Positions 1 through 64,000 of a stretch of DNA of 64,000 nt are shown here, one piece after another (within the stretch, counting starts at the first letter, position 1; the number at the start of each line of letters is the position of its first letter). The notes under the pieces are model-generated. The model saw only the letters and a list, made by a program, of their open reading frames with translations, was not told where the DNA came from and ran no database searches. The position numbers and the translations under genes were made by a program. Source of the DNA: a virus; the IMG/VR virus record IMGVR_UViG_3300017710_002137, positions 1 through 64,000 of that record; one strand, written 5' to 3'.

Positions 1-311
1 AAGAAGGAGAACGAAAGTTTATAATGGAATCATTAAGAGATGTGGATTATGTTTATGTAATGAATCCACTTATACATGGAGATGATACAGCAATTGATTT
101 CATTGACCATGCAAAACATAAATGGCATACTACATATAGTGATGATATAAAAGGTAAAATGGCTTTTGGTAATGGTGGAGATAGAACAGAAACAACCACA
201 CCAGAAAACGATGTATGTAATTCATATGGAATAGAATCAGTATGGGGATTGGGAGATAAAGTACAATCTTCATCTTGGTTATTAGAAAAATATTTAAACA
301 TAGCAGAATAA
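1..311 (+). CDS. Cytidylyltransferase-like (RfaE domain II/TagD-type) protein, C-terminal part; gene begins upstream of the window
   Basis: Frame is open from the window edge (EGERKFIMESLRDVDYV). Carries FGNGGDR and a terminal KVQSSSWL motif typical of this nucleotidyltransferase family. Confidence 0.7.
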   Translation, partial: EGERKFIMESLRDVDYVYVMNPLIHGDDTAIDFIDHAKHKWHTTYSDDIKGKMAFGNGGDRTETTTPENDVCNSYGIESVWGLGDKVQSSSWLLEKYLNIAE

Positions 312-529
312 TGGATATAGAACGATTAGTAAAAGAGTTTCCAAATGATATGGAACTTGGTAAGGCAGTAAGAGAGATTTACTTACAAAGAGAAAAAATT
401 TTAGAAGAACATAAAGATATAAAAATATTTGAATCACCTGATAAGGGTAAAACGGTTTATGTTAGAGGTTGGGGACAACCTTCTTCAACAAGAAAAAAAG
501 TTACAAATCAATTAAACATATTTGAATGA
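311..529 (+). CDS. Hypothetical phage protein
   Basis: ORF 275..529. The ATG at 311 overlaps the previous stop (TAATG) and is the likelier start; ATGA overlap with the next gene. Confidence 0.6.
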   Translation: MDIERLVKEFPNDMELGKAVREIYLQREKILEEHKDIKIFESPDKGKTVYVRGWGQPSSTRKKVTNQLNIFE

Positions 530-1137
530 GATTAATTAAAGACCCAAATAAAATAAGAAAAGCAATTGAACCAACTCCCATGACTCAAGTAGAGATTGAT
601 GAAATATCAACAACTCTATTACAAGAACTAACAAAACATGGAGGAATAGGATTATCGGCAAACCAAATAGGATTAGATGTTAGGGCGTGTGTAATTAACG
701 TTACTGAGCCTTTAGTATTGATAAACCCAAAGGTTTTAGAAGTATCAGAAGATACTGTTGCTTATGTAGAACAATGTTTATCTATCCCAAAATCAATTCG
801 TAAACCAGTTAAAACAGTAAGACATAAATCATTTAAAGTTGAAACAGATAACTTAGGTATAGTAGAGTTTTCACCAACAAAAACAGATTGGAAAGATTCT
901 AATGAGTTCTTTTCTGATGAAGGATTGTTAGAAACAGTTTGTGCTCAACATGAGATAGACCATCTCAATGGAGTTCTAATTACAGACTCATCAAGAAGAT
1001 ATACTCAAACTATTACTCGAGCAAAAAAATATGGTAGAAACGAAAGGGTAATGGTTAAGTTACCAAGTGGAGATACTGAATTTATGAAATACAAGAAAGC
1101 AGAACCTTTATTAACACAAGGTGCTGAAATCTTATAA
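526..1137 (+). CDS. def: Peptide deformylase
   Basis: Motifs GIGLSANQ (motif 1), EQCLS (motif 2 variant) and QHEIDHLNG (HExxH motif 3). Confidence 0.93.
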   Translation: MRLIKDPNKIRKAIEPTPMTQVEIDEISTTLLQELTKHGGIGLSANQIGLDVRACVINVTEPLVLINPKVLEVSEDTVAYVEQCLSIPKSIRKPVKTVRHKSFKVETDNLGIVEFSPTKTDWKDSNEFFSDEGLLETVCAQHEIDHLNGVLITDSSRRYTQTITRAKKYGRNERVMVKLPSGDTEFMKYKKAEPLLTQGAEIL

Positions 1138-1149
1138 TTAAACGAAAAC

Positions 1150-1416
1150 ATGGGAAAACTTATATTTACATATACAGACAAGGATTTTATTGAGAACAAT
1201 AGAGAAGCTAATAAAGTAGAGCTTGATGTACCAGATGATATGGACATTAACGAATACAAAATCGTCTGTGTAAGAATGGCATCCGCCATTGGTTATGGTA
1301 ACAAATCAATAACAAAAGCATTTGGAGATTTAGTTTTTGGACAGGATGACCCAAACACAATAAAGGAATTATTAGATGAACTCAATATCAAAGGTGGCAA
1401 TAAAAAAATTAAATGA
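1150..1416 (+). CDS. Hypothetical protein
   Basis: 88-aa ORF in a tightly packed operon. Confidence 0.6.
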   Translation: MGKLIFTYTDKDFIENNREANKVELDVPDDMDINEYKIVCVRMASAIGYGNKSITKAFGDLVFGQDDPNTIKELLDELNIKGGNKKIK

Positions 1417-1627
1417 TAGATTATTAACTCAGAATATTATCATGCAAACACTTATTGATGTTATATTAGAGAATGGTATGATTACAGAAAAAGAGTTAGA
1501 ATCTAAGATACAAAAAAATATCGATGATATGGATAATATTCTCGATTCACTACAAGAAGAATCTTCAGAATTAGGTGAAGATGTAGTTATTAGTGGGATG
1601 TACTTCGGCCCACATGGAGAAGCATAA
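1376..1627 (+). CDS. Hypothetical acidic protein (start may be GTG at 1394)
   Basis: 83-aa ORF overlapping the previous gene and ending just before a promoter-like region. Confidence 0.55.
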   Translation: MNSISKVAIKKLNDRLLTQNIIMQTLIDVILENGMITEKELESKIQKNIDDMDNILDSLQEESSELGEDVVISGMYFGPHGEA

Positions 1628-1647
1628 TTAAAATTTTTCCGTTTTTA

Positions 1648-1679
1648 TTTGGATATATGGAATTTTTTTCGTATATTAG
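1648..1679 (+). promoter_or_regulatory. Bacteroidetes-type housekeeping-sigma promoter (-33 TTTG / -7 TATATTAG)
   Basis: TTTG 1648-1651, 20-nt spacer, TATATTAG 1672-1679. One mismatch to TAnnTTTG; same layout as the sites at 25809 and 28386. Confidence 0.65.
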
Positions 1680-1709
1680 TGAAGTATGTTTAATCAAAGA
1701 GGAGACTTT

Positions 1710-2312
1710 ATGAAAAAACAAATTATATTTACTTTGATAGTTTCACTACTATCATTTGGAATGATTGATTCGGCAATGAAATCTGAGTTTAAAGCTTCAG
1801 AAATAACATTACAAGAATTAGAAGAACAAAGAAAGATTCAAGAGTTAGAATTAAAAAAACTCGAAGAACAAAGAATCCAGCAATATCACGAAGATGAACT
1901 ACAAAGGTTCTTAACTGATATAGGATTTAGAGAAAGTGGTAACAGATATGGTATCACAAATAAATGGGGATACATGGGTAGATATCAATTCGGTAAATCA
2001 ACATTAAAAGGTTTAGGATTTGAAGTTTCTAAAAATGAATTCCTTAGTAATCCACAACTACAAGATTCAGCAATGATGGCTTTATTAAATCACAACAAAG
2101 AAAAACTACAAAAGTATATTGATTTATTCGATGGAGAAACAATCGATGGTATGTATATTTCTGAAAGTGGTATATTAGCCGCGGCTCACCTCGGAGGACA
2201 GGGTTCTGTAAAAAGATACTTTAGAAATGGTAAGGTGTTTAGAGATGGTAATGGAACAAAGATTACATCTTATATGAATAAGTTTAGTGGATATGATATA
2301 AAATTAAATTAA
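1710..2312 (+). CDS. Lysozyme-like/lytic transglycosylase-fold protein with N-terminal signal or anchor
   Basis: AGGAGA Shine-Dalgarno before ATG 1710. Hydrophobic N-terminus, coiled linker, then FRESGNRY (putative catalytic Glu), GRYQF and AAAHLGG motifs. Confidence 0.75.
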   Translation: MKKQIIFTLIVSLLSFGMIDSAMKSEFKASEITLQELEEQRKIQELELKKLEEQRIQQYHEDELQRFLTDIGFRESGNRYGITNKWGYMGRYQFGKSTLKGLGFEVSKNEFLSNPQLQDSAMMALLNHNKEKLQKYIDLFDGETIDGMYISESGILAAAHLGGQGSVKRYFRNGKVFRDGNGTKITSYMNKFSGYDIKLN

Positions 2313-2319
2313 AAAAGTT

Positions 2320-2595
2320 ATGTTAGAATTATTTACAACCTATAATATCGTTATAGGTTTTTCAGTATTATTAAACTTAATATTATTGGTAGGTGTACGA
2401 AACCTTATACGCCAAAATGAACAACTCGAAGATAGAGTTGTTGAAACAATATATTCAATTAGAGATAGGGTTAGTATTTCTTTAGATAAAATGCGAAAAT
2501 TAGACAATAGAGAAGCCTTTGAAAAAGATGATGAGGTTGGGGTTACCTTTAACGAATTAAAAAAAATAGTAGAAGATTTAAATAACGAATTATAA
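2320..2595 (+). CDS. Membrane-anchored coiled-coil protein
   Basis: One N-terminal transmembrane segment (IVIGFSVLLNLILLVGV) followed by a charged helical region. Confidence 0.6.
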   Translation: MLELFTTYNIVIGFSVLLNLILLVGVRNLIRQNEQLEDRVVETIYSIRDRVSISLDKMRKLDNREAFEKDDEVGVTFNELKKIVEDLNNEL

Positions 2596-2596
2596 T

Positions 2597-3346
2597 ATGC
2601 CAAAGAAAAGAAGAAAAAAATCCAAAATATATTTTGGTACACCTGCACAAGAAGCAATAGTTGAATATAATAATTGTGATGACCCAAAAATACGGTCTGT
2701 AATTTATGAAGAACGAATTAAGTATCCATTCGAAAAACTTGCGGAAAATGTTATTAATACTTTCAAGTTTTCATATTTCGATGTACCAAAAAAAGATATC
2801 CAAACAGAAGTAGTTTCTACAATGGTAGAAAAAATGCATATGTTTAAAGAGGGTAAGGGTAGAGCATTTTCTTACTTCACTATTATTGCAAAGAACCATT
2901 TGATTTTAAAGAATAATGGTAACTACAAAAGATGGAAACAAAACGCACTTCTTTCAGAAATGCCAGAAACATGGAATCCTGAAAATGATTTTACAGAAGT
3001 AGAAGAGAATAATGAGTTCAAAGATTTTAAACAACTTATGTTAGAATATTGGGATGAAAATCTAAACTCAGTATTCACTAAGAAAAGAGATTTACAAATA
3101 GCAGATGCGGTATTGGAATTATTTAGAAGAAGTGAACATATAGAAAACTTTAACAAAAAACATTTATATCTTCTCATTAGAGAAATGACCGATTGTAAAA
3201 CTCACTACATTACTAAAGTTGTAAATGTAATGAAAACACACCAGAAAAAAATGTTAAATGACTATCTTGAATATGGTGATTTTAGAAGTGAAAAAACTAA
3301 ATCATTTTGGAGTAAAGATGATTATATAGATACTGATTATTTATAG
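2597..3346 (+). CDS. Phage RNA polymerase sigma factor, T4 gp55-like (late transcription)
   Basis: Basic N-terminus with YF, LAEN segment and GRAFSYFTIIAKN, resembling the region-2 AFxYFT motif of gp55-like sigmas. Confidence 0.65.
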   Translation: MPKKRRKKSKIYFGTPAQEAIVEYNNCDDPKIRSVIYEERIKYPFEKLAENVINTFKFSYFDVPKKDIQTEVVSTMVEKMHMFKEGKGRAFSYFTIIAKNHLILKNNGNYKRWKQNALLSEMPETWNPENDFTEVEENNEFKDFKQLMLEYWDENLNSVFTKKRDLQIADAVLELFRRSEHIENFNKKHLYLLIREMTDCKTHYITKVVNVMKTHQKKMLNDYLEYGDFRSEKTKSFWSKDDYIDTDYL

Positions 3347-3358
3347 AAAATAAAATCA

Positions 3359-5062
3359 ATGGGTTATATATTAGGAATTAGTTGTGGTTATCACGATTCG
3401 GCCGCCTCTTTAATTAAAGATGGAATTGTTTTAGGAGGATGTGAAGAAGAAAGATTTACAGGCATAAAACACGATTCATCCTTTCCACATAATACAATTA
3501 AGTGGTTATTAAAAGAATTTAATGTTACCAAAAATGATTTAGAAGCAATTTGTTTCTACGAATCTCCTATTGAAAAATTAGATAGGATTGAAACCTCTAC
3601 AAAAAAAGGTGGAATACTAAATTATTTTAACAGAAGAAATATTGTTAAAAGAAATACAATATCTTATCAAGATTTAATGTTAGATATTAATTCTTATGTT
3701 GGTAACAAAACAACTGTTTCTTTTTACGAACATCACTTATCTCATGCCGCATATTCCTATTATACTTCACCATATAATAATGCTATTATTGTTTCTGTTG
3801 ATGGTGTTGGTGAGTGGGAAACAACTACGATATATGAAGGAAATAGAAACACCTTAAAAAAATTAAAATCTATTAAATTCCCACATTCACTTGGAATGTT
3901 TTACTCAGCGATGACTGCTTTTCTTGGATTCAAACCAAACGAAGGTGAATATAAAATGATGGGATTGGCTCCATATGGAGATTCTTCTAAATACATAGAT
4001 AGATTTTCTTCTATTATTGAAGATACTTATGATGGTGGTTTTAAATTAAACATGAAGTTTTTTACATACGAGTATTCAGATACACATATGTTTAATGAAA
4101 AACTTGGAATGGAACTTGGAATAGAAAATAGATTACCCGAAGAACCACTAACACAACAACATAAAGATTTAGCGGCATCTGTACAATCTATTTACGAAAA
4201 ATACTTTTTTAATTTAGTAAATCATGCCTACGAACTTTCACCATCACGAAACTTATGTTTAAGTGGTGGGTGTGCTTATAATGGTACGGCTAATGGAAAG
4301 ATATTAAAACAAACCTCATATAATAATTTATGGATTCCACCTGCTCCATCTGATGCTGGTTCTTCTATTGGATGTGCTCTTCATCACTATTATACAAACA
4401 ATGTATCGTTGAGAAAAATAAATACTAATCCATATCTTGGGCCAGAGTATTCTAAAACTGAAATTAAAAATGTAATAGATAGATATACTAAATATGTTTA
4501 TGGTGAATATGTTTCTGATATCAACTTGATAAAAAATATTTCAAAAGAAATTACTGATGGAAATATTATTGGTTGGTTTGAGGGTAGAATGGAATTTGGT
4601 GCAAGAGCATTAGGTAATCGTTCTATATTAGCAAACCCAAGAGACCCTCAAATGAAATCTCGACTAAATAAAATGATTAAGAAGAGAGAGGGGTTTAGAC
4701 CATTTGCTCCAATAGTTAAAAAAGAATCACAAGTAAAATATTTTAAATATCAAAGAGTTGTTCCTTATATGAATCAAGTGGTTAAGGTTAAAGATGAATT
4801 TGTAAATAAACTTCCAGCTATAACTCACATTGATAAATCAGCAAGAATACAGAGTTTAGATTCTAAATCTCAACCAAGAATATACTCCTTATTAGAACAA
4901 CTTGAAAAGGATAATGAATATCCAATTGTTATTAATACTTCATTCAACTTAAAAGACCAAACAATGGTTTTAACACCAGAGGATGCAATCAAAACATTTC
5001 TAAATTGTGAAATGGATATTTTAGTTCTTGGTAATTACATCTTGAAAAAAACTATTTTATGA
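3359..5062 (+). CDS. Carbamoyltransferase (NodU/CmcH/TobZ family)
   Basis: YHDSAA, EEERF, EHHLSHA, DGVGE, EYKMMGLAPYG, EFGARALGNRS, FRPFAP and NTSFN motifs. Confidence 0.95.
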   Translation: MGYILGISCGYHDSAASLIKDGIVLGGCEEERFTGIKHDSSFPHNTIKWLLKEFNVTKNDLEAICFYESPIEKLDRIETSTKKGGILNYFNRRNIVKRNTISYQDLMLDINSYVGNKTTVSFYEHHLSHAAYSYYTSPYNNAIIVSVDGVGEWETTTIYEGNRNTLKKLKSIKFPHSLGMFYSAMTAFLGFKPNEGEYKMMGLAPYGDSSKYIDRFSSIIEDTYDGGFKLNMKFFTYEYSDTHMFNEKLGMELGIENRLPEEPLTQQHKDLAASVQSIYEKYFFNLVNHAYELSPSRNLCLSGGCAYNGTANGKILKQTSYNNLWIPPAPSDAGSSIGCALHHYYTNNVSLRKINTNPYLGPEYSKTEIKNVIDRYTKYVYGEYVSDINLIKNISKEITDGNIIGWFEGRMEFGARALGNRSILANPRDPQMKSRLNKMIKKREGFRPFAPIVKKESQVKYFKYQRVVPYMNQVVKVKDEFVNKLPAITHIDKSARIQSLDSKSQPRIYSLLEQLEKDNEYPIVINTSFNLKDQTMVLTPEDAIKTFLNCEMDILVLGNYILKKTIL

Positions 5063-5120
5063 TAAATTAACTATATTTATCAATAAGAACCCTGGTCGTA
5101 TAATAAAGTGGCTAGGATAC

Positions 5121-5150
5121 AAACCCAACGAATTTCGGTTGGGTTTTTTT
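5121..5150 (+). terminator. Rho-independent terminator
   Basis: Stem AAACCCAAC/GTTGGGTTT followed by a T run. Confidence 0.85.
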
Positions 5151-5194
5151 GTACATACATATATAAACACCAAATACATCTCTTTAATTTAGGG

Positions 5195-5210
5195 TTGAAT
5201 ATATATTCAA
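5195..5210. promoter_or_regulatory. Perfect 16-bp palindrome TTGAATATATATTCAA, candidate operator
   Basis: Intergenic; the same 15-mer recurs at 33351-33365 next to the RHH gene. Confidence 0.6.
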
Positions 5211-5308
5211 AATTTTTTTATCATATATACCATAGTTATTTGTGGATATCCCAATGTTTTGCAAGATGGAAAAGTTATTAACATTAATTAAAACAAAAGG
5301 AGAAACAT

Positions 5309-5539
5309 ATGGAATTTTTGAAAAAAATTGGCTCTTGGGCTGATGAACTAACAAAAATTGGTATTAGTATAGTTGCTTTAGGAGTTGTACTTGAAGTATT
5401 ATTCAAAGGAGCAAACATCCCATTTTGGCCAGAAGTATCAGTAGTTGATAATCTTATGGGTATTTTAGGAAGTTTGAGTGCTGAAGGTCTGTTAGGACTT
5501 GTAGGTGCTTTTGTACTGTATCATATAATTAAGAAGTAG
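5309..5539 (+). CDS. Small two-transmembrane membrane protein (holin-like topology), monocistronic
   Basis: AAAGGAG Shine-Dalgarno, two hydrophobic helices, basic C-terminus; flanked by terminators. Confidence 0.7.
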   Translation: MEFLKKIGSWADELTKIGISIVALGVVLEVLFKGANIPFWPEVSVVDNLMGILGSLSAEGLLGLVGAFVLYHIIKK

Positions 5540-5574
5540 TAAATATTTTTTAATTCCATAACGCGTTAAAAATC

Positions 5575-5602
5575 AAACCCTCACTTAAGGTGGGGGTTTT
5601 TT
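5575..5602 (+). terminator. Rho-independent terminator
   Basis: AAACCCTCAC-TTAAG-GTGGGGGTTT followed by a T run. Confidence 0.85.
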
Positions 5603-5610
5603 ATTTTACC

Positions 5611-5619
5611 ATATTTATA
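5611..5619 (+). promoter_or_regulatory. Putative late promoter ATATTTATA
   Basis: Lies 22 nt before ATG 5642; the motif recurs before most structural genes. Confidence 0.65.
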
Positions 5620-5641
5620 TACAACATAATATGGTATAATC

Positions 5642-6052
5642 ATGAGTACAGATTTTGAATTATTTCCTGGCAAAAACTTAAGTGGGTTGTTCAAAGATAT
5701 CTACGATAATCAACAGAACAAGAAAAAGAGAATCTCAGAACTAATTGCGGAGATGAGAAAAATAATTAGACATGCTGGAGATATGGCAGTAATTGGTCCA
5801 ATATTAAAAGATTTAATTGATTCATCAATACGAAACGATGAATCATTAATTAAGATGAGTGCAATTGCTCAAAGGATAATTGGTGCACAACATAAAGCAG
5901 AAGGAGATAGTGGATTCCTTAGTGATGATGAAAAGGAACAACTTCTAAAACAATTAGATGAAACAATTGCTGAAGTTGCAGATGAACATGATACAAAGGT
6001 TGATGAACTTACAAATGAAATAGAAGAACTTAAACAAAAAGTTAACGAGTAA
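5642..6052 (+). CDS. Hypothetical helical/coiled-coil phage protein
   Basis: 136-aa ORF heading the baseplate operon; TAATG overlap with the next gene. Confidence 0.65.
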   Translation: MSTDFELFPGKNLSGLFKDIYDNQQNKKKRISELIAEMRKIIRHAGDMAVIGPILKDLIDSSIRNDESLIKMSAIAQRIIGAQHKAEGDSGFLSDDEKEQLLKQLDETIAEVADEHDTKVDELTNEIEELKQKVNE

Positions 6053-7290
6053 TGGCAAGAAGAATATCTACATCTAACGCATCGTTTTTTAATAACTACC
6101 AATCCACAGGACAAGATAATGTAACAGGTACTGTTGTATTTGTTCATGTTGATGATAGTGAATTCGAAACTATAGCAATTCCAAGTGATATTAGTTCTGA
6201 TGTATCTGATAAAGATTCTAAACTCGGATTTGCAAAAATAGTTTTAAGAGCGGATACATCATATGATTTAGATGATTTAGGAGATTATCCCCCATATAAT
6301 ATTGATGAAGGATTGCCTCTTCTTGGTGAAGTTGTTGAAATGGTTAAGGTTGGTGGAAACTTACATTATAAAAGAATTCACAACATTGATATAAACAAAG
6401 GAAACGCTGTAGAAGATGCTCAACTAAAAGGATTACCAGTAGAAAGTTCGGATGGAGCTTCTGGTGATTACGGAGAAACATCATCAACAGGAACTCCAAA
6501 CTCAGGAGGAGATGGTGATAGAAATAATAAACTTGGTGAATACTTTGAACCAACACAGATAAATCCTTTAAAATACTACGAAGGTGATAAATTATTACAA
6601 TCGAGATTTGGTCAATCAATTAGATTTAGTGGATACAATAATGAAGAAAATGTTTTAGCACCAACTATTCTTATTCGTAATAGACAAAACGATAAATCTA
6701 TTGAAGATTTAAAAGAATATGAAATAACCGAAGAAAATGTAATAGAAGATGGTTCAACAATTGCAATTACAAGTGGAGATTATTTATTAGGATTTAGTCC
6801 TGGTACAGAAGATGTTCCTTTTGAAACTGAGCCTGTATATCACACACCACCAGATGAATTAAAAGGAACAGACCAAGTTCTTGTTAATAGTGGTAGAATT
6901 ATATTATCATCAAAAGATTCTGAAATGATTTTCTTTTCTAAGGGAGATGTTTCAATATTATGTGATAGTAAACTTACAATTGATAATGGTAACGATGGAG
7001 CCTTTATTGATTTAAATGGAGAGTACAGAACTACAACAAATGATAATGATATGTTTTTCTTGGGTGGAAGTGGGAAAATATTTTTAAATGTTGATGGTGT
7101 TGAAGATGAACCTTTAGTAAGAGGTGAAACACTTCTTGGATTACTTGAAGAATTGATTGATGCTATAAATGTACAAATATTTCAAACACCATGTGGCCCT
7201 ACATCACCTGGTCCAACAAATGCACCAACCTTTAATGATATTAAATCAAGACTAAACACTTTCTTATCTACTTTAAATTATACGGAGTAA
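6052..7290 (+). CDS. Baseplate hub/central spike protein (gp5/gpV-like)
   Basis: N-terminal PLLGEVV (OB-fold-like), EGD..LQSRFGQSIRF, a beta-rich repeat region, and a C-terminal PLVRGE..TPCGPTSP tip; upstream of gp25/gp6. Confidence 0.6.
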   Translation: MARRISTSNASFFNNYQSTGQDNVTGTVVFVHVDDSEFETIAIPSDISSDVSDKDSKLGFAKIVLRADTSYDLDDLGDYPPYNIDEGLPLLGEVVEMVKVGGNLHYKRIHNIDINKGNAVEDAQLKGLPVESSDGASGDYGETSSTGTPNSGGDGDRNNKLGEYFEPTQINPLKYYEGDKLLQSRFGQSIRFSGYNNEENVLAPTILIRNRQNDKSIEDLKEYEITEENVIEDGSTIAITSGDYLLGFSPGTEDVPFETEPVYHTPPDELKGTDQVLVNSGRIILSSKDSEMIFFSKGDVSILCDSKLTIDNGNDGAFIDLNGEYRTTTNDNDMFFLGGSGKIFLNVDGVEDEPLVRGETLLGLLEELIDAINVQIFQTPCGPTSPGPTNAPTFNDIKSRLNTFLSTLNYTE

Positions 7291-7294
7291 GAAG

Positions 7295-7855
7295 ATGTCT
7301 TTTACTACATTTAAACAACAAATGAATAATTACATGACCAATCAAGATGGTATTGGTGCATATGCTGATTTTGCAAAAAAGATTACTCAAGAGTATGATA
7401 TGTGTATTAAGAGGGGATTCCAAACAGTGAATTCTATTCCTATAGCGGCTGGAAACACTGCAGGTATGGAAGCTATGGTTAACACAGCGTGTACAATTGC
7501 TATTTCCAAAACAGGAGGATTACATACCTTTGGTGATGATATTGGTAAAGCCGTGATTGTTTATTGGACAGGTGCAACTTTAATTGTTGGAATTCCACCA
7601 GTAATACCTGCTACTGGTGCAGTATCAAACATAACTACAACCGCCGCCGTTTGTTTGAGTCCTGGTTCATGGACACCAATGGGCCCATTAAATCCAATAG
7701 ATGATAGTATGAATTTCTTGAATAGATTGGCAGGTTCAATGCAATCTCACCTACCAACAACAACACATATGTATAATACAATATCTATATATCCAGGAGC
7801 TCCACCACCAGTAGCACCTGGAGTTTTGATATCTCCTGGTTACACAGTACCATAA
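7295..7855 (+). CDS. Hypothetical virion/baseplate protein
   Basis: 186-aa Pro/Gly/Thr-rich ORF within the baseplate operon. Confidence 0.55.
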   Translation: MSFTTFKQQMNNYMTNQDGIGAYADFAKKITQEYDMCIKRGFQTVNSIPIAAGNTAGMEAMVNTACTIAISKTGGLHTFGDDIGKAVIVYWTGATLIVGIPPVIPATGAVSNITTTAAVCLSPGSWTPMGPLNPIDDSMNFLNRLAGSMQSHLPTTTHMYNTISIYPGAPPPVAPGVLISPGYTVP

Positions 7856-7868
7856 AATGAAAGAAGAT

Positions 7869-7877
7869 ATATTTATA
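7869..7877 (+). promoter_or_regulatory. Putative late promoter ATATTTATA
   Basis: Intergenic copy of the recurrent motif. Confidence 0.6.
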
Positions 7878-7892
7878 TTAAGATAAACACAA

Positions 7893-8483
7893 TTGAAAAT
7901 GAATAATAAACAATTAATTAAAGTAATTAAAACTCTTGTTGAAGTGGAAACCGCTAAACAACAAGAACGCTTTTTATCTAAAACTTTTCCAACGATATTG
8001 GAAGAAGAAGTTAAGAAACGATTAGCAGAGGTGAAGGGAGGTGTAGTCAGCGTTCCCTCTACGCAAGTTCCACAATTAACAAATGAAGTAGACCCATTTG
8101 AACAAGCAGAACTTGCATTACAGGAACAAAGACAAACACCAAAAAAACAATTCACTAAAAACTCTGTTTTAAATGAAGTTTTAAATAATACAAAACCATT
8201 CTCAAAGGAACAGAGACAAGGTGGAGCTGGTACTAAATCTGTATTAGATAATTTACCTCAACAATCTGTAAACGAAAGTATGGATAAAACTGTAACATTT
8301 AATTCTCAAGGTGCACAAGGTGGTACTGATATGATGAGAGCTCAAATGGTACAAAAAATGGGTTATGGAGATGTAAGAAGAGGTCCTAATAAACAAGGAT
8401 TGGGTGTTCAAACTGGTTTACCTGGTTTAGATAGAATATTAAATAGAGATAATTCAGAACTTGTAAAAAAGTTTAAAAAATAA
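7893..8483 (+). CDS. Hypothetical phage protein (start may be ATG 7899)
   Basis: 196-aa ORF with FTKNSVLNEVLNNT and ILNRDNSELVK segments. Confidence 0.65.
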   Translation: MKMNNKQLIKVIKTLVEVETAKQQERFLSKTFPTILEEEVKKRLAEVKGGVVSVPSTQVPQLTNEVDPFEQAELALQEQRQTPKKQFTKNSVLNEVLNNTKPFSKEQRQGGAGTKSVLDNLPQQSVNESMDKTVTFNSQGAQGGTDMMRAQMVQKMGYGDVRRGPNKQGLGVQTGLPGLDRILNRDNSELVKKFKK

Positions 8484-8504
8484 ATTTACTTGGGAGAGTA
8501 ATTA

Positions 8505-8939
8505 ATGGCGTATATACTTGGCAGAAAAACACTTAAGGATTCTAAAGAATTTGATTCTTATGCATATGGAATCACACTACCAATACAAAATGATGGTAGA
8601 GGATTTTTTGCACAAGCATTTACATCAATCGAACAAGCAAAAAGTAATTTAAAAAATTTATTACTTACAGCAAAGGGTGAAAGAGTAATGCAACCAAACT
8701 TCGGTTCTGGATTAAGGTCATTACTATTTGAACAAATGGATGATGAAAAGTTTGAAGATAAAATACAACAAACGATTATCACTGCTGTAGAGTTTTGGTT
8801 ACCTTATATTAATATAGAAGAAATTAATGTAGAAATGACCAATGAGTTAAGAGATAAAAACCAAGTAAACTTGGATTTAAAATTTACAGTTGGTAATGAA
8901 ATTGATTTACAAGAAATAACATTGGTAGTACAGGAATAA
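8505..8939 (+). CDS. Baseplate wedge subunit, gp25/GPW family
   Basis: NLKNLLLTAKGERVMQPNFGSGLRSLLFE is the gp25 signature. Confidence 0.92.
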   Translation: MAYILGRKTLKDSKEFDSYAYGITLPIQNDGRGFFAQAFTSIEQAKSNLKNLLLTAKGERVMQPNFGSGLRSLLFEQMDDEKFEDKIQQTIITAVEFWLPYINIEEINVEMTNELRDKNQVNLDLKFTVGNEIDLQEITLVVQE

Positions 8940-8943
8940 TATT

Positions 8944-10956
8944 ATGGCATTAAATTCAGCAAATTTTAAAAGTAATCAAGGAAGAGATATAAAGTATCTT
9001 AGTAAAGATTTTGCCTCCTTTAGAAAAAACTTAGTAGAGTACTCTAAAACCTATTTCCCTAAAACGTATTCTGATTTTAATGAATCATCACCTGGTATGA
9101 TGTTTATTGAAATGGCATCTTATCTTGGGGATATATTATCTTACTATACAGATGATTCATTAAAAGAATCATTAATGTTATATGCAGAAGATAAACAAAA
9201 TGTAATAGCATTAGCTAACTACCTCGGATATAAACCAAAAGTTACTGCACCTGCTATTGTACAACTATCCGTTTACCAACTTGCACCTGCAGTGGGTAGT
9301 GGAGAAGATAACAGACCTGATTCTGATTACTACCTTAGAATTAAACAAGGTATGGTTATAGAATCATCCAAAACAAGTGTAAGATTTAGAACAACAGAAC
9401 TCGTTGATTTTAATGATGCAACAGATAGAGAGATAACGGTCTATACTGATGATGGTGGAGAACCAACTCAGTATCTTATAAAAAAATATGTTAAAGCAGT
9501 ATCAGGAGAACTTAAAACTGTAAATGTTGATTTTGGTTCACCAGAACAATTTTCATCAATTAATATTGCAGATAAAAATGTAATTGATATCTATGATGTT
9601 AGGGATACTAATGGTGGTAAGTGGTATGAAGTTCCATATCTTGCTCAAGAAATGGTTTATGTTGATTATCCTGTATCAGAACAAACTGATAAAGATTTAG
9701 CACAATTTAAAGATTCTGTATCTAATGTACTTAGAGTATTAAAAACTTCAAAAAGATTTGTTAAAAAGATAAATCAAGATAATAGTACTAGCATTGTATT
9801 TGGTGGTGGTAATTCAACCAATGATGAACAATTAGTTCCAAACTTAAAAAATGTAGGATTGGGATTAAATTCCTCTATTGATAAAATGAGTTCAGCGTAT
9901 GACCCCGCTAACTTTTTGAAAACTACATCATATGGACAGGCCCCATCTAATACAACTATGAGTGTATCTTACTTAGTAGGTGGTGGTGTTGAATCAAATG
10001 TTGGTAAGGGTGAATTAACTTCAATTAAAAGAATTGAGTTTGATGATGATACCAAAACTTTTGCACAAAACGAAACAACTCTTTATAACAAAATGAAATC
10101 ATCAGTAGCGGTTGATAATGAAATACCTGCAACTGGTGGTAGAGGTGAGGAAACGATTGATGAAATCAGAGAAAACGCACTTGCAAACTTTGGTTCACAA
10201 AACAGAGCGGTAACTCGTAAAGATTATCAAGTGAGAGCTCTTTCTCTTCCACCAAAGTATGGTGGTATTGCAAAAGCATTTTGTTCACCAGATGGTCAAT
10301 TAGATAATAACTCACCTGCTTCACTTTTAAAAGATACAGAATCACTTGATGAGTTTGTTGGGTTGATTAATGATATGAAGGGTAAAGACCTATCTGACCA
10401 AGAAATGAGAGATGAGGTTCGTAGGATTTTAAAAACTAAAAAGGGAACAACCAATGAGGTTAATAATCCTTTTGCCATAAATTTATACATTCTTGGATAT
10501 AATTCAAACAAGAACTTAAGTATTCTTAATAGAGCGGTAAAGGAGAATTTAAAAACTTATATTGGTGAATATAGAATGTTAACAGATGGTATTAATATTA
10601 TTGATGGGTTTGTTATTAACATTGGTTTAGATTTTGAAATCAGAGTTTATGGTGGATATAATAAAAGAGAAGTTCTTACAAAATGTATAACAGAATTAAA
10701 AGAATATTTCGATATAGATAATTGGACGTTTAATATGCCTATTAATATTTCAGAAGTTGAAATCTTAATTGCAGGTGTTGAGGGAGTTCAATCAGTACCA
10801 AAATGTGAAGTATTCAACAAGTGTTTAGGAAACTACTCAGAACACTCTTATGATATTAAAGCGGCAACTAAAGGTAAGATGGTATATCCATCAGTAGACC
10901 CTTCAGTATTCGAGGTTAAATTTCCTAATAAGGATTTAAAAGGGAGGGTAGTATAA
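8944..10956 (+). CDS. Baseplate wedge subunit, T4 gp6/baseplate-J family
   Basis: KDFASFR, SDFNESSPGMM, LGYKP, YLVGGG, ATGGRGEETIDEIR and QNRAVTRKDY motifs; follows gp25. Confidence 0.88.
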   Translation: MALNSANFKSNQGRDIKYLSKDFASFRKNLVEYSKTYFPKTYSDFNESSPGMMFIEMASYLGDILSYYTDDSLKESLMLYAEDKQNVIALANYLGYKPKVTAPAIVQLSVYQLAPAVGSGEDNRPDSDYYLRIKQGMVIESSKTSVRFRTTELVDFNDATDREITVYTDDGGEPTQYLIKKYVKAVSGELKTVNVDFGSPEQFSSINIADKNVIDIYDVRDTNGGKWYEVPYLAQEMVYVDYPVSEQTDKDLAQFKDSVSNVLRVLKTSKRFVKKINQDNSTSIVFGGGNSTNDEQLVPNLKNVGLGLNSSIDKMSSAYDPANFLKTTSYGQAPSNTTMSVSYLVGGGVESNVGKGELTSIKRIEFDDDTKTFAQNETTLYNKMKSSVAVDNEIPATGGRGEETIDEIRENALANFGSQNRAVTRKDYQVRALSLPPKYGGIAKAFCSPDGQLDNNSPASLLKDTESLDEFVGLINDMKGKDLSDQEMRDEVRRILKTKKGTTNEVNNPFAINLYILGYNSNKNLSILNRAVKENLKTYIGEYRMLTDGINIIDGFVINIGLDFEIRVYGGYNKREVLTKCITELKEYFDIDNWTFNMPINISEVEILIAGVEGVQSVPKCEVFNKCLGNYSEHSYDIKAATKGKMVYPSVDPSVFEVKFPNKDLKGRVV

Positions 10957-12023
10957 TGTATCATTTCGTAACATCATCAAAAGACTCAACAATATTTTTA
11001 CAACAACCTACTCAAAATACAGGTTTAGATGAAATATTAGAAGTATCTAAAACATATTATGGAAACTTAAAAGATACTGCTCGTTCTCTTATCAAGTTTA
11101 ACACCACTCCATTATCACAATCCATAGCAAGTGGTGAAGTAACAATGAGTTCTGCTCACCTATTATTAAAAGAGTGTGATGCTATTGAGATTCCATTAGA
11201 TTATACAATCTATGCATATCCTATTTCTCAATCTTGGGAAATGGGAATCGGTACTCGTTTTGATAACATCACAACAGATGGTGTTAGTTGGGAAAATAGA
11301 GGAACTCAATCTGATAGTTGGTTGGGTGATGGTTCTTACTTAGCAGGAACAACTGGTTCATTTAATGGTAAAGGAGGAACATGGTACACTGGTTCAGCCG
11401 CATCACAATCATTCTCATATCAAACTGAAGATATTGAAATGAATGTATTAGGAGCTATGAATACATGGATTGGTGGTACACTTCCAAACGAAGGTTTTAT
11501 AATTAAACATTCTAATTCTAAAGAATCAGATACATCTGATTATGGTCAATTAAAATTCTTTGGAAAAGAAACTTCTACAATATACCAACCAAAACTTAGA
11601 ATAGGTTGGGATGATTCATCTTTCTCGACAGGTTCATTAACTGAACTAACCGCAGATGATATCCATGTAACATTTAAAAGATTAAAAGTAAGATACAAGA
11701 GAGGAAGTAAACCAACCATACGAGTATTTGGTAGAGAAAGATATCCTTTAAAATCTTATTCAAACACATATGCATATAATGATGTGAAGTATTTACCATC
11801 TACAACATATTATCAAGTAAAAGATGCTATTACAGAAGAAGTAATTGTACCTTTTAATGATAACTATACAAAAGTAAGTTGTGATTCAAATGGTAATTTC
11901 TTTAAAATAGATTTAAGTAATTTTGAAATAAATAGAGATTATTACTTTGAAATCAAAGTAGATAGAAGTGGTGAAATAGATTATTTTACTGAAAAAGATT
12001 TAACATTTACGGTAGAAAAGTAA
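10956..12023 (+). CDS. Virion structural protein, DNRLRE-like domain
   Basis: DSTI..QPTQN.G, RSLIKF, SWEMG.G, NEGFIIK and YQPKLRIGWDD pattern. Confidence 0.55.
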   Translation: MYHFVTSSKDSTIFLQQPTQNTGLDEILEVSKTYYGNLKDTARSLIKFNTTPLSQSIASGEVTMSSAHLLLKECDAIEIPLDYTIYAYPISQSWEMGIGTRFDNITTDGVSWENRGTQSDSWLGDGSYLAGTTGSFNGKGGTWYTGSAASQSFSYQTEDIEMNVLGAMNTWIGGTLPNEGFIIKHSNSKESDTSDYGQLKFFGKETSTIYQPKLRIGWDDSSFSTGSLTELTADDIHVTFKRLKVRYKRGSKPTIRVFGRERYPLKSYSNTYAYNDVKYLPSTTYYQVKDAITEEVIVPFNDNYTKVSCDSNGNFFKIDLSNFEINRDYYFEIKVDRSGEIDYFTEKDLTFTVEK

Positions 12024-12024
12024 C

Positions 12025-13314
12025 ATGGGACTTAAAGATAGGTTTAGAATAGATGAGCTGGTAAAGAAAGGTTCAAACGCTATTCCTCGTGATAAACGAG
12101 GTGGTATTCGTGTGCGAAAAAAAGATGGTAAACAAGTTCCACCAGGATATTTTAAAGATTACAGAGGTAGGTTTGTACAAAAACCAATGAGACCAATTCC
12201 ATTTGGAAAAAAACCAATCAAAGGATTTGATGATACTACAAAAAGATTTAAAGCAGATTTTGTTGATAAATTACCTCCAATAAATGATTTTCATCCTGAT
12301 AGAAATTCATTTGGTGGGGAAACATCTGGTAGAATAGAAAGACCTATCTATGATGAAAATGAATTGCAGAAGGCAATTGATATTAAGGTTGATGAATTAA
12401 TAAAACCAAAAAAACAAACAAAAGGTAAGTTTGTACCATTACCAAGATACAATAAACTACTTGCACAATTTACAGGTTCTCAACAACAGATAAAGTCATT
12501 AGAATCTGATAATTCACGAGTACGTTCATCAATAAGTGGTCTTGAAGGAGAGATTCAAACATTAACGGGAACAGTAACTTCTAAAGAAGGTGAGGTAGAA
12601 CAATTAAATTTATCTCAAGAAGAATTAAATAGTAAGTATAATGAACTATTGGCAGATTTTCAATCAGCATTAATAAAAGGTACTAAGGAAGGTATTGAAA
12701 GAGCTTCTTTATCTGCACAAGTAGAAGGTTTACAGGCTCAAGTTACAACCTTACAAGCACAATTGACTGCACAACAAGATATTGTAAAATCTTTACAACA
12801 ACAAGCAGAAATACAAGCAACAGTTACAGAACAAGTTGTTGAATCAAAAGAAAAAGAAGTTGAAGCGGCCAAACAAACAAGTTTGTTAGGGATAGTTGAA
12901 GATAAAGGACAATTCCAAGTTAAGGGTACTGTTGGTTGGGCACTCCATCCATCAAGTAAAAATAGAAAACCAGAATGGGCAGCTCGATGGGATGATAGAA
13001 AAAAAGGAGCTAGGGGTAGATTATCTGGTCTTAAATATGATTGGTATAATATGGGGCCTGAACCAATTACACTTAAGGTTGATGAAACTGTTATCAAAAA
13101 GAAAAAGTGGTTAAATGGTGTTCCAAACTCACTTACTATTCCAGCAAGTCCTGATGGTGGTTCAACACCTGGTACAAAAACAGTTACTTTCAGTAGAGGT
13201 AGTATTGGTAAGGGAACTTATGAAACAGAAATAATTTGGACGAACCAAACTACAAATGAGAAATTTAAAATGAAAACTCGTTACTGGCAAGCAAGAAGTA
13301 GAAGAAAAACCTAA
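12025..13314 (+). CDS. Structural protein with basic N-terminus and long central coiled coil
   Basis: Heptad Q/E/L-rich segment at about aa 140-285; beta-rich C-terminus. Confidence 0.6.
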   Translation: MGLKDRFRIDELVKKGSNAIPRDKRGGIRVRKKDGKQVPPGYFKDYRGRFVQKPMRPIPFGKKPIKGFDDTTKRFKADFVDKLPPINDFHPDRNSFGGETSGRIERPIYDENELQKAIDIKVDELIKPKKQTKGKFVPLPRYNKLLAQFTGSQQQIKSLESDNSRVRSSISGLEGEIQTLTGTVTSKEGEVEQLNLSQEELNSKYNELLADFQSALIKGTKEGIERASLSAQVEGLQAQVTTLQAQLTAQQDIVKSLQQQAEIQATVTEQVVESKEKEVEAAKQTSLLGIVEDKGQFQVKGTVGWALHPSSKNRKPEWAARWDDRKKGARGRLSGLKYDWYNMGPEPITLKVDETVIKKKKWLNGVPNSLTIPASPDGGSTPGTKTVTFSRGSIGKGTYETEIIWTNQTTNEKFKMKTRYWQARSRRKT

Positions 13315-13320
13315 TAGATT

Positions 13321-15534
13321 ATGGCGTTAGAAACATTTAAAGAAATAGTTGAAAGAAAGGGATATCTTGTAAACAAAGAAGATAGAAAAATTTTCGAAAA
13401 GGAAATTAGAAAATCTAACTTTGGTATGGGGTATTCTGATATGATTGAATTCATACTATATGATTCAAATGATAATCAGCTGCCTCAAGGTGAAGATGCT
13501 AAACTTGTACGATATATTCATATTAATGATAAAAATATAAATGAGTATTTTTTAATTACAAGTAGTGAAGAAACTAAAAAATTTAATGATTCATCTGAGT
13601 TTATTATTGATTTAGAAAAGTTAATAAAAGAAGCTGGATATTCAAATGGTATATTTAAAACACAAGTTACATTACTAAACAGAAGAGTTGGTTCAGAAGA
13701 ATCTTCTGAAGATAAATTGTGGATACACGAAATTTCTCCATCAAGAACCGAAATACGAGTTGTTCCTCTTAAGAATACAGTAAGACCTAATAAGGATTTA
13801 GTTAAAAGATATAATCTATTTGTTGAAAATGGAAACTTTAGAGATGATACAATTTACTATGTAAGAAACTTTATAGAAGGAATTGATATATTAAATGTAG
13901 TTGATTCTTTTATAAGAAGTAAAGGAAGAATTAAAGATGGTAGAAGATATCAGAGACTAATTCAAAAAGAATTTAAAGTTGGTTCTTTTGATAAGTTATT
14001 AAACGATATTAAAGATAGGTATATAGAATCCATGAACTATTTTATTGAAGGTAGTGAATGGAATATTACATCAAATAAATATGGTAAACCAAAAGGTGAA
14101 TTAGATAAAATTGAGCTAACAGTAAGATTTATAAAATCAGTTGCAGAACAAGCTCTTAGAAACTCAATTGAATATTATTTACCAAAGAGAAGAATTCAAA
14201 ATAGTGTTGAATTAACAAGAGATGAACAAGTTACTTTTGATAAAGTAAAAAGAATTCTTAAAACAATAAAAGCAAATCAGAAGTTTGAATCTACTGTACC
14301 TGGTGAAATAGGTGGTGTTGTTCGAGGATGTACTGATAAAGAAGCATTAAATTACAATCCGAGAGCAAAAGAAAATGATGGTAGTTGTAGATATAAAGAA
14401 GCTGAAGTTGAAGCGGCGGTTGTATTAGGTTGTACTGATAAGTCTGCTGTAAACTTTAATAAATATGCAAATAAAGATGATGGAAGTTGTAAGTATCAAG
14501 AAAAGGTAGAAGATTTTGCAGATTTAGGAGGAGGTACTACCGTAGAAACAACTGATGTAGAAATAGATACAGAGGTAATTGATAATACTCCACCAATACC
14601 AGACCCGGAACCAGAATACAAATTAATTACAAAATTGTATTACATTTGGTCGGATACTGGAGCAATCAAATACAGAGATAGAAATAATGAATCGGTTGAA
14701 ACACGAGGTGTAGAATTTGATGCACATAAAATAACATATAGAGATACTGTTGCACCAAAGTTCGTAGGAGATGTTAGGGAAGTTCCAAAAATTATAAAAT
14801 CACCTCCACGAGTGATGGAATATAAAATTGTAAATAACTCAAGAAAAACAAGAGTTAAATTTCCTAACCCAAGAGTTGTCAGAAATGAAATGGACTATTT
14901 CGATGAGAGAAGAGCTCGAGGTAGAGATTATAGAAAAGGTAGACCTCTTGTAGATATAGATGGTCCAGAAGAAATTTTTACAGGTCAAGCTTTATCTTTT
15001 ACTTATAAGAATAAACTTGAACAAACAAAAACAAGTTCACAAATACAACCAGGAGATACACTTATACTATGTGCTATTGAGGATTCAATAGTTCCTGTAC
15101 CTGGATTATCAATAAACGAAGTTGGTGGATGTGGAGGTACTTATCCAAGAACTATATCCGCACCTAAACCACCTCAGAGGTGTAATGACCCTGAGGCGAT
15201 TAATTATCAATCTATTGGAAGTTGTAAATATAGACCAAAAGACCCTATTGACCCAACACCAATACCAACACCAACACCAAGACCAATCTGTAATGACCCT
15301 AAGGCTACAAATTATAGAGCTATTGGTTCTTGTGTATATCCAATACCAGACCCTGTTGTAGATGAACCGATTAAGCCGATAGTAATAACAGGAGGCAACC
15401 GCGGTGGAGGCGGAGGAGGTGGTTCTCGAATAGTAGAAGAAATACTAAATGAACTTAATAATATTCCTAACGCTTTTAGAATGGATGGAGAAGGTAGTAT
15501 TTCGAATCCATTCAGAGGTAGAAACTATTTATAA
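13321..15534 (+). CDS. Structural protein with Cys-bounded GCTD-type repeats and Pro-rich linkers
   Basis: IHEISPSRTEIRV motif; four C-x-D-x-x-A-x-N-(Y/F)...GSC repeats; PTPIPTPTP linker. Confidence 0.65.
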   Translation: MALETFKEIVERKGYLVNKEDRKIFEKEIRKSNFGMGYSDMIEFILYDSNDNQLPQGEDAKLVRYIHINDKNINEYFLITSSEETKKFNDSSEFIIDLEKLIKEAGYSNGIFKTQVTLLNRRVGSEESSEDKLWIHEISPSRTEIRVVPLKNTVRPNKDLVKRYNLFVENGNFRDDTIYYVRNFIEGIDILNVVDSFIRSKGRIKDGRRYQRLIQKEFKVGSFDKLLNDIKDRYIESMNYFIEGSEWNITSNKYGKPKGELDKIELTVRFIKSVAEQALRNSIEYYLPKRRIQNSVELTRDEQVTFDKVKRILKTIKANQKFESTVPGEIGGVVRGCTDKEALNYNPRAKENDGSCRYKEAEVEAAVVLGCTDKSAVNFNKYANKDDGSCKYQEKVEDFADLGGGTTVETTDVEIDTEVIDNTPPIPDPEPEYKLITKLYYIWSDTGAIKYRDRNNESVETRGVEFDAHKITYRDTVAPKFVGDVREVPKIIKSPPRVMEYKIVNNSRKTRVKFPNPRVVRNEMDYFDERRARGRDYRKGRPLVDIDGPEEIFTGQALSFTYKNKLEQTKTSSQIQPGDTLILCAIEDSIVPVPGLSINEVGGCGGTYPRTISAPKPPQRCNDPEAINYQSIGSCKYRPKDPIDPTPIPTPTPRPICNDPKATNYRAIGSCVYPIPDPVVDEPIKPIVITGGNRGGGGGGGSRIVEEILNELNNIPNAFRMDGEGSISNPFRGRNYL

Positions 15535-15995
15535 AATGAATATTTATATAGAGTACAAGGATAGGTAAAATGAGAAGAAGATTTGACCAAGATGATTTTA
15601 ATGATTACGAAAATAATTTCGGTAATCCGTTTGGCAATAACCCACAGGGTTTTGAGCCAGAAACCCTATCTGCGGTTACTTCACTACGAGGTGGTGGAGG
15701 TGGTGGTGGAGGAAGAGTCTCACCACCAAGAGGAGGTACAGTATCTCCAAGACCTGTACGAAGCAATCCTCCAAGGCCACCAAAAGAACCTTTTGAGGAA
15801 ATTTCACATTTACCAATAAAGCCTAAAACACCTATTTTTGTAAAACCAGATTTACCACCAATTGTAGTTAAACCAAATACAGGTACAATTAAACCAATTG
15901 AGGTAGACCCGGTAAGAGTAAAGGGTGGTTGTAAAGACCCTAAAGCGGTGAACTATGATTCAACCGCAACTTATGATAATGGTAAGTGTGTATAT
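14326..15995 (+). repeat. Five Cys-bounded peptide repeats spread over two adjacent genes
   Basis: GCTDKEALNYNPRAKENDGSC, GCTDKSAVNFNKYANKDDGSC, CNDPEAINYQSIGSC, CNDPKATNYRAIGSC and GCKDPKAVNYDSTATYDNGKC. Confidence 0.85.
15540..15548 (+). promoter_or_regulatory. Putative late promoter ATATTTATA
   Basis: Lies 21 nt before ATG 15570. Confidence 0.6.
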
Positions 15996-18900
15996 CCAAA
16001 TATAAAAATAAAACAAACTGTTAAAGATAAAAACGCACCTGTAAAAATTACGGTTGCAACTGATAGAGGACCTGCAACTGTAATGGTTGATGGTAAAGAT
16101 GTTGGTACAACAAATGGAACTGGAGAATTTCATACACTTATTTTAAACTTTACTGAAAAAGAATTATTACAAAGAAAAATAATTACAGTTAAAAAAAGTA
16201 ACTTTGCTTCAAAAGATGAGTGGAGAGTTTCTTCTGTACAACGTAGTATAACAAAAACTATTAAACCAATAATAGATACTACACCCGTTTTAAGTGGTGG
16301 TAGACCAGAATTACCTGATGTAAGTTCACCAAGACCAAGACCTTCAAGTGGAAATGTTAATCCAAGAGTTACTCCATCATCTGATGGATTCAATAGAGAT
16401 ATGGATGATTATCTTGGTAATAACAAACAATTTTTAGGTGGAACTGGATTTGGAGAATTTAATGGAAATATAGGACCATCGAGAACATCAGGTGGAAATA
16501 CCATTGGATTTGATGATATAAATTTTGGATTTGGCGGAGCTAGTTCAAATAGACGTAATAATTTTTCCACTATCAATTTTGGTGGATATGGATATGACAA
16601 TTTTGATAATTTACCTAAGTTGGGATTACCTCCAAGAGATGTTCCTGCAAGAAGTTTTATAAGAAAACCATATGGTAATATTGGTACGAGTCCTATAAAG
16701 ACATCACCTACATTAAAACCAGCTAAACTAACGTTAGGTACGATTCCATTTAACTATTATGAGATAGTATTAGAAAGAAAAGTGGATGGTAAGTGGGTAC
16801 AACAACCATCAGACTATTCTACTTTTTCAAAAACAAATGTTTCTGTAAGACCTAAATCTCACTCATTACGAGTTGGTTTTAGTTTAAGAAAAAATGTTGA
16901 GATACTCGAATCACCAAAAATTGAATCTACATATAAGGTAAGGATAATTGGAGATGTTCCAACTGATGATACTATTGTATGGAAAACTAATTATGGACAA
17001 GTTGGTTCTGTATTAGATGATGATGATATCGTAATATTTCAAATTGAACAACAAGTTGGAGACCCCGAGCCACGAATAGAATTTTATGCAAATGGTATAA
17101 CGGATTTTACACACAATGGTAGTTTCCAAATTAAATCTGGAAAAAATAATAAAGAATTTAAAGGTTTAGAAACAAGTTTTAGATTATATCCTGGTAATAA
17201 TGATATACAAGTACAGGTATTTAAAGAACCCGTATCTGAACCTCCAACTAAACCTGCTCTTAAATTAGATAGAACATCTGCTCAATTAAATATATCAGAC
17301 CCAAAGGCAATTAGAATAGGATACAAATCAGTAGATGCAGATAAAGTAATCTATACACTTGGAAAAGTTAAAAAAACTATTCCATTAAATGGTACTATTA
17401 CATTAAGTGGTAAAGACTTTCCAAACGGAGCAGGTACATATACATTATATGTTCAACCTGTATCACGAAGAGGTGGTTCTGGTGATATTGAAAAATGTAT
17501 AATTACTGCAGAAAGTAAAGCATATTTACCTGGTCCTGATATCACACATATTAATTATCCACAAGTAATTAAAGGACCTGATTTTAAAGGCATTGATGTT
17601 GATTTCAACATATCATGGCAATCGGTAAATACAAACTATATACACATATATCTTGGTAAACCTGTAAGGGAAAACTACTTGGGTAAATTTGAACCACAAG
17701 GTGTTGCTCAATTTAATATGAGAAACATTATTAAAAAGGGTAGAAGGTTTGGAGCTTTAAGAAATTCAAGAAATATAATTAATTTTCAATTACTATTAGT
17801 TCCATATAATGAAGAGGGTGATTCAAGAGCAACAGGTAAGTTTGAAACTGTTAACATAACATTTGATAAAGGTGATTTAACTCTTAGAAGAGGAAGAGTA
17901 GTTGGTGACCTTAGAACTTCATTTGTAAAACAATGGAATTCAAAAGGGTTTGATGATTTTACTTCACCATTCTTAACTCACTACTTACACCTTGGTGATG
18001 GTAATAATAAATTGATTGGTACATGGGGAATTGATGAAACAACATTTTCAGATAAGATAACAAATCCTACTACAAATCAAATAGAATATAAAAACATAGA
18101 AAAATCTATTGTTTTAAAACTATATGAACCAATACCTCGAAATGTTGGTACAAATGATAAGATATGGATATCTAAAATACAATCCATACCATTAATTGAT
18201 ACAATAACAATTACAGATGATATTGTTAGTCAATGTACACCATTAACGCCAAATTTTAATTTAGATGTTAGTGATGAAATAGGATATCAAATTCTTGATG
18301 ATTTAATTTCGAGTGGTTCTGCATCTTCAACTGATGTAATAAGTCAATTTGTATCTTCAAGTGATTTTTCTTTAGAAAATCTTAATATAGAATTCGTAAC
18401 TCAATCTTCGGTAGTAAAAGAAGTTGGGACAGGTTTATTATTAGAAAAGGCTGGTATAGAAGATTATAATTGGAAAGAATTTATAAAATACTCATCTGCA
18501 GGTGAACGAGTTGAAAACTTTTACTATAAGATTAAATTATTAGAAAATTATGAAGATAAATATAATACAGTAAATAGTCTTACATCTTCTATAGCAACAA
18601 GAAACGAAGCTAAAAAACTTCAATTTAAAATTGGAGAAGTAAAAAGAGGATTTGATGCATTTGAAAAATTCCTATATAGTAAACCAACTTCTCTTTCATA
18701 TCCTGGAGCTGGATTAAACTCAATATCTTCATCAGAAGATTCTTCAACAATTAGTTGGTTTAATGGTATTTTAAATTCTGCGAGAGATTATGATAAATAT
18801 AATACAGCAAGATTATCTTTCAATTTACCAAAACATATTAGAGATGATGAAAACAATTCTGATTTTATATTATTCTCAGATATGGTTGGACAACACTTTG

Positions 18901-21341
18901 ATGTTATCTACACACACATTAAGGCGGTTTCAAAGAGTAATAGAGTTGAAAACAAACATGAATATGGTATAGATGATACAATGTTGTATCATATGTTGGA
19001 ATCTCTTGGGTGGAACGCTGATATGGGTGTTCAAGGTCAAGCGTTGTGGGAATATGCATTTGGTAAAGATATAGATGGCAATCAAACCACCACAATGAGT
19101 GGTAAGGATAGACAACATGAGATTTGGAGAAGATTATTAAATAACTTACCATATCTCTATAAACATAAAGGTACAAAAAGAGCAATCTCTGCGGCTTTAA
19201 GTTGTTATGGTGTACCTGCTTCCTTATTAACAATAATGGAATTTGGTGGACCAACTGACCCAGATGGAGATACTCCACAAACATTTACTTATCAAGATAG
19301 AACAGCATCTATTCTACTAAGCGGTTCAGCTGCTATTACAGTTCCATGGAAAAAATTTACATCAGTATTTAGTGATGATTATCCTAACTCTGTTGAGATT
19401 AGAATAAACACAGAACAAAGACAAGACCAAACAATAATGAGTACTGATGGATGGTCTTTACATATAAATAAAGATACTGGTTCACTTGCATCAATAGAAC
19501 TAAAAGTAAGTGGAAGTGATACCATATATTCTTCATCTACGAATCTTGGAGCATTGTATAATGATGAATATACACAAATAGTAGTACAAAAAACAGTAAC
19601 TGGTTCTAATGATGTATTTTATCTATATGCACAAGAGCCGTTTCAAGGTAGAATACGAACAAAATTAAGTTCAAGTTTAGAAATTTCAGGAGTTAGTTCT
19701 TGGAAGAGTGGTAGTGATTTGGTTATTGGTGGTGATAACTTAACTGCATCAATTGATGAATTTAGATTATGGAGAACTCCACTATCTGATTCAAAAATAG
19801 ATAACCATACACTTTTACCAGATGCTATAGATGGTAACCATGTATCTGCTTCTACAACTGATTTAATATTAAGACATGATTTTGAATATCCAAAAAATAG
19901 ACATACAAGTGGAGATGTTAATATAAAAAGTGTATCTATTAATAGAACATATAGTACATCTTCAATTGCATCTAACTTTGAAAATGTTTCATCATATCCA
20001 TATCAATATAAATCATATGATAGAGATGTAACGGCGGTTGTACCATCAACTGGTAACACTGTTGGTAACAAAGTAAGATTTGAAACTCAAACTTTAATTT
20101 CTGATTTAAATTATAAAAGTAGAGCAACTAAAAAATCATTTGACCAATCACCTACCGATTCAAATAGATTAGGATTATTCTTTTCTCCAACAAAGGAGAT
20201 TAACATGGATATCGTAAAATCATTTGGAAAGTTTAATATTGATGATTATATAGGAGACCCTTCTGATGATTATAAACCTACTTACGCTAAACTAAATCAA
20301 TTAAGAGGTTATTATTTCGATAGATATTCTTTAAACATCTATGAATATATTCAACTAATTAGATACATAGACCAATCATTATTTAATATTATTATTTCAT
20401 TAATACCAGGAAGAGCTCAAACAAGTCAAGGTTTGTTAATAGAACCCCATATTCTTGAAAGAAGTAAAACACAATGGAAACCATCCACTGCAGTTAAAAA
20501 AGATTATAAATCGGTTATTGATATTACTGATATAGGAGTATCTTCTGATAATAAACAATACTTGACAATAGTATCCGCATCAGACAATACATCATTAAGT
20601 GGCGAATCAAGTGATTTTGTTTCTGTTATTGATACCGATACTTCAAAAGTTTTAGTAGGAACTCATTCAGATTTTTCTGCAACAATTGGTACTGAGGATA
20701 ATACAACATTAAATGGATTTATCACTGCAAACTCAGGTTCTGATATGGCAGGGATTTCATTTACAATAGATAACACAAATTTAGGAGAATCAATACAAGG
20801 TGAATTTGATTCTGATTCTTTTACTCAAATAGGAACAGATTCGGACTCATTATCAATAGCTGGATTTGGTGTATTTGGTAAAAACGGAAACTCTATCAGA
20901 ACTAAACTTGATTCTGATAATAATTATATTCAAGAAAGAATAAAGATTTTCTTACTTAAAAAATCATATCAAGTTGATATACCAGAAAACGTATCAGTAG
21001 ATGCATCACAAGGTAGACAATTTGTATCCACAACCAAATATAAAAAGATTGTAAATATTTTACCATTTACTGGTTCTGATGGAAACGAATCAACAAATCC
21101 AACTGTAAGTGGAGATATCGTGGAGGTTACACCTTTAAATGGTTATTTCCCAACACATTACAGAAATACAGGAGACTTATCTGCTGGATTGGAAAATTCG
21201 TTTTATAATGGTTCTAAACAAACAAGTGCAACAACTTTAGATGGTGGTTCACCTGTTGTAACGTTTACTACAAATCCGAATACATTAAAAGTTTCTGATA
21301 GTGGTAGAGGAAGTGGAGAACCAATTTTAGAGGTAGATTAA
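15570..21341 (+). CDS. Large baseplate/tail structural protein (gp7/tail-I-like segment plus LamG-like domain) with disordered N-terminus
   Basis: 1923 aa. LPYLYKHKGTKRAI resembles the tail protein I/gp7 'KGT' motif; SIDEFRLWRTPLS is LamG-like; N-terminal 370 aa are low complexity. Confidence 0.65.
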   Translation: MRRRFDQDDFNDYENNFGNPFGNNPQGFEPETLSAVTSLRGGGGGGGGRVSPPRGGTVSPRPVRSNPPRPPKEPFEEISHLPIKPKTPIFVKPDLPPIVVKPNTGTIKPIEVDPVRVKGGCKDPKAVNYDSTATYDNGKCVYPNIKIKQTVKDKNAPVKITVATDRGPATVMVDGKDVGTTNGTGEFHTLILNFTEKELLQRKIITVKKSNFASKDEWRVSSVQRSITKTIKPIIDTTPVLSGGRPELPDVSSPRPRPSSGNVNPRVTPSSDGFNRDMDDYLGNNKQFLGGTGFGEFNGNIGPSRTSGGNTIGFDDINFGFGGASSNRRNNFSTINFGGYGYDNFDNLPKLGLPPRDVPARSFIRKPYGNIGTSPIKTSPTLKPAKLTLGTIPFNYYEIVLERKVDGKWVQQPSDYSTFSKTNVSVRPKSHSLRVGFSLRKNVEILESPKIESTYKVRIIGDVPTDDTIVWKTNYGQVGSVLDDDDIVIFQIEQQVGDPEPRIEFYANGITDFTHNGSFQIKSGKNNKEFKGLETSFRLYPGNNDIQVQVFKEPVSEPPTKPALKLDRTSAQLNISDPKAIRIGYKSVDADKVIYTLGKVKKTIPLNGTITLSGKDFPNGAGTYTLYVQPVSRRGGSGDIEKCIITAESKAYLPGPDITHINYPQVIKGPDFKGIDVDFNISWQSVNTNYIHIYLGKPVRENYLGKFEPQGVAQFNMRNIIKKGRRFGALRNSRNIINFQLLLVPYNEEGDSRATGKFETVNITFDKGDLTLRRGRVVGDLRTSFVKQWNSKGFDDFTSPFLTHYLHLGDGNNKLIGTWGIDETTFSDKITNPTTNQIEYKNIEKSIVLKLYEPIPRNVGTNDKIWISKIQSIPLIDTITITDDIVSQCTPLTPNFNLDVSDEIGYQILDDLISSGSASSTDVISQFVSSSDFSLENLNIEFVTQSSVVKEVGTGLLLEKAGIEDYNWKEFIKYSSAGERVENFYYKIKLLENYEDKYNTVNSLTSSIATRNEAKKLQFKIGEVKRGFDAFEKFLYSKPTSLSYPGAGLNSISSSEDSSTISWFNGILNSARDYDKYNTARLSFNLPKHIRDDENNSDFILFSDMVGQHFDVIYTHIKAVSKSNRVENKHEYGIDDTMLYHMLESLGWNADMGVQGQALWEYAFGKDIDGNQTTTMSGKDRQHEIWRRLLNNLPYLYKHKGTKRAISAALSCYGVPASLLTIMEFGGPTDPDGDTPQTFTYQDRTASILLSGSAAITVPWKKFTSVFSDDYPNSVEIRINTEQRQDQTIMSTDGWSLHINKDTGSLASIELKVSGSDTIYSSSTNLGALYNDEYTQIVVQKTVTGSNDVFYLYAQEPFQGRIRTKLSSSLEISGVSSWKSGSDLVIGGDNLTASIDEFRLWRTPLSDSKIDNHTLLPDAIDGNHVSASTTDLILRHDFEYPKNRHTSGDVNIKSVSINRTYSTSSIASNFENVSSYPYQYKSYDRDVTAVVPSTGNTVGNKVRFETQTLISDLNYKSRATKKSFDQSPTDSNRLGLFFSPTKEINMDIVKSFGKFNIDDYIGDPSDDYKPTYAKLNQLRGYYFDRYSLNIYEYIQLIRYIDQSLFNIIISLIPGRAQTSQGLLIEPHILERSKTQWKPSTAVKKDYKSVIDITDIGVSSDNKQYLTIVSASDNTSLSGESSDFVSVIDTDTSKVLVGTHSDFSATIGTEDNTTLNGFITANSGSDMAGISFTIDNTNLGESIQGEFDSDSFTQIGTDSDSLSIAGFGVFGKNGNSIRTKLDSDNNYIQERIKIFLLKKSYQVDIPENVSVDASQGRQFVSTTKYKKIVNILPFTGSDGNESTNPTVSGDIVEVTPLNGYFPTHYRNTGDLSAGLENSFYNGSKQTSATTLDGGSPVVTFTTNPNTLKVSDSGRGSGEPILEVD

Positions 21342-21360
21342 ACGATTTTATGATTTACTT

Positions 21361-21369
21361 ATATTTATA
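21361..21369 (+). promoter_or_regulatory. Putative late promoter ATATTTATA
   Basis: Intergenic, 34 nt before ATG 21404. Confidence 0.6.
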
Positions 21370-21403
21370 TATTGAATAACATTAACAAAGGAATTTTTAA
21401 ATT

Positions 21404-22057
21404 ATGGCTTATTTAAATAACACCGAAATCACAGTAGATGCGATTCTCACTAAGAAGGGTAGAGAGAAATTAGCAGCTGGAGATGGTTTAAACATCACAA
21501 AGTTCGCTTTGGGTGATGATGAAATTGATTACACCCTTTACGAACCAGCACACCCAAAGGGAAGTGCTTATTATGATGCGGCAATTAAAGCAATTCCGAT
21601 TACTGAAGCTTCACCCGATGAAACTCAAGTATTAAGACATAAATTAGTTACTTTACCAAAAGGTACAACTAAGATACCTAAAGTTGAATTTGGTATCCCT
21701 TCTATAAGAGTTTCACCATCATCTGGTCAAGTAACTCTTTCACCAACTACATCACCAAGTGGTAACACACAACAAGGATATACAGTAATACTTGCTAATA
21801 AAAACGCAGGTTCTATTGTTGGTAGTGGTTTAGCAGCAGGAGCAGCAACTACTCCATCATTCTTAGGAGATGAAATTACACAAACAGCAGCAATTGAAAC
21901 TGGATTAACATTTACGTTTATTCCAAATCCAAGTCTGTTAAGAGCGTTAACAACAACTATAACGGTTTATGGAAACGAAACAGGTGGTTCACAAACTATT
22001 CCTGTTACAATTACTGACCCAAGAAGAAGCTTAGGTACACCTATTAGACGACTCTAA
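21404..22057 (+). CDS. Virion structural protein (tail-collar/baseplate-like N-terminus)
   Basis: DAILTKKGREKLA..ITKFALGDDEIDY motif. Confidence 0.6.
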   Translation: MAYLNNTEITVDAILTKKGREKLAAGDGLNITKFALGDDEIDYTLYEPAHPKGSAYYDAAIKAIPITEASPDETQVLRHKLVTLPKGTTKIPKVEFGIPSIRVSPSSGQVTLSPTTSPSGNTQQGYTVILANKNAGSIVGSGLAAGAATTPSFLGDEITQTAAIETGLTFTFIPNPSLLRALTTTITVYGNETGGSQTIPVTITDPRRSLGTPIRRL

Positions 22058-22093
22058 TGGATAAAAAATTAAAGTAAAAAAGGAAAATAAAAA

Positions 22094-23323
22094 ATGGCAC
22101 AAATAGCAGGACAAGCTGGAGTAAATTTAACAACTGAGTTATCAACGTATTTAGCTGATAATCAAGGTACTCTTACTTCAGAACAATTATCATCAATCAT
22201 TAATCAGTATTTAACTGGTGGTGATAAATTAGGTGCAAGTGGGGGAGCAATCGCTCAAGGCATCTATAAACGATTTGGTGAATTTGACCAAATAACAGGT
22301 AAAGTTGAAGTTGTCACGACTGGATTGTGGAGTGGAGATACTGGAAGTTTATCAACTTTCTTTACTTCATCAACACAAGTTTCTCAGGCAAGTTCAAACT
22401 ACTATCTAAATGTATATAATACTGACCCAGCAAGTGATACATCAGCCGCTGTACAATACGCAGTTGCATATGGACACAGAACTGGTCAAGGTTCTATATC
22501 ATTAGCAAATTCAGATTCATCAACTTTAGCAAGTAAAGCAACTTATGCTCAATATCGTTCAATATTATTGGATAATGATGATACTCAATTCACATTTGTA
22601 TCTTCATCAGCAGCTGGAACACATGACTCAGATAGTATCTATGTAATCAATGTAGCTCGTGCCCGTTACAAAGAGAAAATGGATGCTGGAAACTGGTCAT
22701 TGAAAATTAGTGGTTCTAATGGAATCTCTACATTGATTGATGATAGTGGAAAGAAATTCTCAGATACAGTTGGTAAAGCTGGTAGAGTATTTGATGTTGC
22801 AAGTGGTTCATTAAATTTAGGAACTGAAAATGAAGCAACAGTTAATACAACAACCGCTTCAAATGGACAAGGATTGGGTAAATTCTATCCTGACCAAGGT
22901 TTAGTAATTCTTAATCCAACTGCGATTCATAATTTAATCGGAACTTCAATAGATAAGGATAATGATAAAGGAGCTTCCATTTCTACATCTGTAGCTACAG
23001 AAGGTAAAAATCATTTCTTATTACACAACGCTATTGTAGGTGGGGGAGATTTTGAAGCAAGAAGAACAGAAAATGTTTCTACATCACATTACTTTGTAAG
23101 AGCAACAAATAGAGAATTTAACTTCTCTAACAACCCAACGTTTGTAACTGGTTCAGATGGTTCATTTGCAGAATCAAGTTTTGAAACTGACCCAAGAACC
23201 TTTATCAGTACAATTGGTTTATATAATGATTCAAACGAGATACTGGCAGTTGCTAAAACATCACAACCAATTCCTAAATCATTTGATAAAGAAGTATTAA
23301 TCAAAGTAAAACTTGACTTTTAA
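22094..23323 (+). CDS. Virion structural protein
   Basis: Ser/Thr/Gly-rich; C-terminal TIGLYNDSNEILAVAK domain; followed by a terminator. Confidence 0.65.
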   Translation: MAQIAGQAGVNLTTELSTYLADNQGTLTSEQLSSIINQYLTGGDKLGASGGAIAQGIYKRFGEFDQITGKVEVVTTGLWSGDTGSLSTFFTSSTQVSQASSNYYLNVYNTDPASDTSAAVQYAVAYGHRTGQGSISLANSDSSTLASKATYAQYRSILLDNDDTQFTFVSSSAAGTHDSDSIYVINVARARYKEKMDAGNWSLKISGSNGISTLIDDSGKKFSDTVGKAGRVFDVASGSLNLGTENEATVNTTTASNGQGLGKFYPDQGLVILNPTAIHNLIGTSIDKDNDKGASISTSVATEGKNHFLLHNAIVGGGDFEARRTENVSTSHYFVRATNREFNFSNNPTFVTGSDGSFAESSFETDPRTFISTIGLYNDSNEILAVAKTSQPIPKSFDKEVLIKVKLDF

Positions 23324-23397
23324 TAAATAACACAGAACACTTAAGGTTGCAAACTTAAAGGTTCACGAAAAACTTAAAGAATGATATCGTTCTTTAT

Positions 23398-23421
23398 ACC
23401 CCACCGAAAGTGGGGTTTTTT
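23398..23421 (+). terminator. Rho-independent terminator
   Basis: ACCCCAC-CGAAA-GTGGGGT followed by a T run. Confidence 0.88.
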
Positions 23422-23429
23422 GTTTCACT

Positions 23430-23438
23430 ATATTTATA
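23430..23438 (+). promoter_or_regulatory. Putative late promoter ATATTTATA
   Basis: Directly after the terminator and before the AAGGAG Shine-Dalgarno of gene 23457. Confidence 0.65.
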
Positions 23439-23456
23439 TAAAGGAGTATTGAATCT

Positions 23457-24590
23457 ATGATAAAAAATATACCAAAAACGGCAGTTTGGAAAAAGAGTTT
23501 TCCTGTTTATAAACAATTTACTGTTTCTAATTCGGACTATGAAGTAATATCTGGTTCTTTAGAAACAGGAAGTTTTGAAACAGGTTCTTTCAACAAGCAG
23601 GGTAATGTATATACTCATCCATTAATTAAATCGATTATACATAAGTACTATGGTGACCATAGTAATCCATTTACAATGTATGGGGTTGTAAGTGATATTG
23701 GTAATTTTAGAAACGAAAGACAAACTGGTTCTAACGCATATGTTATATCAATTGACCAAGAAAAATATGGTGAAGGTATAAAAAAGAACTCATTACTACT
23801 AACTGACCATGGAAATACGATTGTATATTCAGATGATGGTAGTGGTAATATAGTTTCACAATATCCAAACTACACAATTAATAGTATAGATTTTCAAACA
23901 GGTGACATTACTATAACAGATACCGATAATGAAATATTTACAGGAAGTATTGCAAACTTTGATGTTGAGAGTGGTGTAGCTATTTTAACATTTGGTATTG
24001 ATACTGATTCTGTTGATGTAATGGTATTGGATTTTTCAGAAAATAGACTACAAACTTCTGTAGCTTTAGATTTTGATGAATTAGAGATTGATGAAGCTAG
24101 ATACGGAAACGTATTTTATGCAGATGGTACAGTAATATTGTGGGATAATCCAATTACAAATTATACTGCACAATATAGAAGTACTAAAACTATTCACGAA
24201 ACAGAAGTTCTTGTACAAGTTAAAGCGGGTGAATTTAATTTTTCACAAAACCCTTCTGCTGTAGATGTTACTTTATTTAAAACTCCATATGAATTTGATA
24301 TATCACAACCATCAATACATAGAAGAGCACACAAACGAAAAATAAAAGAAATTTTAGATATATCAAGAAAAGAAGAATATTATGGAACTGTTGGAACATC
24401 GACAGGAAGTTGGGATGATTATGATAAATACAGACAAACAGACCCAACAGGTTCATATTTAGCACCATTTATTACAACCATTGCATTATACGATGATGAT
24501 GGAGATATGGTTGCAGTTGCAAAATTACCAACACCAATTAAAAATTTACCAGATATGGATATGAACTTTATTGTTCGTTTCGATACTTAA
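23457..24590 (+). CDS. Virion structural protein, paralog of 22094..23323
   Basis: Shares the D-DG-GN segment, G-(V/K)FY-DG, EFNFSxNP and the C-terminal TI(A/G)LY-D..AVAK domain. Confidence 0.65.
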   Translation: MIKNIPKTAVWKKSFPVYKQFTVSNSDYEVISGSLETGSFETGSFNKQGNVYTHPLIKSIIHKYYGDHSNPFTMYGVVSDIGNFRNERQTGSNAYVISIDQEKYGEGIKKNSLLLTDHGNTIVYSDDGSGNIVSQYPNYTINSIDFQTGDITITDTDNEIFTGSIANFDVESGVAILTFGIDTDSVDVMVLDFSENRLQTSVALDFDELEIDEARYGNVFYADGTVILWDNPITNYTAQYRSTKTIHETEVLVQVKAGEFNFSQNPSAVDVTLFKTPYEFDISQPSIHRRAHKRKIKEILDISRKEEYYGTVGTSTGSWDDYDKYRQTDPTGSYLAPFITTIALYDDDGDMVAVAKLPTPIKNLPDMDMNFIVRFDT

Positions 24591-24593
24591 TTA

Positions 24594-24602
24594 ATATTTA
24601 TA
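24594..24602 (+). promoter_or_regulatory. Putative late promoter ATATTTATA
   Basis: Lies 22 nt before ATG 24625; AAGGAG Shine-Dalgarno follows. Confidence 0.6.
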
Positions 24603-24624
24603 TAATACAAAGGAGATACTTATT

Positions 24625-24807
24625 ATGGCATCAATTGAAGAACTTTACAACAAATCTGAATTCGCAAAATTTCCACAAGGAAAAGATAAAGATAAAACAC
24701 CTATCGAATTAGATGGTGGAAAAGATTTAAGAAACGAAGAGAATCTAGCAAAAGCTAGAGGTGGAAAACTGAACTTGAAAAAGTATTCAGAATCAGTTAC
24801 ACGCTAA
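24625..24807 (+). CDS. Small charged hypothetical protein
   Basis: 60 aa with its own promoter motif and Shine-Dalgarno. Confidence 0.65.
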   Translation: MASIEELYNKSEFAKFPQGKDKDKTPIELDGGKDLRNEENLAKARGGKLNLKKYSESVTR

Positions 24808-24817
24808 ATCTATAATT

Positions 24818-25390
24818 TTGGGTTTACTTATTAATACCCATCATAAATGGGCTTTTGTTCATATTCCAAAAACAGGAGGCACAAGTTTGTCAAAAGTTTT
24901 GGCAAACATTCCAAATACTGCAAATCCTGCTGGTCACGATTCTCTAAGAATATTAGAGACTAACTTATCGGAATATTTTAAATTTACTCTTGTAAGAAAT
25001 CCTTTTACAAGAATAGCATCAGCATACTTTCATGAAATTAGAAAAACAGGATATATGACTTTTGAATCTTTTTTAAAAAATTCGAATGAATATGATTTAT
25101 GGTTTTTAAATCAAACTTATTATACACATGAAGGATGTACAAACGATAAACACATGAATTATATTGGTAGATATGAAAACTACTCAAATGATGTTGAATA
25201 CTTATTTAATAAAATAGGTATAGATTCAAATATTCCTCATTTAAATCGTAATCCAATTTACGATAAACATCCAAACTTAGACCAACACAAATATTACAAG
25301 CATTTATATTCTGAGAAGTGGATGAAGGATTGGGTACGAGAGAGGTATTATAATGATTTCAAAATTTTTAACTATGGGATGGACATATAA
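24818..25390 (+). CDS. Sulfotransferase (Sulfotransfer_2-like)
   Basis: 5'-PSB motif FVHIPKTGGTS and 3'-PB motif VRNPFTRIASAY. Confidence 0.88.
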   Translation: MGLLINTHHKWAFVHIPKTGGTSLSKVLANIPNTANPAGHDSLRILETNLSEYFKFTLVRNPFTRIASAYFHEIRKTGYMTFESFLKNSNEYDLWFLNQTYYTHEGCTNDKHMNYIGRYENYSNDVEYLFNKIGIDSNIPHLNRNPIYDKHPNLDQHKYYKHLYSEKWMKDWVRERYYNDFKIFNYGMDI

Positions 25391-25820
25391 CGGAAAATGT
25401 ATAACAGAAATATCAGATATGCCAGAAGGTACTATCGGATTCATATACAAAATTACAAATGGACAAACAGGTCAATATTATATAGGAAAAAAATCTCTAT
25501 ATTCACATAGAACTTTACCACCACTAAAGGGTTACAAAAGAAAAAGAAAAGTAGTGAAAGAATCTAAGTGGCAAGATTATCGTTCATCTAATGCAAATGT
25601 ACAACTTTGGTTTAGTGAAAATGATAAAGCTTTGAATGAAGATAGAAGAAAAGATATTAATGATAGATTAGAATTAAGGATTCTTAGATTCTGTAAAGGT
25701 AAAAAATCCTTAACCTATTATGAACTACAAGAACAATTCTCACATAATGTACTTGCAGACGAGTTATCTCTAAATGATAACTTATTAGGAAAGTTTTTTA
25801 GAAAAGACTTGGAAAATTAA
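25374..25820 (+). CDS. GIY-YIG-like nuclease-fold protein
   Basis: GFIYKITN..GQYYIGKK motif; ATG 25374 (MGWTYNG) is the likely start within ORF 25353..25820. Confidence 0.7.
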   Translation: MGWTYNGKCITEISDMPEGTIGFIYKITNGQTGQYYIGKKSLYSHRTLPPLKGYKRKRKVVKESKWQDYRSSNANVQLWFSENDKALNEDRRKDINDRLELRILRFCKGKKSLTYYELQEQFSHNVLADELSLNDNLLGKFFRKDLEN

Positions 25821-25839
25821 AATATTTTTTGTATATTTG
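25809..25839 (+). promoter_or_regulatory. Bacteroidetes-type promoter (-33 TTG / -7 TATATTTG)
   Basis: TTG 25809-25811, 20-nt spacer, TATATTTG 25832-25839. Confidence 0.65.
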
Positions 25840-25843
25840 ATAT

Positions 25844-26599
25844 ATGGGTAAGAATACTTTAGTTGTAATGGGATGCTCTATGACAGAAGGTCAAGGATGT
25901 TGGGGTGATTTTAATAAACACATCACAAAAGTTGATGATATCTTAAAACTAAGGAAAAAATATATTAATAGATTTTACGAATTTGGTTGGCCAAATATTG
26001 TAGCTAAAGAACTTGGATTTGATAAAGTAATAAATTTAGGTAAAATAGGAAGTTCAACATCAGGTCAACTAAAGTTTTTTAAAGAACAGAATTTTGGTAA
26101 TGATAATGTATATATTATATGGATGTTAACTGAGCCAATTCGGTTTTCTTTTTATAAAAAAGGAAAAATAAAAAACATTCATCCAGCTAAAGGAACACCT
26201 ATTGGAAATTCCTATATAGATTTTGTAGATGATATAACATTAGATTCGTGTCTTGAACAATTATTTTACATTAAGTGTATGAGAGATATTTCTAAATTGA
26301 ATAACTATAATTTATTAATTACACATTGGAACTCTGCATCTAAACACACTCAATCATTAGATGATGTTACTGATAACTATTTACACAAAGTTCCAACAAC
26401 TATATTACCATCTAATAGAAAATTTATTTCAAATGTATGTGGTCATCCTAATGAATTGGGATATGATTGGATGGCAAAAACTATATTAAAAGAAATTAAA
26501 AATAATAATAAAAATTTTATCATATCTGATAAAAAAGATAAATTAGAATATATTGCACCTGAACACAAATCATATACTATAAATAAAGAATTACTATAA
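25844..26599 (+). CDS. SGNH/GDSL hydrolase-like protein
   Basis: GCSMTEG (block I), NLGKIGSS (block II) and GHPNELGY (block V). Confidence 0.75.
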   Translation: MGKNTLVVMGCSMTEGQGCWGDFNKHITKVDDILKLRKKYINRFYEFGWPNIVAKELGFDKVINLGKIGSSTSGQLKFFKEQNFGNDNVYIIWMLTEPIRFSFYKKGKIKNIHPAKGTPIGNSYIDFVDDITLDSCLEQLFYIKCMRDISKLNNYNLLITHWNSASKHTQSLDDVTDNYLHKVPTTILPSNRKFISNVCGHPNELGYDWMAKTILKEIKNNNKNFIISDKKDKLEYIAPEHKSYTINKELL

Positions 26600-27129
26600 T
26601 GAGTGTTAAACAGATAAAAAATATATTAAATTTAGATACGTTATCTATTATCAAAAAGAATAATAGGGATGTTTTTATTAAACAAATTAATAATCTTCAA
26701 AAAAGTAAAGAATTTTGGAATTATAAAATAGTTCAATTTAGTAACGATGTATCAATATATAACTTACCAACAGATAGTTTAGAATTTGATTTAATAAAAA
26801 AAGATATAGATAAATTAAATTTAGAGGTTAATATACAAGGAATAATGTATTACTATTGGCAACCTGGTTCATATATTCCATGGCATAACGATGGTATCTA
26901 CTCTAATTCTATTACTATATACTTAAATAATAAATGGGATTATAGTGAAGGTGGTTTATTTTTATACAAAGATGGAAACGATATTAAAACTATAATACCA
27001 AGTGATAACTTAGGAGTTATTCAAACGGGTGGTGTTGAACACTCTACAACAATAACAAACACAGAATCCCCAATTAGAAAAACTATTCAAATATTTTTAA
27101 ACGATAAAAAACATAATACACTATTGTGA
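26599..27129 (+). CDS. 2OG-Fe(II) oxygenase (prolyl-hydroxylase-like)
   Basis: WHND, YLN..W...EGG, H and R-x-T motifs. Confidence 0.85.
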   Translation: MSVKQIKNILNLDTLSIIKKNNRDVFIKQINNLQKSKEFWNYKIVQFSNDVSIYNLPTDSLEFDLIKKDIDKLNLEVNIQGIMYYYWQPGSYIPWHNDGIYSNSITIYLNNKWDYSEGGLFLYKDGNDIKTIIPSDNLGVIQTGGVEHSTTITNTESPIRKTIQIFLNDKKHNTLL

Positions 27130-27851
27130 AAACATTTATAATCAGAATAAGTAGTAATGAAGATTCAGTTAGGTCTGTAAAACAAACAATCCAAAGTGCA
27201 AAAGATGTAGGATATAAAGAATCAATTGAAATATTTGAAGCAATTAAACCAACTGAGTGGAAAGAGATTCTACCATATGAAAATACGTTTCATAATTACG
27301 AAAGACCAGATAATGTTGGTGCTTGTTTTGCTTCTCATTATTTGTTGTGGAAAGAGTGTATAAAGTTAAATGAACCTATATTAATATTAGAACATGATGC
27401 AATATTCAAAAGTAATATACCTGATATAGATTTCAATATGTGTGTTAACTTTGGTAGACCGAGTTACATTAGACCTCATCATATGATTTATGAAGAACCA
27501 AAAGATGGATTAAATTGGCCAAATCAAGTTAACTTCTTAGGTCATCATGCATATGCAATTAAACCAAATGCAGCTAAAATATTCTGTGAAGATGTAAAGA
27601 AAAGAACTTTATCTGCAAATGATGTATGGATTGAAAGAGTAACATATCCATGGTTAGAAGAATATAGACCATTCCCCATTTGGGCAGATACTGATTTCTC
27701 TACTATACAAACGATGTTACCAGATGAAAACCCACTAAAACAAAAATATGATGAAATTACTGATGTTAATAGTCCTTATTACGATTATTTAATGAAACAT
27801 TTTTCTCATGTTCTAAAAGGACCACAATCAGAAAGACATATAGATATATGA
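27126..27851 (+). CDS. Glycosyltransferase family 25-like
   Basis: GACFASHYLLW..C....PILILEHDA and HAYAI motifs. Confidence 0.8.
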   Translation: MKTFIIRISSNEDSVRSVKQTIQSAKDVGYKESIEIFEAIKPTEWKEILPYENTFHNYERPDNVGACFASHYLLWKECIKLNEPILILEHDAIFKSNIPDIDFNMCVNFGRPSYIRPHHMIYEEPKDGLNWPNQVNFLGHHAYAIKPNAAKIFCEDVKKRTLSANDVWIERVTYPWLEEYRPFPIWADTDFSTIQTMLPDENPLKQKYDEITDVNSPYYDYLMKHFSHVLKGPQSERHIDI

Positions 27852-28384
27852 TATTAGAAAAAAATATATTATCTAAGAGTGAATGTGATTTGTTTATAGA
27901 AAGAGCAACACTAAAAGGATTTAAAAATAGTTTAATTGGTGATGGAAACGAAAATTCTAATATAAGAACTTCCTATGAGGTAAATTTAGATATAGATGAT
28001 GTAGTTGGTAATCTATTATTAAATAAATTAAATGAGTTTAATATTACATCACTACCAAAGTATCTAAAAGTAATAAAATACACTAAAGGTTCTTTTTTTA
28101 AAAAACATAAAGATACCTACGATGATGTAAAAAATCGTAAAAGGTATAAAACAATGGTTTTACAACTATCTAATACTGCGGATTATCAAGGAGGTGATTT
28201 GAAGGTTTATACTGACTTGAGTAAAGATATATATTTCCCTATATCAAGACAACAGGGTTCGGTTTCTATATTTCCAAGTGATTTTACACATGAGGTTTTG
28301 GAAATTATTGACGGAATTAGGTACACTATTGTTATGTGGTTAGAATCAGATAATTTTGATAGTAATAAAAAAATATTAATATAA
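27848..28384 (+). CDS. 2OG-Fe(II) oxygenase
   Basis: FKKHKD, YQGGDL and FPS..THEV...GIRYTIVMW motifs. Confidence 0.88.
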   Translation: MILEKNILSKSECDLFIERATLKGFKNSLIGDGNENSNIRTSYEVNLDIDDVVGNLLLNKLNEFNITSLPKYLKVIKYTKGSFFKKHKDTYDDVKNRKRYKTMVLQLSNTADYQGGDLKVYTDLSKDIYFPISRQQGSVSIFPSDFTHEVLEIIDGIRYTIVMWLESDNFDSNKKILI

Positions 28385-28385
28385 A

Positions 28386-28417
28386 TTTGGAATTTACAAA
28401 TATTTTTCGTATATTTG
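28386..28417 (+). promoter_or_regulatory. Bacteroidetes-type promoter (-33 TTTG / -7 TATATTTG) before primase
   Basis: Exact TTTG-N20-TAnnTTTG match. Confidence 0.75.
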
Positions 28418-28436
28418 TAGTGTTAAAAGTATAAAT

Positions 28437-29381
28437 ATGCTTTCACATCACGAGAAACAAGAGGTTATAAACATATTAAATGATGTTTTGGGTGTTGGTA
28501 CATCGATGAAAAACGATGAACAAGCACACCATTGTCCATTCTGCCATCATCACAAGAAAAAGTTACAAGTTAATTTAAAAACACAATATTGGCATTGTTG
28601 GGTTTGTGATGCAAAAGGAAGAAAGATACAGAGGTTACTTAAAAGACTGCATGTAGATTCTCGTAAATTAAAGAAAATATATGAAATCTATGGAGATGAT
28701 TATGTTGTATATTCAAAAGAAACTGAAGAAGAGAAGGTTGAGTTACGATTACCAAGTGAATTTAAATCACTTTTAAAAGTACCAACAGGTAAAGTAAAAC
28801 CTGTGTACAGAAAAGCTCTTAGGTATGCTGAAGATAGAGGTATTACTAAAGAAGATATTACAAGATATAATATCGGTTATTGTGATACTGGTATGTATTC
28901 CAATCGTATTATTATTCCATCTTATGATTCTGATAACAGACTCAATTACTTCATCGCACGTTCTATACACTCTGAAGAAAAGTTTAAGTATAAGAATCCG
29001 CCAGTTTCGAAAAATGTTATTATGTTTGAAAACCAAATAAATTGGAACGAACCAATAACATTAGTTGAGGGTGTATTTGATGCAATGGCGGTAAAAAGAA
29101 ATGCTATTCCTATACTTGGTAAATTTATTCCAAAAACTTTAAATGATACTATATATAAAAAGGGTGTTGAAAGTATCAATATATTATTGGATGGGGATGC
29201 TCAAGACCAGGCTTTATACTACACTATGCAATTCCAAAATCAAGGAATCACTACAAAAAATATTAAACCCACAGATAAAGATGCATCTGAAATGGGGTTC
29301 ACAGAAGTAAATAATAAATTAAAAGAATCTAAGAAAACAGGATTCGGTGATATTATATCACAAAAACTAAAAGGTTTATGA
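28437..29381 (+). CDS. DNA primase (zinc finger plus TOPRIM)
   Basis: CPFC...HCWVC zinc ribbon; RIIIP, KYKNP, VEGVFDA and LDGDA motifs. Confidence 0.92.
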   Translation: MLSHHEKQEVINILNDVLGVGTSMKNDEQAHHCPFCHHHKKKLQVNLKTQYWHCWVCDAKGRKIQRLLKRLHVDSRKLKKIYEIYGDDYVVYSKETEEEKVELRLPSEFKSLLKVPTGKVKPVYRKALRYAEDRGITKEDITRYNIGYCDTGMYSNRIIIPSYDSDNRLNYFIARSIHSEEKFKYKNPPVSKNVIMFENQINWNEPITLVEGVFDAMAVKRNAIPILGKFIPKTLNDTIYKKGVESINILLDGDAQDQALYYTMQFQNQGITTKNIKPTDKDASEMGFTEVNNKLKESKKTGFGDIISQKLKGL

Positions 29382-32300
29382 TAATAAATAAGGTTTACCA
29401 CCTTGCAGATTTACACATTAGAAATCTACAAAGGCACAAAGAATACAAACAAGTATTTAAAAAATTCCTAAAACAAGTTAAAGAAGATAAAATTGAGGAT
29501 TCCCTCATTTATATTGCTGGTGATATTGCTCATGCTAAAACTGAGATGTCACCTGAACTCGTACACGAAATAAGTTGGTTTCTCACCGAGTGTGCGAAGT
29601 TAAGAGAAACTGTGTTAATCACAGGTAATCATGATTGTAATTTAAATAATTCCCACAGACTAGATGTACTCACACCTATTATCGAAAATCTTGGAAATAA
29701 TCGAATTCATTATCTTCGTGATACTGGTGTCTATAATATCCATAATCTTACTTTTGTTGTTTATTCTATATTGGATGACAAAGAAAATTGGCCTAAAGGA
29801 GATACCATTGATGGAGAAAATAAAATCGTTTTATTCCATGGACCAGTAAACAAAGCTCAAACAGATATCGGCTATACCGTTTCTTCAAACTCATTCCAAG
29901 TGGATATGTTTGATGGATTCGATATGGCCATGTTGGGTGATATCCACAAAAGACAAACATTCGGACCTGGTTATGAACACATTGCTTATGCTGGTTCTAT
30001 GATTCAACAAAATCATGGTGAGTTATTAGAGAATCATGGATATCTACTTTGGGATATTCCAACAAGAACTTTTACAGAACATCATCTACATAATGATTAT
30101 GGATTCTTAACAGTTGATGTAGTTGATGGTAAGATACCTCAATGGGTGTATGATGAGGTTGGTACTAAACTTCCAAAGTATCCAAGATTAAGATTACGAT
30201 TTACAAGAACAGAAGCTTCTGATATGAAAAGAAGAATAACTGAACTAAAGAAGTTATTCAAAGTTGCTGAAGTTACTGTAACGAGAACTGATACAATAGG
30301 ACAACTAAAAACAAATCAAAAGGTAAACAAAAACATCGTTGGTAATGTTAAAGATGAAACATTCCAAAACTCCTTAATACGAGATTACTTAGAAAGACAA
30401 TATTTGTTAGAAGATGAGGAGTTAGATAAGATAGCAGAAATTAACTCAGAGTTAAATGGACAGATAGATGATTCAGATTCAATAGGTAACATCTTATGGA
30501 CACCGAAAGAGTTTCAGTTTTCTAATATGTTTTCATATGGTGAGGATAACAAAGTAAGGTTTAATAAAGCTCAAGGTATCGTTGGTATCTTCGCTCCAAA
30601 TGCCTCTGGTAAATCCTCTCTCTTCGATGCATTATCATTTTGTATCTATGATAAGACTTCTCGTACAAACATCTCTAAGAACATCTTAAATAATCGTAAA
30701 ACAAACTTCTATTGTAAGTTTAACTTCGAGATAGATGGAATTGATTATTATATCGAAAGAAGAGCTAAATATGTTAGGAGACAAACATCGGTAAAGGTGG
30801 ATGTAGATTTTTGGAGAGATAACAATGGAGTTATAGAATCACTTAATGGAGAACAACGAAAAGATACTAATAAGGAAATAGAAAAGTACTTAGGTAAGTT
30901 CGAGGACTTTGTTTTAACTGCTCTTTCTCTACAAGGAAATAACGCACTCTTTATAGATAAATCACAATCGGAAAGAAAAGAAATACTTTCTCAATTCATT
31001 GGTGTAAACATCTTTGATAAATTATATCAAAAGGCTGCTGATGAGAATAGGGATAATGCAACACTTATCAGAAAATTTAAGAGTGATGATTTTACGACAA
31101 AATTAGCGGAAATCGACACTGATTTAAAAACAAACAAAAATGATTATAAACTTTTAGAGATAAATCAAAAAGCTTTAAAAGACGAAGAAGATGTGTTGAA
31201 CAAAAGGATTATATCCCTAAACGAGAAAATCGTTAAGTTGAATGCTGATAGTGGGGTTTCGATTGAAGAGTTAGAAAAAAGATTGAAAAACCTCGAAACC
31301 AAAAAGGATGGGGTTTCAACCACAAAAAGTTCGGTTCAAGAAAGAATCACCTTTAGGGAAGAACTACAAATTACTTTAGAAGAAATCTTAGATAAGTTTG
31401 ATGAAGAAGATTTAGAAGAAGGAATTACAAAATTAAAAAGATTAAGAAAGAATTTATCTAATATTGATTCTGAAATAGAAAAAATTAATATTAAGTTAGA
31501 ATCTTTATACGAAAGAAAACAGCACTTAGATTCACACAAATATAATGAGGATTGTGATATTTGTATGGAAAATTCTAAATCTATTTTAGATACAAAATCT
31601 GAAGTAGAATCAAAGATAAAGGAGTTGGAAGAATCTTTACAACACAATGAAAAAGAAAAGTTAGATTTAAACATTGAGATTGATTCTTTGAAAGGATATG
31701 AGGATGAGTGGGATAAGTATAAAGATGCTAAAGATAAAGAGGATAAATTAGATAGAGAAATATCCCAACTTATCAACAAGTTATCAACAACCGAAACTGA
31801 AGAAATCCGTTTAGATACACAAATTACTCAACAGCAACAACTTATCAAAGAATATTATAAGAATGAGAAACAAATTCAGAAGAATAAAGAAATCAGAGAT
31901 GAGATTAGTGGAGTAAGAGAAAAACTTACAATTGTTAAAGATGAACTTAAAGGATACAATACAGATATCCTTAAATTAAATGGTAAAGTATCAGCATTAC
32001 AGAATCAGAAAGAAACTATTGAAGATAGAATCAATGAGGTTAAGGATATGGAATCTCAAAGTAGATTATTTGATTTTTACTTAAATGCTCTTTCTAAAGA
32101 TGGTGTATCTTATGAATTGATTGAAAAAGCATTACCAATGATTGAGGGTGAGGTAAACAATATTCTTGCACAAATCGTAGAGTTTGGAATGCAATTAGAA
32201 ATTGATGGTAAAAACATTAATGCTTATTTAGTGTATGGAGACCAGAGATGGAGTTTGGAAATGTGTAGTGGAATGGAAAGGTTTATTAGTGGTTTAGCAA

Positions 32301-32536
32301 TTAGAGTTGCTCTAATCAATGTATGTAACCTACCAAGACCTAATTTCCTTGTGATAGATGAAGGATTCGGTACATTAGATAGTGAGAACCTACAATCCCT
32401 ATTTATGTTGTTTACATACCTTAAAACTCAGTTTGATTTCGTTATGATTATTTCACACATTGATTCAATGAGAGATGTTGTAGATGGTCTTATAGAGATT
32501 AAGAAAGAAAAAGGATTTTCTAATGTAAAATTTTAA
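29378..32536 (+). CDS. Fused Mre11/SbcD nuclease and Rad50/SbcC ATPase (T4 gp47-gp46 equivalent)
   Basis: DLH, GD, GNHD, H and GDIH phosphoesterase motifs; then APNASGKSS Walker A, CDIC zinc hook, CSGME signature, IDEGFG Walker B and ISH. Confidence 0.93.
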   Translation: MIINKVYHLADLHIRNLQRHKEYKQVFKKFLKQVKEDKIEDSLIYIAGDIAHAKTEMSPELVHEISWFLTECAKLRETVLITGNHDCNLNNSHRLDVLTPIIENLGNNRIHYLRDTGVYNIHNLTFVVYSILDDKENWPKGDTIDGENKIVLFHGPVNKAQTDIGYTVSSNSFQVDMFDGFDMAMLGDIHKRQTFGPGYEHIAYAGSMIQQNHGELLENHGYLLWDIPTRTFTEHHLHNDYGFLTVDVVDGKIPQWVYDEVGTKLPKYPRLRLRFTRTEASDMKRRITELKKLFKVAEVTVTRTDTIGQLKTNQKVNKNIVGNVKDETFQNSLIRDYLERQYLLEDEELDKIAEINSELNGQIDDSDSIGNILWTPKEFQFSNMFSYGEDNKVRFNKAQGIVGIFAPNASGKSSLFDALSFCIYDKTSRTNISKNILNNRKTNFYCKFNFEIDGIDYYIERRAKYVRRQTSVKVDVDFWRDNNGVIESLNGEQRKDTNKEIEKYLGKFEDFVLTALSLQGNNALFIDKSQSERKEILSQFIGVNIFDKLYQKAADENRDNATLIRKFKSDDFTTKLAEIDTDLKTNKNDYKLLEINQKALKDEEDVLNKRIISLNEKIVKLNADSGVSIEELEKRLKNLETKKDGVSTTKSSVQERITFREELQITLEEILDKFDEEDLEEGITKLKRLRKNLSNIDSEIEKINIKLESLYERKQHLDSHKYNEDCDICMENSKSILDTKSEVESKIKELEESLQHNEKEKLDLNIEIDSLKGYEDEWDKYKDAKDKEDKLDREISQLINKLSTTETEEIRLDTQITQQQQLIKEYYKNEKQIQKNKEIRDEISGVREKLTIVKDELKGYNTDILKLNGKVSALQNQKETIEDRINEVKDMESQSRLFDFYLNALSKDGVSYELIEKALPMIEGEVNNILAQIVEFGMQLEIDGKNINAYLVYGDQRWSLEMCSGMERFISGLAIRVALINVCNLPRPNFLVIDEGFGTLDSENLQSLFMLFTYLKTQFDFVMIISHIDSMRDVVDGLIEIKKEKGFSNVKF

Positions 32537-33171
32537 TGAAAGCGTATCACTTAGAAAAATCATTATTGGGTGGTGAAAAATTTCCTATCTATTATACACC
32601 AGAACTAAATGGTGGTGGTCTTTTTTGGTGTAATCAATTAAAAGAAATAAAGTATTCTTTACCAAAAGTAAATTCTGTTATGGAAATGGGATGTGGGCCT
32701 GGATTTATTGGGTTCTACATAAAACATCAACAAAACTTAAAAAAGTTAGTATTGATTGATATCTATGAACCAGTTAGAGAAGTAATTAATAAAACTATTA
32801 AAGAGTGTGGTTGGGAAGATGATGTGGAGTTATACATTAGTAATGGATTAGATGATTATACTGGTAGTAAAGTAGATATGGTTGTTTGTAATCCACCTCA
32901 TTTAACATCTCTTAGTGATTTTGAAAAGCATAAACATTTACAGACGGGTATTACTAAAAGAATGTTACTTGATGATGAGTTAAGGTTACATAAAAATTTT
33001 TTAGAAAACCTTGATGCTGTACTTCATCCAAATGGTTATGTTTTTTTATTAGAAAATAAAACGTCCGTTTTACCTGAAACGATATTAAAAATAAACCCCA
33101 AGCTTAAAATTATAGATTACATAGACCATCCTTCTTCTATGTGTTATTCTGCACTTTACCAACTTACTTAG
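32536..33171 (+). CDS. Class I SAM-dependent methyltransferase (NPPx type)
   Basis: EMGCGPG SAM-binding motif and CNPPH. Confidence 0.82.
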   Translation: MKAYHLEKSLLGGEKFPIYYTPELNGGGLFWCNQLKEIKYSLPKVNSVMEMGCGPGFIGFYIKHQQNLKKLVLIDIYEPVREVINKTIKECGWEDDVELYISNGLDDYTGSKVDMVVCNPPHLTSLSDFEKHKHLQTGITKRMLLDDELRLHKNFLENLDAVLHPNGYVFLLENKTSVLPETILKINPKLKIIDYIDHPSSMCYSALYQLT

Positions 33172-33334
33172 AAACTCGTAATACATTGTTTGGTTTATCT
33201 TTATCAGATATACCTAATTTTATTTTTATCAATCTTTCAACTAATCCACTTTTAGAATAACCATTCTCACAGCAGTAATCGTGTAATTCTTTATATAATT
33301 CCCTTTTAACTTGTATTGTAGTATATTTTCCCAT
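33164..33334 (-). CDS. Ribbon-helix-helix (CopG/Arc-like) DNA-binding protein
   Basis: MGKYTTIQVKRELYKELHDYCCENGYSKSGLVERLI fits beta-strand, helix, G turn, helix. It is the only credible minus-strand gene; ATG at 33334. Confidence 0.75.
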   Translation of the reverse strand: MGKYTTIQVKRELYKELHDYCCENGYSKSGLVERLIKIKLGISDKDKPNNVLRVSK

Positions 33335-33350
33335 AATATATAGATTTCTA

Positions 33351-33365
33351 TTGAATATATATTCA
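33351..33365. promoter_or_regulatory. Palindrome (T)TGAATATATATTCA, candidate RHH operator
   Basis: Lies about 17 nt upstream of the RHH start; identical to 5195-5209. Confidence 0.6.
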
Positions 33366-33381
33366 TAAATATAAATCAAAT

Positions 33382-33390
33382 ATATTTATA
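33382..33390 (+). promoter_or_regulatory. Putative late promoter ATATTTATA for the fibre gene
   Basis: Lies 23 nt before ATG 33414. Confidence 0.65.
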
Positions 33391-33413
33391 GTAAGATTAA
33401 TAGGAAATATTTT

Positions 33414-36400
33414 ATGGCAATTATCAAGAAATTTTCACCATTTCAAAATCTTAGTAACTTTTCAACATTTGTTGATGATGATAATCCAAATTCAGAATAC
33501 TTTAAGATTACTGAATTTAAGGAAACATTTACAGGTGGTAAAAACGGGTTTCTTATAGAAGGGTGTCCGGAATTAAAAGAAAGTTCTGAGGTTAAGATAG
33601 AACTACTTGATGTGGAGGGAAATCCCATATACTTCGAGCCTGGAGATGGTATACCAGAATATTATGAAGGTACATCTAAATTAATATCAGTTCATGTTTA
33701 TGAGGATACTCCAATTGGATTGGGAAAGATAACTATACTTGGTGAACTAAAACAATATAAAGATTCTTTTGGAGCTCTTGTAGATATACCCAATGAATGG
33801 AGGGGTGTTTACAATGTTAAGTGGGAAAGAACATTTCAGGTAAATAAAAATTTATCCAATGAAACAACTGTTAGGTTTTATAAAAGACCTTCAGTAACAA
33901 TTACAGAATTAATAAAACCCATATTTTCTAAATCTATTCCAACTGTAACTGATACTGGTCATGTACATGGGTTTTCTATAACACCATCTGTTGGTGAAAA
34001 TATTACAACATGGAGAGCTGGTACATCATATGGATTACGATTAACAAGTGGTTCTTGGGATGTTGATGTAGATGAAAATATTATTACAATTTCAAATCCT
34101 TCATATCAAGCTAGAATAATTGAAGTATTGGATTCGAAACAGGTACTTGTTGATATACCTTATACTGAAAATAATATTGTAACAGATTTTGAATCTGGTT
34201 CTTATTCTGTTACTTATACTGATTTTCAAAATCAAGTTGTTGGAGAAACTTCTTTAACAGGTTCATTTGCTAAAGTAGATATATCACAACTTAAAACTTT
34301 TGTTGGTGATGTTGCTAGAGTAAAGGTATTTAGAAAATCAAGAAACGCTGTTGGTGATTTTCAATTTGTACAAGAATCAAAATTAGAATCATCAGAATTA
34401 CTTAGAGATATTACAACAACATCGGATACGGAATTGTCGTATGGTAGATTCGATGAAAACAACTTAACTAACTATTGGGTAACCTCATCTGATTCACATC
34501 CTACTTCAATCAACTCAGATGTTTTATCTCAAGCAGTAAAGATTGATTATGATGAGAATGTAGGTGGTGTACAGAGATTAATAACATCAGAATCAATATC
34601 AGTATCAAGTGATGTTGAATATACACTAAACTTTAGAACATTACTAAGTGGTTCACTTGATGATAGTGGTAAAACAATAAGGGCGTTTTTTAGTTCATCA
34701 AACTTTACACAAGATTTTACAACAATAAGTGGTTCTGCTATTTATAGAGCAAGACAAAATATATCTGAAAATATTATATCTCAAAATACTGGTGATGCAA
34801 AATTAGTATTCGAGGTTCAAGGTTCTGATTGGTACATTTCAAATGTATCTTTAAGAAATGCACAAGAATCATCATTTTCACCAGATGAATTTACTTTAAT
34901 TCAAGATATTCCAAGAAAAACTGCATCTGAAACATTTGATTTTAGATTTGAGTTTTATGATATCAATAACAATTATATACCTGTTGATGTTTCTGCTGTT
35001 GGTGTATTTAATGGTGGTAATGATTTTCCTACAAGTGCAAAATTATTAACATTTGAATCCGATAGAAATGCATTTAGATTTTCAAGTGGTTCGGTACAAA
35101 ATCCAAAGAATCAACAAATACAACTTAAGATAACCCAAAATAACTTAACGGGTTCAATATTGTTTGAATCATCTGCATTTGATGTTGATGGTAATTATTT
35201 AAATCCAAATGATTATACACAATATCCTGGTTTACTAACAGGTGTAAATCCAGCTGGAGGGTTAATTACTATAAATAATTTTACTGGTTCAAGAACTGAT
35301 AATTCACCAACTCCTTTTGTTGGTTCTGTTATTTATACCGCTTCATTAGAAAACTTACAAGAGTTTGAAACTGTTTATAGATTAGAAGATGGTGATAATG
35401 CACCTCAACTTATTGTAACTTCAAACGCAAATCAATTTACATATGAACCAACTGCATTAGAACCAAAGCCATCTGGTCAATCGATTACAGTTAGAGCTCA
35501 GAGAAAAAACTTAGCATCTTTAATTACACCAATAGAAATAAATAGTGGTAGTAATAAACCTAAATTAAATTATGTAGATACTGTTAATGGTATAGATACA
35601 TATACTTTAACCGCAACTACATTCTCAGCTTCTTTTTCCGATAACTCATTTGATGAAGTAACTTATTCATTTACTGGTTCGGATGTATTTGGTAATAAAC
35701 AATCAGATGAAATTACGATTTCAAAAGTAGTTAACTTTGATGGTGTATCTATAACTCTTACAAACGATTCAACTACATTTAGAGCAAATGGACAAGGAGC
35801 GGTTCTTGATAATTTTGCAAGTGGTGATGGTGAGGTAGAAGTTAGAATTGCAAATAAAGAGATACAACATAGTGATGGACTAACTTCACCAAACAGATTT
35901 GATATTGTATCCGCAACAGCAACAAATGTGACTGAGGCATATTCATCCTATACTACCAATGAATATGGTATTTCCTCATTATCTGCAGATAGTGGTTCTT
36001 TGATACTGAGTGTAAAATATCTTGCTGGTGATAATAGTACTTCACAATCTTTTCAGAAAAAAGTAAACTATACTAAAAACAGAATAGCATCCCCTTCTAT
36101 TGTATTTGATACTACAAATAAAACACAGAATGTAGATGCTAAATCAACGGGTGCACAATTAAGTTCATTTGATTCATCTACAATGGCTATTCGAGAATTC
36201 TATACAGGTTCTCTTACATCATTTTCTTCAGCTAATATCGATTTAACAATAACATCTGGTTCTAACGATGTAAGTGGAAATCCTTTAGTAACAAGGAGTG
36301 GATTAAGTTTATCTTATGGTGAATTACCAAATAATACAAACTCAACTCAAGTAGGATTAACTGCTACAGTAACAGATAGTGAAGGAACAAGTAGAGAGGT

Positions 36401-39400
36401 TAGTGATACCGTTTCACTTTCTAAAACAAATGCTTCTGCACCAAATGTTGAGATACAAGTATATCCTTCATCTCAAACTATAACTGCAAACTCTGTTGGT
36501 AGTGGTTCAGCAACCCCATCTAATTTATCAATTGTGGTATCTGAAGGAGGAACAACAAGAACAATATCCTCAATTGGAACAATAACAACAACTGGTGGAT
36601 TAAGTGTAAATACACCAACTTCTCCATTTACAACAATATCGTTTACTTCAGATGCATCTGATATGACATCTGATACTGGTACAATTACGATACCAGTTAC
36701 AACAACAAATAGTGAAGGAAGTTCTGTAACAAAAACTATAACTGCAATTGTTACAAGAGCACGAGAAGGTGAAACTCCCGTATTAGTTACTCTTACTCCA
36801 CAGGCTCAAACTATAACTGCAAATTCTTTGGGTAGTGGAAGTGAATCACCACAAACTATTAGTGTAAGTGCAAAACAAGGAAGTACTGATGTTTTTGATT
36901 CTATGACAGTTTCATATAGTGGAGGTATAGGTGGAACGATTTCAAGTAATAACTTAACATTTACAGATACGGCATCTGATATGACTTCTGATACAGAAAC
37001 TATAACATTTGCTGTAACATATACAGATTCTGCAGGGGATACATCTACTGAAAACATTACTGCAAATATTTCGAGAACAAGAGCTGCAAGACCAAATGTT
37101 GAGGTTTCGGTTTCTCCAACAGGACAAACAATAGAAGCAAATTCGCGTGGTAGTGGTTCGGCAACTCCACAAACTTTAACAGTAAGGGCACTTGAGGGTG
37201 GTACGAGTAGATTTGAAGAAATCACTAATGTTTCATTTTCAAATGGATTGGATGGTGATGATTCTCCATTATCAAACACAGTAGCATTTACATCAACTGC
37301 AACTGATATGACATCTGATACCGGTACTGCAACTGTAACTGTTTCATACCAAGATAGTGAAGGAACACTTGGTACTAAAGATGTGATAGCAACAGTATCA
37401 AGAGTTAGAGTGGCTCAACCAGGTATAAATTTCTCAGTTACTCCTGCCGCTCAAACAATTGCTGCTAATTCAAATGGTACTTTAACTGGTACAATACAAG
37501 ATGTAAGAGTTGATGGGTTTGAAGGTAATAGTGCTTTAACATATAATCAAGGAACTCTTAGTGCTGGTCAATATAAAATTACTAATGTAACTGGTGTAAG
37601 TGTTTCAGATACAACACCATCGGATGAGAATATTGATATTACAGGTTTTAGTGGAGATAGTGCAACTGGTACTGCTTTTATTGGATTTAAAGATAACGAA
37701 GGAACTACTGGTACAACAACTATTAAATTTACACTTTCTAAATCTAAAAAAGCAACACCAGTTGTTGCGATATCTGCAAATCCACAATCACAAACAGTTG
37801 ATTCAAATTCAGCATTTTCATCAGTTGGAACACCATCTGCTGTAACAATAATTGTTAACGAAGGTGGTAGTAATTATACACATACGACAGGTACGGTCAC
37901 TGCAAATAAATTTAAAATTACTGGTGTAACAAATGGTACAAATAATAATGATGGAACTATTACACCAACCACACCAAGTGATGCCAATGGAACAACTTCT
38001 GTTGTAACTTTAAGTTACACAAACTCAGAAGGTAGAGAATTTACATCGAAAACAATTACGGTTAATGTTGGTGTTGCAGTTCAAGGAGATGATGGAGCGG
38101 CTGGTCCTGGTATTACATTCGTTGGAGATTGTTCTGATTTAGCAAGTACATTTACTTGGACAAGTGATGAGAACACAAGACAAGTTACTAAGGTTGGTAG
38201 TTCGTATTATATTACAAAAGATGCGGCCGATGGTGTAGCAAAATCAACAACAGGATGTCCTGGTGATACTGGTTGGGGAACTTACTTTGAAACAATGACA
38301 TCTTTTGCATCGGTTGCTACCGATGTACTTTTTGCTCAAGATGTTTACGCTAACAAAACAGTTAATATTGGTACATCTCCAAATGGAACTGAACCTGTAA
38401 TCGCATTAAATGCAGATGCAAGTAATGATTATGCAAATCCATACATTGGAATCGGTACATCTGCTTATAATGGCACTGGTATATTCTTAGGATATAATAG
38501 TGATGTTGCTAAACTATCCTTAAAATCATCAACAAATTCGTTATTGTGGGATGGTACAAACCTTACAGTAAATGGTGGTGGTACATTCTCAGGTGATTTA
38601 TCTGCAGCTGGTGGTACTTTTGAAGGTAGTTTATCAGTAGGTTCTGGTGATGATATATTAAAAGTTGATTCGAGTGGTAACTTACATATCGGAGATGCTA
38701 ATTATGCGGATGCACCATTTAAGGTATCCAATGATGGTACACTTACAGCAACTGGAGCAACAATTAGTGGTGCAATTACTATAACTTCTGGTGATACCGC
38801 GGATGCAATTGCTCAAGCAAAATCAGTTGCAGATGCGGCAACAGGAAGTGCCGCCACTGCTCTATCGGCCGCTCAAGGTGCTCAACAAGATGTTGATAAC
38901 TTGAACATACCAACAGTACCAACTACATTTAATCCAAATAACTTGTCAAATGTTGGTACACCATCTGTTAGTGGATTACATTTAGGTGAGGATAAAATGG
39001 GATTCTATAATGCAACTGCACCAGCTGGATGGAAATCTTATTTAGATAGTAGTGGTAACTTTTTTCTTGCAGGTACAAATAGTGGAGCTGCCGCTCCATT
39101 GAGTTTTACAGGTACAACCGGTATCTTATCAGTTACAACAGGTGCAACAATTGGTGGTTGGACAATTGATTCAAATTCGATACACACTGGTACAAAAGGA
39201 AGTAGTGGAAACTTTACATCAGCAGGTGCTATAACAATTGGAAGTAGTGGTTTTATATCAGCAAATGGATTTTATATTGATACTGATGGTAACTTTGTAC
39301 AAGAAACCACAAAAACTAAACTAAAGAAAGATGGTGTTGCAACACCAAGAGCTTTATCTAATTTATTTGATATTGATTCATCTGAAATATTTATTAAAAC

Positions 39401-40619
39401 TGCTGCAAAAATTGGTAGTGGAACTCAAAAGGGTAGTTTCTCAACTGCGTTTGCATTTGATACCGATGGTACGTTTTCTTTAAATAATGATTTTAGAATA
39501 AAAGGCTCATCATCTGGAATCGGGACTCGATTTAATACTATATCTACCAACTTCTCAGCGATTGATACTCGAGACGGTTTCTGTGTATTACCTGGTACTA
39601 AAATAATTTCTAAAAGAGGTGAGATAAATGTAGAAGATACAAAAGAAGATGATGTAATCAAAATATTTAACTTTGAAACCAAAGAATGGGGATGGTCATC
39701 TATTGATGAAATTATTACTAATAAAGTACAAGGATGGAGTAAGATAGAAACAGAATTAGGTAAAAAGTTAAAATGTTCTAATTCACATTTACTATATCAT
39801 CCTGATTATCCTAATTGTGAAATTTCTGTTGATAAACTCGGAGTTGGTGGTGAGTTGTATGTTTATGCTGATGGAAGATTAGTTATTGATAAAATAAAAA
39901 GTATAGAAACTTTTGATGAAGAAGTTGAGGTTTGGAATTATGAATTAGATGTAGTGCATAATTATATTTCAGATGGAATACTTTCACATAATATGTCTGC
40001 AAAATTAGACGCAGTTGTAACATTAGGACACGCATATAAAAAGAGAATATCGGAAAATATTTCAAGAGGTGATTTAGTAAAAGTAGATTCAAATAATGAA
40101 CTTATAAAAGTATCATCAGCAAAAGATACATCGGTGGTTGGTATTCTTTGGGAAAAATATGAATTAAAAATAACAAACCTAATAACTGGTTCCGTAGAGG
40201 ATGGATACACTCCTTTTACAGCATCAGAAGAAATGGTATCCGCTTCATATTTGGATTCATTTGGTAATTATTTAACAAATAATGAAACTGGTTCAAAAGA
40301 AATGTGGAGAGTAGCATCTCTTGGGGATAGTATTGAATGGAATATATCCGGTTCTTACTTTAGTTTAACAGGATTTAAAATGTGTAATCAAGGTGGTGAT
40401 GTTGTACCTGGTGATTTACTTTGTTCTTCAGATACTCCTGGTTATTTAATGAAACAACCATCAGAGTGGGTAGTAACAGGATTTAATGGAGATTCTACTC
40501 CAATTTACGAAGAAAGACAATCACAATGTTCTTATACAGTAGCAAAATCTATGGAATCATCTTCGTGGGATTCTAATGGTAAAATGGAAGGCGTGTACGG
40601 ATATCTATATTGTGGATAA
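33414..40619 (+). CDS. Giant tail fibre/adhesin-like protein with tandem beta-rich repeats, Hint domain and C-terminal chaperone-like domain
   Basis: 2401 aa, Ser/Thr/Gly-rich; about six ~110-120-aa repeats; Hint at aa 2057-2193; C-terminal GDLV..VVGI..GDLLCSS..PGYLMKQ..YTVAK domain. Confidence 0.8.
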   Translation: MAIIKKFSPFQNLSNFSTFVDDDNPNSEYFKITEFKETFTGGKNGFLIEGCPELKESSEVKIELLDVEGNPIYFEPGDGIPEYYEGTSKLISVHVYEDTPIGLGKITILGELKQYKDSFGALVDIPNEWRGVYNVKWERTFQVNKNLSNETTVRFYKRPSVTITELIKPIFSKSIPTVTDTGHVHGFSITPSVGENITTWRAGTSYGLRLTSGSWDVDVDENIITISNPSYQARIIEVLDSKQVLVDIPYTENNIVTDFESGSYSVTYTDFQNQVVGETSLTGSFAKVDISQLKTFVGDVARVKVFRKSRNAVGDFQFVQESKLESSELLRDITTTSDTELSYGRFDENNLTNYWVTSSDSHPTSINSDVLSQAVKIDYDENVGGVQRLITSESISVSSDVEYTLNFRTLLSGSLDDSGKTIRAFFSSSNFTQDFTTISGSAIYRARQNISENIISQNTGDAKLVFEVQGSDWYISNVSLRNAQESSFSPDEFTLIQDIPRKTASETFDFRFEFYDINNNYIPVDVSAVGVFNGGNDFPTSAKLLTFESDRNAFRFSSGSVQNPKNQQIQLKITQNNLTGSILFESSAFDVDGNYLNPNDYTQYPGLLTGVNPAGGLITINNFTGSRTDNSPTPFVGSVIYTASLENLQEFETVYRLEDGDNAPQLIVTSNANQFTYEPTALEPKPSGQSITVRAQRKNLASLITPIEINSGSNKPKLNYVDTVNGIDTYTLTATTFSASFSDNSFDEVTYSFTGSDVFGNKQSDEITISKVVNFDGVSITLTNDSTTFRANGQGAVLDNFASGDGEVEVRIANKEIQHSDGLTSPNRFDIVSATATNVTEAYSSYTTNEYGISSLSADSGSLILSVKYLAGDNSTSQSFQKKVNYTKNRIASPSIVFDTTNKTQNVDAKSTGAQLSSFDSSTMAIREFYTGSLTSFSSANIDLTITSGSNDVSGNPLVTRSGLSLSYGELPNNTNSTQVGLTATVTDSEGTSREVSDTVSLSKTNASAPNVEIQVYPSSQTITANSVGSGSATPSNLSIVVSEGGTTRTISSIGTITTTGGLSVNTPTSPFTTISFTSDASDMTSDTGTITIPVTTTNSEGSSVTKTITAIVTRAREGETPVLVTLTPQAQTITANSLGSGSESPQTISVSAKQGSTDVFDSMTVSYSGGIGGTISSNNLTFTDTASDMTSDTETITFAVTYTDSAGDTSTENITANISRTRAARPNVEVSVSPTGQTIEANSRGSGSATPQTLTVRALEGGTSRFEEITNVSFSNGLDGDDSPLSNTVAFTSTATDMTSDTGTATVTVSYQDSEGTLGTKDVIATVSRVRVAQPGINFSVTPAAQTIAANSNGTLTGTIQDVRVDGFEGNSALTYNQGTLSAGQYKITNVTGVSVSDTTPSDENIDITGFSGDSATGTAFIGFKDNEGTTGTTTIKFTLSKSKKATPVVAISANPQSQTVDSNSAFSSVGTPSAVTIIVNEGGSNYTHTTGTVTANKFKITGVTNGTNNNDGTITPTTPSDANGTTSVVTLSYTNSEGREFTSKTITVNVGVAVQGDDGAAGPGITFVGDCSDLASTFTWTSDENTRQVTKVGSSYYITKDAADGVAKSTTGCPGDTGWGTYFETMTSFASVATDVLFAQDVYANKTVNIGTSPNGTEPVIALNADASNDYANPYIGIGTSAYNGTGIFLGYNSDVAKLSLKSSTNSLLWDGTNLTVNGGGTFSGDLSAAGGTFEGSLSVGSGDDILKVDSSGNLHIGDANYADAPFKVSNDGTLTATGATISGAITITSGDTADAIAQAKSVADAATGSAATALSAAQGAQQDVDNLNIPTVPTTFNPNNLSNVGTPSVSGLHLGEDKMGFYNATAPAGWKSYLDSSGNFFLAGTNSGAAAPLSFTGTTGILSVTTGATIGGWTIDSNSIHTGTKGSSGNFTSAGAITIGSSGFISANGFYIDTDGNFVQETTKTKLKKDGVATPRALSNLFDIDSSEIFIKTAAKIGSGTQKGSFSTAFAFDTDGTFSLNNDFRIKGSSSGIGTRFNTISTNFSAIDTRDGFCVLPGTKIISKRGEINVEDTKEDDVIKIFNFETKEWGWSSIDEIITNKVQGWSKIETELGKKLKCSNSHLLYHPDYPNCEISVDKLGVGGELYVYADGRLVIDKIKSIETFDEEVEVWNYELDVVHNYISDGILSHNMSAKLDAVVTLGHAYKKRISENISRGDLVKVDSNNELIKVSSAKDTSVVGILWEKYELKITNLITGSVEDGYTPFTASEEMVSASYLDSFGNYLTNNETGSKEMWRVASLGDSIEWNISGSYFSLTGFKMCNQGGDVVPGDLLCSSDTPGYLMKQPSEWVVTGFNGDSTPIYEERQSQCSYTVAKSMESSSWDSNGKMEGVYGYLYCG
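36085..38090 (+). repeat. Tandem degenerate ~110-120-aa repeats (Ig-like, inferred) in the fibre protein
   Basis: Recurrent P-x-x-QT(I/V)xANS(x)GSGS, A(S/T)DMTSDT (three copies) and (D/N)SEG motifs; boundaries approximate. Confidence 0.8.
39582..39992 (+). other. Hint (intein-like/BIL-type) autoprocessing domain, 137 aa, without endonuclease
   Basis: Starts CVLPGTKI (block A), CSNSH (block B), VWNYEL..HNY..GILSHN (blocks F/G); the next residue is Met. Confidence 0.92.
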
Positions 40620-40629
40620 AAAATAATTA

Positions 40630-41622
40630 ATGAAGGTTTTTGTAACAACAGGTTGTGGTAACATCATTCAAGGTGGTGCTGATATGTGGACTAATAATTT
40701 TATAGAATTAGTTTTACCTCATCTTTCTGAATACTATATTTTGGTAGATTCTAAAAAACCAATTGGATGGAAAGATACATATCATCTTGAGAAAAGTGGT
40801 AAATTACACTTTCACTTAGAAAACGAAGAAAAAACAGATTTTATTTTAAGAGTTTGTAAGGAAATTCATTTCTTACATGCAAACTACCATAAAAGAGAAC
40901 ATCTTTGGAAACATAAAGATAAGTGGGGAACTATTTTTGTACAAGCATATTTACCAGATATGTTAGATTATGGAGATTCACTAAGACAGTTTAATACAAG
41001 TGTAGTAGAAGAAGATGTAGATTATTTACTTACTCATTGTAAGAAAAGAATTTGGATTGGAAATAATCCTTCTCGTATCTTTGGTAAGTTTAAAACTGAT
41101 ACCATACCAAACTTTTATGAATTTAAACAAAATAAACCATTAAATAAAATTAATAATAAACTTGGATTTACTTCTCGAATTGAATCAAGAAAAAATGTGC
41201 ATTATTTAGATGGATTACCATCTTATGTTTTGAGTGGTTACTATGATTGGAAAAACATATCTGAAACGAACAGGTTTGATTTCTCTAAGGTTAAATACTT
41301 TAAATGGAACATTGATATACTTGAATCGTTTATGAACCTTAAATGGAGTATTTCACATTCATGTCATACTAACGAACCATTTGGTTACTCCATCTTTCAG
41401 GCAGTAGATTGGGGTAAGTTGCCTATCTTAGATGAGAATTGGGGAGAAGTTGATTACAAATATAGAGCATCTACCAAACAAGAATTTAAAGAAGTGTATG
41501 AAACTATATTATCAGATAATCATGAAACACACTTAAAACAATTTAATAATTTAAAACAATATTTAAAATCCTTTGATGATAAAAATAGGTGGTCATCGGA
41601 GGTTGTTAGTATTTTTAATTAA
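40630..41622 (+). CDS. Putative GT-B (GT4-like) glycosyltransferase
   Basis: N-terminal GG, SRIESRKN, and EPFGYSIFQAVDWGKLPI (variant of the EPFG..E-A...G-P motif). Confidence 0.7.
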   Translation: MKVFVTTGCGNIIQGGADMWTNNFIELVLPHLSEYYILVDSKKPIGWKDTYHLEKSGKLHFHLENEEKTDFILRVCKEIHFLHANYHKREHLWKHKDKWGTIFVQAYLPDMLDYGDSLRQFNTSVVEEDVDYLLTHCKKRIWIGNNPSRIFGKFKTDTIPNFYEFKQNKPLNKINNKLGFTSRIESRKNVHYLDGLPSYVLSGYYDWKNISETNRFDFSKVKYFKWNIDILESFMNLKWSISHSCHTNEPFGYSIFQAVDWGKLPILDENWGEVDYKYRASTKQEFKEVYETILSDNHETHLKQFNNLKQYLKSFDDKNRWSSEVVSIFN

Positions 41623-41633
41623 TATATTTTTAT

Positions 41634-41770
41634 ATATTTATATACGTTTACTGATTTTGACCATACTTATAAACATGGGGGTTTGGGGGTAGTGCAAGAC
41701 ACTAAGACAACTGACAAATAAAAAGACAAATTAAATACCTATAACTAAGACACTAAAGTAGTTATGACAC
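41634..41770 (+). promoter_or_regulatory. Structured leader: late-type motifs, G tracts/5-codon uORF, six GACA repeats, hairpin over the start codon
   Basis: ATATTTATA at 41634, ATACTTATA at 41663; GACA at 41698, 41706, 41713, 41725, 41749 and 41766; stem ATAACTA/TAGTTAT. Confidence 0.5.
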
Positions 41771-42546
41771 TATTCAATCTCGATTTTTTGCGTGAACATT
41801 TAACGAATAATCAAATACCTCAAACTGATGTAAATGGTAATGAGTTTCATGTTCACAAACCTGTTCCTTATAGATGGACTCATGGAGCAACTGACTTAAC
41901 TCTTGGTGATGGGTTGTTAATTTATTCTATAATTCATTACATGAGAGCAAAAGTTTGTGTTTGTTTGGGTAGTGGTGGTGGATTCATTCCAAGAATCATG
42001 ACACAAGCAAGGGTTGATTTATATGATTCACAAATATTTGAAGGAAATAGAGATTATAATTGGGGAGATATAGGTTGTACTTATCTTGTTGATGCTGATA
42101 ATGGTGTGGGTGGGAATGTTGATTGGAAAGATGAAAACTCTTTTTTAAGAAAAAACTTTTTTCCAAGAATTATATTAGATACAACTGAAAACGCATATTA
42201 TAACTTTTTTGTTAAAGAAGATATCAAGATAGATTATCTACATATAGATGCTGGACATTCATACGAGGATGTTCATAATGATTTCACACTTTATTCAAAG
42301 ATATTATCTCCACATGGAATTATATCAATACATGATACTGATGTATCTTTTGAAAAAGATTTAATTGTAACCGAAGATGTTAAATCTAAAGATGACCAAG
42401 ACAATATTACAAATGGCCCCTCAAAATTAATTGAAGAATTGAAATCAAATAAAGATTGGGAAATTTTCAACTTTTTTAATAACGGTATATTTAAGACTAA
42501 ACCGAGTTCTACTGGTTTGACAATTCTTCAAAGATGCAGAAAATAA
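41764..42546 (+). CDS. Class I SAM methyltransferase (Methyltransf_24-like)
   Basis: CLGSGGG, IDYLHIDAGHSYE and GIISIHD motifs. Confidence 0.85.
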   Translation: MTLFNLDFLREHLTNNQIPQTDVNGNEFHVHKPVPYRWTHGATDLTLGDGLLIYSIIHYMRAKVCVCLGSGGGFIPRIMTQARVDLYDSQIFEGNRDYNWGDIGCTYLVDADNGVGGNVDWKDENSFLRKNFFPRIILDTTENAYYNFFVKEDIKIDYLHIDAGHSYEDVHNDFTLYSKILSPHGIISIHDTDVSFEKDLIVTEDVKSKDDQDNITNGPSKLIEELKSNKDWEIFNFFNNGIFKTKPSSTGLTILQRCRK

Positions 42547-43376
42547 ATTTGGTTACAGTTGTTGGGCACAACACTACACTTCTTTCACATATGATAAACC
42601 ACTACAAAGATATCGTTGATGATATTTATGTTGTTGTTTATAGACAACACTCACTTGATGGAATATTAGAAGAGGTACTTAATCTTGGTATCAAACCATA
42701 TAAAGTAGTAACAGAAAAAAAATTTAATTGGGAAAGAGTAACTCAATTATACAACGAAGTAAAGCAAACCAAACCCGATGAGTGGTGGGTGGTTTCGGAC
42801 GATGATGAACTTCATGTTTACCCAAAACCCTTAAGAGAACTTATTACAGAATGTGATGAGAATGGGTGGGAGTTTATCACAGGAGGATTCCTCGATAGGA
42901 TAGGAGAGGATGGTGAGTTTCCTTTGGTAACAAAAGAAACTAATATTTGGGAATCGTTTCCATTTGCTGGATTTTTTAGATATCCAATGAGTGGAGCGAT
43001 GCCAAATAAATGTTGTGTAATGAAAGGTTCTGTGGATGTAACACCTGGTCAACACTTTGCTGTGATTGGTGATACTGATACTTGGAGAGAACGAGGATGG
43101 AATCATCCTAAAAGATATCCTATTGAAAAAGGATTAATCCAAGTACATCATTTTAAATGGGATTCAACTGTTTTAAAAAGATTAAAAGAAGTTTCAGAAA
43201 CAAAAAAAGATTATTCCTTTTGGAAAGAGTACAAAAAAATGTACAGAGCCATTCAAGTATTTGATTGGAAAATAGATGTGAATAATCCTGAGTTTATGTT
43301 TGAAAGAATGGGAGATAGTGGATACTTTGATTATATGAAGTGGAAAGAACTCTCAGATGTTATAGTAAAAATCTAA
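42534..43376 (+). CDS. GT-A fold glycosyltransferase (GT2/GT92-like)
   Basis: INHYK, WWVVSDDDE (DxD), GQH and VHHFKW motifs. Confidence 0.75.
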   Translation: MQKINLVTVVGHNTTLLSHMINHYKDIVDDIYVVVYRQHSLDGILEEVLNLGIKPYKVVTEKKFNWERVTQLYNEVKQTKPDEWWVVSDDDELHVYPKPLRELITECDENGWEFITGGFLDRIGEDGEFPLVTKETNIWESFPFAGFFRYPMSGAMPNKCCVMKGSVDVTPGQHFAVIGDTDTWRERGWNHPKRYPIEKGLIQVHHFKWDSTVLKRLKEVSETKKDYSFWKEYKKMYRAIQVFDWKIDVNNPEFMFERMGDSGYFDYMKWKELSDVIVKI

Positions 43377-44837
43377 ATGAAAGATAAGTTAGCGATAATA
43401 GTTCCGTATAGAGATAGACAAGACCACTTAGATGTCTTTGTTCCTCATATGCACGAGTTCCTCAAAGATAAAGGAATCGAATACACTATTTTTATTGCCG
43501 AACAAACAGATGATAGACCATTCAACTATGGAAAACTGTGTAACATAGCATCAAAAGAAGTTGGAGAAGAATACACTTACTTTGCTTTTCACGATATCGA
43601 TATGTTACCAATGAATGATGAGTGTGATTATGGTTATCCTGAATCACCAACTCATTTAGCAAGTAATGTTGAGGCACATGGTGGTGAATTACCTTACCCA
43701 CAATACTTTGGTGGTGTTATTCTAATGAGTAGAGAAGATTTCGAAACAGCAAACGGATATTCAAATGAATATTGGGGTTATGGTTTTGAAGATTTAGATT
43801 TACTTTACAGATTAGAAAGAAGTGGTGCTTACTTAGAAAAAAAATATGATTTAAATAATGTATATTCTAACTATGATGAGTTAGATGTTCTACCATATAG
43901 GATTGAAAATGTAAATGTTTGTAATGAGAAACGAATTCAACAAATGGAATACAATACATTTTCTGAAAGTGATTACATATATGGATTACTAAATCCACTT
44001 ACTAAAAAAATGGTTAAAGATTCGTTTAGTATTTCATTTTGGTTCAATGATGATTTTGAGCGTAAAATGAAAAAAAACTTATTTGTATTTGAAGGATGTG
44101 ATAGTGGATTGTTTTTGAGTAGGGGAAATGAAATAATAGCACAAATTTGGGATAATAAAGATAATCACGAAGAAATTATATTATCTTACTCAAGAAACAG
44201 ATGGAATCATTGTGTATATTCATATGATAGTAAAGAAAATATTTTAAAGTTATCTATAAACGATAAAACAAAAGAGATAAAATTAAAAGATAGTTTTGAG
44301 ATATATGATTACTCTAAAAATAATATAAAAATATCAGATGATTCCACATCTATAATGATATCAAATATTTTAGCGTTTGATTCTTACTTAAGTAATGAAA
44401 TTATAAACATATTATATAATAGAGGTAATTCATCTTTAGATGATATACATAATAAATTTGGGTTATCACCTGTAATAAACTTAAAATATAATTCTTTATA
44501 TAAACAATCAATTTTATTAGATAGTGGTTCTTACAAAAATCACTTAAAGTTTTATGGAAGTTTACAATCAGATAAATTAACATATACACCAAATGAATTA
44601 TATCTGCCAATAAGATTAGATTCTGAATATAAATCTTTAGTTCACAAAAACGATACAGATATAATAAAAAGATATTACGAATACGACCCGGATATTACAG
44701 AAAATTCTGATATATTTTTTCACGATGTGATTCCAAATAAATTAGATTATAAATCCATAGGATTGAGTACATTAAATTACAGTATATTAGATATACAAAA
44801 TAAAAAAAATTATGAACTTATTAGAATTGTTACATAA
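43377..44837 (+). CDS. GT7 (beta-1,4-galactosyltransferase-like) with internal LamG-like domain, copy 1
   Basis: IVPYRDR, FNYGKL, FHDIDM, YFGGV, NGYSNEYWGYGFEDLD; insert with FSISFWF..WNHCV; ends IGLSTLNY. Confidence 0.88.
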   Translation: MKDKLAIIVPYRDRQDHLDVFVPHMHEFLKDKGIEYTIFIAEQTDDRPFNYGKLCNIASKEVGEEYTYFAFHDIDMLPMNDECDYGYPESPTHLASNVEAHGGELPYPQYFGGVILMSREDFETANGYSNEYWGYGFEDLDLLYRLERSGAYLEKKYDLNNVYSNYDELDVLPYRIENVNVCNEKRIQQMEYNTFSESDYIYGLLNPLTKKMVKDSFSISFWFNDDFERKMKKNLFVFEGCDSGLFLSRGNEIIAQIWDNKDNHEEIILSYSRNRWNHCVYSYDSKENILKLSINDKTKEIKLKDSFEIYDYSKNNIKISDDSTSIMISNILAFDSYLSNEIINILYNRGNSSLDDIHNKFGLSPVINLKYNSLYKQSILLDSGSYKNHLKFYGSLQSDKLTYTPNELYLPIRLDSEYKSLVHKNDTDIIKRYYEYDPDITENSDIFFHDVIPNKLDYKSIGLSTLNYSILDIQNKKNYELIRIVT

Positions 44838-45369
44838 CGAAAAAGTTGTTAAAACTCTTGAAAAGATTGATAATGACTTGAAAGATTTAACAGAACCAAG
44901 TTCTGATGATAAATCTATATTTTTAAAAGTTATATTAATAGTTGAAACATTGTTCTTACAAAATAAAAACTCAAGAACAGCAAATATTGGTAGATTCTTT
45001 TCAAGATACTATGATAAACAAACAGATATTGATGATATCAATGAAGATATTAAAATGAAAACTGTAAAACGAGATGATATAAAATTTCGTTTAGATGATT
45101 TATCGGTAGAGAAAGAAAAGTTAGAATATAGATTACAAGAAATAAATGCAGAAATAGATACTAAACAATGGGAGCCTCAAAAAATAGAAGATGAGTTGGA
45201 GAACTTAAAATGGGAGCCTAAAAGATTACAAGATTGGATTGATGAGGCATCCTTTCCAATCGATAACGAAGGTCTTGAAGGTTTCATATTTGAAAAACTA
45301 AAAGAAGAATTAATTTATAACAAAAAACTAAATTACAATTATGGCAAAGAACGAGACAACGAAGGTTAA
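44812..45369 (+). CDS. Hypothetical coiled-coil protein
   Basis: 185 aa, charged and helical, with two WEP repeats. Confidence 0.55.
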   Translation: MNLLELLHNEKVVKTLEKIDNDLKDLTEPSSDDKSIFLKVILIVETLFLQNKNSRTANIGRFFSRYYDKQTDIDDINEDIKMKTVKRDDIKFRLDDLSVEKEKLEYRLQEINAEIDTKQWEPQKIEDELENLKWEPKRLQDWIDEASFPIDNEGLEGFIFEKLKEELIYNKKLNYNYGKERDNEG

Positions 45370-45607
45370 ATCTCTTGAAGAAAGAGGTGTAAAGGCCCTT
45401 GAATCTATTGCGGGTTCAATTGGAGACATCAACGATTGGTTGTATGAATTAGATGCTGATATGTGGCAAGAAAGATTGGAGTGGTACTTGAATGAGTTCT
45501 ACCAAATCGCTAAAACAAAAACAGTAGGAACAACAAATAGACCAGAAAGAGGTAGTGAAAGAATCCAAGAGAATACAGAAACTCAAGGAGAAGAAAGTAA
45601 ATCATAA
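45341..45607 (+). CDS. Hypothetical acidic protein
   Basis: 88-aa ORF overlapping both neighbours. Confidence 0.55.
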   Translation: MAKNETTKVKSLEERGVKALESIAGSIGDINDWLYELDADMWQERLEWYLNEFYQIAKTKTVGTTNRPERGSERIQENTETQGEESKS

Positions 45608-47006
45608 ACTTGGTATAATAGTTCCATATAGAGATAGAGAACAACAACTGAAAAGGTTCTTATCTCATATGAAAGATTATATTAAGGATATTGATTACGA
45701 AATCTTCATCATTGAACAGGCAGATGATAACCCTTTTAATAGAGGTAAACTTCTGAATGCAGGATATAAGTATGCCTTAGATAAAGGGTGCGATTATTTT
45801 GTATTTCACGATGTTGATATGTTGCCTGAAGATGTAGATTATTCGTATTCAGATAAACCTCTACATTTAGCAACACACTTACAAGAACACGATTACGAAA
45901 CCACATTTTTTGATTACTTTGGTGGAGTAACAATGTTTACAAAAGAAGATTTCAAAACTATCAATGGATTCTCAAACGAATATTGGGGATGGGGATTTGA
46001 AGATGATGATTTACTTATCAGATGTTTAGATTCAAATCTACAATTAGATATGGATTCAAATGGTAGCGATACTATTCAAGAAATAGAATCATTTAAATTT
46101 GATGGAAATGAATCCTTTATAAAATTAAGTACAGATAAAAAGTTACACTTATTGGAAGATGAGTTTACAATATCTGTAATGGTTAAACCTGAAAACATAA
46201 AATTGAGTGTTAATAAGGATTATGATGAATTTCCCATATTATCAATTCCTGGTTATAACATAGGATTGTTTTATAACTCATTTAGAAGATTCTTCTGTCA
46301 AGCATATGATGTTGATAAAAAATCACATTCAATATCAACTGATATTGTTGGTGATAGGTGGGTTCATTTAACAATGGTTTATGAAAATTCAGATACCTTA
46401 AAGTTTTATATGAATGGTGAATTGGTTAGTGTTGAAAAAATGAACAATGAGATACTACAATTACCTTCTAATGAAATATATGTTGGGATTGGAAATGGTA
46501 AACCAACAAATAAAGACTTCTTTTATGGATTAATATCGGGTATCGAGATATACGATATTGCACTTACTGATGATGAAATAGTTGAGATATATGAAAACCC
46601 AACAAAACCAAAACTTAGAAACTTTGGTAATTTTAAATCAAGTGAGTTTTTATATACACAAATATTACCACAATTATCATCATCCACTACTTGTATAGAC
46701 TTGGGTGGCAAATATGATGTTTATTTGAATAATATATATTTATATAAGAGTAGAGAATCATTTAAAACATTTTTGCCAAAACCACATAGAAGAAATTCTC
46801 GATTTGTATCACTTAAACATAAAAGCAACTCTTCGGTTGGTAATAAATGGATTCATAAAGAAACAAGAAAAAATCAATTAAAATACTATAACGATGTTAG
46901 AGAAGGAATTGATGATTTTAGAATAGATGGATTAAACACTCTCAGATATAAAGAAATTAAAAAAGAAGAAACTAACTTAGTTACTAAAGTACTAATAGAA
47001 CTATGA
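45555..47006 (+). CDS. GT7 with internal LamG-like domain, copy 2
   Basis: IVPYRDR, FNRGKLLN, FHDVDM, YFGGV, NGFSNEYWGWGFEDDD; insert FDG..FTISVMVK..WVHLTMVY..IYDIALT; ends DGLNTLRY. Confidence 0.9.
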   Translation: MKESKRIQKLKEKKVNHKLGIIVPYRDREQQLKRFLSHMKDYIKDIDYEIFIIEQADDNPFNRGKLLNAGYKYALDKGCDYFVFHDVDMLPEDVDYSYSDKPLHLATHLQEHDYETTFFDYFGGVTMFTKEDFKTINGFSNEYWGWGFEDDDLLIRCLDSNLQLDMDSNGSDTIQEIESFKFDGNESFIKLSTDKKLHLLEDEFTISVMVKPENIKLSVNKDYDEFPILSIPGYNIGLFYNSFRRFFCQAYDVDKKSHSISTDIVGDRWVHLTMVYENSDTLKFYMNGELVSVEKMNNEILQLPSNEIYVGIGNGKPTNKDFFYGLISGIEIYDIALTDDEIVEIYENPTKPKLRNFGNFKSSEFLYTQILPQLSSSTTCIDLGGKYDVYLNNIYLYKSRESFKTFLPKPHRRNSRFVSLKHKSNSSVGNKWIHKETRKNQLKYYNDVREGIDDFRIDGLNTLRYKEIKKEETNLVTKVLIEL

Positions 47007-47413
47007 TGAGTATGTATAACAGAGGTATAATTGCAGGAAATTTTGATGTAATCCATCCTGGTTATATAAAGATGTTTAAAGAATGCAAATCATATTGTAA
47101 ACAATTCATAATTCTTCTTCATACAGACCCATCAATCGAAAGACCAGAAAAATTAAAACCAATTCTTACTAAAGAAGAAAGAACAGAGGTTTTAAGTTCA
47201 ATAAAATTTATAGATTCAATAGCATACTACACATATGAAGATGAGTTGGTTAAATTAATAAAAGATTTAGAGCCAGATATCAGATTTTTAGGGGATGATT
47301 ATAGAGGCAAAACATATACTGGTTTTGAATTAGATATACCCGTTCATTATCTAAACAGAGACCATGGTTGGTCAACAACCAAGTTTAAAAAACTAATTGC
47401 AGATACACTATGA
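47003..47413 (+). CDS. Cytidylyltransferase (TagD/glycerol-3-phosphate CT-like)
   Basis: GNFDVIHPGY (HxGH variant), GDDY and WSTT motifs. Confidence 0.85.
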   Translation: MMSMYNRGIIAGNFDVIHPGYIKMFKECKSYCKQFIILLHTDPSIERPEKLKPILTKEERTEVLSSIKFIDSIAYYTYEDELVKLIKDLEPDIRFLGDDYRGKTYTGFELDIPVHYLNRDHGWSTTKFKKLIADTL

Positions 47414-48858
47414 AGTTAGGAGTTTGTGTACCATATAGAAACAGAGAAGCACACCTTAAAGAATTTATACCAAGAATTGGTAAGTACCTTGAGGATAGGG
47501 GAATTGATTATCAAATTTATTTTGGTCATCAGGTAGATGATAAGTTGTTCAATAGAGGAGCAACAAAAAATATCGCTGCTGAGTGGGCATTTAAGGAAGG
47601 GTGTGATTATGTTGTGTGGCATGATATAGATATGATACCTGAACAAGGTGGGGGAGCTGATTATAGTTTTCCAAAAGAAAACCCAAGACATATCGCTACA
47701 CAAATTTCACAAATGAACTATGATTTAAAGTACGAAGAATATTTTGGAGGAGCTATTTTATTTTCCAAAGAACAAGTAGAGAGAACAAATGGTTATAGTA
47801 ATGATTATTGGGATTGGGGCATGGAGGATGATGACCTCTTTTGGAGGTGTGTCCTCGAAGGTTACACAAAAACAGATGTTATGGATTATACAACGAAACC
47901 CCAATCTTTTCTCTCGTTTAATGGTAAAGGTTCACATATAGAAATACCATGTACAAGACAATTAAGAAACTTGACTTCTCGTTCACATACAATCTCAGTA
48001 TTAGTTAGAGCACATCAACAAGAAGAAAAAGTTCCTATTTGGTTAGTTGGTGATATGGAAAGAAGATTTTGTGAGTATCCAATACTTCGTAGACCAGGTT
48101 ATGATTATGGGTTAAGTTACAACAATTCAAGAACTTACACAGCACAACTTTGGAATAATCAAAGAAATCACATCTATCAATGGATGAAGAATTATGAAAA
48201 CAGATGGGCGTGGATAACTCTTGTTGTAGATGAAAACAAAATTCATTTTTATATGAATGGAAAAGAATCTGATGCAAGATGGGGAACAGGAACACATTCA
48301 CCACAAGAATTTGAAGGTATGTTAAAACGATATGGTAATAAAAGTTATTACTTAGGAACAACAACATCAGTACCCGATGATGAACCTTCAAAGTGGTTTA
48401 GTGGAGATATTGCAGATGTTAGAATGTGGAATAGAGCCTTAACATCTGAAGAAGTATCAAATATACATAATGAAGTTGAAAATGATGGTTTAATCCTTCA
48501 TTATGATTTTGAAAATGGTTTAGTGATGGATAAATCAGATAATGATAATGATGGTATCAGTCATGATTGTGAATTTAAAACAGAAGAAATACAAATACCA
48601 CACACAACAGTACCACATAGAGTACCTGGTAGAATGTTTTGTTTAGAACATAAAGATGAAGGTTTGGTAAAGAACGAACATGGAAAAGATGTGTGGGCAA
48701 AAGGTGAAACAACTGCAAGAAATGAAAAAAGATTTGTACATCAAATGCAACAAGGAAAGTGGGATTATAAATCAGATGGTATGAATTCTTTAAAATACGA
48801 ATTAGTAAGTGTAGAAGAGATTACACCCAAAGCTAAATTTATTAATATTAAACTATGA
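47410..48858 (+). CDS. GT7 with internal LamG-like domain, copy 3
   Basis: VPYRNR, FNRG, WHDIDM, YFGG, NGYSNDYWDWGMEDDD; insert with FSGDIADVRMWNRALT..LILHYDFE; ends DGMNSLKY. Confidence 0.9.
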   Translation: MKLGVCVPYRNREAHLKEFIPRIGKYLEDRGIDYQIYFGHQVDDKLFNRGATKNIAAEWAFKEGCDYVVWHDIDMIPEQGGGADYSFPKENPRHIATQISQMNYDLKYEEYFGGAILFSKEQVERTNGYSNDYWDWGMEDDDLFWRCVLEGYTKTDVMDYTTKPQSFLSFNGKGSHIEIPCTRQLRNLTSRSHTISVLVRAHQQEEKVPIWLVGDMERRFCEYPILRRPGYDYGLSYNNSRTYTAQLWNNQRNHIYQWMKNYENRWAWITLVVDENKIHFYMNGKESDARWGTGTHSPQEFEGMLKRYGNKSYYLGTTTSVPDDEPSKWFSGDIADVRMWNRALTSEEVSNIHNEVENDGLILHYDFENGLVMDKSDNDNDGISHDCEFKTEEIQIPHTTVPHRVPGRMFCLEHKDEGLVKNEHGKDVWAKGETTARNEKRFVHQMQQGKWDYKSDGMNSLKYELVSVEEITPKAKFINIKL

Positions 48859-50273
48859 GTAAAGTAATAGGTAATAACTTTAAAGAAATGAAACAGAAGT
48901 TAGATTCTGTTGGGTGTGGGTTTTGTTTAGCAAAATGGACACAAGTTACTATGCATTTACACGATGGTACTACACATTCATGTCACCATCCAGCTCCACA
49001 TAAGATTGGGTTACGAGAAATAAAAAGAAATCATACAGCGTTACATAATAGTTCTCATAAGAAAAGAGCTAGAAAAGAAATGTTGGAAGATAAACGACCA
49101 AAGGAATGTGGATATTGTTGGAAAGTTGAAGATAACTCAAATTCTTTTTCTGATAGAATTTTTAAATCAGAAGAATCGTGGTCAAAACCATATTTTAATG
49201 AAATAAAGAATTCTCAATGGAGAGATGATTACTTACCAAAATATGTAGAAGTATCTTTTTCTAATACTTGTAATTTTAAGTGTGGATATTGTGGGCCTTC
49301 ATATTCTTCAAAATGGGTTGAGGAAATGAGAAAACATGGAGAGTTTTCCACAGGTGATAATTTTAATTCACTTACAACATTAGAAAAAGAAGATACAATA
49401 CCATATAAAAAAACAGAACATAATCCATATGTAGAGGCGTTTTGGAAATGGTGGCCAGAACTTTACCAAAGTATGGATACATTTAGAATAACTGGTGGTG
49501 AACCATTACTTTCAAAAGATACGTTTAAAGTTTTAGATGAAATAATTGAAACCGATGAACCTAATACCAACTTAAAATTATCAGTAAATAGTAATCTTTG
49601 TGTTGATGATAAACTTATAGATAAATTTATAGAAAAGGCTAAAGTAATTATCAAAGAAAAAAGAGTAAAAGAATTTATATTATATACATCAGTTGATACC
49701 TATGGTGAACAAGCTGAATATATTAGATTTGGATTGGATTTTAAACAATTATTTGATAACATCGATAAAGTACTAACAGAGATACCTGAAATGACTATTG
49801 TTGTTATGTCTACTTTCAATATTTTTTCACCATTTAATTATGAAAAATTATTAAGAAAAATATATGATTACAAAGTAAAACATTTTAATACAAAAAGATA
49901 TTGGAATTCTCCTTTAATATTAGATACATCATACTTAAGATATCCAGATTTTTTAAGTTTTAGATTACTAAAAGGATATTTAGATATTTCTTACTTTGAT
50001 AAGTTAGAAAAGTATATGAAGTTTTTTTCATCGTATAGAAGCTTGAATTCATATCAATTACAAGAGCCAACAGATAGTGGATTTTCATTAAAAGAAATAG
50101 AAAAGATATCAAGAATAAAAGATATTTTTATTGAAGATGATAAATCAGATGTAGAATTTTCTTTAGGTAAGAAAAAGTTTAAACACTACATTGCAGATTA
50201 TAAACAAAGAAGAGGATTAGATTGTGAAAAAACTTATCCTGAAATGAGTGAATTTATAAAAAATATAAAATGA
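48855..50273 (+). CDS. Radical SAM protein with N-terminal twitch/SPASM-like Cys domain
   Basis: CNFKCGYC and TGGEP; N-terminal CLAKW..CHH..CGYCW. Confidence 0.9.
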   Translation: MSKVIGNNFKEMKQKLDSVGCGFCLAKWTQVTMHLHDGTTHSCHHPAPHKIGLREIKRNHTALHNSSHKKRARKEMLEDKRPKECGYCWKVEDNSNSFSDRIFKSEESWSKPYFNEIKNSQWRDDYLPKYVEVSFSNTCNFKCGYCGPSYSSKWVEEMRKHGEFSTGDNFNSLTTLEKEDTIPYKKTEHNPYVEAFWKWWPELYQSMDTFRITGGEPLLSKDTFKVLDEIIETDEPNTNLKLSVNSNLCVDDKLIDKFIEKAKVIIKEKRVKEFILYTSVDTYGEQAEYIRFGLDFKQLFDNIDKVLTEIPEMTIVVMSTFNIFSPFNYEKLLRKIYDYKVKHFNTKRYWNSPLILDTSYLRYPDFLSFRLLKGYLDISYFDKLEKYMKFFSSYRSLNSYQLQEPTDSGFSLKEIEKISRIKDIFIEDDKSDVEFSLGKKKFKHYIADYKQRRGLDCEKTYPEMSEFIKNIK

Positions 50274-51016
50274 TAATAAATTATAAACAACCATATTGGA
50301 TAAAATATGAATGGGATTTGGGAGAACACAAAGACCATCAATATGTTACAGAATTTAACAAAAGTGAATCAGATAAAATATCTAATTTATTTCACCAACT
50401 AAATTATTCAATTAATATTGATTTTAAGTTGGATAAAGATTTGGAATCTGATAACATCTTCTGTATATTTGGAAAACCTGGTAAAAACTTTGGATTAACA
50501 TACAACCAAGAAGCTGATACTTTAGCTTTAGAGTTTTGGACGGAAGCCACAACAAAAGTTGCAGGTGATGACTTTAAGTATTTACCATTTCATGGTGTGA
50601 AATACGATGAATTATCTAAGGGTGTTGTTATAACAATTATTAGAAATAATGATGAGTTCATCATATATAAAAATTTTGAAAAAATAGGTGAAATTGATTT
50701 TGATAAAAACTTAATCGATGATTACCGAACCGAAGGGTTATACTTGGGTACAGGCAATCCTGGTACAGAAGTACCTGAACATAGATATCATGGTTCTGTT
50801 GATATAGATACATTATTCTTTATCGAAGATATAACAGATATTGATATTGTGAAAAAAGTATATGAAACTGATGTTAATAATTTAAATAAGTTGGATGAAT
50901 ATAAAAATATTATATTTAATTATGATTTCAATACAATTAATAATCAAGGAATCATATATGATAATTCAGAAAACGCGTTTTTTATAGAACAAGTACCAAG
51001 TGAATTTATAAAATAG
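50270..51016 (+). CDS. Stand-alone LamG/ConA-like domain protein
   Basis: Beta-rich, with PG.N.GL.YN, LYLG.GN and IFNYDF segments resembling the inserts in the GT7 genes. Confidence 0.55.
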   Translation: MIINYKQPYWIKYEWDLGEHKDHQYVTEFNKSESDKISNLFHQLNYSINIDFKLDKDLESDNIFCIFGKPGKNFGLTYNQEADTLALEFWTEATTKVAGDDFKYLPFHGVKYDELSKGVVITIIRNNDEFIIYKNFEKIGEIDFDKNLIDDYRTEGLYLGTGNPGTEVPEHRYHGSVDIDTLFFIEDITDIDIVKKVYETDVNNLNKLDEYKNIIFNYDFNTINNQGIIYDNSENAFFIEQVPSEFIK

Positions 51017-51024
51017 GAAATAAT

Positions 51025-52482
51025 ATGTCAACAGAAAGTTTAAGAAAATGGAGAGATGAAAATCTCAATAGTATATCACCAAGTTTTTGTGCAGCAAAAT
51101 GGTACAATGTATCTTTACACTTAGGACATGGTTTTAAAAACTCGTGTCATTTACCTTTACCACATCCAATTGATGTAGAAAAGTTAAAAGATAGACCGAG
51201 TGAATTACACAATACAGATTTCTCAAAAAGACAGAGAAAGATGATGTTAGAAGGTAAAAGACCAGCCGAATGTTCTTATTGTTGGAAGATTGAGGATATT
51301 GGTAGAGATAATATCGCTGATAGAATTTATAAATCAAGAATCTATAAAGAAGAAGATATTGCAGCTATAAAAGATGTTCCATGGGATGCTGATATTATTC
51401 CAAAAACCATCGAAGCTTCCTTTGATAGAGTTTGTAATTTTGCTTGTTCATATTGTAACGCAGGATACTCAACTACATGGGGTAAGGATATTGATAAGTT
51501 CGGACCTTATCAAAAGTTTAAATCCGTATCAGCTGGAGCATATCAAAACAATGGAGAATGGGCGGATGCTAATGGTAAATACAATGAACAAAATCCATAT
51601 GTAGATGCTTTCTTAAAATGGTGGCCAGAATTAATCGAAGGAGGATTGGAAGAAATAAGAATTACAGGTGGTGAACCATGTGCATCTCCAAACTTTTGGA
51701 GTTTCTTGGATACCATGAAAGATTACCCATCTGAAAAACTTAGATTGGCTGTAAATTCCAATTTAGGTGGTAACTTTAAAAGAATACAACGATTAATTGA
51801 TGCATCATATCAGTTACCAATTAAAGAATTTGATTTATATACATCTAATGAATCATTCGGAGCTCATGCTGAATATATTAGAGATGGGTTAATTTATCCT
51901 GAATGGAGAAGTCATATGGTTGCGTTTCTTGAAGGAGTAAATAAAGATATATTTCGTTCTTTAACAGTAATGATGACAATTAACTCACTATGTTTATTCT
52001 CAATAGATGAATTCTTAGATGATATGATTGTATTAAAAAGAAAATATGGTTCTAATAGACCTAATGTTGATTTTAATATCTTAAGATGGCCAGCATTTAT
52101 GTCTCCATTAGCATTACCAAATGATGTAAAGGAATTCTTACACAATAAATTAAAAACTTGGTTTGAAACAAGAAAACAAGATAAAGATTTTTATCAGTTA
52201 TTTAGTGATGGAGAAATTGCACAGATAGAAAGATTAGTAGATTACATTGAAGTTGTACAAACAGGTCATGTTACTACTGAAGGAGAAAATGATACTCACT
52301 TTCACGATTTTAAATCATTCTATGAACAATATGATAAAAGAAGAGGTAAGGATTTTTGTAAAACCTTTCCAGAACTTGCAGTGTGGTATAATAAAATAGA
52401 GGTTGATAAAACAATACCAGATGTACCTATTAAACCAGGAGATATAACTCACTACGAAGATGGTGAATATAAACCAAACTAA
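51025..52482 (+). CDS. Radical SAM protein, paralog of 48855..50273
   Basis: CNFACSYC and TGGEP; N-terminal CAAKW..CH..CSYCW. Confidence 0.9.
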   Translation: MSTESLRKWRDENLNSISPSFCAAKWYNVSLHLGHGFKNSCHLPLPHPIDVEKLKDRPSELHNTDFSKRQRKMMLEGKRPAECSYCWKIEDIGRDNIADRIYKSRIYKEEDIAAIKDVPWDADIIPKTIEASFDRVCNFACSYCNAGYSTTWGKDIDKFGPYQKFKSVSAGAYQNNGEWADANGKYNEQNPYVDAFLKWWPELIEGGLEEIRITGGEPCASPNFWSFLDTMKDYPSEKLRLAVNSNLGGNFKRIQRLIDASYQLPIKEFDLYTSNESFGAHAEYIRDGLIYPEWRSHMVAFLEGVNKDIFRSLTVMMTINSLCLFSIDEFLDDMIVLKRKYGSNRPNVDFNILRWPAFMSPLALPNDVKEFLHNKLKTWFETRKQDKDFYQLFSDGEIAQIERLVDYIEVVQTGHVTTEGENDTHFHDFKSFYEQYDKRRGKDFCKTFPELAVWYNKIEVDKTIPDVPIKPGDITHYEDGEYKPN

Positions 52483-53781
52483 ATGAATTTTGTTATAAGT
52501 GATACAGAAAACCACATTGTAAATGATGGTGGGGTTTTCAAAAATAAAGTAGGTAGTAATAGATTTACTCTTGCACCTATATTTAATGCTATGAGAATTT
52601 CAAGTGGAAATATAAACCACAATTTGTTTAAAGTAGATACGTTTACAAAAGATTCTAAACCAGAAAAATATATAATTCCACTTGGTGTTCATAATGACCC
52701 TCACAATTGGGGTGGTGGAAAAACATCCAAGTATGAAGATTACGAATCATTATTTGATTTATTAGATTCTGATTATTTGGAAGATTTAAAAAACGAAAAG
52801 GCTTTTTTACTTATAGATAGTTCTTTTGAAGGATATCATGATGATTGGATATTTGAATTTTTTCATATTGAATGTAAAGAGAGAAACATAAATCCAAACT
52901 ACATAATATTCGTTACAGGAAATTCAATAGTGGAAGATTGTTATTCAGATTGGTTAAAAAATAACCCACAACAAAAAAATATTAAGGTTGTACCATATTC
53001 TCATTTTGAGTTTGATACTTATTTATTATCAAATGATTTACCACCTGGAAATGATAACTTCCCTCCTACTTTTGAAGAACATATTGAATATAAATCAAAA
53101 AACAAAATTGTATCGTTTTGTAATCTAAATAAAAAACCAAGAAGGCATAGAATAAACTTTTATTCTTTATTACATAAAAATGATTTATTAAAAGATGGAC
53201 TTGTTAGTATGAATTATTTTCATGAATCAGTTGAGTTTTGTAATTATAAACTTACTGAAGATGAAACTAATGAAATAAAAAAAACACTACCAAGTTTAAT
53301 TTATAATACATCTAATGAAACATATGACCCAAATTATTATGTTACTCGATTTAATGATAAGGTTTGCTTAGATAGTTACTTTTCAGTTATTAGTGAAGCA
53401 CAATATGAAGATACTCAGAGAACAATATTCTTAAGTGAAAAGATTTTTAAAGTAATGATGTGTTCACACCCATTCATGGTGTTAGGAAATAAACACTCAT
53501 TAAAAGAATTAAAAAAACTTGGATATAAAACATTTGATAAATGGATAGATGAATCTTATGATGAAATGGATGATTGTAGAAGGTTTGAAAAAATAGTAGA
53601 TAATCTAAAAAAAATTGTTTCAATTGAAGATAAGATAAGTTGGTTTAAGGAAATGGAAGATGTAATAAAACATAACAGAAATCAAATTAAAATAAATACA
53701 ACAGAAAACATATCATATGCATTTAATTCAGTACATACTTATTTTAATGAATTTAACAAAAAAGATAGTAAATTAATATGA
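52483..53781 (+). CDS. Putative GT-B glycosyltransferase, GT10-like 'SEK' family, copy 1
   Basis: LNKKPRRHR, SYFSVISE, FLSEKIFK..HPF and IDESYD motifs. Confidence 0.55.
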   Translation: MNFVISDTENHIVNDGGVFKNKVGSNRFTLAPIFNAMRISSGNINHNLFKVDTFTKDSKPEKYIIPLGVHNDPHNWGGGKTSKYEDYESLFDLLDSDYLEDLKNEKAFLLIDSSFEGYHDDWIFEFFHIECKERNINPNYIIFVTGNSIVEDCYSDWLKNNPQQKNIKVVPYSHFEFDTYLLSNDLPPGNDNFPPTFEEHIEYKSKNKIVSFCNLNKKPRRHRINFYSLLHKNDLLKDGLVSMNYFHESVEFCNYKLTEDETNEIKKTLPSLIYNTSNETYDPNYYVTRFNDKVCLDSYFSVISEAQYEDTQRTIFLSEKIFKVMMCSHPFMVLGNKHSLKELKKLGYKTFDKWIDESYDEMDDCRRFEKIVDNLKKIVSIEDKISWFKEMEDVIKHNRNQIKINTTENISYAFNSVHTYFNEFNKKDSKLI

Positions 53782-55139
53782 ATGTAAATTTCGTATATAG
53801 TGATTTTTCTGATAATGGTAGGGCATTACCAAATTGTTCTGCCCAACATCCAAACTTTCATTGGTTTGATTCTACAAACTTTTTTTCATCTTACTTAAAT
53901 GATGATGAGAATAATTTTACATATTGGGAAGATACTGAAAAGTTTAATATAGTAAAACATAAACTAAATAGTGTAATAAGTAATCCAACTGAGCCTTTCT
54001 TTTTTATGGTATCCCATCCGGGTCTTTGTTATAATGAAATGGATAGTCTACATAATTTAGGAATAAAACCACAAATAATAAAAAGGTTAAAAACAAATCA
54101 AAACTTTTATTTAGTTTACTTGTTAGAACATGAATCAGATTCTATAAGTGGATTAAATGTTTTGGTAGACAAATTAAATAAACTTGGAATCAGTCACAAA
54201 ACTATTATTTGTAATAATAATTCTCGTATAAAAGAAAACTTTGAAAAGGTAAAAAAGATTCATAACTACGATAGTACAGCAAGGGTACACAAGTTAAACT
54301 TTTTAACATGGTCAACACTACAAGTTCTAACATTCGAAAATTCAGATTTTAAAGCTTATCCATTTGAGTGGAAAGAGAATAAAGATGGAAAGTTTTTTAT
54401 GTGTAGAAATAAAGGTGGAAAGCCACATAGAATGGCAATGTTAGCTTTTATTAGAGCTTTTAAGGAATTTGAAAATAATGTAAACTACTCTTTTATTGGT
54501 AATCCCTTATATGGTGATTTGGTAAGAAAAATGAAAGATTTTTTTTCCTTTCAATTTATTATAGATAACTCAAGAGATATTTTTGAACTTATGAATTTTT
54601 ATAAGGAAGATGATTATGAAAGTGGGTTAAATTGGGTAGATGAAAAAACAGGAGAATTTAAACATAAGAATTTAGCTCCGATATATTTAGTACCAGAGTT
54701 ACATGAAGCTTTTGGTAATTCGTATATGAATATAGTAACAGAATCTGCATATTTTTCTGAAGAAGAAGTGGTTCACATTACAGAAAAAAGTTTTAGACCA
54801 TTTTTTTACTACCAGTTTCCAATATTTTTAGCATCACCATATCATGTTAAACAACTTAAAGATTGGGGATTTGATTTATTTGATGATTTGATAGACCACT
54901 CATATGATTTAGAAGAGGATGATATGATTCGTTTTCAAATGCTTACAAAAGAATTATTAAGAATCAATTCTGATAAACAAAAGTTTATAGATTTATATCC
55001 AAAACTAAAAGATAGGTTCTTTAAAAATAAAGAAGTATTTTTAAATTTAGCACATGATGTAAAAAAACAAGATATAGAGTTTTTTAAAAACTTTATAATT
55101 GAATATAAAGAAGATATTTCAAATAAACCAATAATATGA
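53778..55139 (+). CDS. Putative GT-B glycosyltransferase, GT10-like 'TEK' family, copy 2
   Basis: KPHR, SYMNIVTES, HITEKSFRPF and IDHSYD motifs. Confidence 0.55.
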   Translation: MNVNFVYSDFSDNGRALPNCSAQHPNFHWFDSTNFFSSYLNDDENNFTYWEDTEKFNIVKHKLNSVISNPTEPFFFMVSHPGLCYNEMDSLHNLGIKPQIIKRLKTNQNFYLVYLLEHESDSISGLNVLVDKLNKLGISHKTIICNNNSRIKENFEKVKKIHNYDSTARVHKLNFLTWSTLQVLTFENSDFKAYPFEWKENKDGKFFMCRNKGGKPHRMAMLAFIRAFKEFENNVNYSFIGNPLYGDLVRKMKDFFSFQFIIDNSRDIFELMNFYKEDDYESGLNWVDEKTGEFKHKNLAPIYLVPELHEAFGNSYMNIVTESAYFSEEEVVHITEKSFRPFFYYQFPIFLASPYHVKQLKDWGFDLFDDLIDHSYDLEEDDMIRFQMLTKELLRINSDKQKFIDLYPKLKDRFFKNKEVFLNLAHDVKKQDIEFFKNFIIEYKEDISNKPII

Positions 55140-55747
55140 GATTAATTGCATTTGGAGACAGTTGGACTGCAGGACATGGTGTAGAAACTGATTCTACATA
55201 TAAAGAAATTGTAAATCCTCCAACATTTATTGAAAAACTTAGAGAACAAAATTCATGGCCAAGGTGGTTATCTGAAAAATTGGGGATTCCCTATGTTAAT
55301 ATGGGATATTGTGGATTTGGAAATGAATATATCTTAAATGAGGTTGAAAAGGCTAAAAAGTTTATACAAAAAGATGATATTGTTGTAGTAGTTTTTACAT
55401 ATCCCTTTAGATATAAAAAATATAGTAAACTTACACCCTTTCAAATATTCCAAATGTTTGAAAATCAATTAATTGGACATAAAAGATTTTATTTTAATGG
55501 ATTTTATCCACTTTTGGAAGATGAGTATCACAATAAACTACCTAAAAACTATATTAATCCAAAAGGAACACTTTCTTATATACTGCAGGTAGAAGAAGTT
55601 GAGAAAGGAACTAATGTTTGGGAGTATGGAAGTAAATCTGTTTGGAATGATGAAAAAAACTACTATGAGGGAGATTATCATCCAAACTTAAATGGATATA
55701 AAATCATATCAGACTTTATGTTTAACGAAATACAAAAAATTTTATAA
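55136..55747 (+). CDS. SGNH/GDSL hydrolase-like protein
   Basis: FGDSWTAG, NMG..G and DYHPNLNGY motifs. Confidence 0.8.
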   Translation: MRLIAFGDSWTAGHGVETDSTYKEIVNPPTFIEKLREQNSWPRWLSEKLGIPYVNMGYCGFGNEYILNEVEKAKKFIQKDDIVVVVFTYPFRYKKYSKLTPFQIFQMFENQLIGHKRFYFNGFYPLLEDEYHNKLPKNYINPKGTLSYILQVEEVEKGTNVWEYGSKSVWNDEKNYYEGDYHPNLNGYKIISDFMFNEIQKIL

Positions 55748-56490
55748 TGGGAGTACAAACAAATGAACATAAAAACATATGGAACACTCATATAGAATTA
55801 TTTAGAGATAAGTTAAGTGATTATAAAATAAAATCATATAATGATAACTATTCTGCTGTTATAATGGAAACTCGTGAACACCCACATTTAGAAACTGTTA
55901 TAAAAAATACAATGTATTATTTGAATGAATCAGATTCTAATAACAAATGGAAGTTAGAAATATTTCATGGTAATCTAAACAAAGAATTCTGTGAAAAAAT
56001 AGTAGAAGGTATTGATAATGTTGAATTACATCACATTGATTATGATTCTATGGGATTGTATGATTATGATTCAGTATTTAGAACAACAGAGTTTTGGAAA
56101 ACAATAACATCTGATACTATTTTAATATTTCAAGCAGATACTGTATTGTTAAAACATGGAATTGATGAGTTTTTAAAATATTCGTATGTTGGAGCTCCAT
56201 GGTTAAAACCAAAAGAGGGTAAATATGTTGGAAATGGTGGATTGGCATTACGAAATAAACAAAAAATGATAGAAGTTATAGAAAACTATCCAAACGATAA
56301 CTATTTTAAAGAAGATATTTACTTTATAAAATATTTAAATGATGAAGATATAGCACCAATTGAGGTTGCACAAAGATTTGCGGTTGAAGATTTATATTAT
56401 AATGACCCATTTGGGTTACATCAACCAAAAATTCAATACAAATATTTAAAAATATTGATGAAACGAGGTATAAACAACATAAATTATTAA
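55747..56490 (+). CDS. DUF5672-like putative glycosyltransferase
   Basis: ILIFQAD, YSYVGAPW, VGNGGLALR, EDIYF and FAVE..PFGLH motifs. Confidence 0.75.
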   Translation: MGVQTNEHKNIWNTHIELFRDKLSDYKIKSYNDNYSAVIMETREHPHLETVIKNTMYYLNESDSNNKWKLEIFHGNLNKEFCEKIVEGIDNVELHHIDYDSMGLYDYDSVFRTTEFWKTITSDTILIFQADTVLLKHGIDEFLKYSYVGAPWLKPKEGKYVGNGGLALRNKQKMIEVIENYPNDNYFKEDIYFIKYLNDEDIAPIEVAQRFAVEDLYYNDPFGLHQPKIQYKYLKILMKRGINNINY

Positions 56491-56491
56491 T

Positions 56492-57448
56492 ATGAGTTAC
56501 TTTAACAACAAAGAAGTGGTAATTACTGGTGGAGCAGGATTCCTTGCAACACACTTTATAACAGAATTAAATAAATTGGGTGCCAACATTACTACACATA
56601 CACATAATTCTCCTTTACAAGTAAGTAAAGAGATACAAAAAGATATTACTATACTTGAAAATATAGATTTAAACAACCTTGATGATGCAATCAAACTCAC
56701 AAGTGGTGTAGATTTGGTAATTCATTGTGCAGGTCATGTTTTACATCCTGGTTCAGTACGAACTGATATACAAGGTTCACTTGGAAACATCACCTTACTT
56801 GGAAATGTACTTGATGCGTGTGCTAGGAATGAAGTAGATTCGTTTTTTGACCTAAATTCATCAACTGGTTATCCCGATAGAAGATATCCTGTGAAGGAAG
56901 ATGAGTTTTGGGATGAAGAACCTTACATTGCGTACTTTGGTTATGGTTGGATGAGAAGATATAGAGAAAAATTGATGGAACATACTTCAAACTTCTCTAA
57001 ATTAAAGATATTCTTAGGTAGAGGTTCAGCAATCTTCGGGCCTAATGATAATTTTAACGTAAAAACTTGTCATGTGATACCTGCAATCATTAATCGTATG
57101 TTAGGTGGTGAAAATCCATTCACTGCTTGGGGTTCACCTGATGTTGTAAGGGATTTCTTGTATGTTAAGGATGTGATTAAGGGTGCATTAACAATAATCG
57201 AACATGGTAATCCAATGGAGCCTTATAATGTTGGGTATGGAGCACCAATTACGATTGGAGATATAGTAAACACGATTCAAAAAGTATCTGGTCTTACACC
57301 AGAAATAGTTTGGGATAATTCGAAACCAACTACGATACCTTTTAGGATGGTTAGTACCGAAAAAATAAATAATCTTGGATTTAAGCCAAGTTATACTTTT
57401 GAAGAAGGTATTAGAGAAACAATTGAATGGTTTAAACAAAACAAATGA
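56492..57448 (+). CDS. NAD-dependent epimerase/reductase, GDP-L-fucose synthase-like
   Basis: TGGAGFL, FGPNDNF...CHVIPAII and WG....RDFLYV motifs; catalytic YGWMR. Confidence 0.78.
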   Translation: MSYFNNKEVVITGGAGFLATHFITELNKLGANITTHTHNSPLQVSKEIQKDITILENIDLNNLDDAIKLTSGVDLVIHCAGHVLHPGSVRTDIQGSLGNITLLGNVLDACARNEVDSFFDLNSSTGYPDRRYPVKEDEFWDEEPYIAYFGYGWMRRYREKLMEHTSNFSKLKIFLGRGSAIFGPNDNFNVKTCHVIPAIINRMLGGENPFTAWGSPDVVRDFLYVKDVIKGALTIIEHGNPMEPYNVGYGAPITIGDIVNTIQKVSGLTPEIVWDNSKPTTIPFRMVSTEKINNLGFKPSYTFEEGIRETIEWFKQNK

Positions 57449-58452
57449 ATGTATTAATAACAGGAATAACAGGAATGGTTGGTTCTCATTTGGTAGATTA
57501 CCTAATTGAGAATACTGATTGGGATATCTATGGATTTATTAGATGGAACGATAGATTAGATAACTTAGAACACCACTTTGATAGAATTAACAAGAAAGAT
57601 AGATTGTTTTTAATCAATGGAGATTTAAATGATTTACCATCAGTAATTCAAGCAGTAGAACAATCTGAAGCAAATTATGTATTTCATTTAGCTGCTCAAT
57701 CTTATCCAAAAACATCTTTCAGAGCTCCACTTGAAACTTTACAAACAAATATTATAGGTACTGCAAATTTATTAGAAGCTTTAAGAGATTATGGAGAAGA
57801 TGATGTTGTAGTTCATGTTTGTGCTTCATCTGAAATATTTGGTAGAGTATCAAAAGATAAACTACCAATTGATGAAGAATGTTCTATTCACCCAGCTTCA
57901 CCTTACGCGATATCAAAAGTTGGTACAGATTTACTTGGTAGATATTATGCAGAAGCATTTGGAATGGTAATAATGACAACAAGAATGTTCACTCATACAG
58001 GACCAAGGAGAGGGGATGTGTTTTCTGAATCCACATTCGCAAAACAGATTGCAATGATTGAGGCAGGATTACAAGAACCAACAATCTATGTAGGAAACCT
58101 ACAATCACTTAGAACTTATGCTGATGTTAGAGATGCTGTAAAGGCGTATTATATGTTAGTAACTAAAAATCCAATCGGAGGTGAGTATTATAACATCGGT
58201 GGTGAATATACTTGTGAGATTGGTGAGATGTTAGATTATTTAATATCACAATCAACAGTTAAAGATATTAAAGTAGAAGTTGATGAAGATAGGTTAAGAC
58301 CAATCGATGCAGATTTACAAGTACCAGATACTACAAAGTTTAGAGAACATACAGGTTGGAAACCAGAATACACTTTTAAACAAACCATGAATGACCTTTT
58401 AGATTATTGGAGAAATGAAATAAAAAAAGGTAGAAAATTTTTGAATAGATAA
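57445..58452 (+). CDS. gmd: GDP-mannose 4,6-dehydratase-like
   Basis: ITGITGMVGSHL, HLAAQS, SSEIFG, SPYAISK, FTHTGPRR, GNL and LRP motifs. Confidence 0.82.
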   Translation: MNVLITGITGMVGSHLVDYLIENTDWDIYGFIRWNDRLDNLEHHFDRINKKDRLFLINGDLNDLPSVIQAVEQSEANYVFHLAAQSYPKTSFRAPLETLQTNIIGTANLLEALRDYGEDDVVVHVCASSEIFGRVSKDKLPIDEECSIHPASPYAISKVGTDLLGRYYAEAFGMVIMTTRMFTHTGPRRGDVFSESTFAKQIAMIEAGLQEPTIYVGNLQSLRTYADVRDAVKAYYMLVTKNPIGGEYYNIGGEYTCEIGEMLDYLISQSTVKDIKVEVDEDRLRPIDADLQVPDTTKFREHTGWKPEYTFKQTMNDLLDYWRNEIKKGRKFLNR

Positions 58453-59639
58453 TGAGAAAATTAATTTACATAAGAAAAGATGAAGATTTTTTTGATAGAC
58501 TTCTCGATTTTAAGTTTACTTATGATGTAGATTACACAACTCTCGTATCAATAAATAAACTAAATAAAAAAGATAAATATGTTTACATAAAATACTTTCG
58601 AGGACATCCCTTCTTAGAAGCTAAACGATTTAAATCAGAACATGATTTATTGTTGTGGGAAAAAATGAAAGAATTTGATATAAAACTAATTTATATATCT
58701 GATAACGAATCGGGTAGTACAGATTCCATAACATGGTTTGAATCCTGGTTAACCGATAAAGGAGTAGAACTTTCTAAAGTAATTTTAATTAACAACAATA
58801 GATGGATTGATAAAATTCCTTCTAATGAAAATAAAATTCAAATAACTTCTTTTGAAAGAATTGTTTGGGAGGGTGTAAAGTGTTTAGTTAATAATAATGA
58901 CCCAAACTTCGATAATGATTCTAAGAAAAAAATATTTCAATGCTATAACCGAGCGGTTAATTCGTATAGAACTTGTGTAATTTGTGATTTAATAAAAAAT
59001 GATTTAATAGATGAAGTAGATTGGTCTCATCTAAGAAGGCCTGATTGGTTAGATGCAGTACCAGGAGATGTGGGTCTTACTAAATACCAAATTATAACAG
59101 GTAATACATTTAAAAGTATAGAGGATACTTATAATAATTTGGTAGATACTTGTCCTAAAAAAAGTGAGTTTGAATCACATTATGAGTTTGAAGATGAGAA
59201 TGGAGCTATTGATTATAATATTTACTACAATGAAAATCCATATAAATTTTCATACATAAACATAGTAAACGAATCAAAATTTGATGAGTATGATAACTAT
59301 CATATGCACGTTACAGAAAAAACACTTTTACCATTTTATTATTTTCAATTTCCATTATTTTTTGCAAATTGGAATCATGTAAAATTTGTAGAAGATAATT
59401 ATGGATTGGATATGTTTAGAGATTTTATAAACCATGATTATGATTCAGAAAAAGATTTTCAAAAAAGATATAAAATGTTATTTATTGAAATAAACAGATT
59501 ATATAAAATGAAAAATGAAATTAGTAAGTTTTATGTAAAAAACAGAGAAAGATTTGAAAACAATCATGAAAAGATTAGAGAACTTGTAAAATTGAAAAAT
59601 AATGATGTTGAAAAGGTAAGAGGTATATTTGAACTATGA
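58452..59639 (+). CDS. Putative GT-B glycosyltransferase, GT10-like 'TEK' family, copy 3
   Basis: SYINIVNES, HVTEKTLLPF and INHDYD motifs. Confidence 0.55.
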   Translation: MRKLIYIRKDEDFFDRLLDFKFTYDVDYTTLVSINKLNKKDKYVYIKYFRGHPFLEAKRFKSEHDLLLWEKMKEFDIKLIYISDNESGSTDSITWFESWLTDKGVELSKVILINNNRWIDKIPSNENKIQITSFERIVWEGVKCLVNNNDPNFDNDSKKKIFQCYNRAVNSYRTCVICDLIKNDLIDEVDWSHLRRPDWLDAVPGDVGLTKYQIITGNTFKSIEDTYNNLVDTCPKKSEFESHYEFEDENGAIDYNIYYNENPYKFSYINIVNESKFDEYDNYHMHVTEKTLLPFYYFQFPLFFANWNHVKFVEDNYGLDMFRDFINHDYDSEKDFQKRYKMLFIEINRLYKMKNEISKFYVKNRERFENNHEKIRELVKLKNNDVEKVRGIFEL

Positions 59640-60415
59640 TAAATAAAAAACAAGAGTGGAATCAAAGTAAATCTAAATGGGGTTTTGGTAGAACCAAAAT
59701 TGATAACTTTTTAGATGAAGAAACTGCACACGAATTATATAAAGAGTGTATGGATGCACCAAAGGGTGGGTGGACTGTATTTACTCGTGCTGGTTCAAGA
59801 ATGGAAGAGTTCAATGATTTGATTTCACTTCCAACCGCACATAGGGTAACTTATGATATTATGCATAGTGGTGAGTTCTTATATGAATTAGAACAAATGA
59901 CAGGAATTGTTGGATTATTACCAGACCCACATTTGGTTGGAGCAGGATACTCAATAATTAGAAATAGTAAAGATTTGGGTTGTCATTATGATTTCAATTG
60001 GAATGATAGAATCAGATTACATAGAAAACTAACTTCACTTTTATATATCACACCAGATTGGGAAGATGAATGGGGAGGACATATTCAGTATTGGGATGAT
60101 AACATTGATATCAATCCAAAATCACCTCTAATAGAATCAATTCCACCAAAATTTAATCGATTAGTAATTAATGAAAATGTTAAACATGGTCCGTATCACA
60201 GAGTTAGTGAAGTAAAATCACCTGAAGATAAACCAAGATGTGCAATAAGATTCTTTTACTATATTTCTAAATCAGAATATGATAAGGATAATCCACCACA
60301 TCGAAGTACATATAAATCTAATGAATACTCACATCACAAATTACATGAAGAAGAAAATTGGGATGGTCACTTTGTTGGACAGGGTGGAGAAGATTATGGA
60401 TATAAACCAAAATAA
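59636..60415 (+). CDS. 2OG-Fe(II) oxygenase
   Basis: LLPDPHLVGAG, HYDFN, W...WGG, P.FNRLVI, YH and R motifs. Confidence 0.88.
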   Translation: MINKKQEWNQSKSKWGFGRTKIDNFLDEETAHELYKECMDAPKGGWTVFTRAGSRMEEFNDLISLPTAHRVTYDIMHSGEFLYELEQMTGIVGLLPDPHLVGAGYSIIRNSKDLGCHYDFNWNDRIRLHRKLTSLLYITPDWEDEWGGHIQYWDDNIDINPKSPLIESIPPKFNRLVINENVKHGPYHRVSEVKSPEDKPRCAIRFFYYISKSEYDKDNPPHRSTYKSNEYSHHKLHEEENWDGHFVGQGGEDYGYKPK

Positions 60416-61057
60416 ATGAAAGAATATAAAATAAATGACCCATGGGATTGGGTAACTCATTTTGAAAACGAGGTTGCAGAATATACAGGTTACAGATATG
60501 GTATTGCATGTGATTCAAATTCTAACGCAATAAGATTGTGTTTACACTACTTAAACATTACAGATACAGATATTGAAATACCAGCAAATACTTATGTATC
60601 AGTTCCAAATCAAATTATTTTGAGTGGTAACAGACCTCAATTTAGAGATATAAAATGGAAAGGATTGTATCCACTTGGAGACACAGGTATTATTGATGCG
60701 GCAACTGCATTTTATGAAAGTATGGGAAGAGGATATGAAGATAAATTTATGATTCTATCATTTCATCTTAAAAAAATACTAAACATAGGACAGGGTGGGA
60801 TGATTCTTACAAACAGACCTGACTTCAACGAATGGGCAAGACCGATGATTTATGATGGTAGACATAAAGATAGAGTGTATAAAGAAGATGAGTTTGAATG
60901 TGTGGGTTGGCATATGTATATGAGTCCAGAATCAGCATATAAGGGTTTGGAGATATTCAATTCGGATAGAATAAAAAATTATAATGAACCATGTGGTTCA
61001 TCAGAACTTTATGGAGATTTAAGAAAACAGAATATTTATAAAAAATATGTTATATGA
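60416..61057 (+). CDS. Short DegT/DnrJ/EryC1/StrS-family PLP aminotransferase
   Basis: FE..VAEY, IPANTYVSV, DAA and SFHLKK..IGQGGMILT motifs; only 213 aa. Confidence 0.8.
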   Translation: MKEYKINDPWDWVTHFENEVAEYTGYRYGIACDSNSNAIRLCLHYLNITDTDIEIPANTYVSVPNQIILSGNRPQFRDIKWKGLYPLGDTGIIDAATAFYESMGRGYEDKFMILSFHLKKILNIGQGGMILTNRPDFNEWARPMIYDGRHKDRVYKEDEFECVGWHMYMSPESAYKGLEIFNSDRIKNYNEPCGSSELYGDLRKQNIYKKYVI

Positions 61058-61455
61058 GAAAATACCTACCTACACTTGGTGAATTAATTGATAGATTAAC
61101 AATAGTTCAATTAAAAGAAGTCAAAATACCAAAACACAAAGAAGAATACCAAAAAGAGATTGAAGAAATCGTACACGATATTACAGAAATATTAACAACT
61201 GTAAAACAACTGAAAGTAGATGGAGATTTTATCAGAGCAGTAATTGTACTATCTCAAATGAATACTCATATTTGGTACAATGAAGATAATGCTAGAAATG
61301 GTGAAGATGTGGGAAATAACTTATTGTTAACACATGGATTGAATGGAATCAGAAATACTGCCAAAAATAAGATACAAGAATTAGATGGTGGTAGAAAAGA
61401 TTATAAAGTAGATTGTATAGCATCAGATTTTAAAGATTGGGAAATTAGTTGGTAA
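61054..61455 (+). CDS. Hypothetical helical protein (DUF6165-like)
   Basis: GELIDRLTI.QLK, IW..ED..R and N..R...KNKI pattern. Confidence 0.55.
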   Translation: MRKYLPTLGELIDRLTIVQLKEVKIPKHKEEYQKEIEEIVHDITEILTTVKQLKVDGDFIRAVIVLSQMNTHIWYNEDNARNGEDVGNNLLLTHGLNGIRNTAKNKIQELDGGRKDYKVDCIASDFKDWEISW

Positions 61456-62204
61456 TGAAAGTATTAGTTATAGGAGAAAGTTGTGATGATGTTTTTATTT
61501 ATGGTGATGTTTTAAGATTATCACCAGAAGCACCCGTCCCTGTCATAAAACCTTTAAGAGAAGTTTACTCAAAGGGAATGGCGGAAAATGAAGAATTAAA
61601 TTTAAAATCTCTCGATGTAGATACACAACTAATATGTAATTCAGAAGAAATTGTAAAAATAAGGTACGTTGATAACTCTTATAATTACATTTTATTACGA
61701 ATAGATGAAAATGATGAAGTTTCTAATCTTAATTTAGCAGAATTACCAAATCTTGATGACTTTGATTTAGTTGTATTTGCAGATTATAATAAAGGATTTT
61801 TATCAAAAGAGGATATAGAAGAAATTTCATCAAAATGTAATTGTCCAACTTTCTTAGATACAAAAAAGAAACTTGGTAATTGGTGTAAACATATTTCTTT
61901 TATAAAAATAAACTATCATGAATATTTGAGAAGTAAAGATAAGATTGATAATAATGATTGGCTGAAAGGTAAAACAATTATTACAAGAGGACCGAATGGT
62001 TGTGATTTTAATGGAAAAAACTATCCAACAAAAGAAGTTAGTGTAAAGGATGTAGCTGGTGCCGGCGATAGTTTTTTGGCAGGTTTAATATTTAAATATA
62101 TACATACATATAATATTGAAGAATCAATTGAATTTGCTAACAAGTGTTCAACACAAGTTGTTCAGAAACGAGGGGTTTCGATAATTAACAAAAATGAATT
62201 ATAA
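61455..62204 (+). CDS. PfkB-family sugar kinase, RfaE/HldE domain I-like
   Basis: RLSPEAPVPV, DYNKG and DVAGAGDSF motifs. Confidence 0.88.
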   Translation: MKVLVIGESCDDVFIYGDVLRLSPEAPVPVIKPLREVYSKGMAENEELNLKSLDVDTQLICNSEEIVKIRYVDNSYNYILLRIDENDEVSNLNLAELPNLDDFDLVVFADYNKGFLSKEDIEEISSKCNCPTFLDTKKKLGNWCKHISFIKINYHEYLRSKDKIDNNDWLKGKTIITRGPNGCDFNGKNYPTKEVSVKDVAGAGDSFLAGLIFKYIHTYNIEESIEFANKCSTQVVQKRGVSIINKNEL

Positions 62205-62801
62205 ATGGCATCAATTAATAGAAGTATTTACTATAAGGAAAGAGCATGGAACGATATTCACATATATAGTTCAAAGGTTTTAACAGGTGGAGTTAAGATT
62301 ATCCAACCCGCTGTTTATCACGAACTTAGGGGAGAGATTTCTACATTATATCATTCTGATTATTATGATAGAATGTTACCTGTTAAAGAAAGAGAAAAGG
62401 GAGTTCAATGGAAACACGATAGATATTCAAAATCTCAAGAGGGTGTATTAAGAGGAATGCACTATGATGATAAAACTTGGAAACTTATCAGTTGTATTCA
62501 TGGAAAAATGTATTTGGTAGTTTTGGATGTTAGGGGTGGTAACAAAGTAACTAATCCACAATATGGAAGTTGGGAAACTTATATAATATCACCACAGACA
62601 CAGACACAAGTTTTAATTCCACCTGGATTCGCGAATGGCCATTATGTGATGGAAGATAATTCTGTTTTTTATTATAAGTTAGCATATCCTGGTGAATATA
62701 ATGATGTAGAGAATCAAGGAACTGTTTTTTGGAATGACCCGAAGTTCAATATAGATTGGCCTTGTACACAACCACTACTATCAAAAAGAGATACACCATG
62801 A
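62205..62801 (+). CDS. rmlC: dTDP-4-dehydrorhamnose 3,5-epimerase
   Basis: RG, VLRGMH, LDVR, IPPGFANGH and WNDP..IDWP motifs. Confidence 0.88.
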   Translation: MASINRSIYYKERAWNDIHIYSSKVLTGGVKIIQPAVYHELRGEISTLYHSDYYDRMLPVKEREKGVQWKHDRYSKSQEGVLRGMHYDDKTWKLISCIHGKMYLVVLDVRGGNKVTNPQYGSWETYIISPQTQTQVLIPPGFANGHYVMEDNSVFYYKLAYPGEYNDVENQGTVFWNDPKFNIDWPCTQPLLSKRDTP

Positions 62802-63967
62802 AATTAAAGGTATTAGATAATATACTATCAAATTTTTTACCTGAACAATATTTTTTTAGAGAAAATAATTTAGAAAAAAGAAACTCAATTACTTCTGTAA
62901 TATTTGAACAACTTAATTTTGAATTAGAATTTGTAAAAGAAAATGAAGTTTCTGATTTCAATGATATTTTTTACCCAATAGTAAATTTAAATAATCTAAA
63001 TACAAATAACCAAGATGTATTTTCAGATGATTTAAAAAAATATATCAAAAAGGGCTTAAAGGTTATAATATTTCATTTAAACGAATGTTTTCGTGAAGAT
63101 GATATTTTTTCTTTTAATCAATATTGCTTAAACAATTATATTGATACGAGTAAAATTTATTTATATGTAAACAACAAAAGAATAGAAAATTATTTGAGTG
63201 ATATGAAAAGTAATATTAATTTTTATTTTCCATTTTACCAATCTATTGAACATTCTAAAATTTTACAAAAAAACAAAGTTGAATACTCAGATAAAGATAA
63301 ACCATTTTTGTTTATGTGTCATAATAATAAAATGTGGAATCATAGATTATCAACTATTGTTTTATTAAAAGAAAATAATTTATTGGAGAAGGTAGATTAT
63401 TCTTGCATAGATTTTAGTGTAAGTGATGATAGTGATTCATTTATTAAGGCTCTAAAATCGGATTCAAAAACTTTTATAGATTCTTATGATTCAATAATAA
63501 AAGAAGGTTCAAAGTTAAGTTTTTATGAAAAAGACAAATTTGAAAAAAATGAAATAGATTCTGGTATTATAGATGTTAATACTTTTAAAAATAGTTATGT
63601 AAATATTGTAACAGAAACAGATTTTACTGAAAATGTTATTCACATAACTGAAAAATCTCTAAAACCATTTTACTATTATCAAATACCTTTAATTGTAGCT
63701 CCATACAATCATTTAAAGGCCTTAAGAGAAATTTATGATTTTGATTTCTTTGATGATTTGATTGACCATTCATATGATTATGAAAAGAATCCAGTTAAAA
63801 GAATCAAACTAATATTTAATGAGATAAACAAAATAAAAAATAATCCAGATGTAATCAAAGATTTTTACAACTGGCACAAAGATAGATTTATAAACAATAA
63901 CAAAATAGTTTGTGAAATTGTAAACAAAACAGATGATACAGATTATACAAAAAATATTTTTATATGA
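62798..63967 (+). CDS. Putative GT-B glycosyltransferase, GT10-like 'TEK' family, copy 4
   Basis: NHR, SYVNIVTET, HITEKSLKPF and IDHSYD motifs; ATG 62798 (ATGA overlap) is the likely start. Confidence 0.55.
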   Translation: MKLKVLDNILSNFLPEQYFFRENNLEKRNSITSVIFEQLNFELEFVKENEVSDFNDIFYPIVNLNNLNTNNQDVFSDDLKKYIKKGLKVIIFHLNECFREDDIFSFNQYCLNNYIDTSKIYLYVNNKRIENYLSDMKSNINFYFPFYQSIEHSKILQKNKVEYSDKDKPFLFMCHNNKMWNHRLSTIVLLKENNLLEKVDYSCIDFSVSDDSDSFIKALKSDSKTFIDSYDSIIKEGSKLSFYEKDKFEKNEIDSGIIDVNTFKNSYVNIVTETDFTENVIHITEKSLKPFYYYQIPLIVAPYNHLKALREIYDFDFFDDLIDHSYDYEKNPVKRIKLIFNEINKIKNNPDVIKDFYNWHKDRFINNNKIVCEIVNKTDDTDYTKNIFI

Positions 63968-64000
63968 AAATTAAAAATTTAGATTATCATGAAGATAGGT
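63964..64000 (+). CDS. Start of next gene, truncated by the window edge
   Basis: ATGA overlap; MKIKNLDYHEDR is open to the edge. Confidence 0.5.
   Translation, partial: MKIKNLDYHEDR

Follow-up and report, generated by a model that had tools for sequence, protein, structure and literature searches.

An intein-like Hint domain between the shaft and the C-terminal domain of a giant marine phage fibre-like protein: a candidate device for releasing the fibre end

A giant fibre-like protein (P0001) of an uncultured marine phage contains an intein-like Hint domain, similar to A-type BIL domains, between its shaft and its C-terminal end-domain (CTD). The preferred reading, held at a probability of about 50%, is that the Hint severs a trimerising, chaperone-like end-domain from the fibre. 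After folding, attack of Cys2057 on the carbonyl of Phe2056 would yield a thioester, whose hydrolysis would release the mature fibre, ending at Phe2056. Cyclisation of Asn2193 would cut the Hint from Met2194. Because there is no nucleophile at the +1 position, the flanks would mostly stay unjoined, and fibre, Hint and end-domain would therefore end as separate chains.

The gene lies within the window (i.e., the whole stretch of 64,000 nucleotides that was analysed), which comes from an IMG/VR virus record of 81,208 bases with a completeness estimate of 41%. Contigs related to this record reached up to 176 kb. The Cys2057 codon begins at position 39582, and the stop codon ends at position 40619. 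The features of the gene were:

33414-40619, + strand: whole gene, a single ORF encoding the 2401-aa fibre-like protein
36519-38108, + strand: about five tandem units of roughly 106-109 aa each (aa ~1036-1565), from autocorrelation and alignment against shuffles
38331-39581, + strand: distal shaft (aa 1640-2056), a module common to other giant fibres, ending at Phe2056 (position -1)
39582-39992, + strand: Hint (intein-like) domain, 137 aa (aa 2057-2193), from sequence and structure matches
39582-39584, + strand: Cys2057 codon, Hint position 1 and predicted thioester nucleophile; Cys in 35/35 relatives with the Hint N-terminus on record
39786-39788, + strand: His2125 codon, block B (KCSNSH), Hint position 69; invariant in 29/29 relatives
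39987-39992, + strand: His2192-Asn2193 codons, block G, with the predicted succinimide-forming Asn; His-Asn in 42/42 Hint-bearing relatives
39993-40019, + strand: Met2194 (+1) and the nine-residue linker MSAKLDAVV, where model pLDDT drops to about 64
40020-40616, + strand: CTD core (aa 2203-2401), ending in YGYLYCG, from the model, fold matches and family search
40020-40037, + strand: T2203-L-G-H2206-A-Y2208, the CTD start motif [TS]-x-x-H-x-Y, invariant in the family alignment

The 2401-aa protein is probably a giant, trimeric phage fibre. PHROGs assigned it to no family and gave only 'head decoration' at E 0.049 on the CTD, and no Pfam match was above the Pfam cut-offs. A tblastn search of the 445-aa C-terminal end against 50,697 phage records returned no match, and in the phage-record search the N-terminal 500 aa had only two matches, both unannotated.

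The Hint runs from CVLPGT to ILSHN and, at 137 aa, has no space for an endonuclease. It has the N-terminal nucleophile (Cys2057) and block-B His (His2125) of the Hint superfamily together with the horseshoe Hint fold. An AlphaFold2 model of aa 2030-2401 (pLDDT 84.6) matched 65 PDB chains at E ≤ 0.001 in Foldseek; the best ~45 of these were all BIL, intein or Hedgehog Hint structures, headed by the Tetrahymena BIL2 domain 6tmm (3.9e-10) and the Clostridium thermocellum BIL domain 2lwy (7.9e-10). Using phmmer against PDB sequences, the Spl DnaX mini-intein 7cfv (E 4e-5, chain 8-137) and 2lwy (E 4.9e-5, chain 6-137) were found, with both alignments spanning nearly the whole Hint. The Pfam Intein_splicing profile scored 23.3 bits on the fibre (E 6.2e-5), below its cut-off of 35.8, and the Pfam Hint, PT-HINT, S74 and G2 profiles had no match in the window protein at E ≤ 1. 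The initial annotation had described a genuine and complete Hint, and Cys1, block B, the terminal His-Asn and the fold matches all bear this out.

The counts listed above for Cys1, the block-B His and the terminal His-Asn indicate that both catalytic ends are strongly constrained, a point for the cutter. In the 29 relatives in which both Hint and CTD were complete, the invariant Hint positions were C1, G5, T6, E18, D24, S39, H69, Y72, L86, I108, L134, H136 and N137. The Hint had a mean pairwise identity of 0.59, compared with 0.51 in the CTD and 0.25 in the 100 residues upstream. A catalytically silent Hint, acting as a structural spacer or knob between shaft and end-domain, is very improbable: the residues for cleavage are all invariant though the Hints average 59% identity and go as low as 26-28%.

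Canonical splicing is impossible for the window's Hint because position +1 is Met2194. The Cys, Ser or Thr found there in a canonical (class 1) intein is absent, whereas the terminal His-Asn is present. Across 42 relatives the +1 residue was Ala (18), Met (6), Ile (5), Gly (3), Asp (3), Thr (2), Leu (2), Lys (2) or Val (1). With 40 of 42 cluster representatives non-nucleophilic at this position, the earlier exclusion of canonical splicing holds. Thr, a possible nucleophile, was at +1 in nine of 11 IMG/VR loci, all nine belonging to one lineage, and this counts against the Hint as a pure cutter.

A-type BIL domains are characterised in PMC7765530 and PMC7664689 by Cys1, a terminal His-Asn, no +1 nucleophile and a host protein that is not conserved and carries them in a variable region. 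All four were found in the window's Hint; A-type BIL domains such as 2lwy have bacterial secreted proteins as hosts, while here the host is a phage fibre. The comparison with BIL Hints in the initial annotation agrees with the 2lwy and 6tmm matches and with the mainly N- and C-cleaved products that PMC7664689 gives for BIL domains, which lack a +1 nucleophile. By Z, the Hint matched BIL domains and mini-inteins equally and 2lwy tied with the mini-inteins, in a comparison containing no BIL-A profile.

A second likeness is with the pretoxin HINT (PF07591), as the window's Hint also lies in a long filamentous protein, directly ahead of its C-terminal domain. In polymorphic toxins the HINT peptidase is located just ahead of a C-terminal domain that it releases (PMC3482391). 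PF07591 had no match in the window protein at E ≤ 1 and was matched by three of 102 relatives (best 5.1e-19). Polymorphic toxins differ in that the CTD here is a beta-tulip and not a toxin fold, and no immunity gene was evident.

The Hint was present in 11 of 104 judged family clusters, all within one clade, and absent from 93; it is therefore dispensable for the family, which weighs against the cutter. In the tree of CTD sequences, the 35 Hint-bearing rows all belonged to one 62-row clade (SH-aLRT 100), inside which a Hint-less clade of 26 rows (SH-aLRT 97) was nested, and three changes of the Hint label sufficed. The initial annotation had set a clean Hint-less allele as the first half of a refutation of its own reading. 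Such an allele was found: P0084 corresponds to the P0011/P0014 fibre without the Hint, and its flanks are colinear with theirs. An intein-less allele of this kind is expected of inteins, yet the insertion site is a variable linker with no conserved motif. The proposal that the Hint was recruited for fibre maturation is weakened by its presence in only 11 of 104 clusters and by P0084. Since close relatives manage without a Hint, a maturation role is plausible rather than proven.

The Hint was located three to ten residues ahead of the domain boundary, and the part upstream was swapped among relatives. Hint and CTD travel as a cassette behind different shafts. The distance from the terminal Asn to the CTD His was 10-15 residues in 39 of 42 relatives; in the other three no CTD His was found within 30 residues of the Asn. 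The Hint of P0033 was 28% identical to that of the window, and its CTD-sisters P0016, P0024 and P0027 carried the common Hint type (58-61% identity to the window's). P0088, on a separate branch of the same clade, had a Hint at 26% identity. Given these low identities, the Hint sequences suggest that this one junction recruited or exchanged its Hint on more than one occasion.

The main alternative, clearly less probable than release but to be taken seriously, is that the Hint is a passenger element or a non-canonical splicer, an optional insertion in a tolerant linker that contributes nothing beyond what Hint-less fibres have. As a splicer it would rejoin shaft and CTD by the A-type BIL route, in which Asn cyclises and the freed amino group then attacks the thioester. 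As a passenger it would merely occupy the linker, and precise ligation would be unneeded because the CTD is removed anyway. The clean presence/absence polymorphism, the three changes on the CTD tree and the nested Hint-less clade all fit this alternative, as do CTD motifs that are the same with or without a Hint and the lineage with Thr at +1. Invariant catalytic ends with a free +1 side chain are just what ligation through an amino group would need. Cleavage at the N-terminal end alone would remove the CTD, and the invariant Asn fits a splicing-type reaction at least equally well. A paper by Aranko et al. reportedly counts in the same direction, to judge by its title. Against the alternative stand the predominantly cleaved BIL products noted above, the missing homing endonuclease and a site outside any conserved host-protein motif. 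The GC3 of the Hint (0.109 vs. 0.117-0.159 in the rest of the gene) resembles that of its host gene and so indicates an old insertion, the Hint is conserved above its host domains, and the divergent Hints of P0033 and P0088 suggest repeated replacement or recruitment.

The CTD family comprised 205 clusters at E ≤ 0.001, was named by no library searched, and capped otherwise unrelated fibre-like proteins, all long, always at the extreme C-terminus. That it is more conserved than the shaft fits an assembly module. Modelled alone, the 208-aa domain following the Hint had a pLDDT of 90.0 and a pTM of 0.84. Foldseek against the PDB gave no match for the CTD alone at E ≤ 0.001, and the fold assignment consequently comes from VIA-align and BFVD. 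VIA-align identified a beta-tulip matching the released C-terminal fragment of phi29 gp12. The best BFVD matches were a tail protein of Colwellia phage 9A (1.7e-9) and a Vibrio phage tail fibre protein (1.6e-6), with 'preneck appendage protein' entries at ranks 17 and 41; no S74 structure was among the fold matches listed. Pfam hits among 102 CTD members were Collagen (2), End_tail_spike (2), YadA_head (1) and Phage_Tail_Tip (1). End_tail_spike was found in none of 20 long CTD members scanned individually, and this architecture was dropped as evidence.

By analogy with the phi29 gp12 autochaperone (Peptidase_G2, PF11962; 3gqh/3suc), whose released fragment shares its fold, the most likely role of the CTD is to form trimers and to set the shaft in register. 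CTD residue 10 was the first residue aligned to gp12 residue 692, the start of the released fragment. Whereas gp12 cuts itself, a separate Hint would here supply at least one cut. The G2 consensus D-y-a-E-Y-F-E-S differs from the F-T-x-x-H-x-Y of the CTD, from which the acidic residues are absent. These include Asp692 and Glu695 of gp12, the catalytic acidic residues at the cleavage site. PF11962 had no match in the window protein or in 102 relatives, while gp12 itself scored 2.6e-97. Sequence kinship of the CTD to Peptidase_G2 was not established, as the hhalign probability was 0.9% with gp12 alone and 6.4% with a 121-row G2 profile (E 0.0058, 47 columns). Because the two hhalign registers differed by one residue, no residue equivalence with Asp692/Glu695 is claimed.

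The chaperone-like C-terminal domain of the initial annotation thus stands in part: the 208-aa domain exists and has a gp12-like fold, while the S74 likeness fell away. Pfam S74 (PF13884) was found neither in the window protein (E ≤ 1) nor in 102 CTD relatives (E ≤ 0.001). No Lys column near the CTD start reached 85%, as would be looked for in a Ser-Lys dyad. The residue before the invariant CTD His was Gly, Ser, Thr, Ala or Pro in Hint-bearing rows and Ser, Thr, Gly, Ala, Val or Tyr in the others. A CTD start of the form T-L-S-H-x-Y-x-K, read as a disguised S74 dyad that was lost in Hint-bearing proteins, was rejected since the Ser position varied in both classes and the motif was equal in the two. 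In total, the [TS] and His of the start motif were present in 146 of 146 rows and the Tyr in 138, and the motif was identical in the 35 Hint-bearing and 111 other rows. With this polar motif intact in Hint-bearing members, there was no lost cleavage site for the Hint to replace.

The term 'chaperone' for the CTD comes from fold and position, since capsid decoration trimers have the same fold and are never removed, a point against the Hint as cutter. The beta-tulip is common to decoration and triplex proteins (phi29 gp8.5 base, TW1, herpesvirus triplex). These are small stand-alone capsid binders or N-terminal bases, whereas the CTD forms the C-terminus of a protein of 2401 aa, and CTD relatives, unlike them, carry tail-tip and tail-fibre features. 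It is possible, though rather doubtful, that the CTD is a functional distal tip that binds receptors or glycans, or else a trimer for anchoring, and that the fibre retains it, by covalent linkage in Hint-less proteins and non-covalently or through re-ligation in Hint-bearing ones. This concerns the CTD alone and is compatible with any reading of the Hint. Permanently bound decoration trimers would provide a precedent for such retention. The CTD has ten invariant positions, including polar H13, D112, Q155, T182 and Y202, which point to a site and not a mere scaffold, and the acidic residues of G2 are without a conserved equivalent in its consensus. As these polar residues are kept with or without a Hint, the CTD may have a function of its own, e.g., self-cleavage or ligand binding. 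However, the CTD is conserved across 205 clusters with unrelated shafts, whereas in most fibres the receptor-binding tip varies more than any other part.

The other common ending of fibres with a homologous shaft, the S74 chaperone, also argues against a retained tip and for release. The distal shaft matched 65 proteins at E ≤ 0.001: 24 ended in Hint and CTD (2122-2504 aa, the window's own included), 26 in Pfam Peptidase_S74, one in a Hint followed by another end and 14 in none of these. PF06605 was found in five of the 65. S74 occupies the same position as the CTD and presumably does the same job at the C-terminus of giant fibres. The initial annotation had expected Hint and S74 to alternate at this position, and this did not hold up, since eight of the 26 S74-ending fibres also carried a Hint. 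It is the CTD, not the Hint, that alternates with S74 behind a homologous shaft.

A further, quite improbable alternative is that the Phe2056 thioester is resolved by a specific nucleophile (e.g., a virion lysine, a sugar or a small molecule), so that the fibre tip becomes modified or cross-linked as in Hedgehog cholesterol attachment. The C-terminus at Phe2056 would then be coupled to a virion component or to a glycan of the adjacent 23-kb sugar block. Cys1 is invariant, and the best Foldseek match, 6tmm, comes from the BUBL1 locus and reportedly mediates conjugation. A large glycan-synthesis gene block lies directly downstream of the fibre gene, with glycosyltransferases confirmed. Against ligation, no Hedgehog-like adduct-recognition region was evident, the terminal Asn is unneeded for the reaction yet invariant, and no partner can be named. 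Independently, and with as little confidence, the CTD may be a new self-cleaving chaperone family, its [TS]-x-x-H motif standing where phi29 gp12 cuts itself.

Two chemistries are known by which fibres shed C-terminal folding helpers: one uses the S74 Ser-Lys dyad, the other the acidic G2 site of phi29 gp12. If the preferred reading, release of the end-domain by the Hint, is correct, the junction would represent a third release chemistry, thioester plus succinimide, and intein-type chemistry would serve virion maturation rather than a selfish element. The CTD caps many marine phage fibres, and whether and how it is removed bears on the annotation and engineering of receptor-binding proteins. 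Ligation through the thioester, if true, would amount to Hedgehog-like lipid or ligand attachment in a bacteriophage. No paper on a Hint in a phage fibre came up in the literature search. Two points temper the value of the finding, including any importance for the phage: close relatives can lack the Hint, and cleavage is a prediction.

The shaft containing the tandem units was rich in Gly, Ser, Thr, Ala and Asn. A BLAST search of the fibre against itself gave no off-diagonal matches, and the repeats were seen by autocorrelation and shuffle alignment. Identity autocorrelation peaked at lags of 109, 106 and 113. Against shuffles, local-alignment z values were 1.8-9.6 for pairs including units 4-5 and 17.9-24.4 among units 1-3.

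The fibre gene of the window was a single ORF, and an intein-like Hint domain lay near the C-terminus of its product:

33414-40619, + strand: single ORF, fibre gene, 2401-aa product
Residues 2057-2193 of that product, 137 aa: Hint domain with Cys1, His2125 within KCSNSH and His2192-Asn2193 at its end; Met2194 next

The interval originally proposed for the Hint and the domain behind it was exact, opening on the first base of the Cys2057 codon (39582) and closing on the last base of the stop codon (40619). The Hint itself was confirmed. In Pfam, only the Intein_splicing family matched it, and below threshold (E 6.2e-5; score 23.3 bits, where 35.8 would have been needed). Sequence and structure matches were stronger. 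Using phmmer, nearly the whole Hint aligned with the DnaX mini-intein 7cfv (4e-5) and with a bacterial intein-like domain (BIL) from Clostridium thermocellum, 2lwy (4.9e-5). The AlphaFold2 model (pLDDT 84.6) matched Hint structures, the best being the BIL2 domain 6tmm (Foldseek E 3.9e-10).

The mid-part of the protein was abundant in Gly, Ser, Thr, Ala and Asn and contained approximately five tandem units of 106-109 aa each. Residues 1640-2056 comprised a shaft module common to 65 giant proteins, the window's own included. Prophage-tail domain PF06605 was found in five of these proteins and the fibre chaperone S74 in 26. Because the module is common to proteins with either domain, the predicted protein was accepted as a fibre, and it likely belongs to the tail.

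The 208-aa C-terminal domain behind the Hint (the end-domain) had been described as chaperone-like. This held for fold and position but not for membership in the S74 or G2 sequence families of fibre chaperones. Neither Pfam family matched the window protein or any of 102 relatives. Using hhalign, the end-domain aligned with phi29 gp12, which carries a G2 autochaperone, at a probability of 0.9%, and with a 121-row G2 profile at 6.4%, over the first hairpin only. "Chaperone-like" is therefore used here as a label for fold and position, not for family. The end-domain model by itself had no PDB match at E<=0.001 (Foldseek). Its best matches in BFVD were a Colwellia phage 9A tail protein (1.7e-9) and a Vibrio phage tail fibre (1.6e-6), and other matches included entries called preneck appendage protein. 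The model also matched ~985-aa proteins of two giant algal viruses, Pyramimonas orientalis virus (A0A7M3UP28; E 1.3e-6) and Tetraselmis virus 1 (A0A2P0VMV2; 1.1e-5); thus, the fold is in use by eukaryotic giant viruses too.

With the end-domain as query, a complete phmmer scan yielded a family of 205 clusters at E<=0.001, which has no name in Pfam or PHROGs. The domain was at the extreme C-terminus of all proteins examined, and the shafts ahead of it were very different. Over 146 complete copies, ten positions were invariant (numbered from the domain's own start): H13, G50, G111, D112, G127, G140, G150, Q155, T182, and Y202. Position 10 was Thr or Ser in all 146; this residue, the first in the alignment with gp12, faces residue 692 of gp12, at which the fragment that gp12 releases begins. 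Two cysteines of the end-domain (window 40020-40616) were near-invariant: Cys131 (139 of 146) and the penultimate Cys207 (128 of 146). The pattern of conserved residues suggests a site of catalysis or one that binds a metal or a ligand.

The sequence permits a thioester at Phe2056-Cys2057 and a succinimide at Asn2193, and offers no side-chain nucleophile for rejoining the flanks. BIL domains of this type yield mostly N- and C-cleaved products, according to a portion of PMC7664689, and in polymorphic toxins a HINT directly ahead of the C-terminal domain releases that domain, according to a portion of PMC3482391. Separation of fibre, Hint and end-domain after assembly would be the most likely outcome, at a probability of roughly one half; it is favored because of this BIL and toxin HINT behavior and because the end-domain has the fold and position of a self-removing autochaperone. 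A reaction in which the thioester is instead joined to some other nucleophile, as the initial annotation had also proposed, would be very improbable. BIL Hints, pretoxin Hints and self-removing fibre chaperones are already known; a literature search found no paper on a Hint at the junction of a phage fibre and its end-domain.

Of the 202 proteins collected, local profiles detected a Hint in 42, and 11 of the 104 cluster representatives that could be judged, among 150 listed, carried one. The Hint always ended 3-10 residues before the end-domain. On a quick tree of 146 end-domains, built without bootstraps and with several long branches flagged, all 35 Hint-bearing rows were within one clade of 62 (SH-aLRT 100), a Hint-less clade of 26 was nested inside it (SH-aLRT 97), and Hint presence and absence needed three changes. 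The Hints shared a mean pairwise identity of 0.59, the end-domains one of 0.51, and the 100 residues upstream one of 0.25.

Homologues lacking the Hint as a clean insertion, together with efficient splicing of the flanks, had been named in advance as evidence against a recruitment for fibre maturation, and a clean allele was found: P0084 is a Hint-less version of the P0011/P0014 fibre, colinear upstream and with a short linker. Cys1 was present in 35 of 35 and His-Asn in 42 of 42 Hint-bearing relatives, with the residue after the terminal Asn (+1) being Ala in 18, Met in 6, Ile in 5, Gly in 3, Asp in 3, Thr in 2, Leu in 2, Lys in 2, and Val in 1. The invariant polar set of the end-domain was identical in Hint-bearing and Hint-less proteins. 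A Hint that is an optional passenger, or a splicer working without a +1 nucleophile, would account economically for the clean allele, for invariant catalytic ends beside a free +1 side chain and for end-domain motifs unchanged by the Hint; this main rival to separation is possible, though doubtful.

In IMG/VR, all 11 related loci carried Hint and end-domain. At +1, the closest locus (87% identity) had Met, the second-closest had Val, and nine loci of one lineage, whose fibres were 3156-3164 aa, had Thr. Two relatives had Hints with low identity to that of the window: P0033 (28%) and P0088 (26%). The P0033 end-domain grouped with carriers of the common Hint type (SH-aLRT 97), and that of P0088 formed a separate branch in the same clade. 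PF07591 is on the precomputed Pfam list of P0033, and P0088 had a PT-HINT match. Residues 208-317 of P0088, the N-terminal half of its Hint, matched Pfam AXH (ataxin-1/HBP1) at E 1e-17, far better than PT-HINT (2.4e-4). P0053 (248 aa) joined an amidase-like N-terminus (PF01425) to the last 55 Hint residues and the end-domain start, and is probably a chimeric contig or recombinant fragment.

Among the 65 shaft-module proteins, 24 ended in Hint and end-domain (the window's own among them), 26 contained S74, whose S-[DE]-x-[RK]-x-K motif was intact and lay ~100-150 residues before the C-terminus, one had a Hint and then a different 270-aa end, and 14 had neither Hint, end-domain nor S74. The suggested alternation of Hint and S74 was not seen, as a Hint was present in eight of the 26 proteins with S74, ~190 residues ahead of the S74 motif; it is the end-domain that alternates with S74, and Hints occur with either ending. 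The Hints of S74 fibres apparently had no N-terminal Cys and ended HN|P. Shaft-sharing fibres P0373-P0379, P0382 and P0386 (3164-3238 aa) ran from a Hint through ~190 residues to an intact S74 motif; Hint and S74 in one fibre therefore amount to two self-processing modules per protein. In P0349 (2491 aa), the Hint apparently starts with Ser and ends HN|P, and an unrelated ~270-aa Trp/Tyr-rich end replaces the beta-tulip domain.

The IMG/VR record containing the window was 81,208 bases, with an estimated completeness of 41%, and related contigs reached 176 kb. The gp6-like baseplate wedge protein, primase and SbcCD-like nuclease of the window mark its source as a large tailed phage. The surroundings of the fibre gene included:

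8944-10956: baseplate wedge protein resembling T4 gp6 (PHROG E 3.3e-19), upstream of the fibre gene by 22 kb
15570-21341: second giant ORF, 1923 aa, no family match
29378-32536: 1052-aa protein, SbcD-like phosphoesterase (residues 5-191) and SbcC-like ATPase
43377-44837 and 45555-48858: GT7-type galactosyltransferase domains and a LamG/ConA-like domain, behind the fibre gene

Replication genes stand between the fibre gene and the upstream structural block. The SbcD-like and SbcC-like parts, usually two genes, were fused in one protein. Paralogues next to the GT7/LamG genes matched PHROGs annotated as virion structural protein.

Follow-up and report, generated by a model that had tools for sequence, protein, structure and literature searches.

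The window analysed here, a stretch of 64,000 nucleotides of viral DNA, carries three genes encoding phage galactosyltransferase-type enzymes of family GT7, each enclosing an entire lectin-like LamG domain within the catalytic fold. The source of these three GT7-LamG genes is an uncultured seawater phage. The features of the locus are:

40630-52482, plus strand: conserved gene block with the three copies (Pfam; gene order in viral loci L004-L012)
43377-44837, plus strand: copy 1 GT7-LamG enzyme, 486 aa (ORF; Pfam 7N 5.1e-23, 7C 1.8e-17)
43848-44615, plus strand: copy 1 insert, residues 158-413 (256 aa; gap limits), a LamG/pentraxin-like beta-sandwich in the model
44643-44645, plus strand: conserved His of copy 1, H423, counterpart of copy 2 H422
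45555-47006, plus strand: copy 2 GT7-LamG enzyme, 483 aa (ORF from GTG 45555; Pfam 7N 9.7e-24, 7C 1e-20)
46059-46790, plus strand: copy 2 insert, residues 169-412 (244 aa; gap limits), a LamG/pentraxin-like beta-sandwich in the model
46818-46820, plus strand: conserved His of copy 2, H422, an invariant column of alignment A2, aligned with the B4GalT1 MIRH His
47410-48858, plus strand: copy 3 GT7-LamG enzyme, 482 aa (ORF; Pfam 7C 1.1e-19, 7N 5.1e-15)
47878-48621, plus strand: copy 3 insert, residues 157-404 (248 aa; gap limits), Laminin_G_3 over residues 172-350
48649-48651, plus strand: conserved His of copy 3, H414, counterpart of copy 2 H422
50270-51016, plus strand: free-standing homologue of the inserts, 248 aa, flanked by radical SAM genes on both sides; 4-nt overlap with the upstream radical SAM stop

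The three reading frames lie where the preliminary description had placed them. In each copy, a GT7 core (Glyco_transf_7N plus 7C, both matched by all three copies) is followed by the insert and by a tail, in which the conserved His and then (D)GLxxLxY are found. The limits of the insert, read from the gaps opposite 11 insert-less relatives, give 244-256 aa, close to the ~220-250 aa first estimated. The motifs comprise PYRDR/PYRNR, FNRG (FNYG in copy 1), HD(I/V)D, YFGG and EDDD, then SLVH, SLKH and CLEH and, further on, GLSTLNY, GLNTLRY and GMNSLKY in the tails of copies 1, 2 and 3. Their positions, and the EDLD that replaces EDDD in copy 1, had been read correctly; only GLN and YWGWG do not hold for copy 1, which has GLS and YWGYG. 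All 21 of the 21 orthologues examined retain PYRxR, FNxG, HDxD, YFGG, the His and the xD of EDDD. Copy 2 has AAGAGG ahead of its GTG and no alternative in-frame start before the PYRDR strand, and copy 3 matches the family HMM in one full-length stretch, positions 3-474.

The proposal of a discontinuous GT7 fold with a beta-sandwich insert and a fold-completing tail is backed by the insert-less relatives, by a profile match and by AlphaFold models of copies 1 and 2. The relatives (~220 aa) join the core straight to the tail, whose His, Gly and Tyr are invariant (alignment A2), and their profile matches B4GalT1 (2ae7_A) in a single stretch (E 8e-63) that pairs positions 8-225 with chain 64-283 and in which their 'grylsLkH' falls on 'GRCRMIRH' of B4GalT1. 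The viral contig L013 encodes an insert-less version of 219 aa, which matches the family HMM at positions 2-157 and 432-473. Judged from the alignments, the GT7 match is not due to chance, the tail His being invariant across all 14 A2 rows and conserved to 90% or more over the 53-row family alignment A3. The Glyco_transf_7C match ends at profile position 62-63 of 78 in every copy. A Foldseek local match spans 152 columns only, in the N-terminal part; the tail thus supplies the remaining aligned residues.

Structure models cover copies 1 and 2, copy 3 being assigned by sequence profiles. The AF2 model of copy 1 (pLDDT 92.3, pTM 0.83) superimposes on B4GalT1 (1tvy_A, VIA-align) with Z 28.8 and rmsd 1.8 over 213 of 272 residues (model 1..486), and that of copy 2 (pLDDT 92.3, pTM 0.87) with Z 27.9 and rmsd 2.9 over 220 of 272 (model 8..483). 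A LamG/pentraxin-type sandwich (~245-255 aa) occupies the turn between two consecutive strands, one after the EDDD helix and the other leading up to the flexible lid and the His that binds the metal; in copy 2 the bordering strands are residues 165-169 and 416-419. The insertion point lies 7-10 residues ahead of the His that starts the lid. The insert of copy 1 matches the PAPP-A LamG domain (Z 20.6, rmsd 2.4, 193 aligned, residues 190-406) and 4dqa (Z 20.1, model ~188-406), while that of copy 2 (~175-409) matches PAPP-A (Z 23.0), 4dqa (Z 22.3) and PTX3 (Z 19.8); pentraxin matches of the two range over Z 17-20. Against the Laminin_G_3 cut-off of 27.6 bits, the expected Pfam assignment stands for copy 2 (65.4 bits, 8.2e-18) and copy 3 (53.2 bits, 5e-14); copy 1 falls below it (21.2 bits, E 3.4e-4), its model still being of LamG/pentraxin type. 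Neither of the outcomes named in advance as contrary, an insert that is no beta-sandwich or a tail that leaves the fold incomplete, occurred.

The core plus tail resembles animal B4GalT1 and B4GalT7 (1tvy, 1nf5, 2ae7, 6fwt, 4irq, 3lw6; Z 26-29, 192-221 residues), with 31-35% sequence identity over the structural alignment, and PFRNR/PYRDR, FNR, DVD, YFGG, WGWGxEDDD, the MIRH His and DGLNSLTY are common to both. Unlike the animal enzymes, the phage proteins have no membrane anchor, stem or first ~50 residues of the catalytic domain (the alignment of copy 1 to the animal enzyme starts at chain residue 178), carry a 244-256-aa LamG domain in place of a six-residue turn, and are predicted to be cytoplasmic rather than Golgi proteins. 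GT7-like proteins of ~220 aa from uncultured phages and bacteria (P0191, P0197, P0206 and the L013 ORF) share the minimal core and tail, at 38-46% identity to copy 2, but in them the turn is closed, without a LamG insert. Virus-encoded GT7 cores also occur in giant viruses (BFVD: Mimivirus LCMiAC01 A0A481YZG5, a Megaviridae sample A0A5J6VLB6 and Aureococcus anophagefferens virus A0A076FM45), with 30-40% identity over 164-169 aligned columns; none of the 50 BFVD matches listed covers both core and insert, the best query-normalised TM-score among them being 0.39. With the nucleotide-sugar, metal and base motifs conserved, sequence and models indicate that the three proteins are soluble metal-dependent GT-A glycosyltransferases of the B4GalT family (CAZy GT7) with a minimal ~220-aa core, and probably active.

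The GT7-LamG design is frequent in viral metagenomes, where an architecture search had been proposed, and rare in cellular genomes. Insert-less forms are 30 of the best 150 representatives at 50% identity. In a scan of species genomes, 3 of 75 confirmed loci were full length, at least one of these three on a phage contig, and 0 of 300 other sampled Flavobacteriaceae genomes had the design, so that the architecture did not prove to be already common in cellular genomes. It was not found in deposited phage records, and our literature search found no paper on a GT7 domain split by LamG, in agreement with the earlier remark that no description was known.

As paralogues, the three copies are old and conserved. 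They form three clades, each with support of 100/99 or better, and 9 of 9 related viral loci (L004-L012) carry a member of each. The inserts are diverged, as had been claimed, with 17-24% identity between paralogues vs 42-53% in the core. Conserved pocket residues of core and tail differ between paralogues as well, and the inserts are therefore not the sole candidate source of different specificity. Estimates of dN/dS, rough since dS has probably reached saturation over such distances, are 0.08-0.12 for the core, 0.20-0.57 for the insert and 0.16-0.29 for the tail; an insert that appears to evolve faster than the core would also fit a weakly constrained structural domain.

The genes belong to a conserved, all-soluble sugar-pathway block downstream of a giant fibre gene. 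Its order is orf330, Methyltransf_24, GT2-like, copy 1, orf185, orf88, copy 2, cytidylyltransferase, copy 3, radical SAM, LamG alone and radical SAM, shared by L004-L012 with copy 3 and the cytidylyltransferase shifted downstream in L008 and L009. Between 40630 and 63967, a TM-like segment is absent from all 24 ORFs of at least 100 aa on the plus strand; over the 81-kb record three such ORFs have one, a single segment each. Within the structural region the block follows immediately on the fibre gene, and fibre matches are found upstream of it in L004, L005, L007, L008, L010 and L012.

In polypeptide GalNAc-transferases the lectin module is appended at one chain end. The LamG/LNS fold has its canonical ligand rim opposite the domain termini, so that the rim of the insert would point away from the GT7 core, which counts against the reading favoured below. 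Published reports describe glycosyltransferases with a ricin-type domain (polypeptide GalNAc-transferases, PMC4432651), a C-terminal lectin domain (MGAT4A, PMC9296478) or, within GT7, a PA14 domain (B4GALNT3, PMC11254600). These likewise join a GT-A domain to a carbohydrate-binding-type module, which is reported to steer or regulate the choice of substrate; there the module sits at the chain end, whereas here, from sequence and model, it is inserted in the catalytic fold and has a LamG/pentraxin fold. It is plausible, as was proposed, that the LamG insert selects the acceptor.

As to the target, we tentatively prefer a virion protein, for example the Ser/Thr-rich giant fibre, though with somewhat less than even confidence. 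The Ser+Thr share of the fibre, 24.8%, is the top value of 38 ORFs (median 11.8%). Ser/Thr-rich fibres are common and prove nothing. The identities of copy 1 and of the fibre C-terminus do not co-vary (95% vs 25% in L012, 59% vs 82% in L004), which, at the level of sequence comparison, counts against a fibre target. We rank a host envelope glycan second, as a possible but less favoured target. Along these lines, the block could act during infection on lipid-carried polysaccharide of the host envelope, such as O-antigen or capsule, and remodel it with the host's own initiating enzyme and exporter while the LamG modules read the growing lipid-linked glycan, a reading that we regard as a possible though doubtful alternative. 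In the bacterial locus L018 (a Spirochaetales MAG), two GT7-LamG genes stand next to radical SAM genes, methyltransferase genes and one for an ABC-2 permease, a gene set that would fit an exported product and not a virion protein, and insert-like LamG domains are frequent in giant open frames (346-4556 aa) of Flavobacteriaceae. But the PF06182 of L018 is no proven polysaccharide exporter, the phage block lies immediately after the fibre gene among structural genes, and of the plus-strand ORFs of at least 100 aa in the 81-kb record none codes for a polytopic membrane protein, a flippase, a polymerase or a permease.

Rather unlikely, in our judgement, is that the insert is a protein-docking module and not a lectin, serving an assembly line of pathway enzymes or docking on a phage protein, with the free-standing copy playing the same part for the radical SAM enzymes. 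This copy aligns with A3 (hhalign 96.9%, E 1.5e-10, residues 25-235 on positions 178-389) and is conserved in L004, L005, L007, L011 and L012, L006 having an insert-like 234-aa ORF at the same place; its position between two radical SAM genes, with overlapping reading frames, speaks for docking, as do top structural matches that include LamG/pentraxin domains of protein complexes (PAPP-A, PTX3). A predicted complex of this copy with the upstream radical SAM protein scored 0.48 (runs 0.40, 0.48 and 0.52; best of 3 controls 0.01), with contacts agreeing by at least 55% between runs and partner pLDDT of at least 82, which is weak support; this score and the separate occurrence of the module are counted for the main reading as well. 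Calibration puts 58 of 80 solved complexes past the mark, as against 2 of 110 mismatched pairs; those passing at scores of 0.60 or below include only 7 of the 80 complexes and both of the mismatches. These counts are only rough here because our own alignments were the input. By this calibration so weak a pass is likelier to be false than true, save where the pairing was already probable on other grounds; moreover, a partner was identified for none of the inserts themselves, and the closest small-domain match, 4dqa, is annotated as a putative carbohydrate-binding protein.

We consider it improbable that the insert acts on catalysis instead of distant targeting, as a built-in alpha-lactalbumin counterpart, in contact with the flexible lid, that remodels the pocket for the acceptor. 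In lactose synthase (B4GalT1 with alpha-lactalbumin; 1nf5 and 4l41, both among the best core matches) a second body by the lid alters the GT7 acceptor; the likeness is a functional analogy only, alpha-lactalbumin being a separate, lysozyme-like, reversible binder, unlike the covalently inserted beta-sandwich of the phage. The short distance from insertion point to lid agrees with such a role, and the pTM of the two-domain chains suggests fixed packing of insert and core, but pLDDT drops only mildly at the lid (82, copy 2 residues 421-430). There is likewise little probability that copy 1 has turned into a lectin-like paralogue of weakened catalysis, or into an enzyme that takes a quite different donor: it is the most divergent clade (branch length 1.95; FNYG for FNRG, WGYG for WGWG), has the highest insert dN/dS (0.57), always has Leu for the third Asp of EDDD and varies at the Glu of this motif (E, E, Q, E, V, S, H in 7 orthologues), but the Asp after that Glu, aligned with the second residue of B4GalT1 EDDD, is retained with PYRDR, HDID, YFGG, the His and the Asp at His+3 in 7 of 7 orthologues, the core has a dN/dS of 0.12, the model keeps its close fit to B4GalT1, and insert-less relatives vary at the third motif position too (EDSD, EDND, EDED).

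The reading that we favour, with slightly better than even confidence, is that of soluble, minimal-core GT7 enzymes in a sugar-pathway block, with a LamG insert that recognises or holds the target. Each enzyme would transfer a hexose from a UDP-sugar with inversion, while the rigidly packed LamG module would bind its target, a glycan or glycosylated protein, in cis, like the lectin domains of polypeptide GalNAc-transferases. The three paralogues, which differ both in insert and in pocket residues, may serve different steps, and the product would be assembled in the cytoplasm.

The preliminary description had proposed three galactosyltransferases of family GT7, each split by a LamG-like domain. 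The open reading frames (ORFs) concerned, with insert limits placed by comparison with insert-less relatives, and a further LamG-like ORF are as follows:

Copy 1: 43377-44837, plus strand, 486 aa; insert at residues 158-413
Copy 2: 45555-47006, plus strand, 483 aa, GTG start; insert at residues 169-412
Copy 3: 47410-48858, plus strand, 482 aa; insert at residues 157-404
Free-standing LamG: 50270-51016, 248 aa; homologue of the insert by hhalign

Each of the three copies lies far above the Pfam cut-offs for both GT7 families, as had been expected, with 81.6, 83.9 and 55.7 bits for Glyco_transf_7N (cut-off 27) and 63.2, 73.6 and 70.2 bits for Glyco_transf_7C (cut-off 23) in copies 1, 2 and 3, respectively. 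The 7C match ends at profile position 62-63 of 78 in all three copies, and Laminin_G_3 comes next. For this last family, of the clan Concanavalin (cut-off 27.6), the expectation held for copy 2 (65.4 bits) and copy 3 (53.2 bits), but the insert of copy 1 stays below threshold with 21.2 bits. The GT7 motifs lie where they were first noted, except that copy 1 reads GLSTLNY instead of GLN and YWGYG instead of YWGWG. HD(I/V)D and the His of the C-terminal GT7 part (the tail; the N-terminal GT7 part is the core) are conserved in 21 of 21 orthologues, and in a profile alignment the His column falls on the His of MIRH in B4GalT1. In that enzyme DxD is the metal and nucleotide-sugar motif, the His at the start of the lid is a metal ligand, and the acidic motif EDDD holds the catalytic base. 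All 14 orthologues examined for copies 2 and 3 have EDDD. The copy 1 clade retains the Asp at the second position (7/7), has a variable Glu (E/Q/V/S/H) and carries Leu at the third. All three window copies have the Tyr before FGG, a residue that in B4GalT1 favours a hexose donor over HexNAc. Judged by sequence, and for copies 1 and 2 also by predicted structure, the three copies are members of the CAZy GT7 family (Glyco_transf_7N plus 7C), and we take them to be putative active GT7 transferases.

Other gene callers begin copy 2 at the ATG of residue 39, giving a protein of 445 aa (related proteins P0009-P0017 and the ESM Atlas record), a choice that would remove the first strand and the PYRDR motif. 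The GTG at 45555, with AAGAGG before it, is the sole in-frame start that retains both, and it overlaps the 3' end of the upstream 88-aa ORF by 53 nt.

Three independent lines place the insert within the GT7 catalytic fold, in agreement with the preliminary description. The first comes from relatives of about 215-230 aa (n=11) that do not have the middle part and align unbroken to the core and tail of the three copies; the tail His, Gly and Tyr are invariant in all 14 rows of this alignment (three copies plus 11 insert-less relatives). The second is a comparison of the profile of this 14-row alignment, without its insert columns, against B4GalT1 (2ae7_A), which gives one stretch covering positions 8-225 on chain 64-283 (E 8e-63), with the family "grylsLkH" aligned to "GRCRMIRH" and the DGLN motif to DGLNSLTY. 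When copy 2 alone is compared with B4GalT1 the tail match is visible, though not significant by itself. The third line is structure prediction with AlphaFold, which gave models for copy 2 (53-row alignment, mean pLDDT 92.3, pTM 0.87) and copy 1 (54 rows, mean pLDDT 92.3, pTM 0.83). Foldseek, which aligns locally, matches the model to B4GalT1 over 152 N-terminal columns, and VIA-align against 1tvy_A extends to 220 of 272 residues for copy 2 (Z 27.9, rmsd 2.9, model 8..483) and to 213 of 272 for copy 1 (Z 28.8, rmsd 1.8, model 1..486). It is from this longer span that we conclude that the tail rejoins the core. In the predicted models of both copies the GT-A domain is accordingly discontinuous, as anticipated, and the B4GalT fold is complete, including the C-terminal strands after the lid. 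The case for copy 3 rests on Pfam and on its match to the family HMM in one full-length stretch.

The insert itself had been described as LamG-like, and the models bear this out for copies 1 and 2, including copy 1 with its sub-threshold Laminin_G_3 score. The insert model of copy 2 (residues 175-409) is closest to PAPP-A (Z 23.0, rmsd 2.6, 206 aligned), followed by 4dqa (Z 22.3), annotated as a putative carbohydrate-binding protein, and PTX3 (Z 19.8); that of copy 1 (residues 188-406) gives Z 20.6, 20.1 and 18.2 for the same three structures, and PTX3, SAP and CRP fall at Z 17-20 in the models of both copies. The predicted insert is therefore a two-sheet jelly-roll sandwich of the LamG/pentraxin type. 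Three insert residues, G311, G325 and D382 in copy 2, show at least 90% conservation among the 53 family members. A circular permutation had been considered on account of a YDF...D.S..N.G motif that the insert has at its end; it was dropped, since PAPP-A and 4dqa align structurally in sequence order along the entire insert. An origin of the insert from the phage's own structural LamG domain, carried by a 1923-aa protein, was not supported either (hhalign 7%, E 0.005).

Strands 165-169 and 416-419 border the insert in the copy 2 model. Since the B4GalT1 equivalents of these strands are only about six residues apart in the alignment, we read the predicted insertion site as a hairpin turn, 7-10 residues before the His. 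In B4GalT1 this His binds metal at the hinge of the flexible lid, whose counterpart in copy 2 spans residues 421-448. PDB titles list the B4GalT1 mutants Met344His, Trp314Ala and Arg228Lys, which tells that these positions have been studied and does not give their roles. Our literature search found nothing that names His347, Asp318 and Trp314 of B4GalT1 together, and B4GalT1 residue names are absent from PMC7014118.

All three copies are present in the 9 of 9 viral loci with a whole-length match to copy 2 (L004-L012). At one of these (L011, 9995-11450) the copy 2 orthologue, the middle copy, lies in two ORFs of 314 and 178 aa; gene decay, a frameshift or an error in sequencing could each account for the split. 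A 36-row tree, built without the two L011 pieces and one 234-aa LamG-only ORF and with the addition of an insert-less 219-aa GT7 protein from a viral contig (L013), resolves three clades (support 100/100, 100/99 and 100/99), with a branch length of 1.95 for the copy 1 clade. On these sequence grounds the three copies are old paralogues. Their parts have diverged to different extents: members of different clades share 42-53% identity over the core, 17-24% over the insert and 23-25% over the tail, against 82-93%, 45-72% and 65-78%, respectively, for members of one clade. Median pairwise dN/dS, a rough measure here with dS probably saturated, is 0.08-0.12 for the core, 0.20-0.57 for the insert and 0.16-0.29 for the tail.

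The clades also differ around the pocket. Copy 1 orthologues carry FNYG, WGYG, xDLD (x = E/Q/V/S/H) and an Asp three residues past the His; copy 2 orthologues carry FNRG, WGWG, EDDD and an Asn at that place; copy 3 orthologues carry FNRG, WDWG, EDDD and a Glu. In B4GalT1 the donor sugar is contacted by the FNR Arg and by the Asp that follows the His. Because these donor contacts vary among the clades, the three copies may use different donors, which we offer as a lead and not as a result.

A search of viral metagenomes for the architecture, suggested by the preliminary description, was productive. A word-indexed protein search returned 2461 proteins at E <=0.001 among 6903 candidates. All three Pfam families occur in 119 of the best 120 of these 2461 matches, the remaining one being a 357-aa fragment; none of the best 120 bears a meaningful name, and a cluster look-up of P0017, P0009 and P0083 from among the related proteins gave no names. 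An exhaustive search of representatives at 50% identity gave 13121 matches at E <=0.001 and 417 at <=1e-30. By the HMM of the 53-row family alignment, the best 150 of the 13121 representatives comprise 63 with core, insert and tail, 30 with core and tail without insert, 42 with core only, 8 with an insert-like domain only, 4 with core and insert without a matched tail, and 3 fragments. In the ESM Atlas, at least 19 clusters with 50 members or more combine these three Pfam families; each carries the label "Viruses 100%", most commonly Uroviricota. Among the best 50 matches in BFVD there was no model spanning core and insert. Other arrangements were seen among the relatives: two or three GT7 cores share one chain in P0127, P0141, P0169 and P0146, of which P0127 (450 aa) consists of two core plus tail units in tandem, both without insert, and P0146 (1686 aa) has three cores.

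In cellular genomes, a scan of species genomes gave at least 75 confirmed loci, with core and tail both covered in 3 of the 75 listed. One locus (L015) lies on CBFHJJ010000001.1, a contig of 248 kb binned as Flavobacteriaceae. At 166-179 kb it carries a methyltransferase, a GT2-like gene, two GT7-LamG genes and a radical SAM gene in the same order as in the window, and at 96.5-98.4 kb a baseplate wedge homologue (E 1.4e-29); because of these two features it is probably a whole large phage genome in a bacterial bin. A 23-kb contig from a Pelagibacterales MAG (L014) has the gene order of the window as well. A Spirochaetales MAG contig of 24.8 kb (L018) has two GT7-LamG genes on opposite strands, next to a 913-aa FkbM-methyltransferase-radical SAM fusion, a second radical SAM gene, a methyltransferase and an ABC-2 permease; by its gene content it may be truly bacterial and a possible bacterial home of the same pathway.

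Among the matches listed for 301 Flavobacteriaceae genomes, beyond which there are 449 more, full-length matches were found solely in the MAG holding L015 and a core-only match in one genome; the others listed are to the insert alone, in open frames of 346-4556 aa. A match was found in 208 of the 301 genomes (G004-G303 included), nearly all to the insert region alone, and insert-like domains are very common in Flavobacteriaceae open frames of 1000-4500 aa, with E down to 1.6e-19.

The phage itself is represented by an IMG/VR virus record of 81 kb, the first 64 kb of which form the window (completeness 41% by CheckV; GC about 30%), with 51 plus-strand ORFs of at least 100 aa wholly within the window. 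PHROG matches to a baseplate wedge, a primase and an SbcC-like nuclease had led to a T4-like reading, which was given up and narrowed to "large myovirus-type", the class to which sequence assigns the phage, because among deposited proteins the baseplate wedge protein comes closest to those of Microcystis phage Mel-JY01 (41%), an uncultured 484-kb phage (40%) and Flavobacterium phage immuto (37.5%). By its baseplate, the phage leans to those that infect Flavobacteriaceae or cyanobacteria. Words sampled from the record occur at 0.97-0.99 in 14 DNA runs from 11 studies labelled seawater or viral metagenome, all flagged as possible assembly sources, so that this occurrence is not independent. Contig pieces from four RNA-library runs (3 studies) match parts of all three GT7-LamG genes. 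With zero differing letters, 44426-44576, 44602-44752 and 46180-46330 are matched in run X18 and 46081-46231, 47797-47947 and 47945-48109 in run X15; since these RNA libraries may also hold DNA, the pieces are no sign of transcription, and gaps in their coverage carry no information.

The three genes belong to a block (40630-52482) with the conserved order orf330, Methyltransf_24, GT2-like, copy 1, orf185, orf88, copy 2, cytidylyltransferase, copy 3, radical SAM, LamG alone, radical SAM, preceded by a giant fibre gene (33414-40619). Comparison with the related viral locus L012 shows copy 1 and orf185 to be 95-96% identical (43377-45369 against L012 7823-9812), with 75% for copy 2 and 83% for copy 3, and the pattern is reversed in locus L004, with 59% for copy 1 (L004 7742-9803), 84% for copy 2 and 86% for copy 3. 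These opposite patterns suggest that the block is mosaic, with a module exchanged by recombination. In two further viral loci (L008 and L009, 18.1-20.0 kb) the cytidylyltransferase and copy 3 are found about 7 kb further downstream, past the radical SAM genes, and since both are shifted together they move as a unit.

Downstream of copy 3, a radical SAM gene, a 248-aa LamG-like gene and a second radical SAM gene form a conserved trio (48855-52482), in which the LamG ORF shares 4 nt with the radical SAM gene before it, at the stop of the latter. The free-standing protein has no Pfam match, and its comparison with the family insert gives an hhalign probability of 96.9% (E 1.5e-10). An ORF of about 457 aa takes its place in L008 and L009, and ORFs of 255 aa (L010, a viral locus), 266 aa (L014) and 194 aa (L015), with no relation assigned, lie at the same place. 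A predicted complex of the free-standing LamG with the upstream radical SAM enzyme scored 0.48 (runs 0.40, 0.48 and 0.52), against 0.01 for the best of three controls, with contacts agreeing at 55% or more between runs and partner pLDDT of at least 82. In calibration, 58 of 80 solved complexes and 2 of 110 mismatched pairs attained this level of support, but only 7 of the 80, together with both of those mismatches, attained it with a score of 0.60 or less. Because the prediction used small alignments of our own, these counts apply to it only roughly. The model thus lends weak support to binding between the two proteins.

With regard to function, the rigidly attached LamG module would recognise the target through a putative ligand, and the three paralogues would serve distinct steps in a glycan pathway of the cytoplasm. 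The fibre gene is rich in Ser and Thr, their joint share of 24.8% being the highest of 38 ORFs tested (median 11.8%) and reaching 40% in residues 1001-1200, and a simple hydropathy scan of the 24 ORFs on the plus strand between 40630 and 63967 that reach 100 aa found no TM-like segment; the rest of the record (17 kb) holds just one more plus-strand ORF with a single TM-like segment. The C-terminal part of the fibre ranges from 25% to 82% identity among related loci. We prefer a virion protein as the target, because the pathway is all soluble, because it is placed behind the Ser/Thr-rich fibre gene, and because mycobacteriophage virion glycosylation, as cited in the accessible part of PMC12619734, provides a precedent. 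A glycan of the host envelope is kept as the competing target: the Spirochaetales locus includes an ABC-2 permease, and copy 1 and the fibre C-terminus do not co-vary. Within the preferred virion-protein reading, a tentative and in our judgement rather doubtful model would make the LamG insert a built-in target reader for stepwise cytoplasmic glycosylation of the phage's own virion fibre, in which each paralogue's insert reads the previous product and its enzyme adds the next sugar, with the free-standing LamG doing the reading for the two radical SAM enzymes. Animal lectin-guided GalNAc-transferases follow a like "reader plus enzyme" logic; the phage version would rest on a domain inserted into the GT7 fold.

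To our knowledge, nearly all that is known of GT7 comes from Golgi enzymes of animals. The preliminary description knew of no account of this architecture, and we found none: our literature search returned no paper on LamG inserted in a GT7 fold, or on GT7 (Glyco_transf_7C/7N) with LamG (Laminin_G_3) in phages, and tblastn against 50,697 deposited phage records, a set that possibly leaves out this genome or very near ones, gave no match to copy 2 (E limit 1e-5) or copy 3 (1e-3). The accessible part of PMC11706807 is unrelated to the GT7-LamG design. PMC12619734, on moraphages, mentions four glycosyltransferase groups, and its accessible text has zero occurrences of galactosyltransferase, laminin, concanavalin, immuto, Mel-JY01, Flavobacterium and Microcystis; galactosyltransferase, LamG, laminin, concanavalin and "family 7" are absent from the accessible text of PMC12801897, and for both the annotation may sit in supplements. 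The component domains are known, and automatic Pfam annotation of metagenome catalogues detects the combination. What we add is fourfold: pocket differences specific to each clade, unequal rates in core and insert, homology to the insert for the free-standing LamG by profile comparison, together with the weakly predicted binding of this protein to a radical SAM enzyme, and the high frequency of insert-like domains in giant proteins of Flavobacteriaceae.

These results present the minimal GT7 core as a frequent phage protein, with a whole lectin-type domain lodged in the catalytic fold beside the metal-binding lid. The family is a natural experiment in which a putative targeting module has been fused into a GT-A enzyme, with the insert-less relatives as built-in controls, and a way into a large conserved phage sugar pathway beside a giant fibre gene. 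Being soluble and free of an anchor, its enzymes may also find use as GT7 catalysts. Were the host envelope the target, the pathway would bear on cell-surface remodelling by marine phages; if it is the virion, phage virion glycosylation would extend well past the mycobacteriophage case (as cited in the accessible part of PMC12619734). Should the reader model be true, it would bring to bacteriophages a modular "reader plus enzyme" logic for the assembly of protein glycans.
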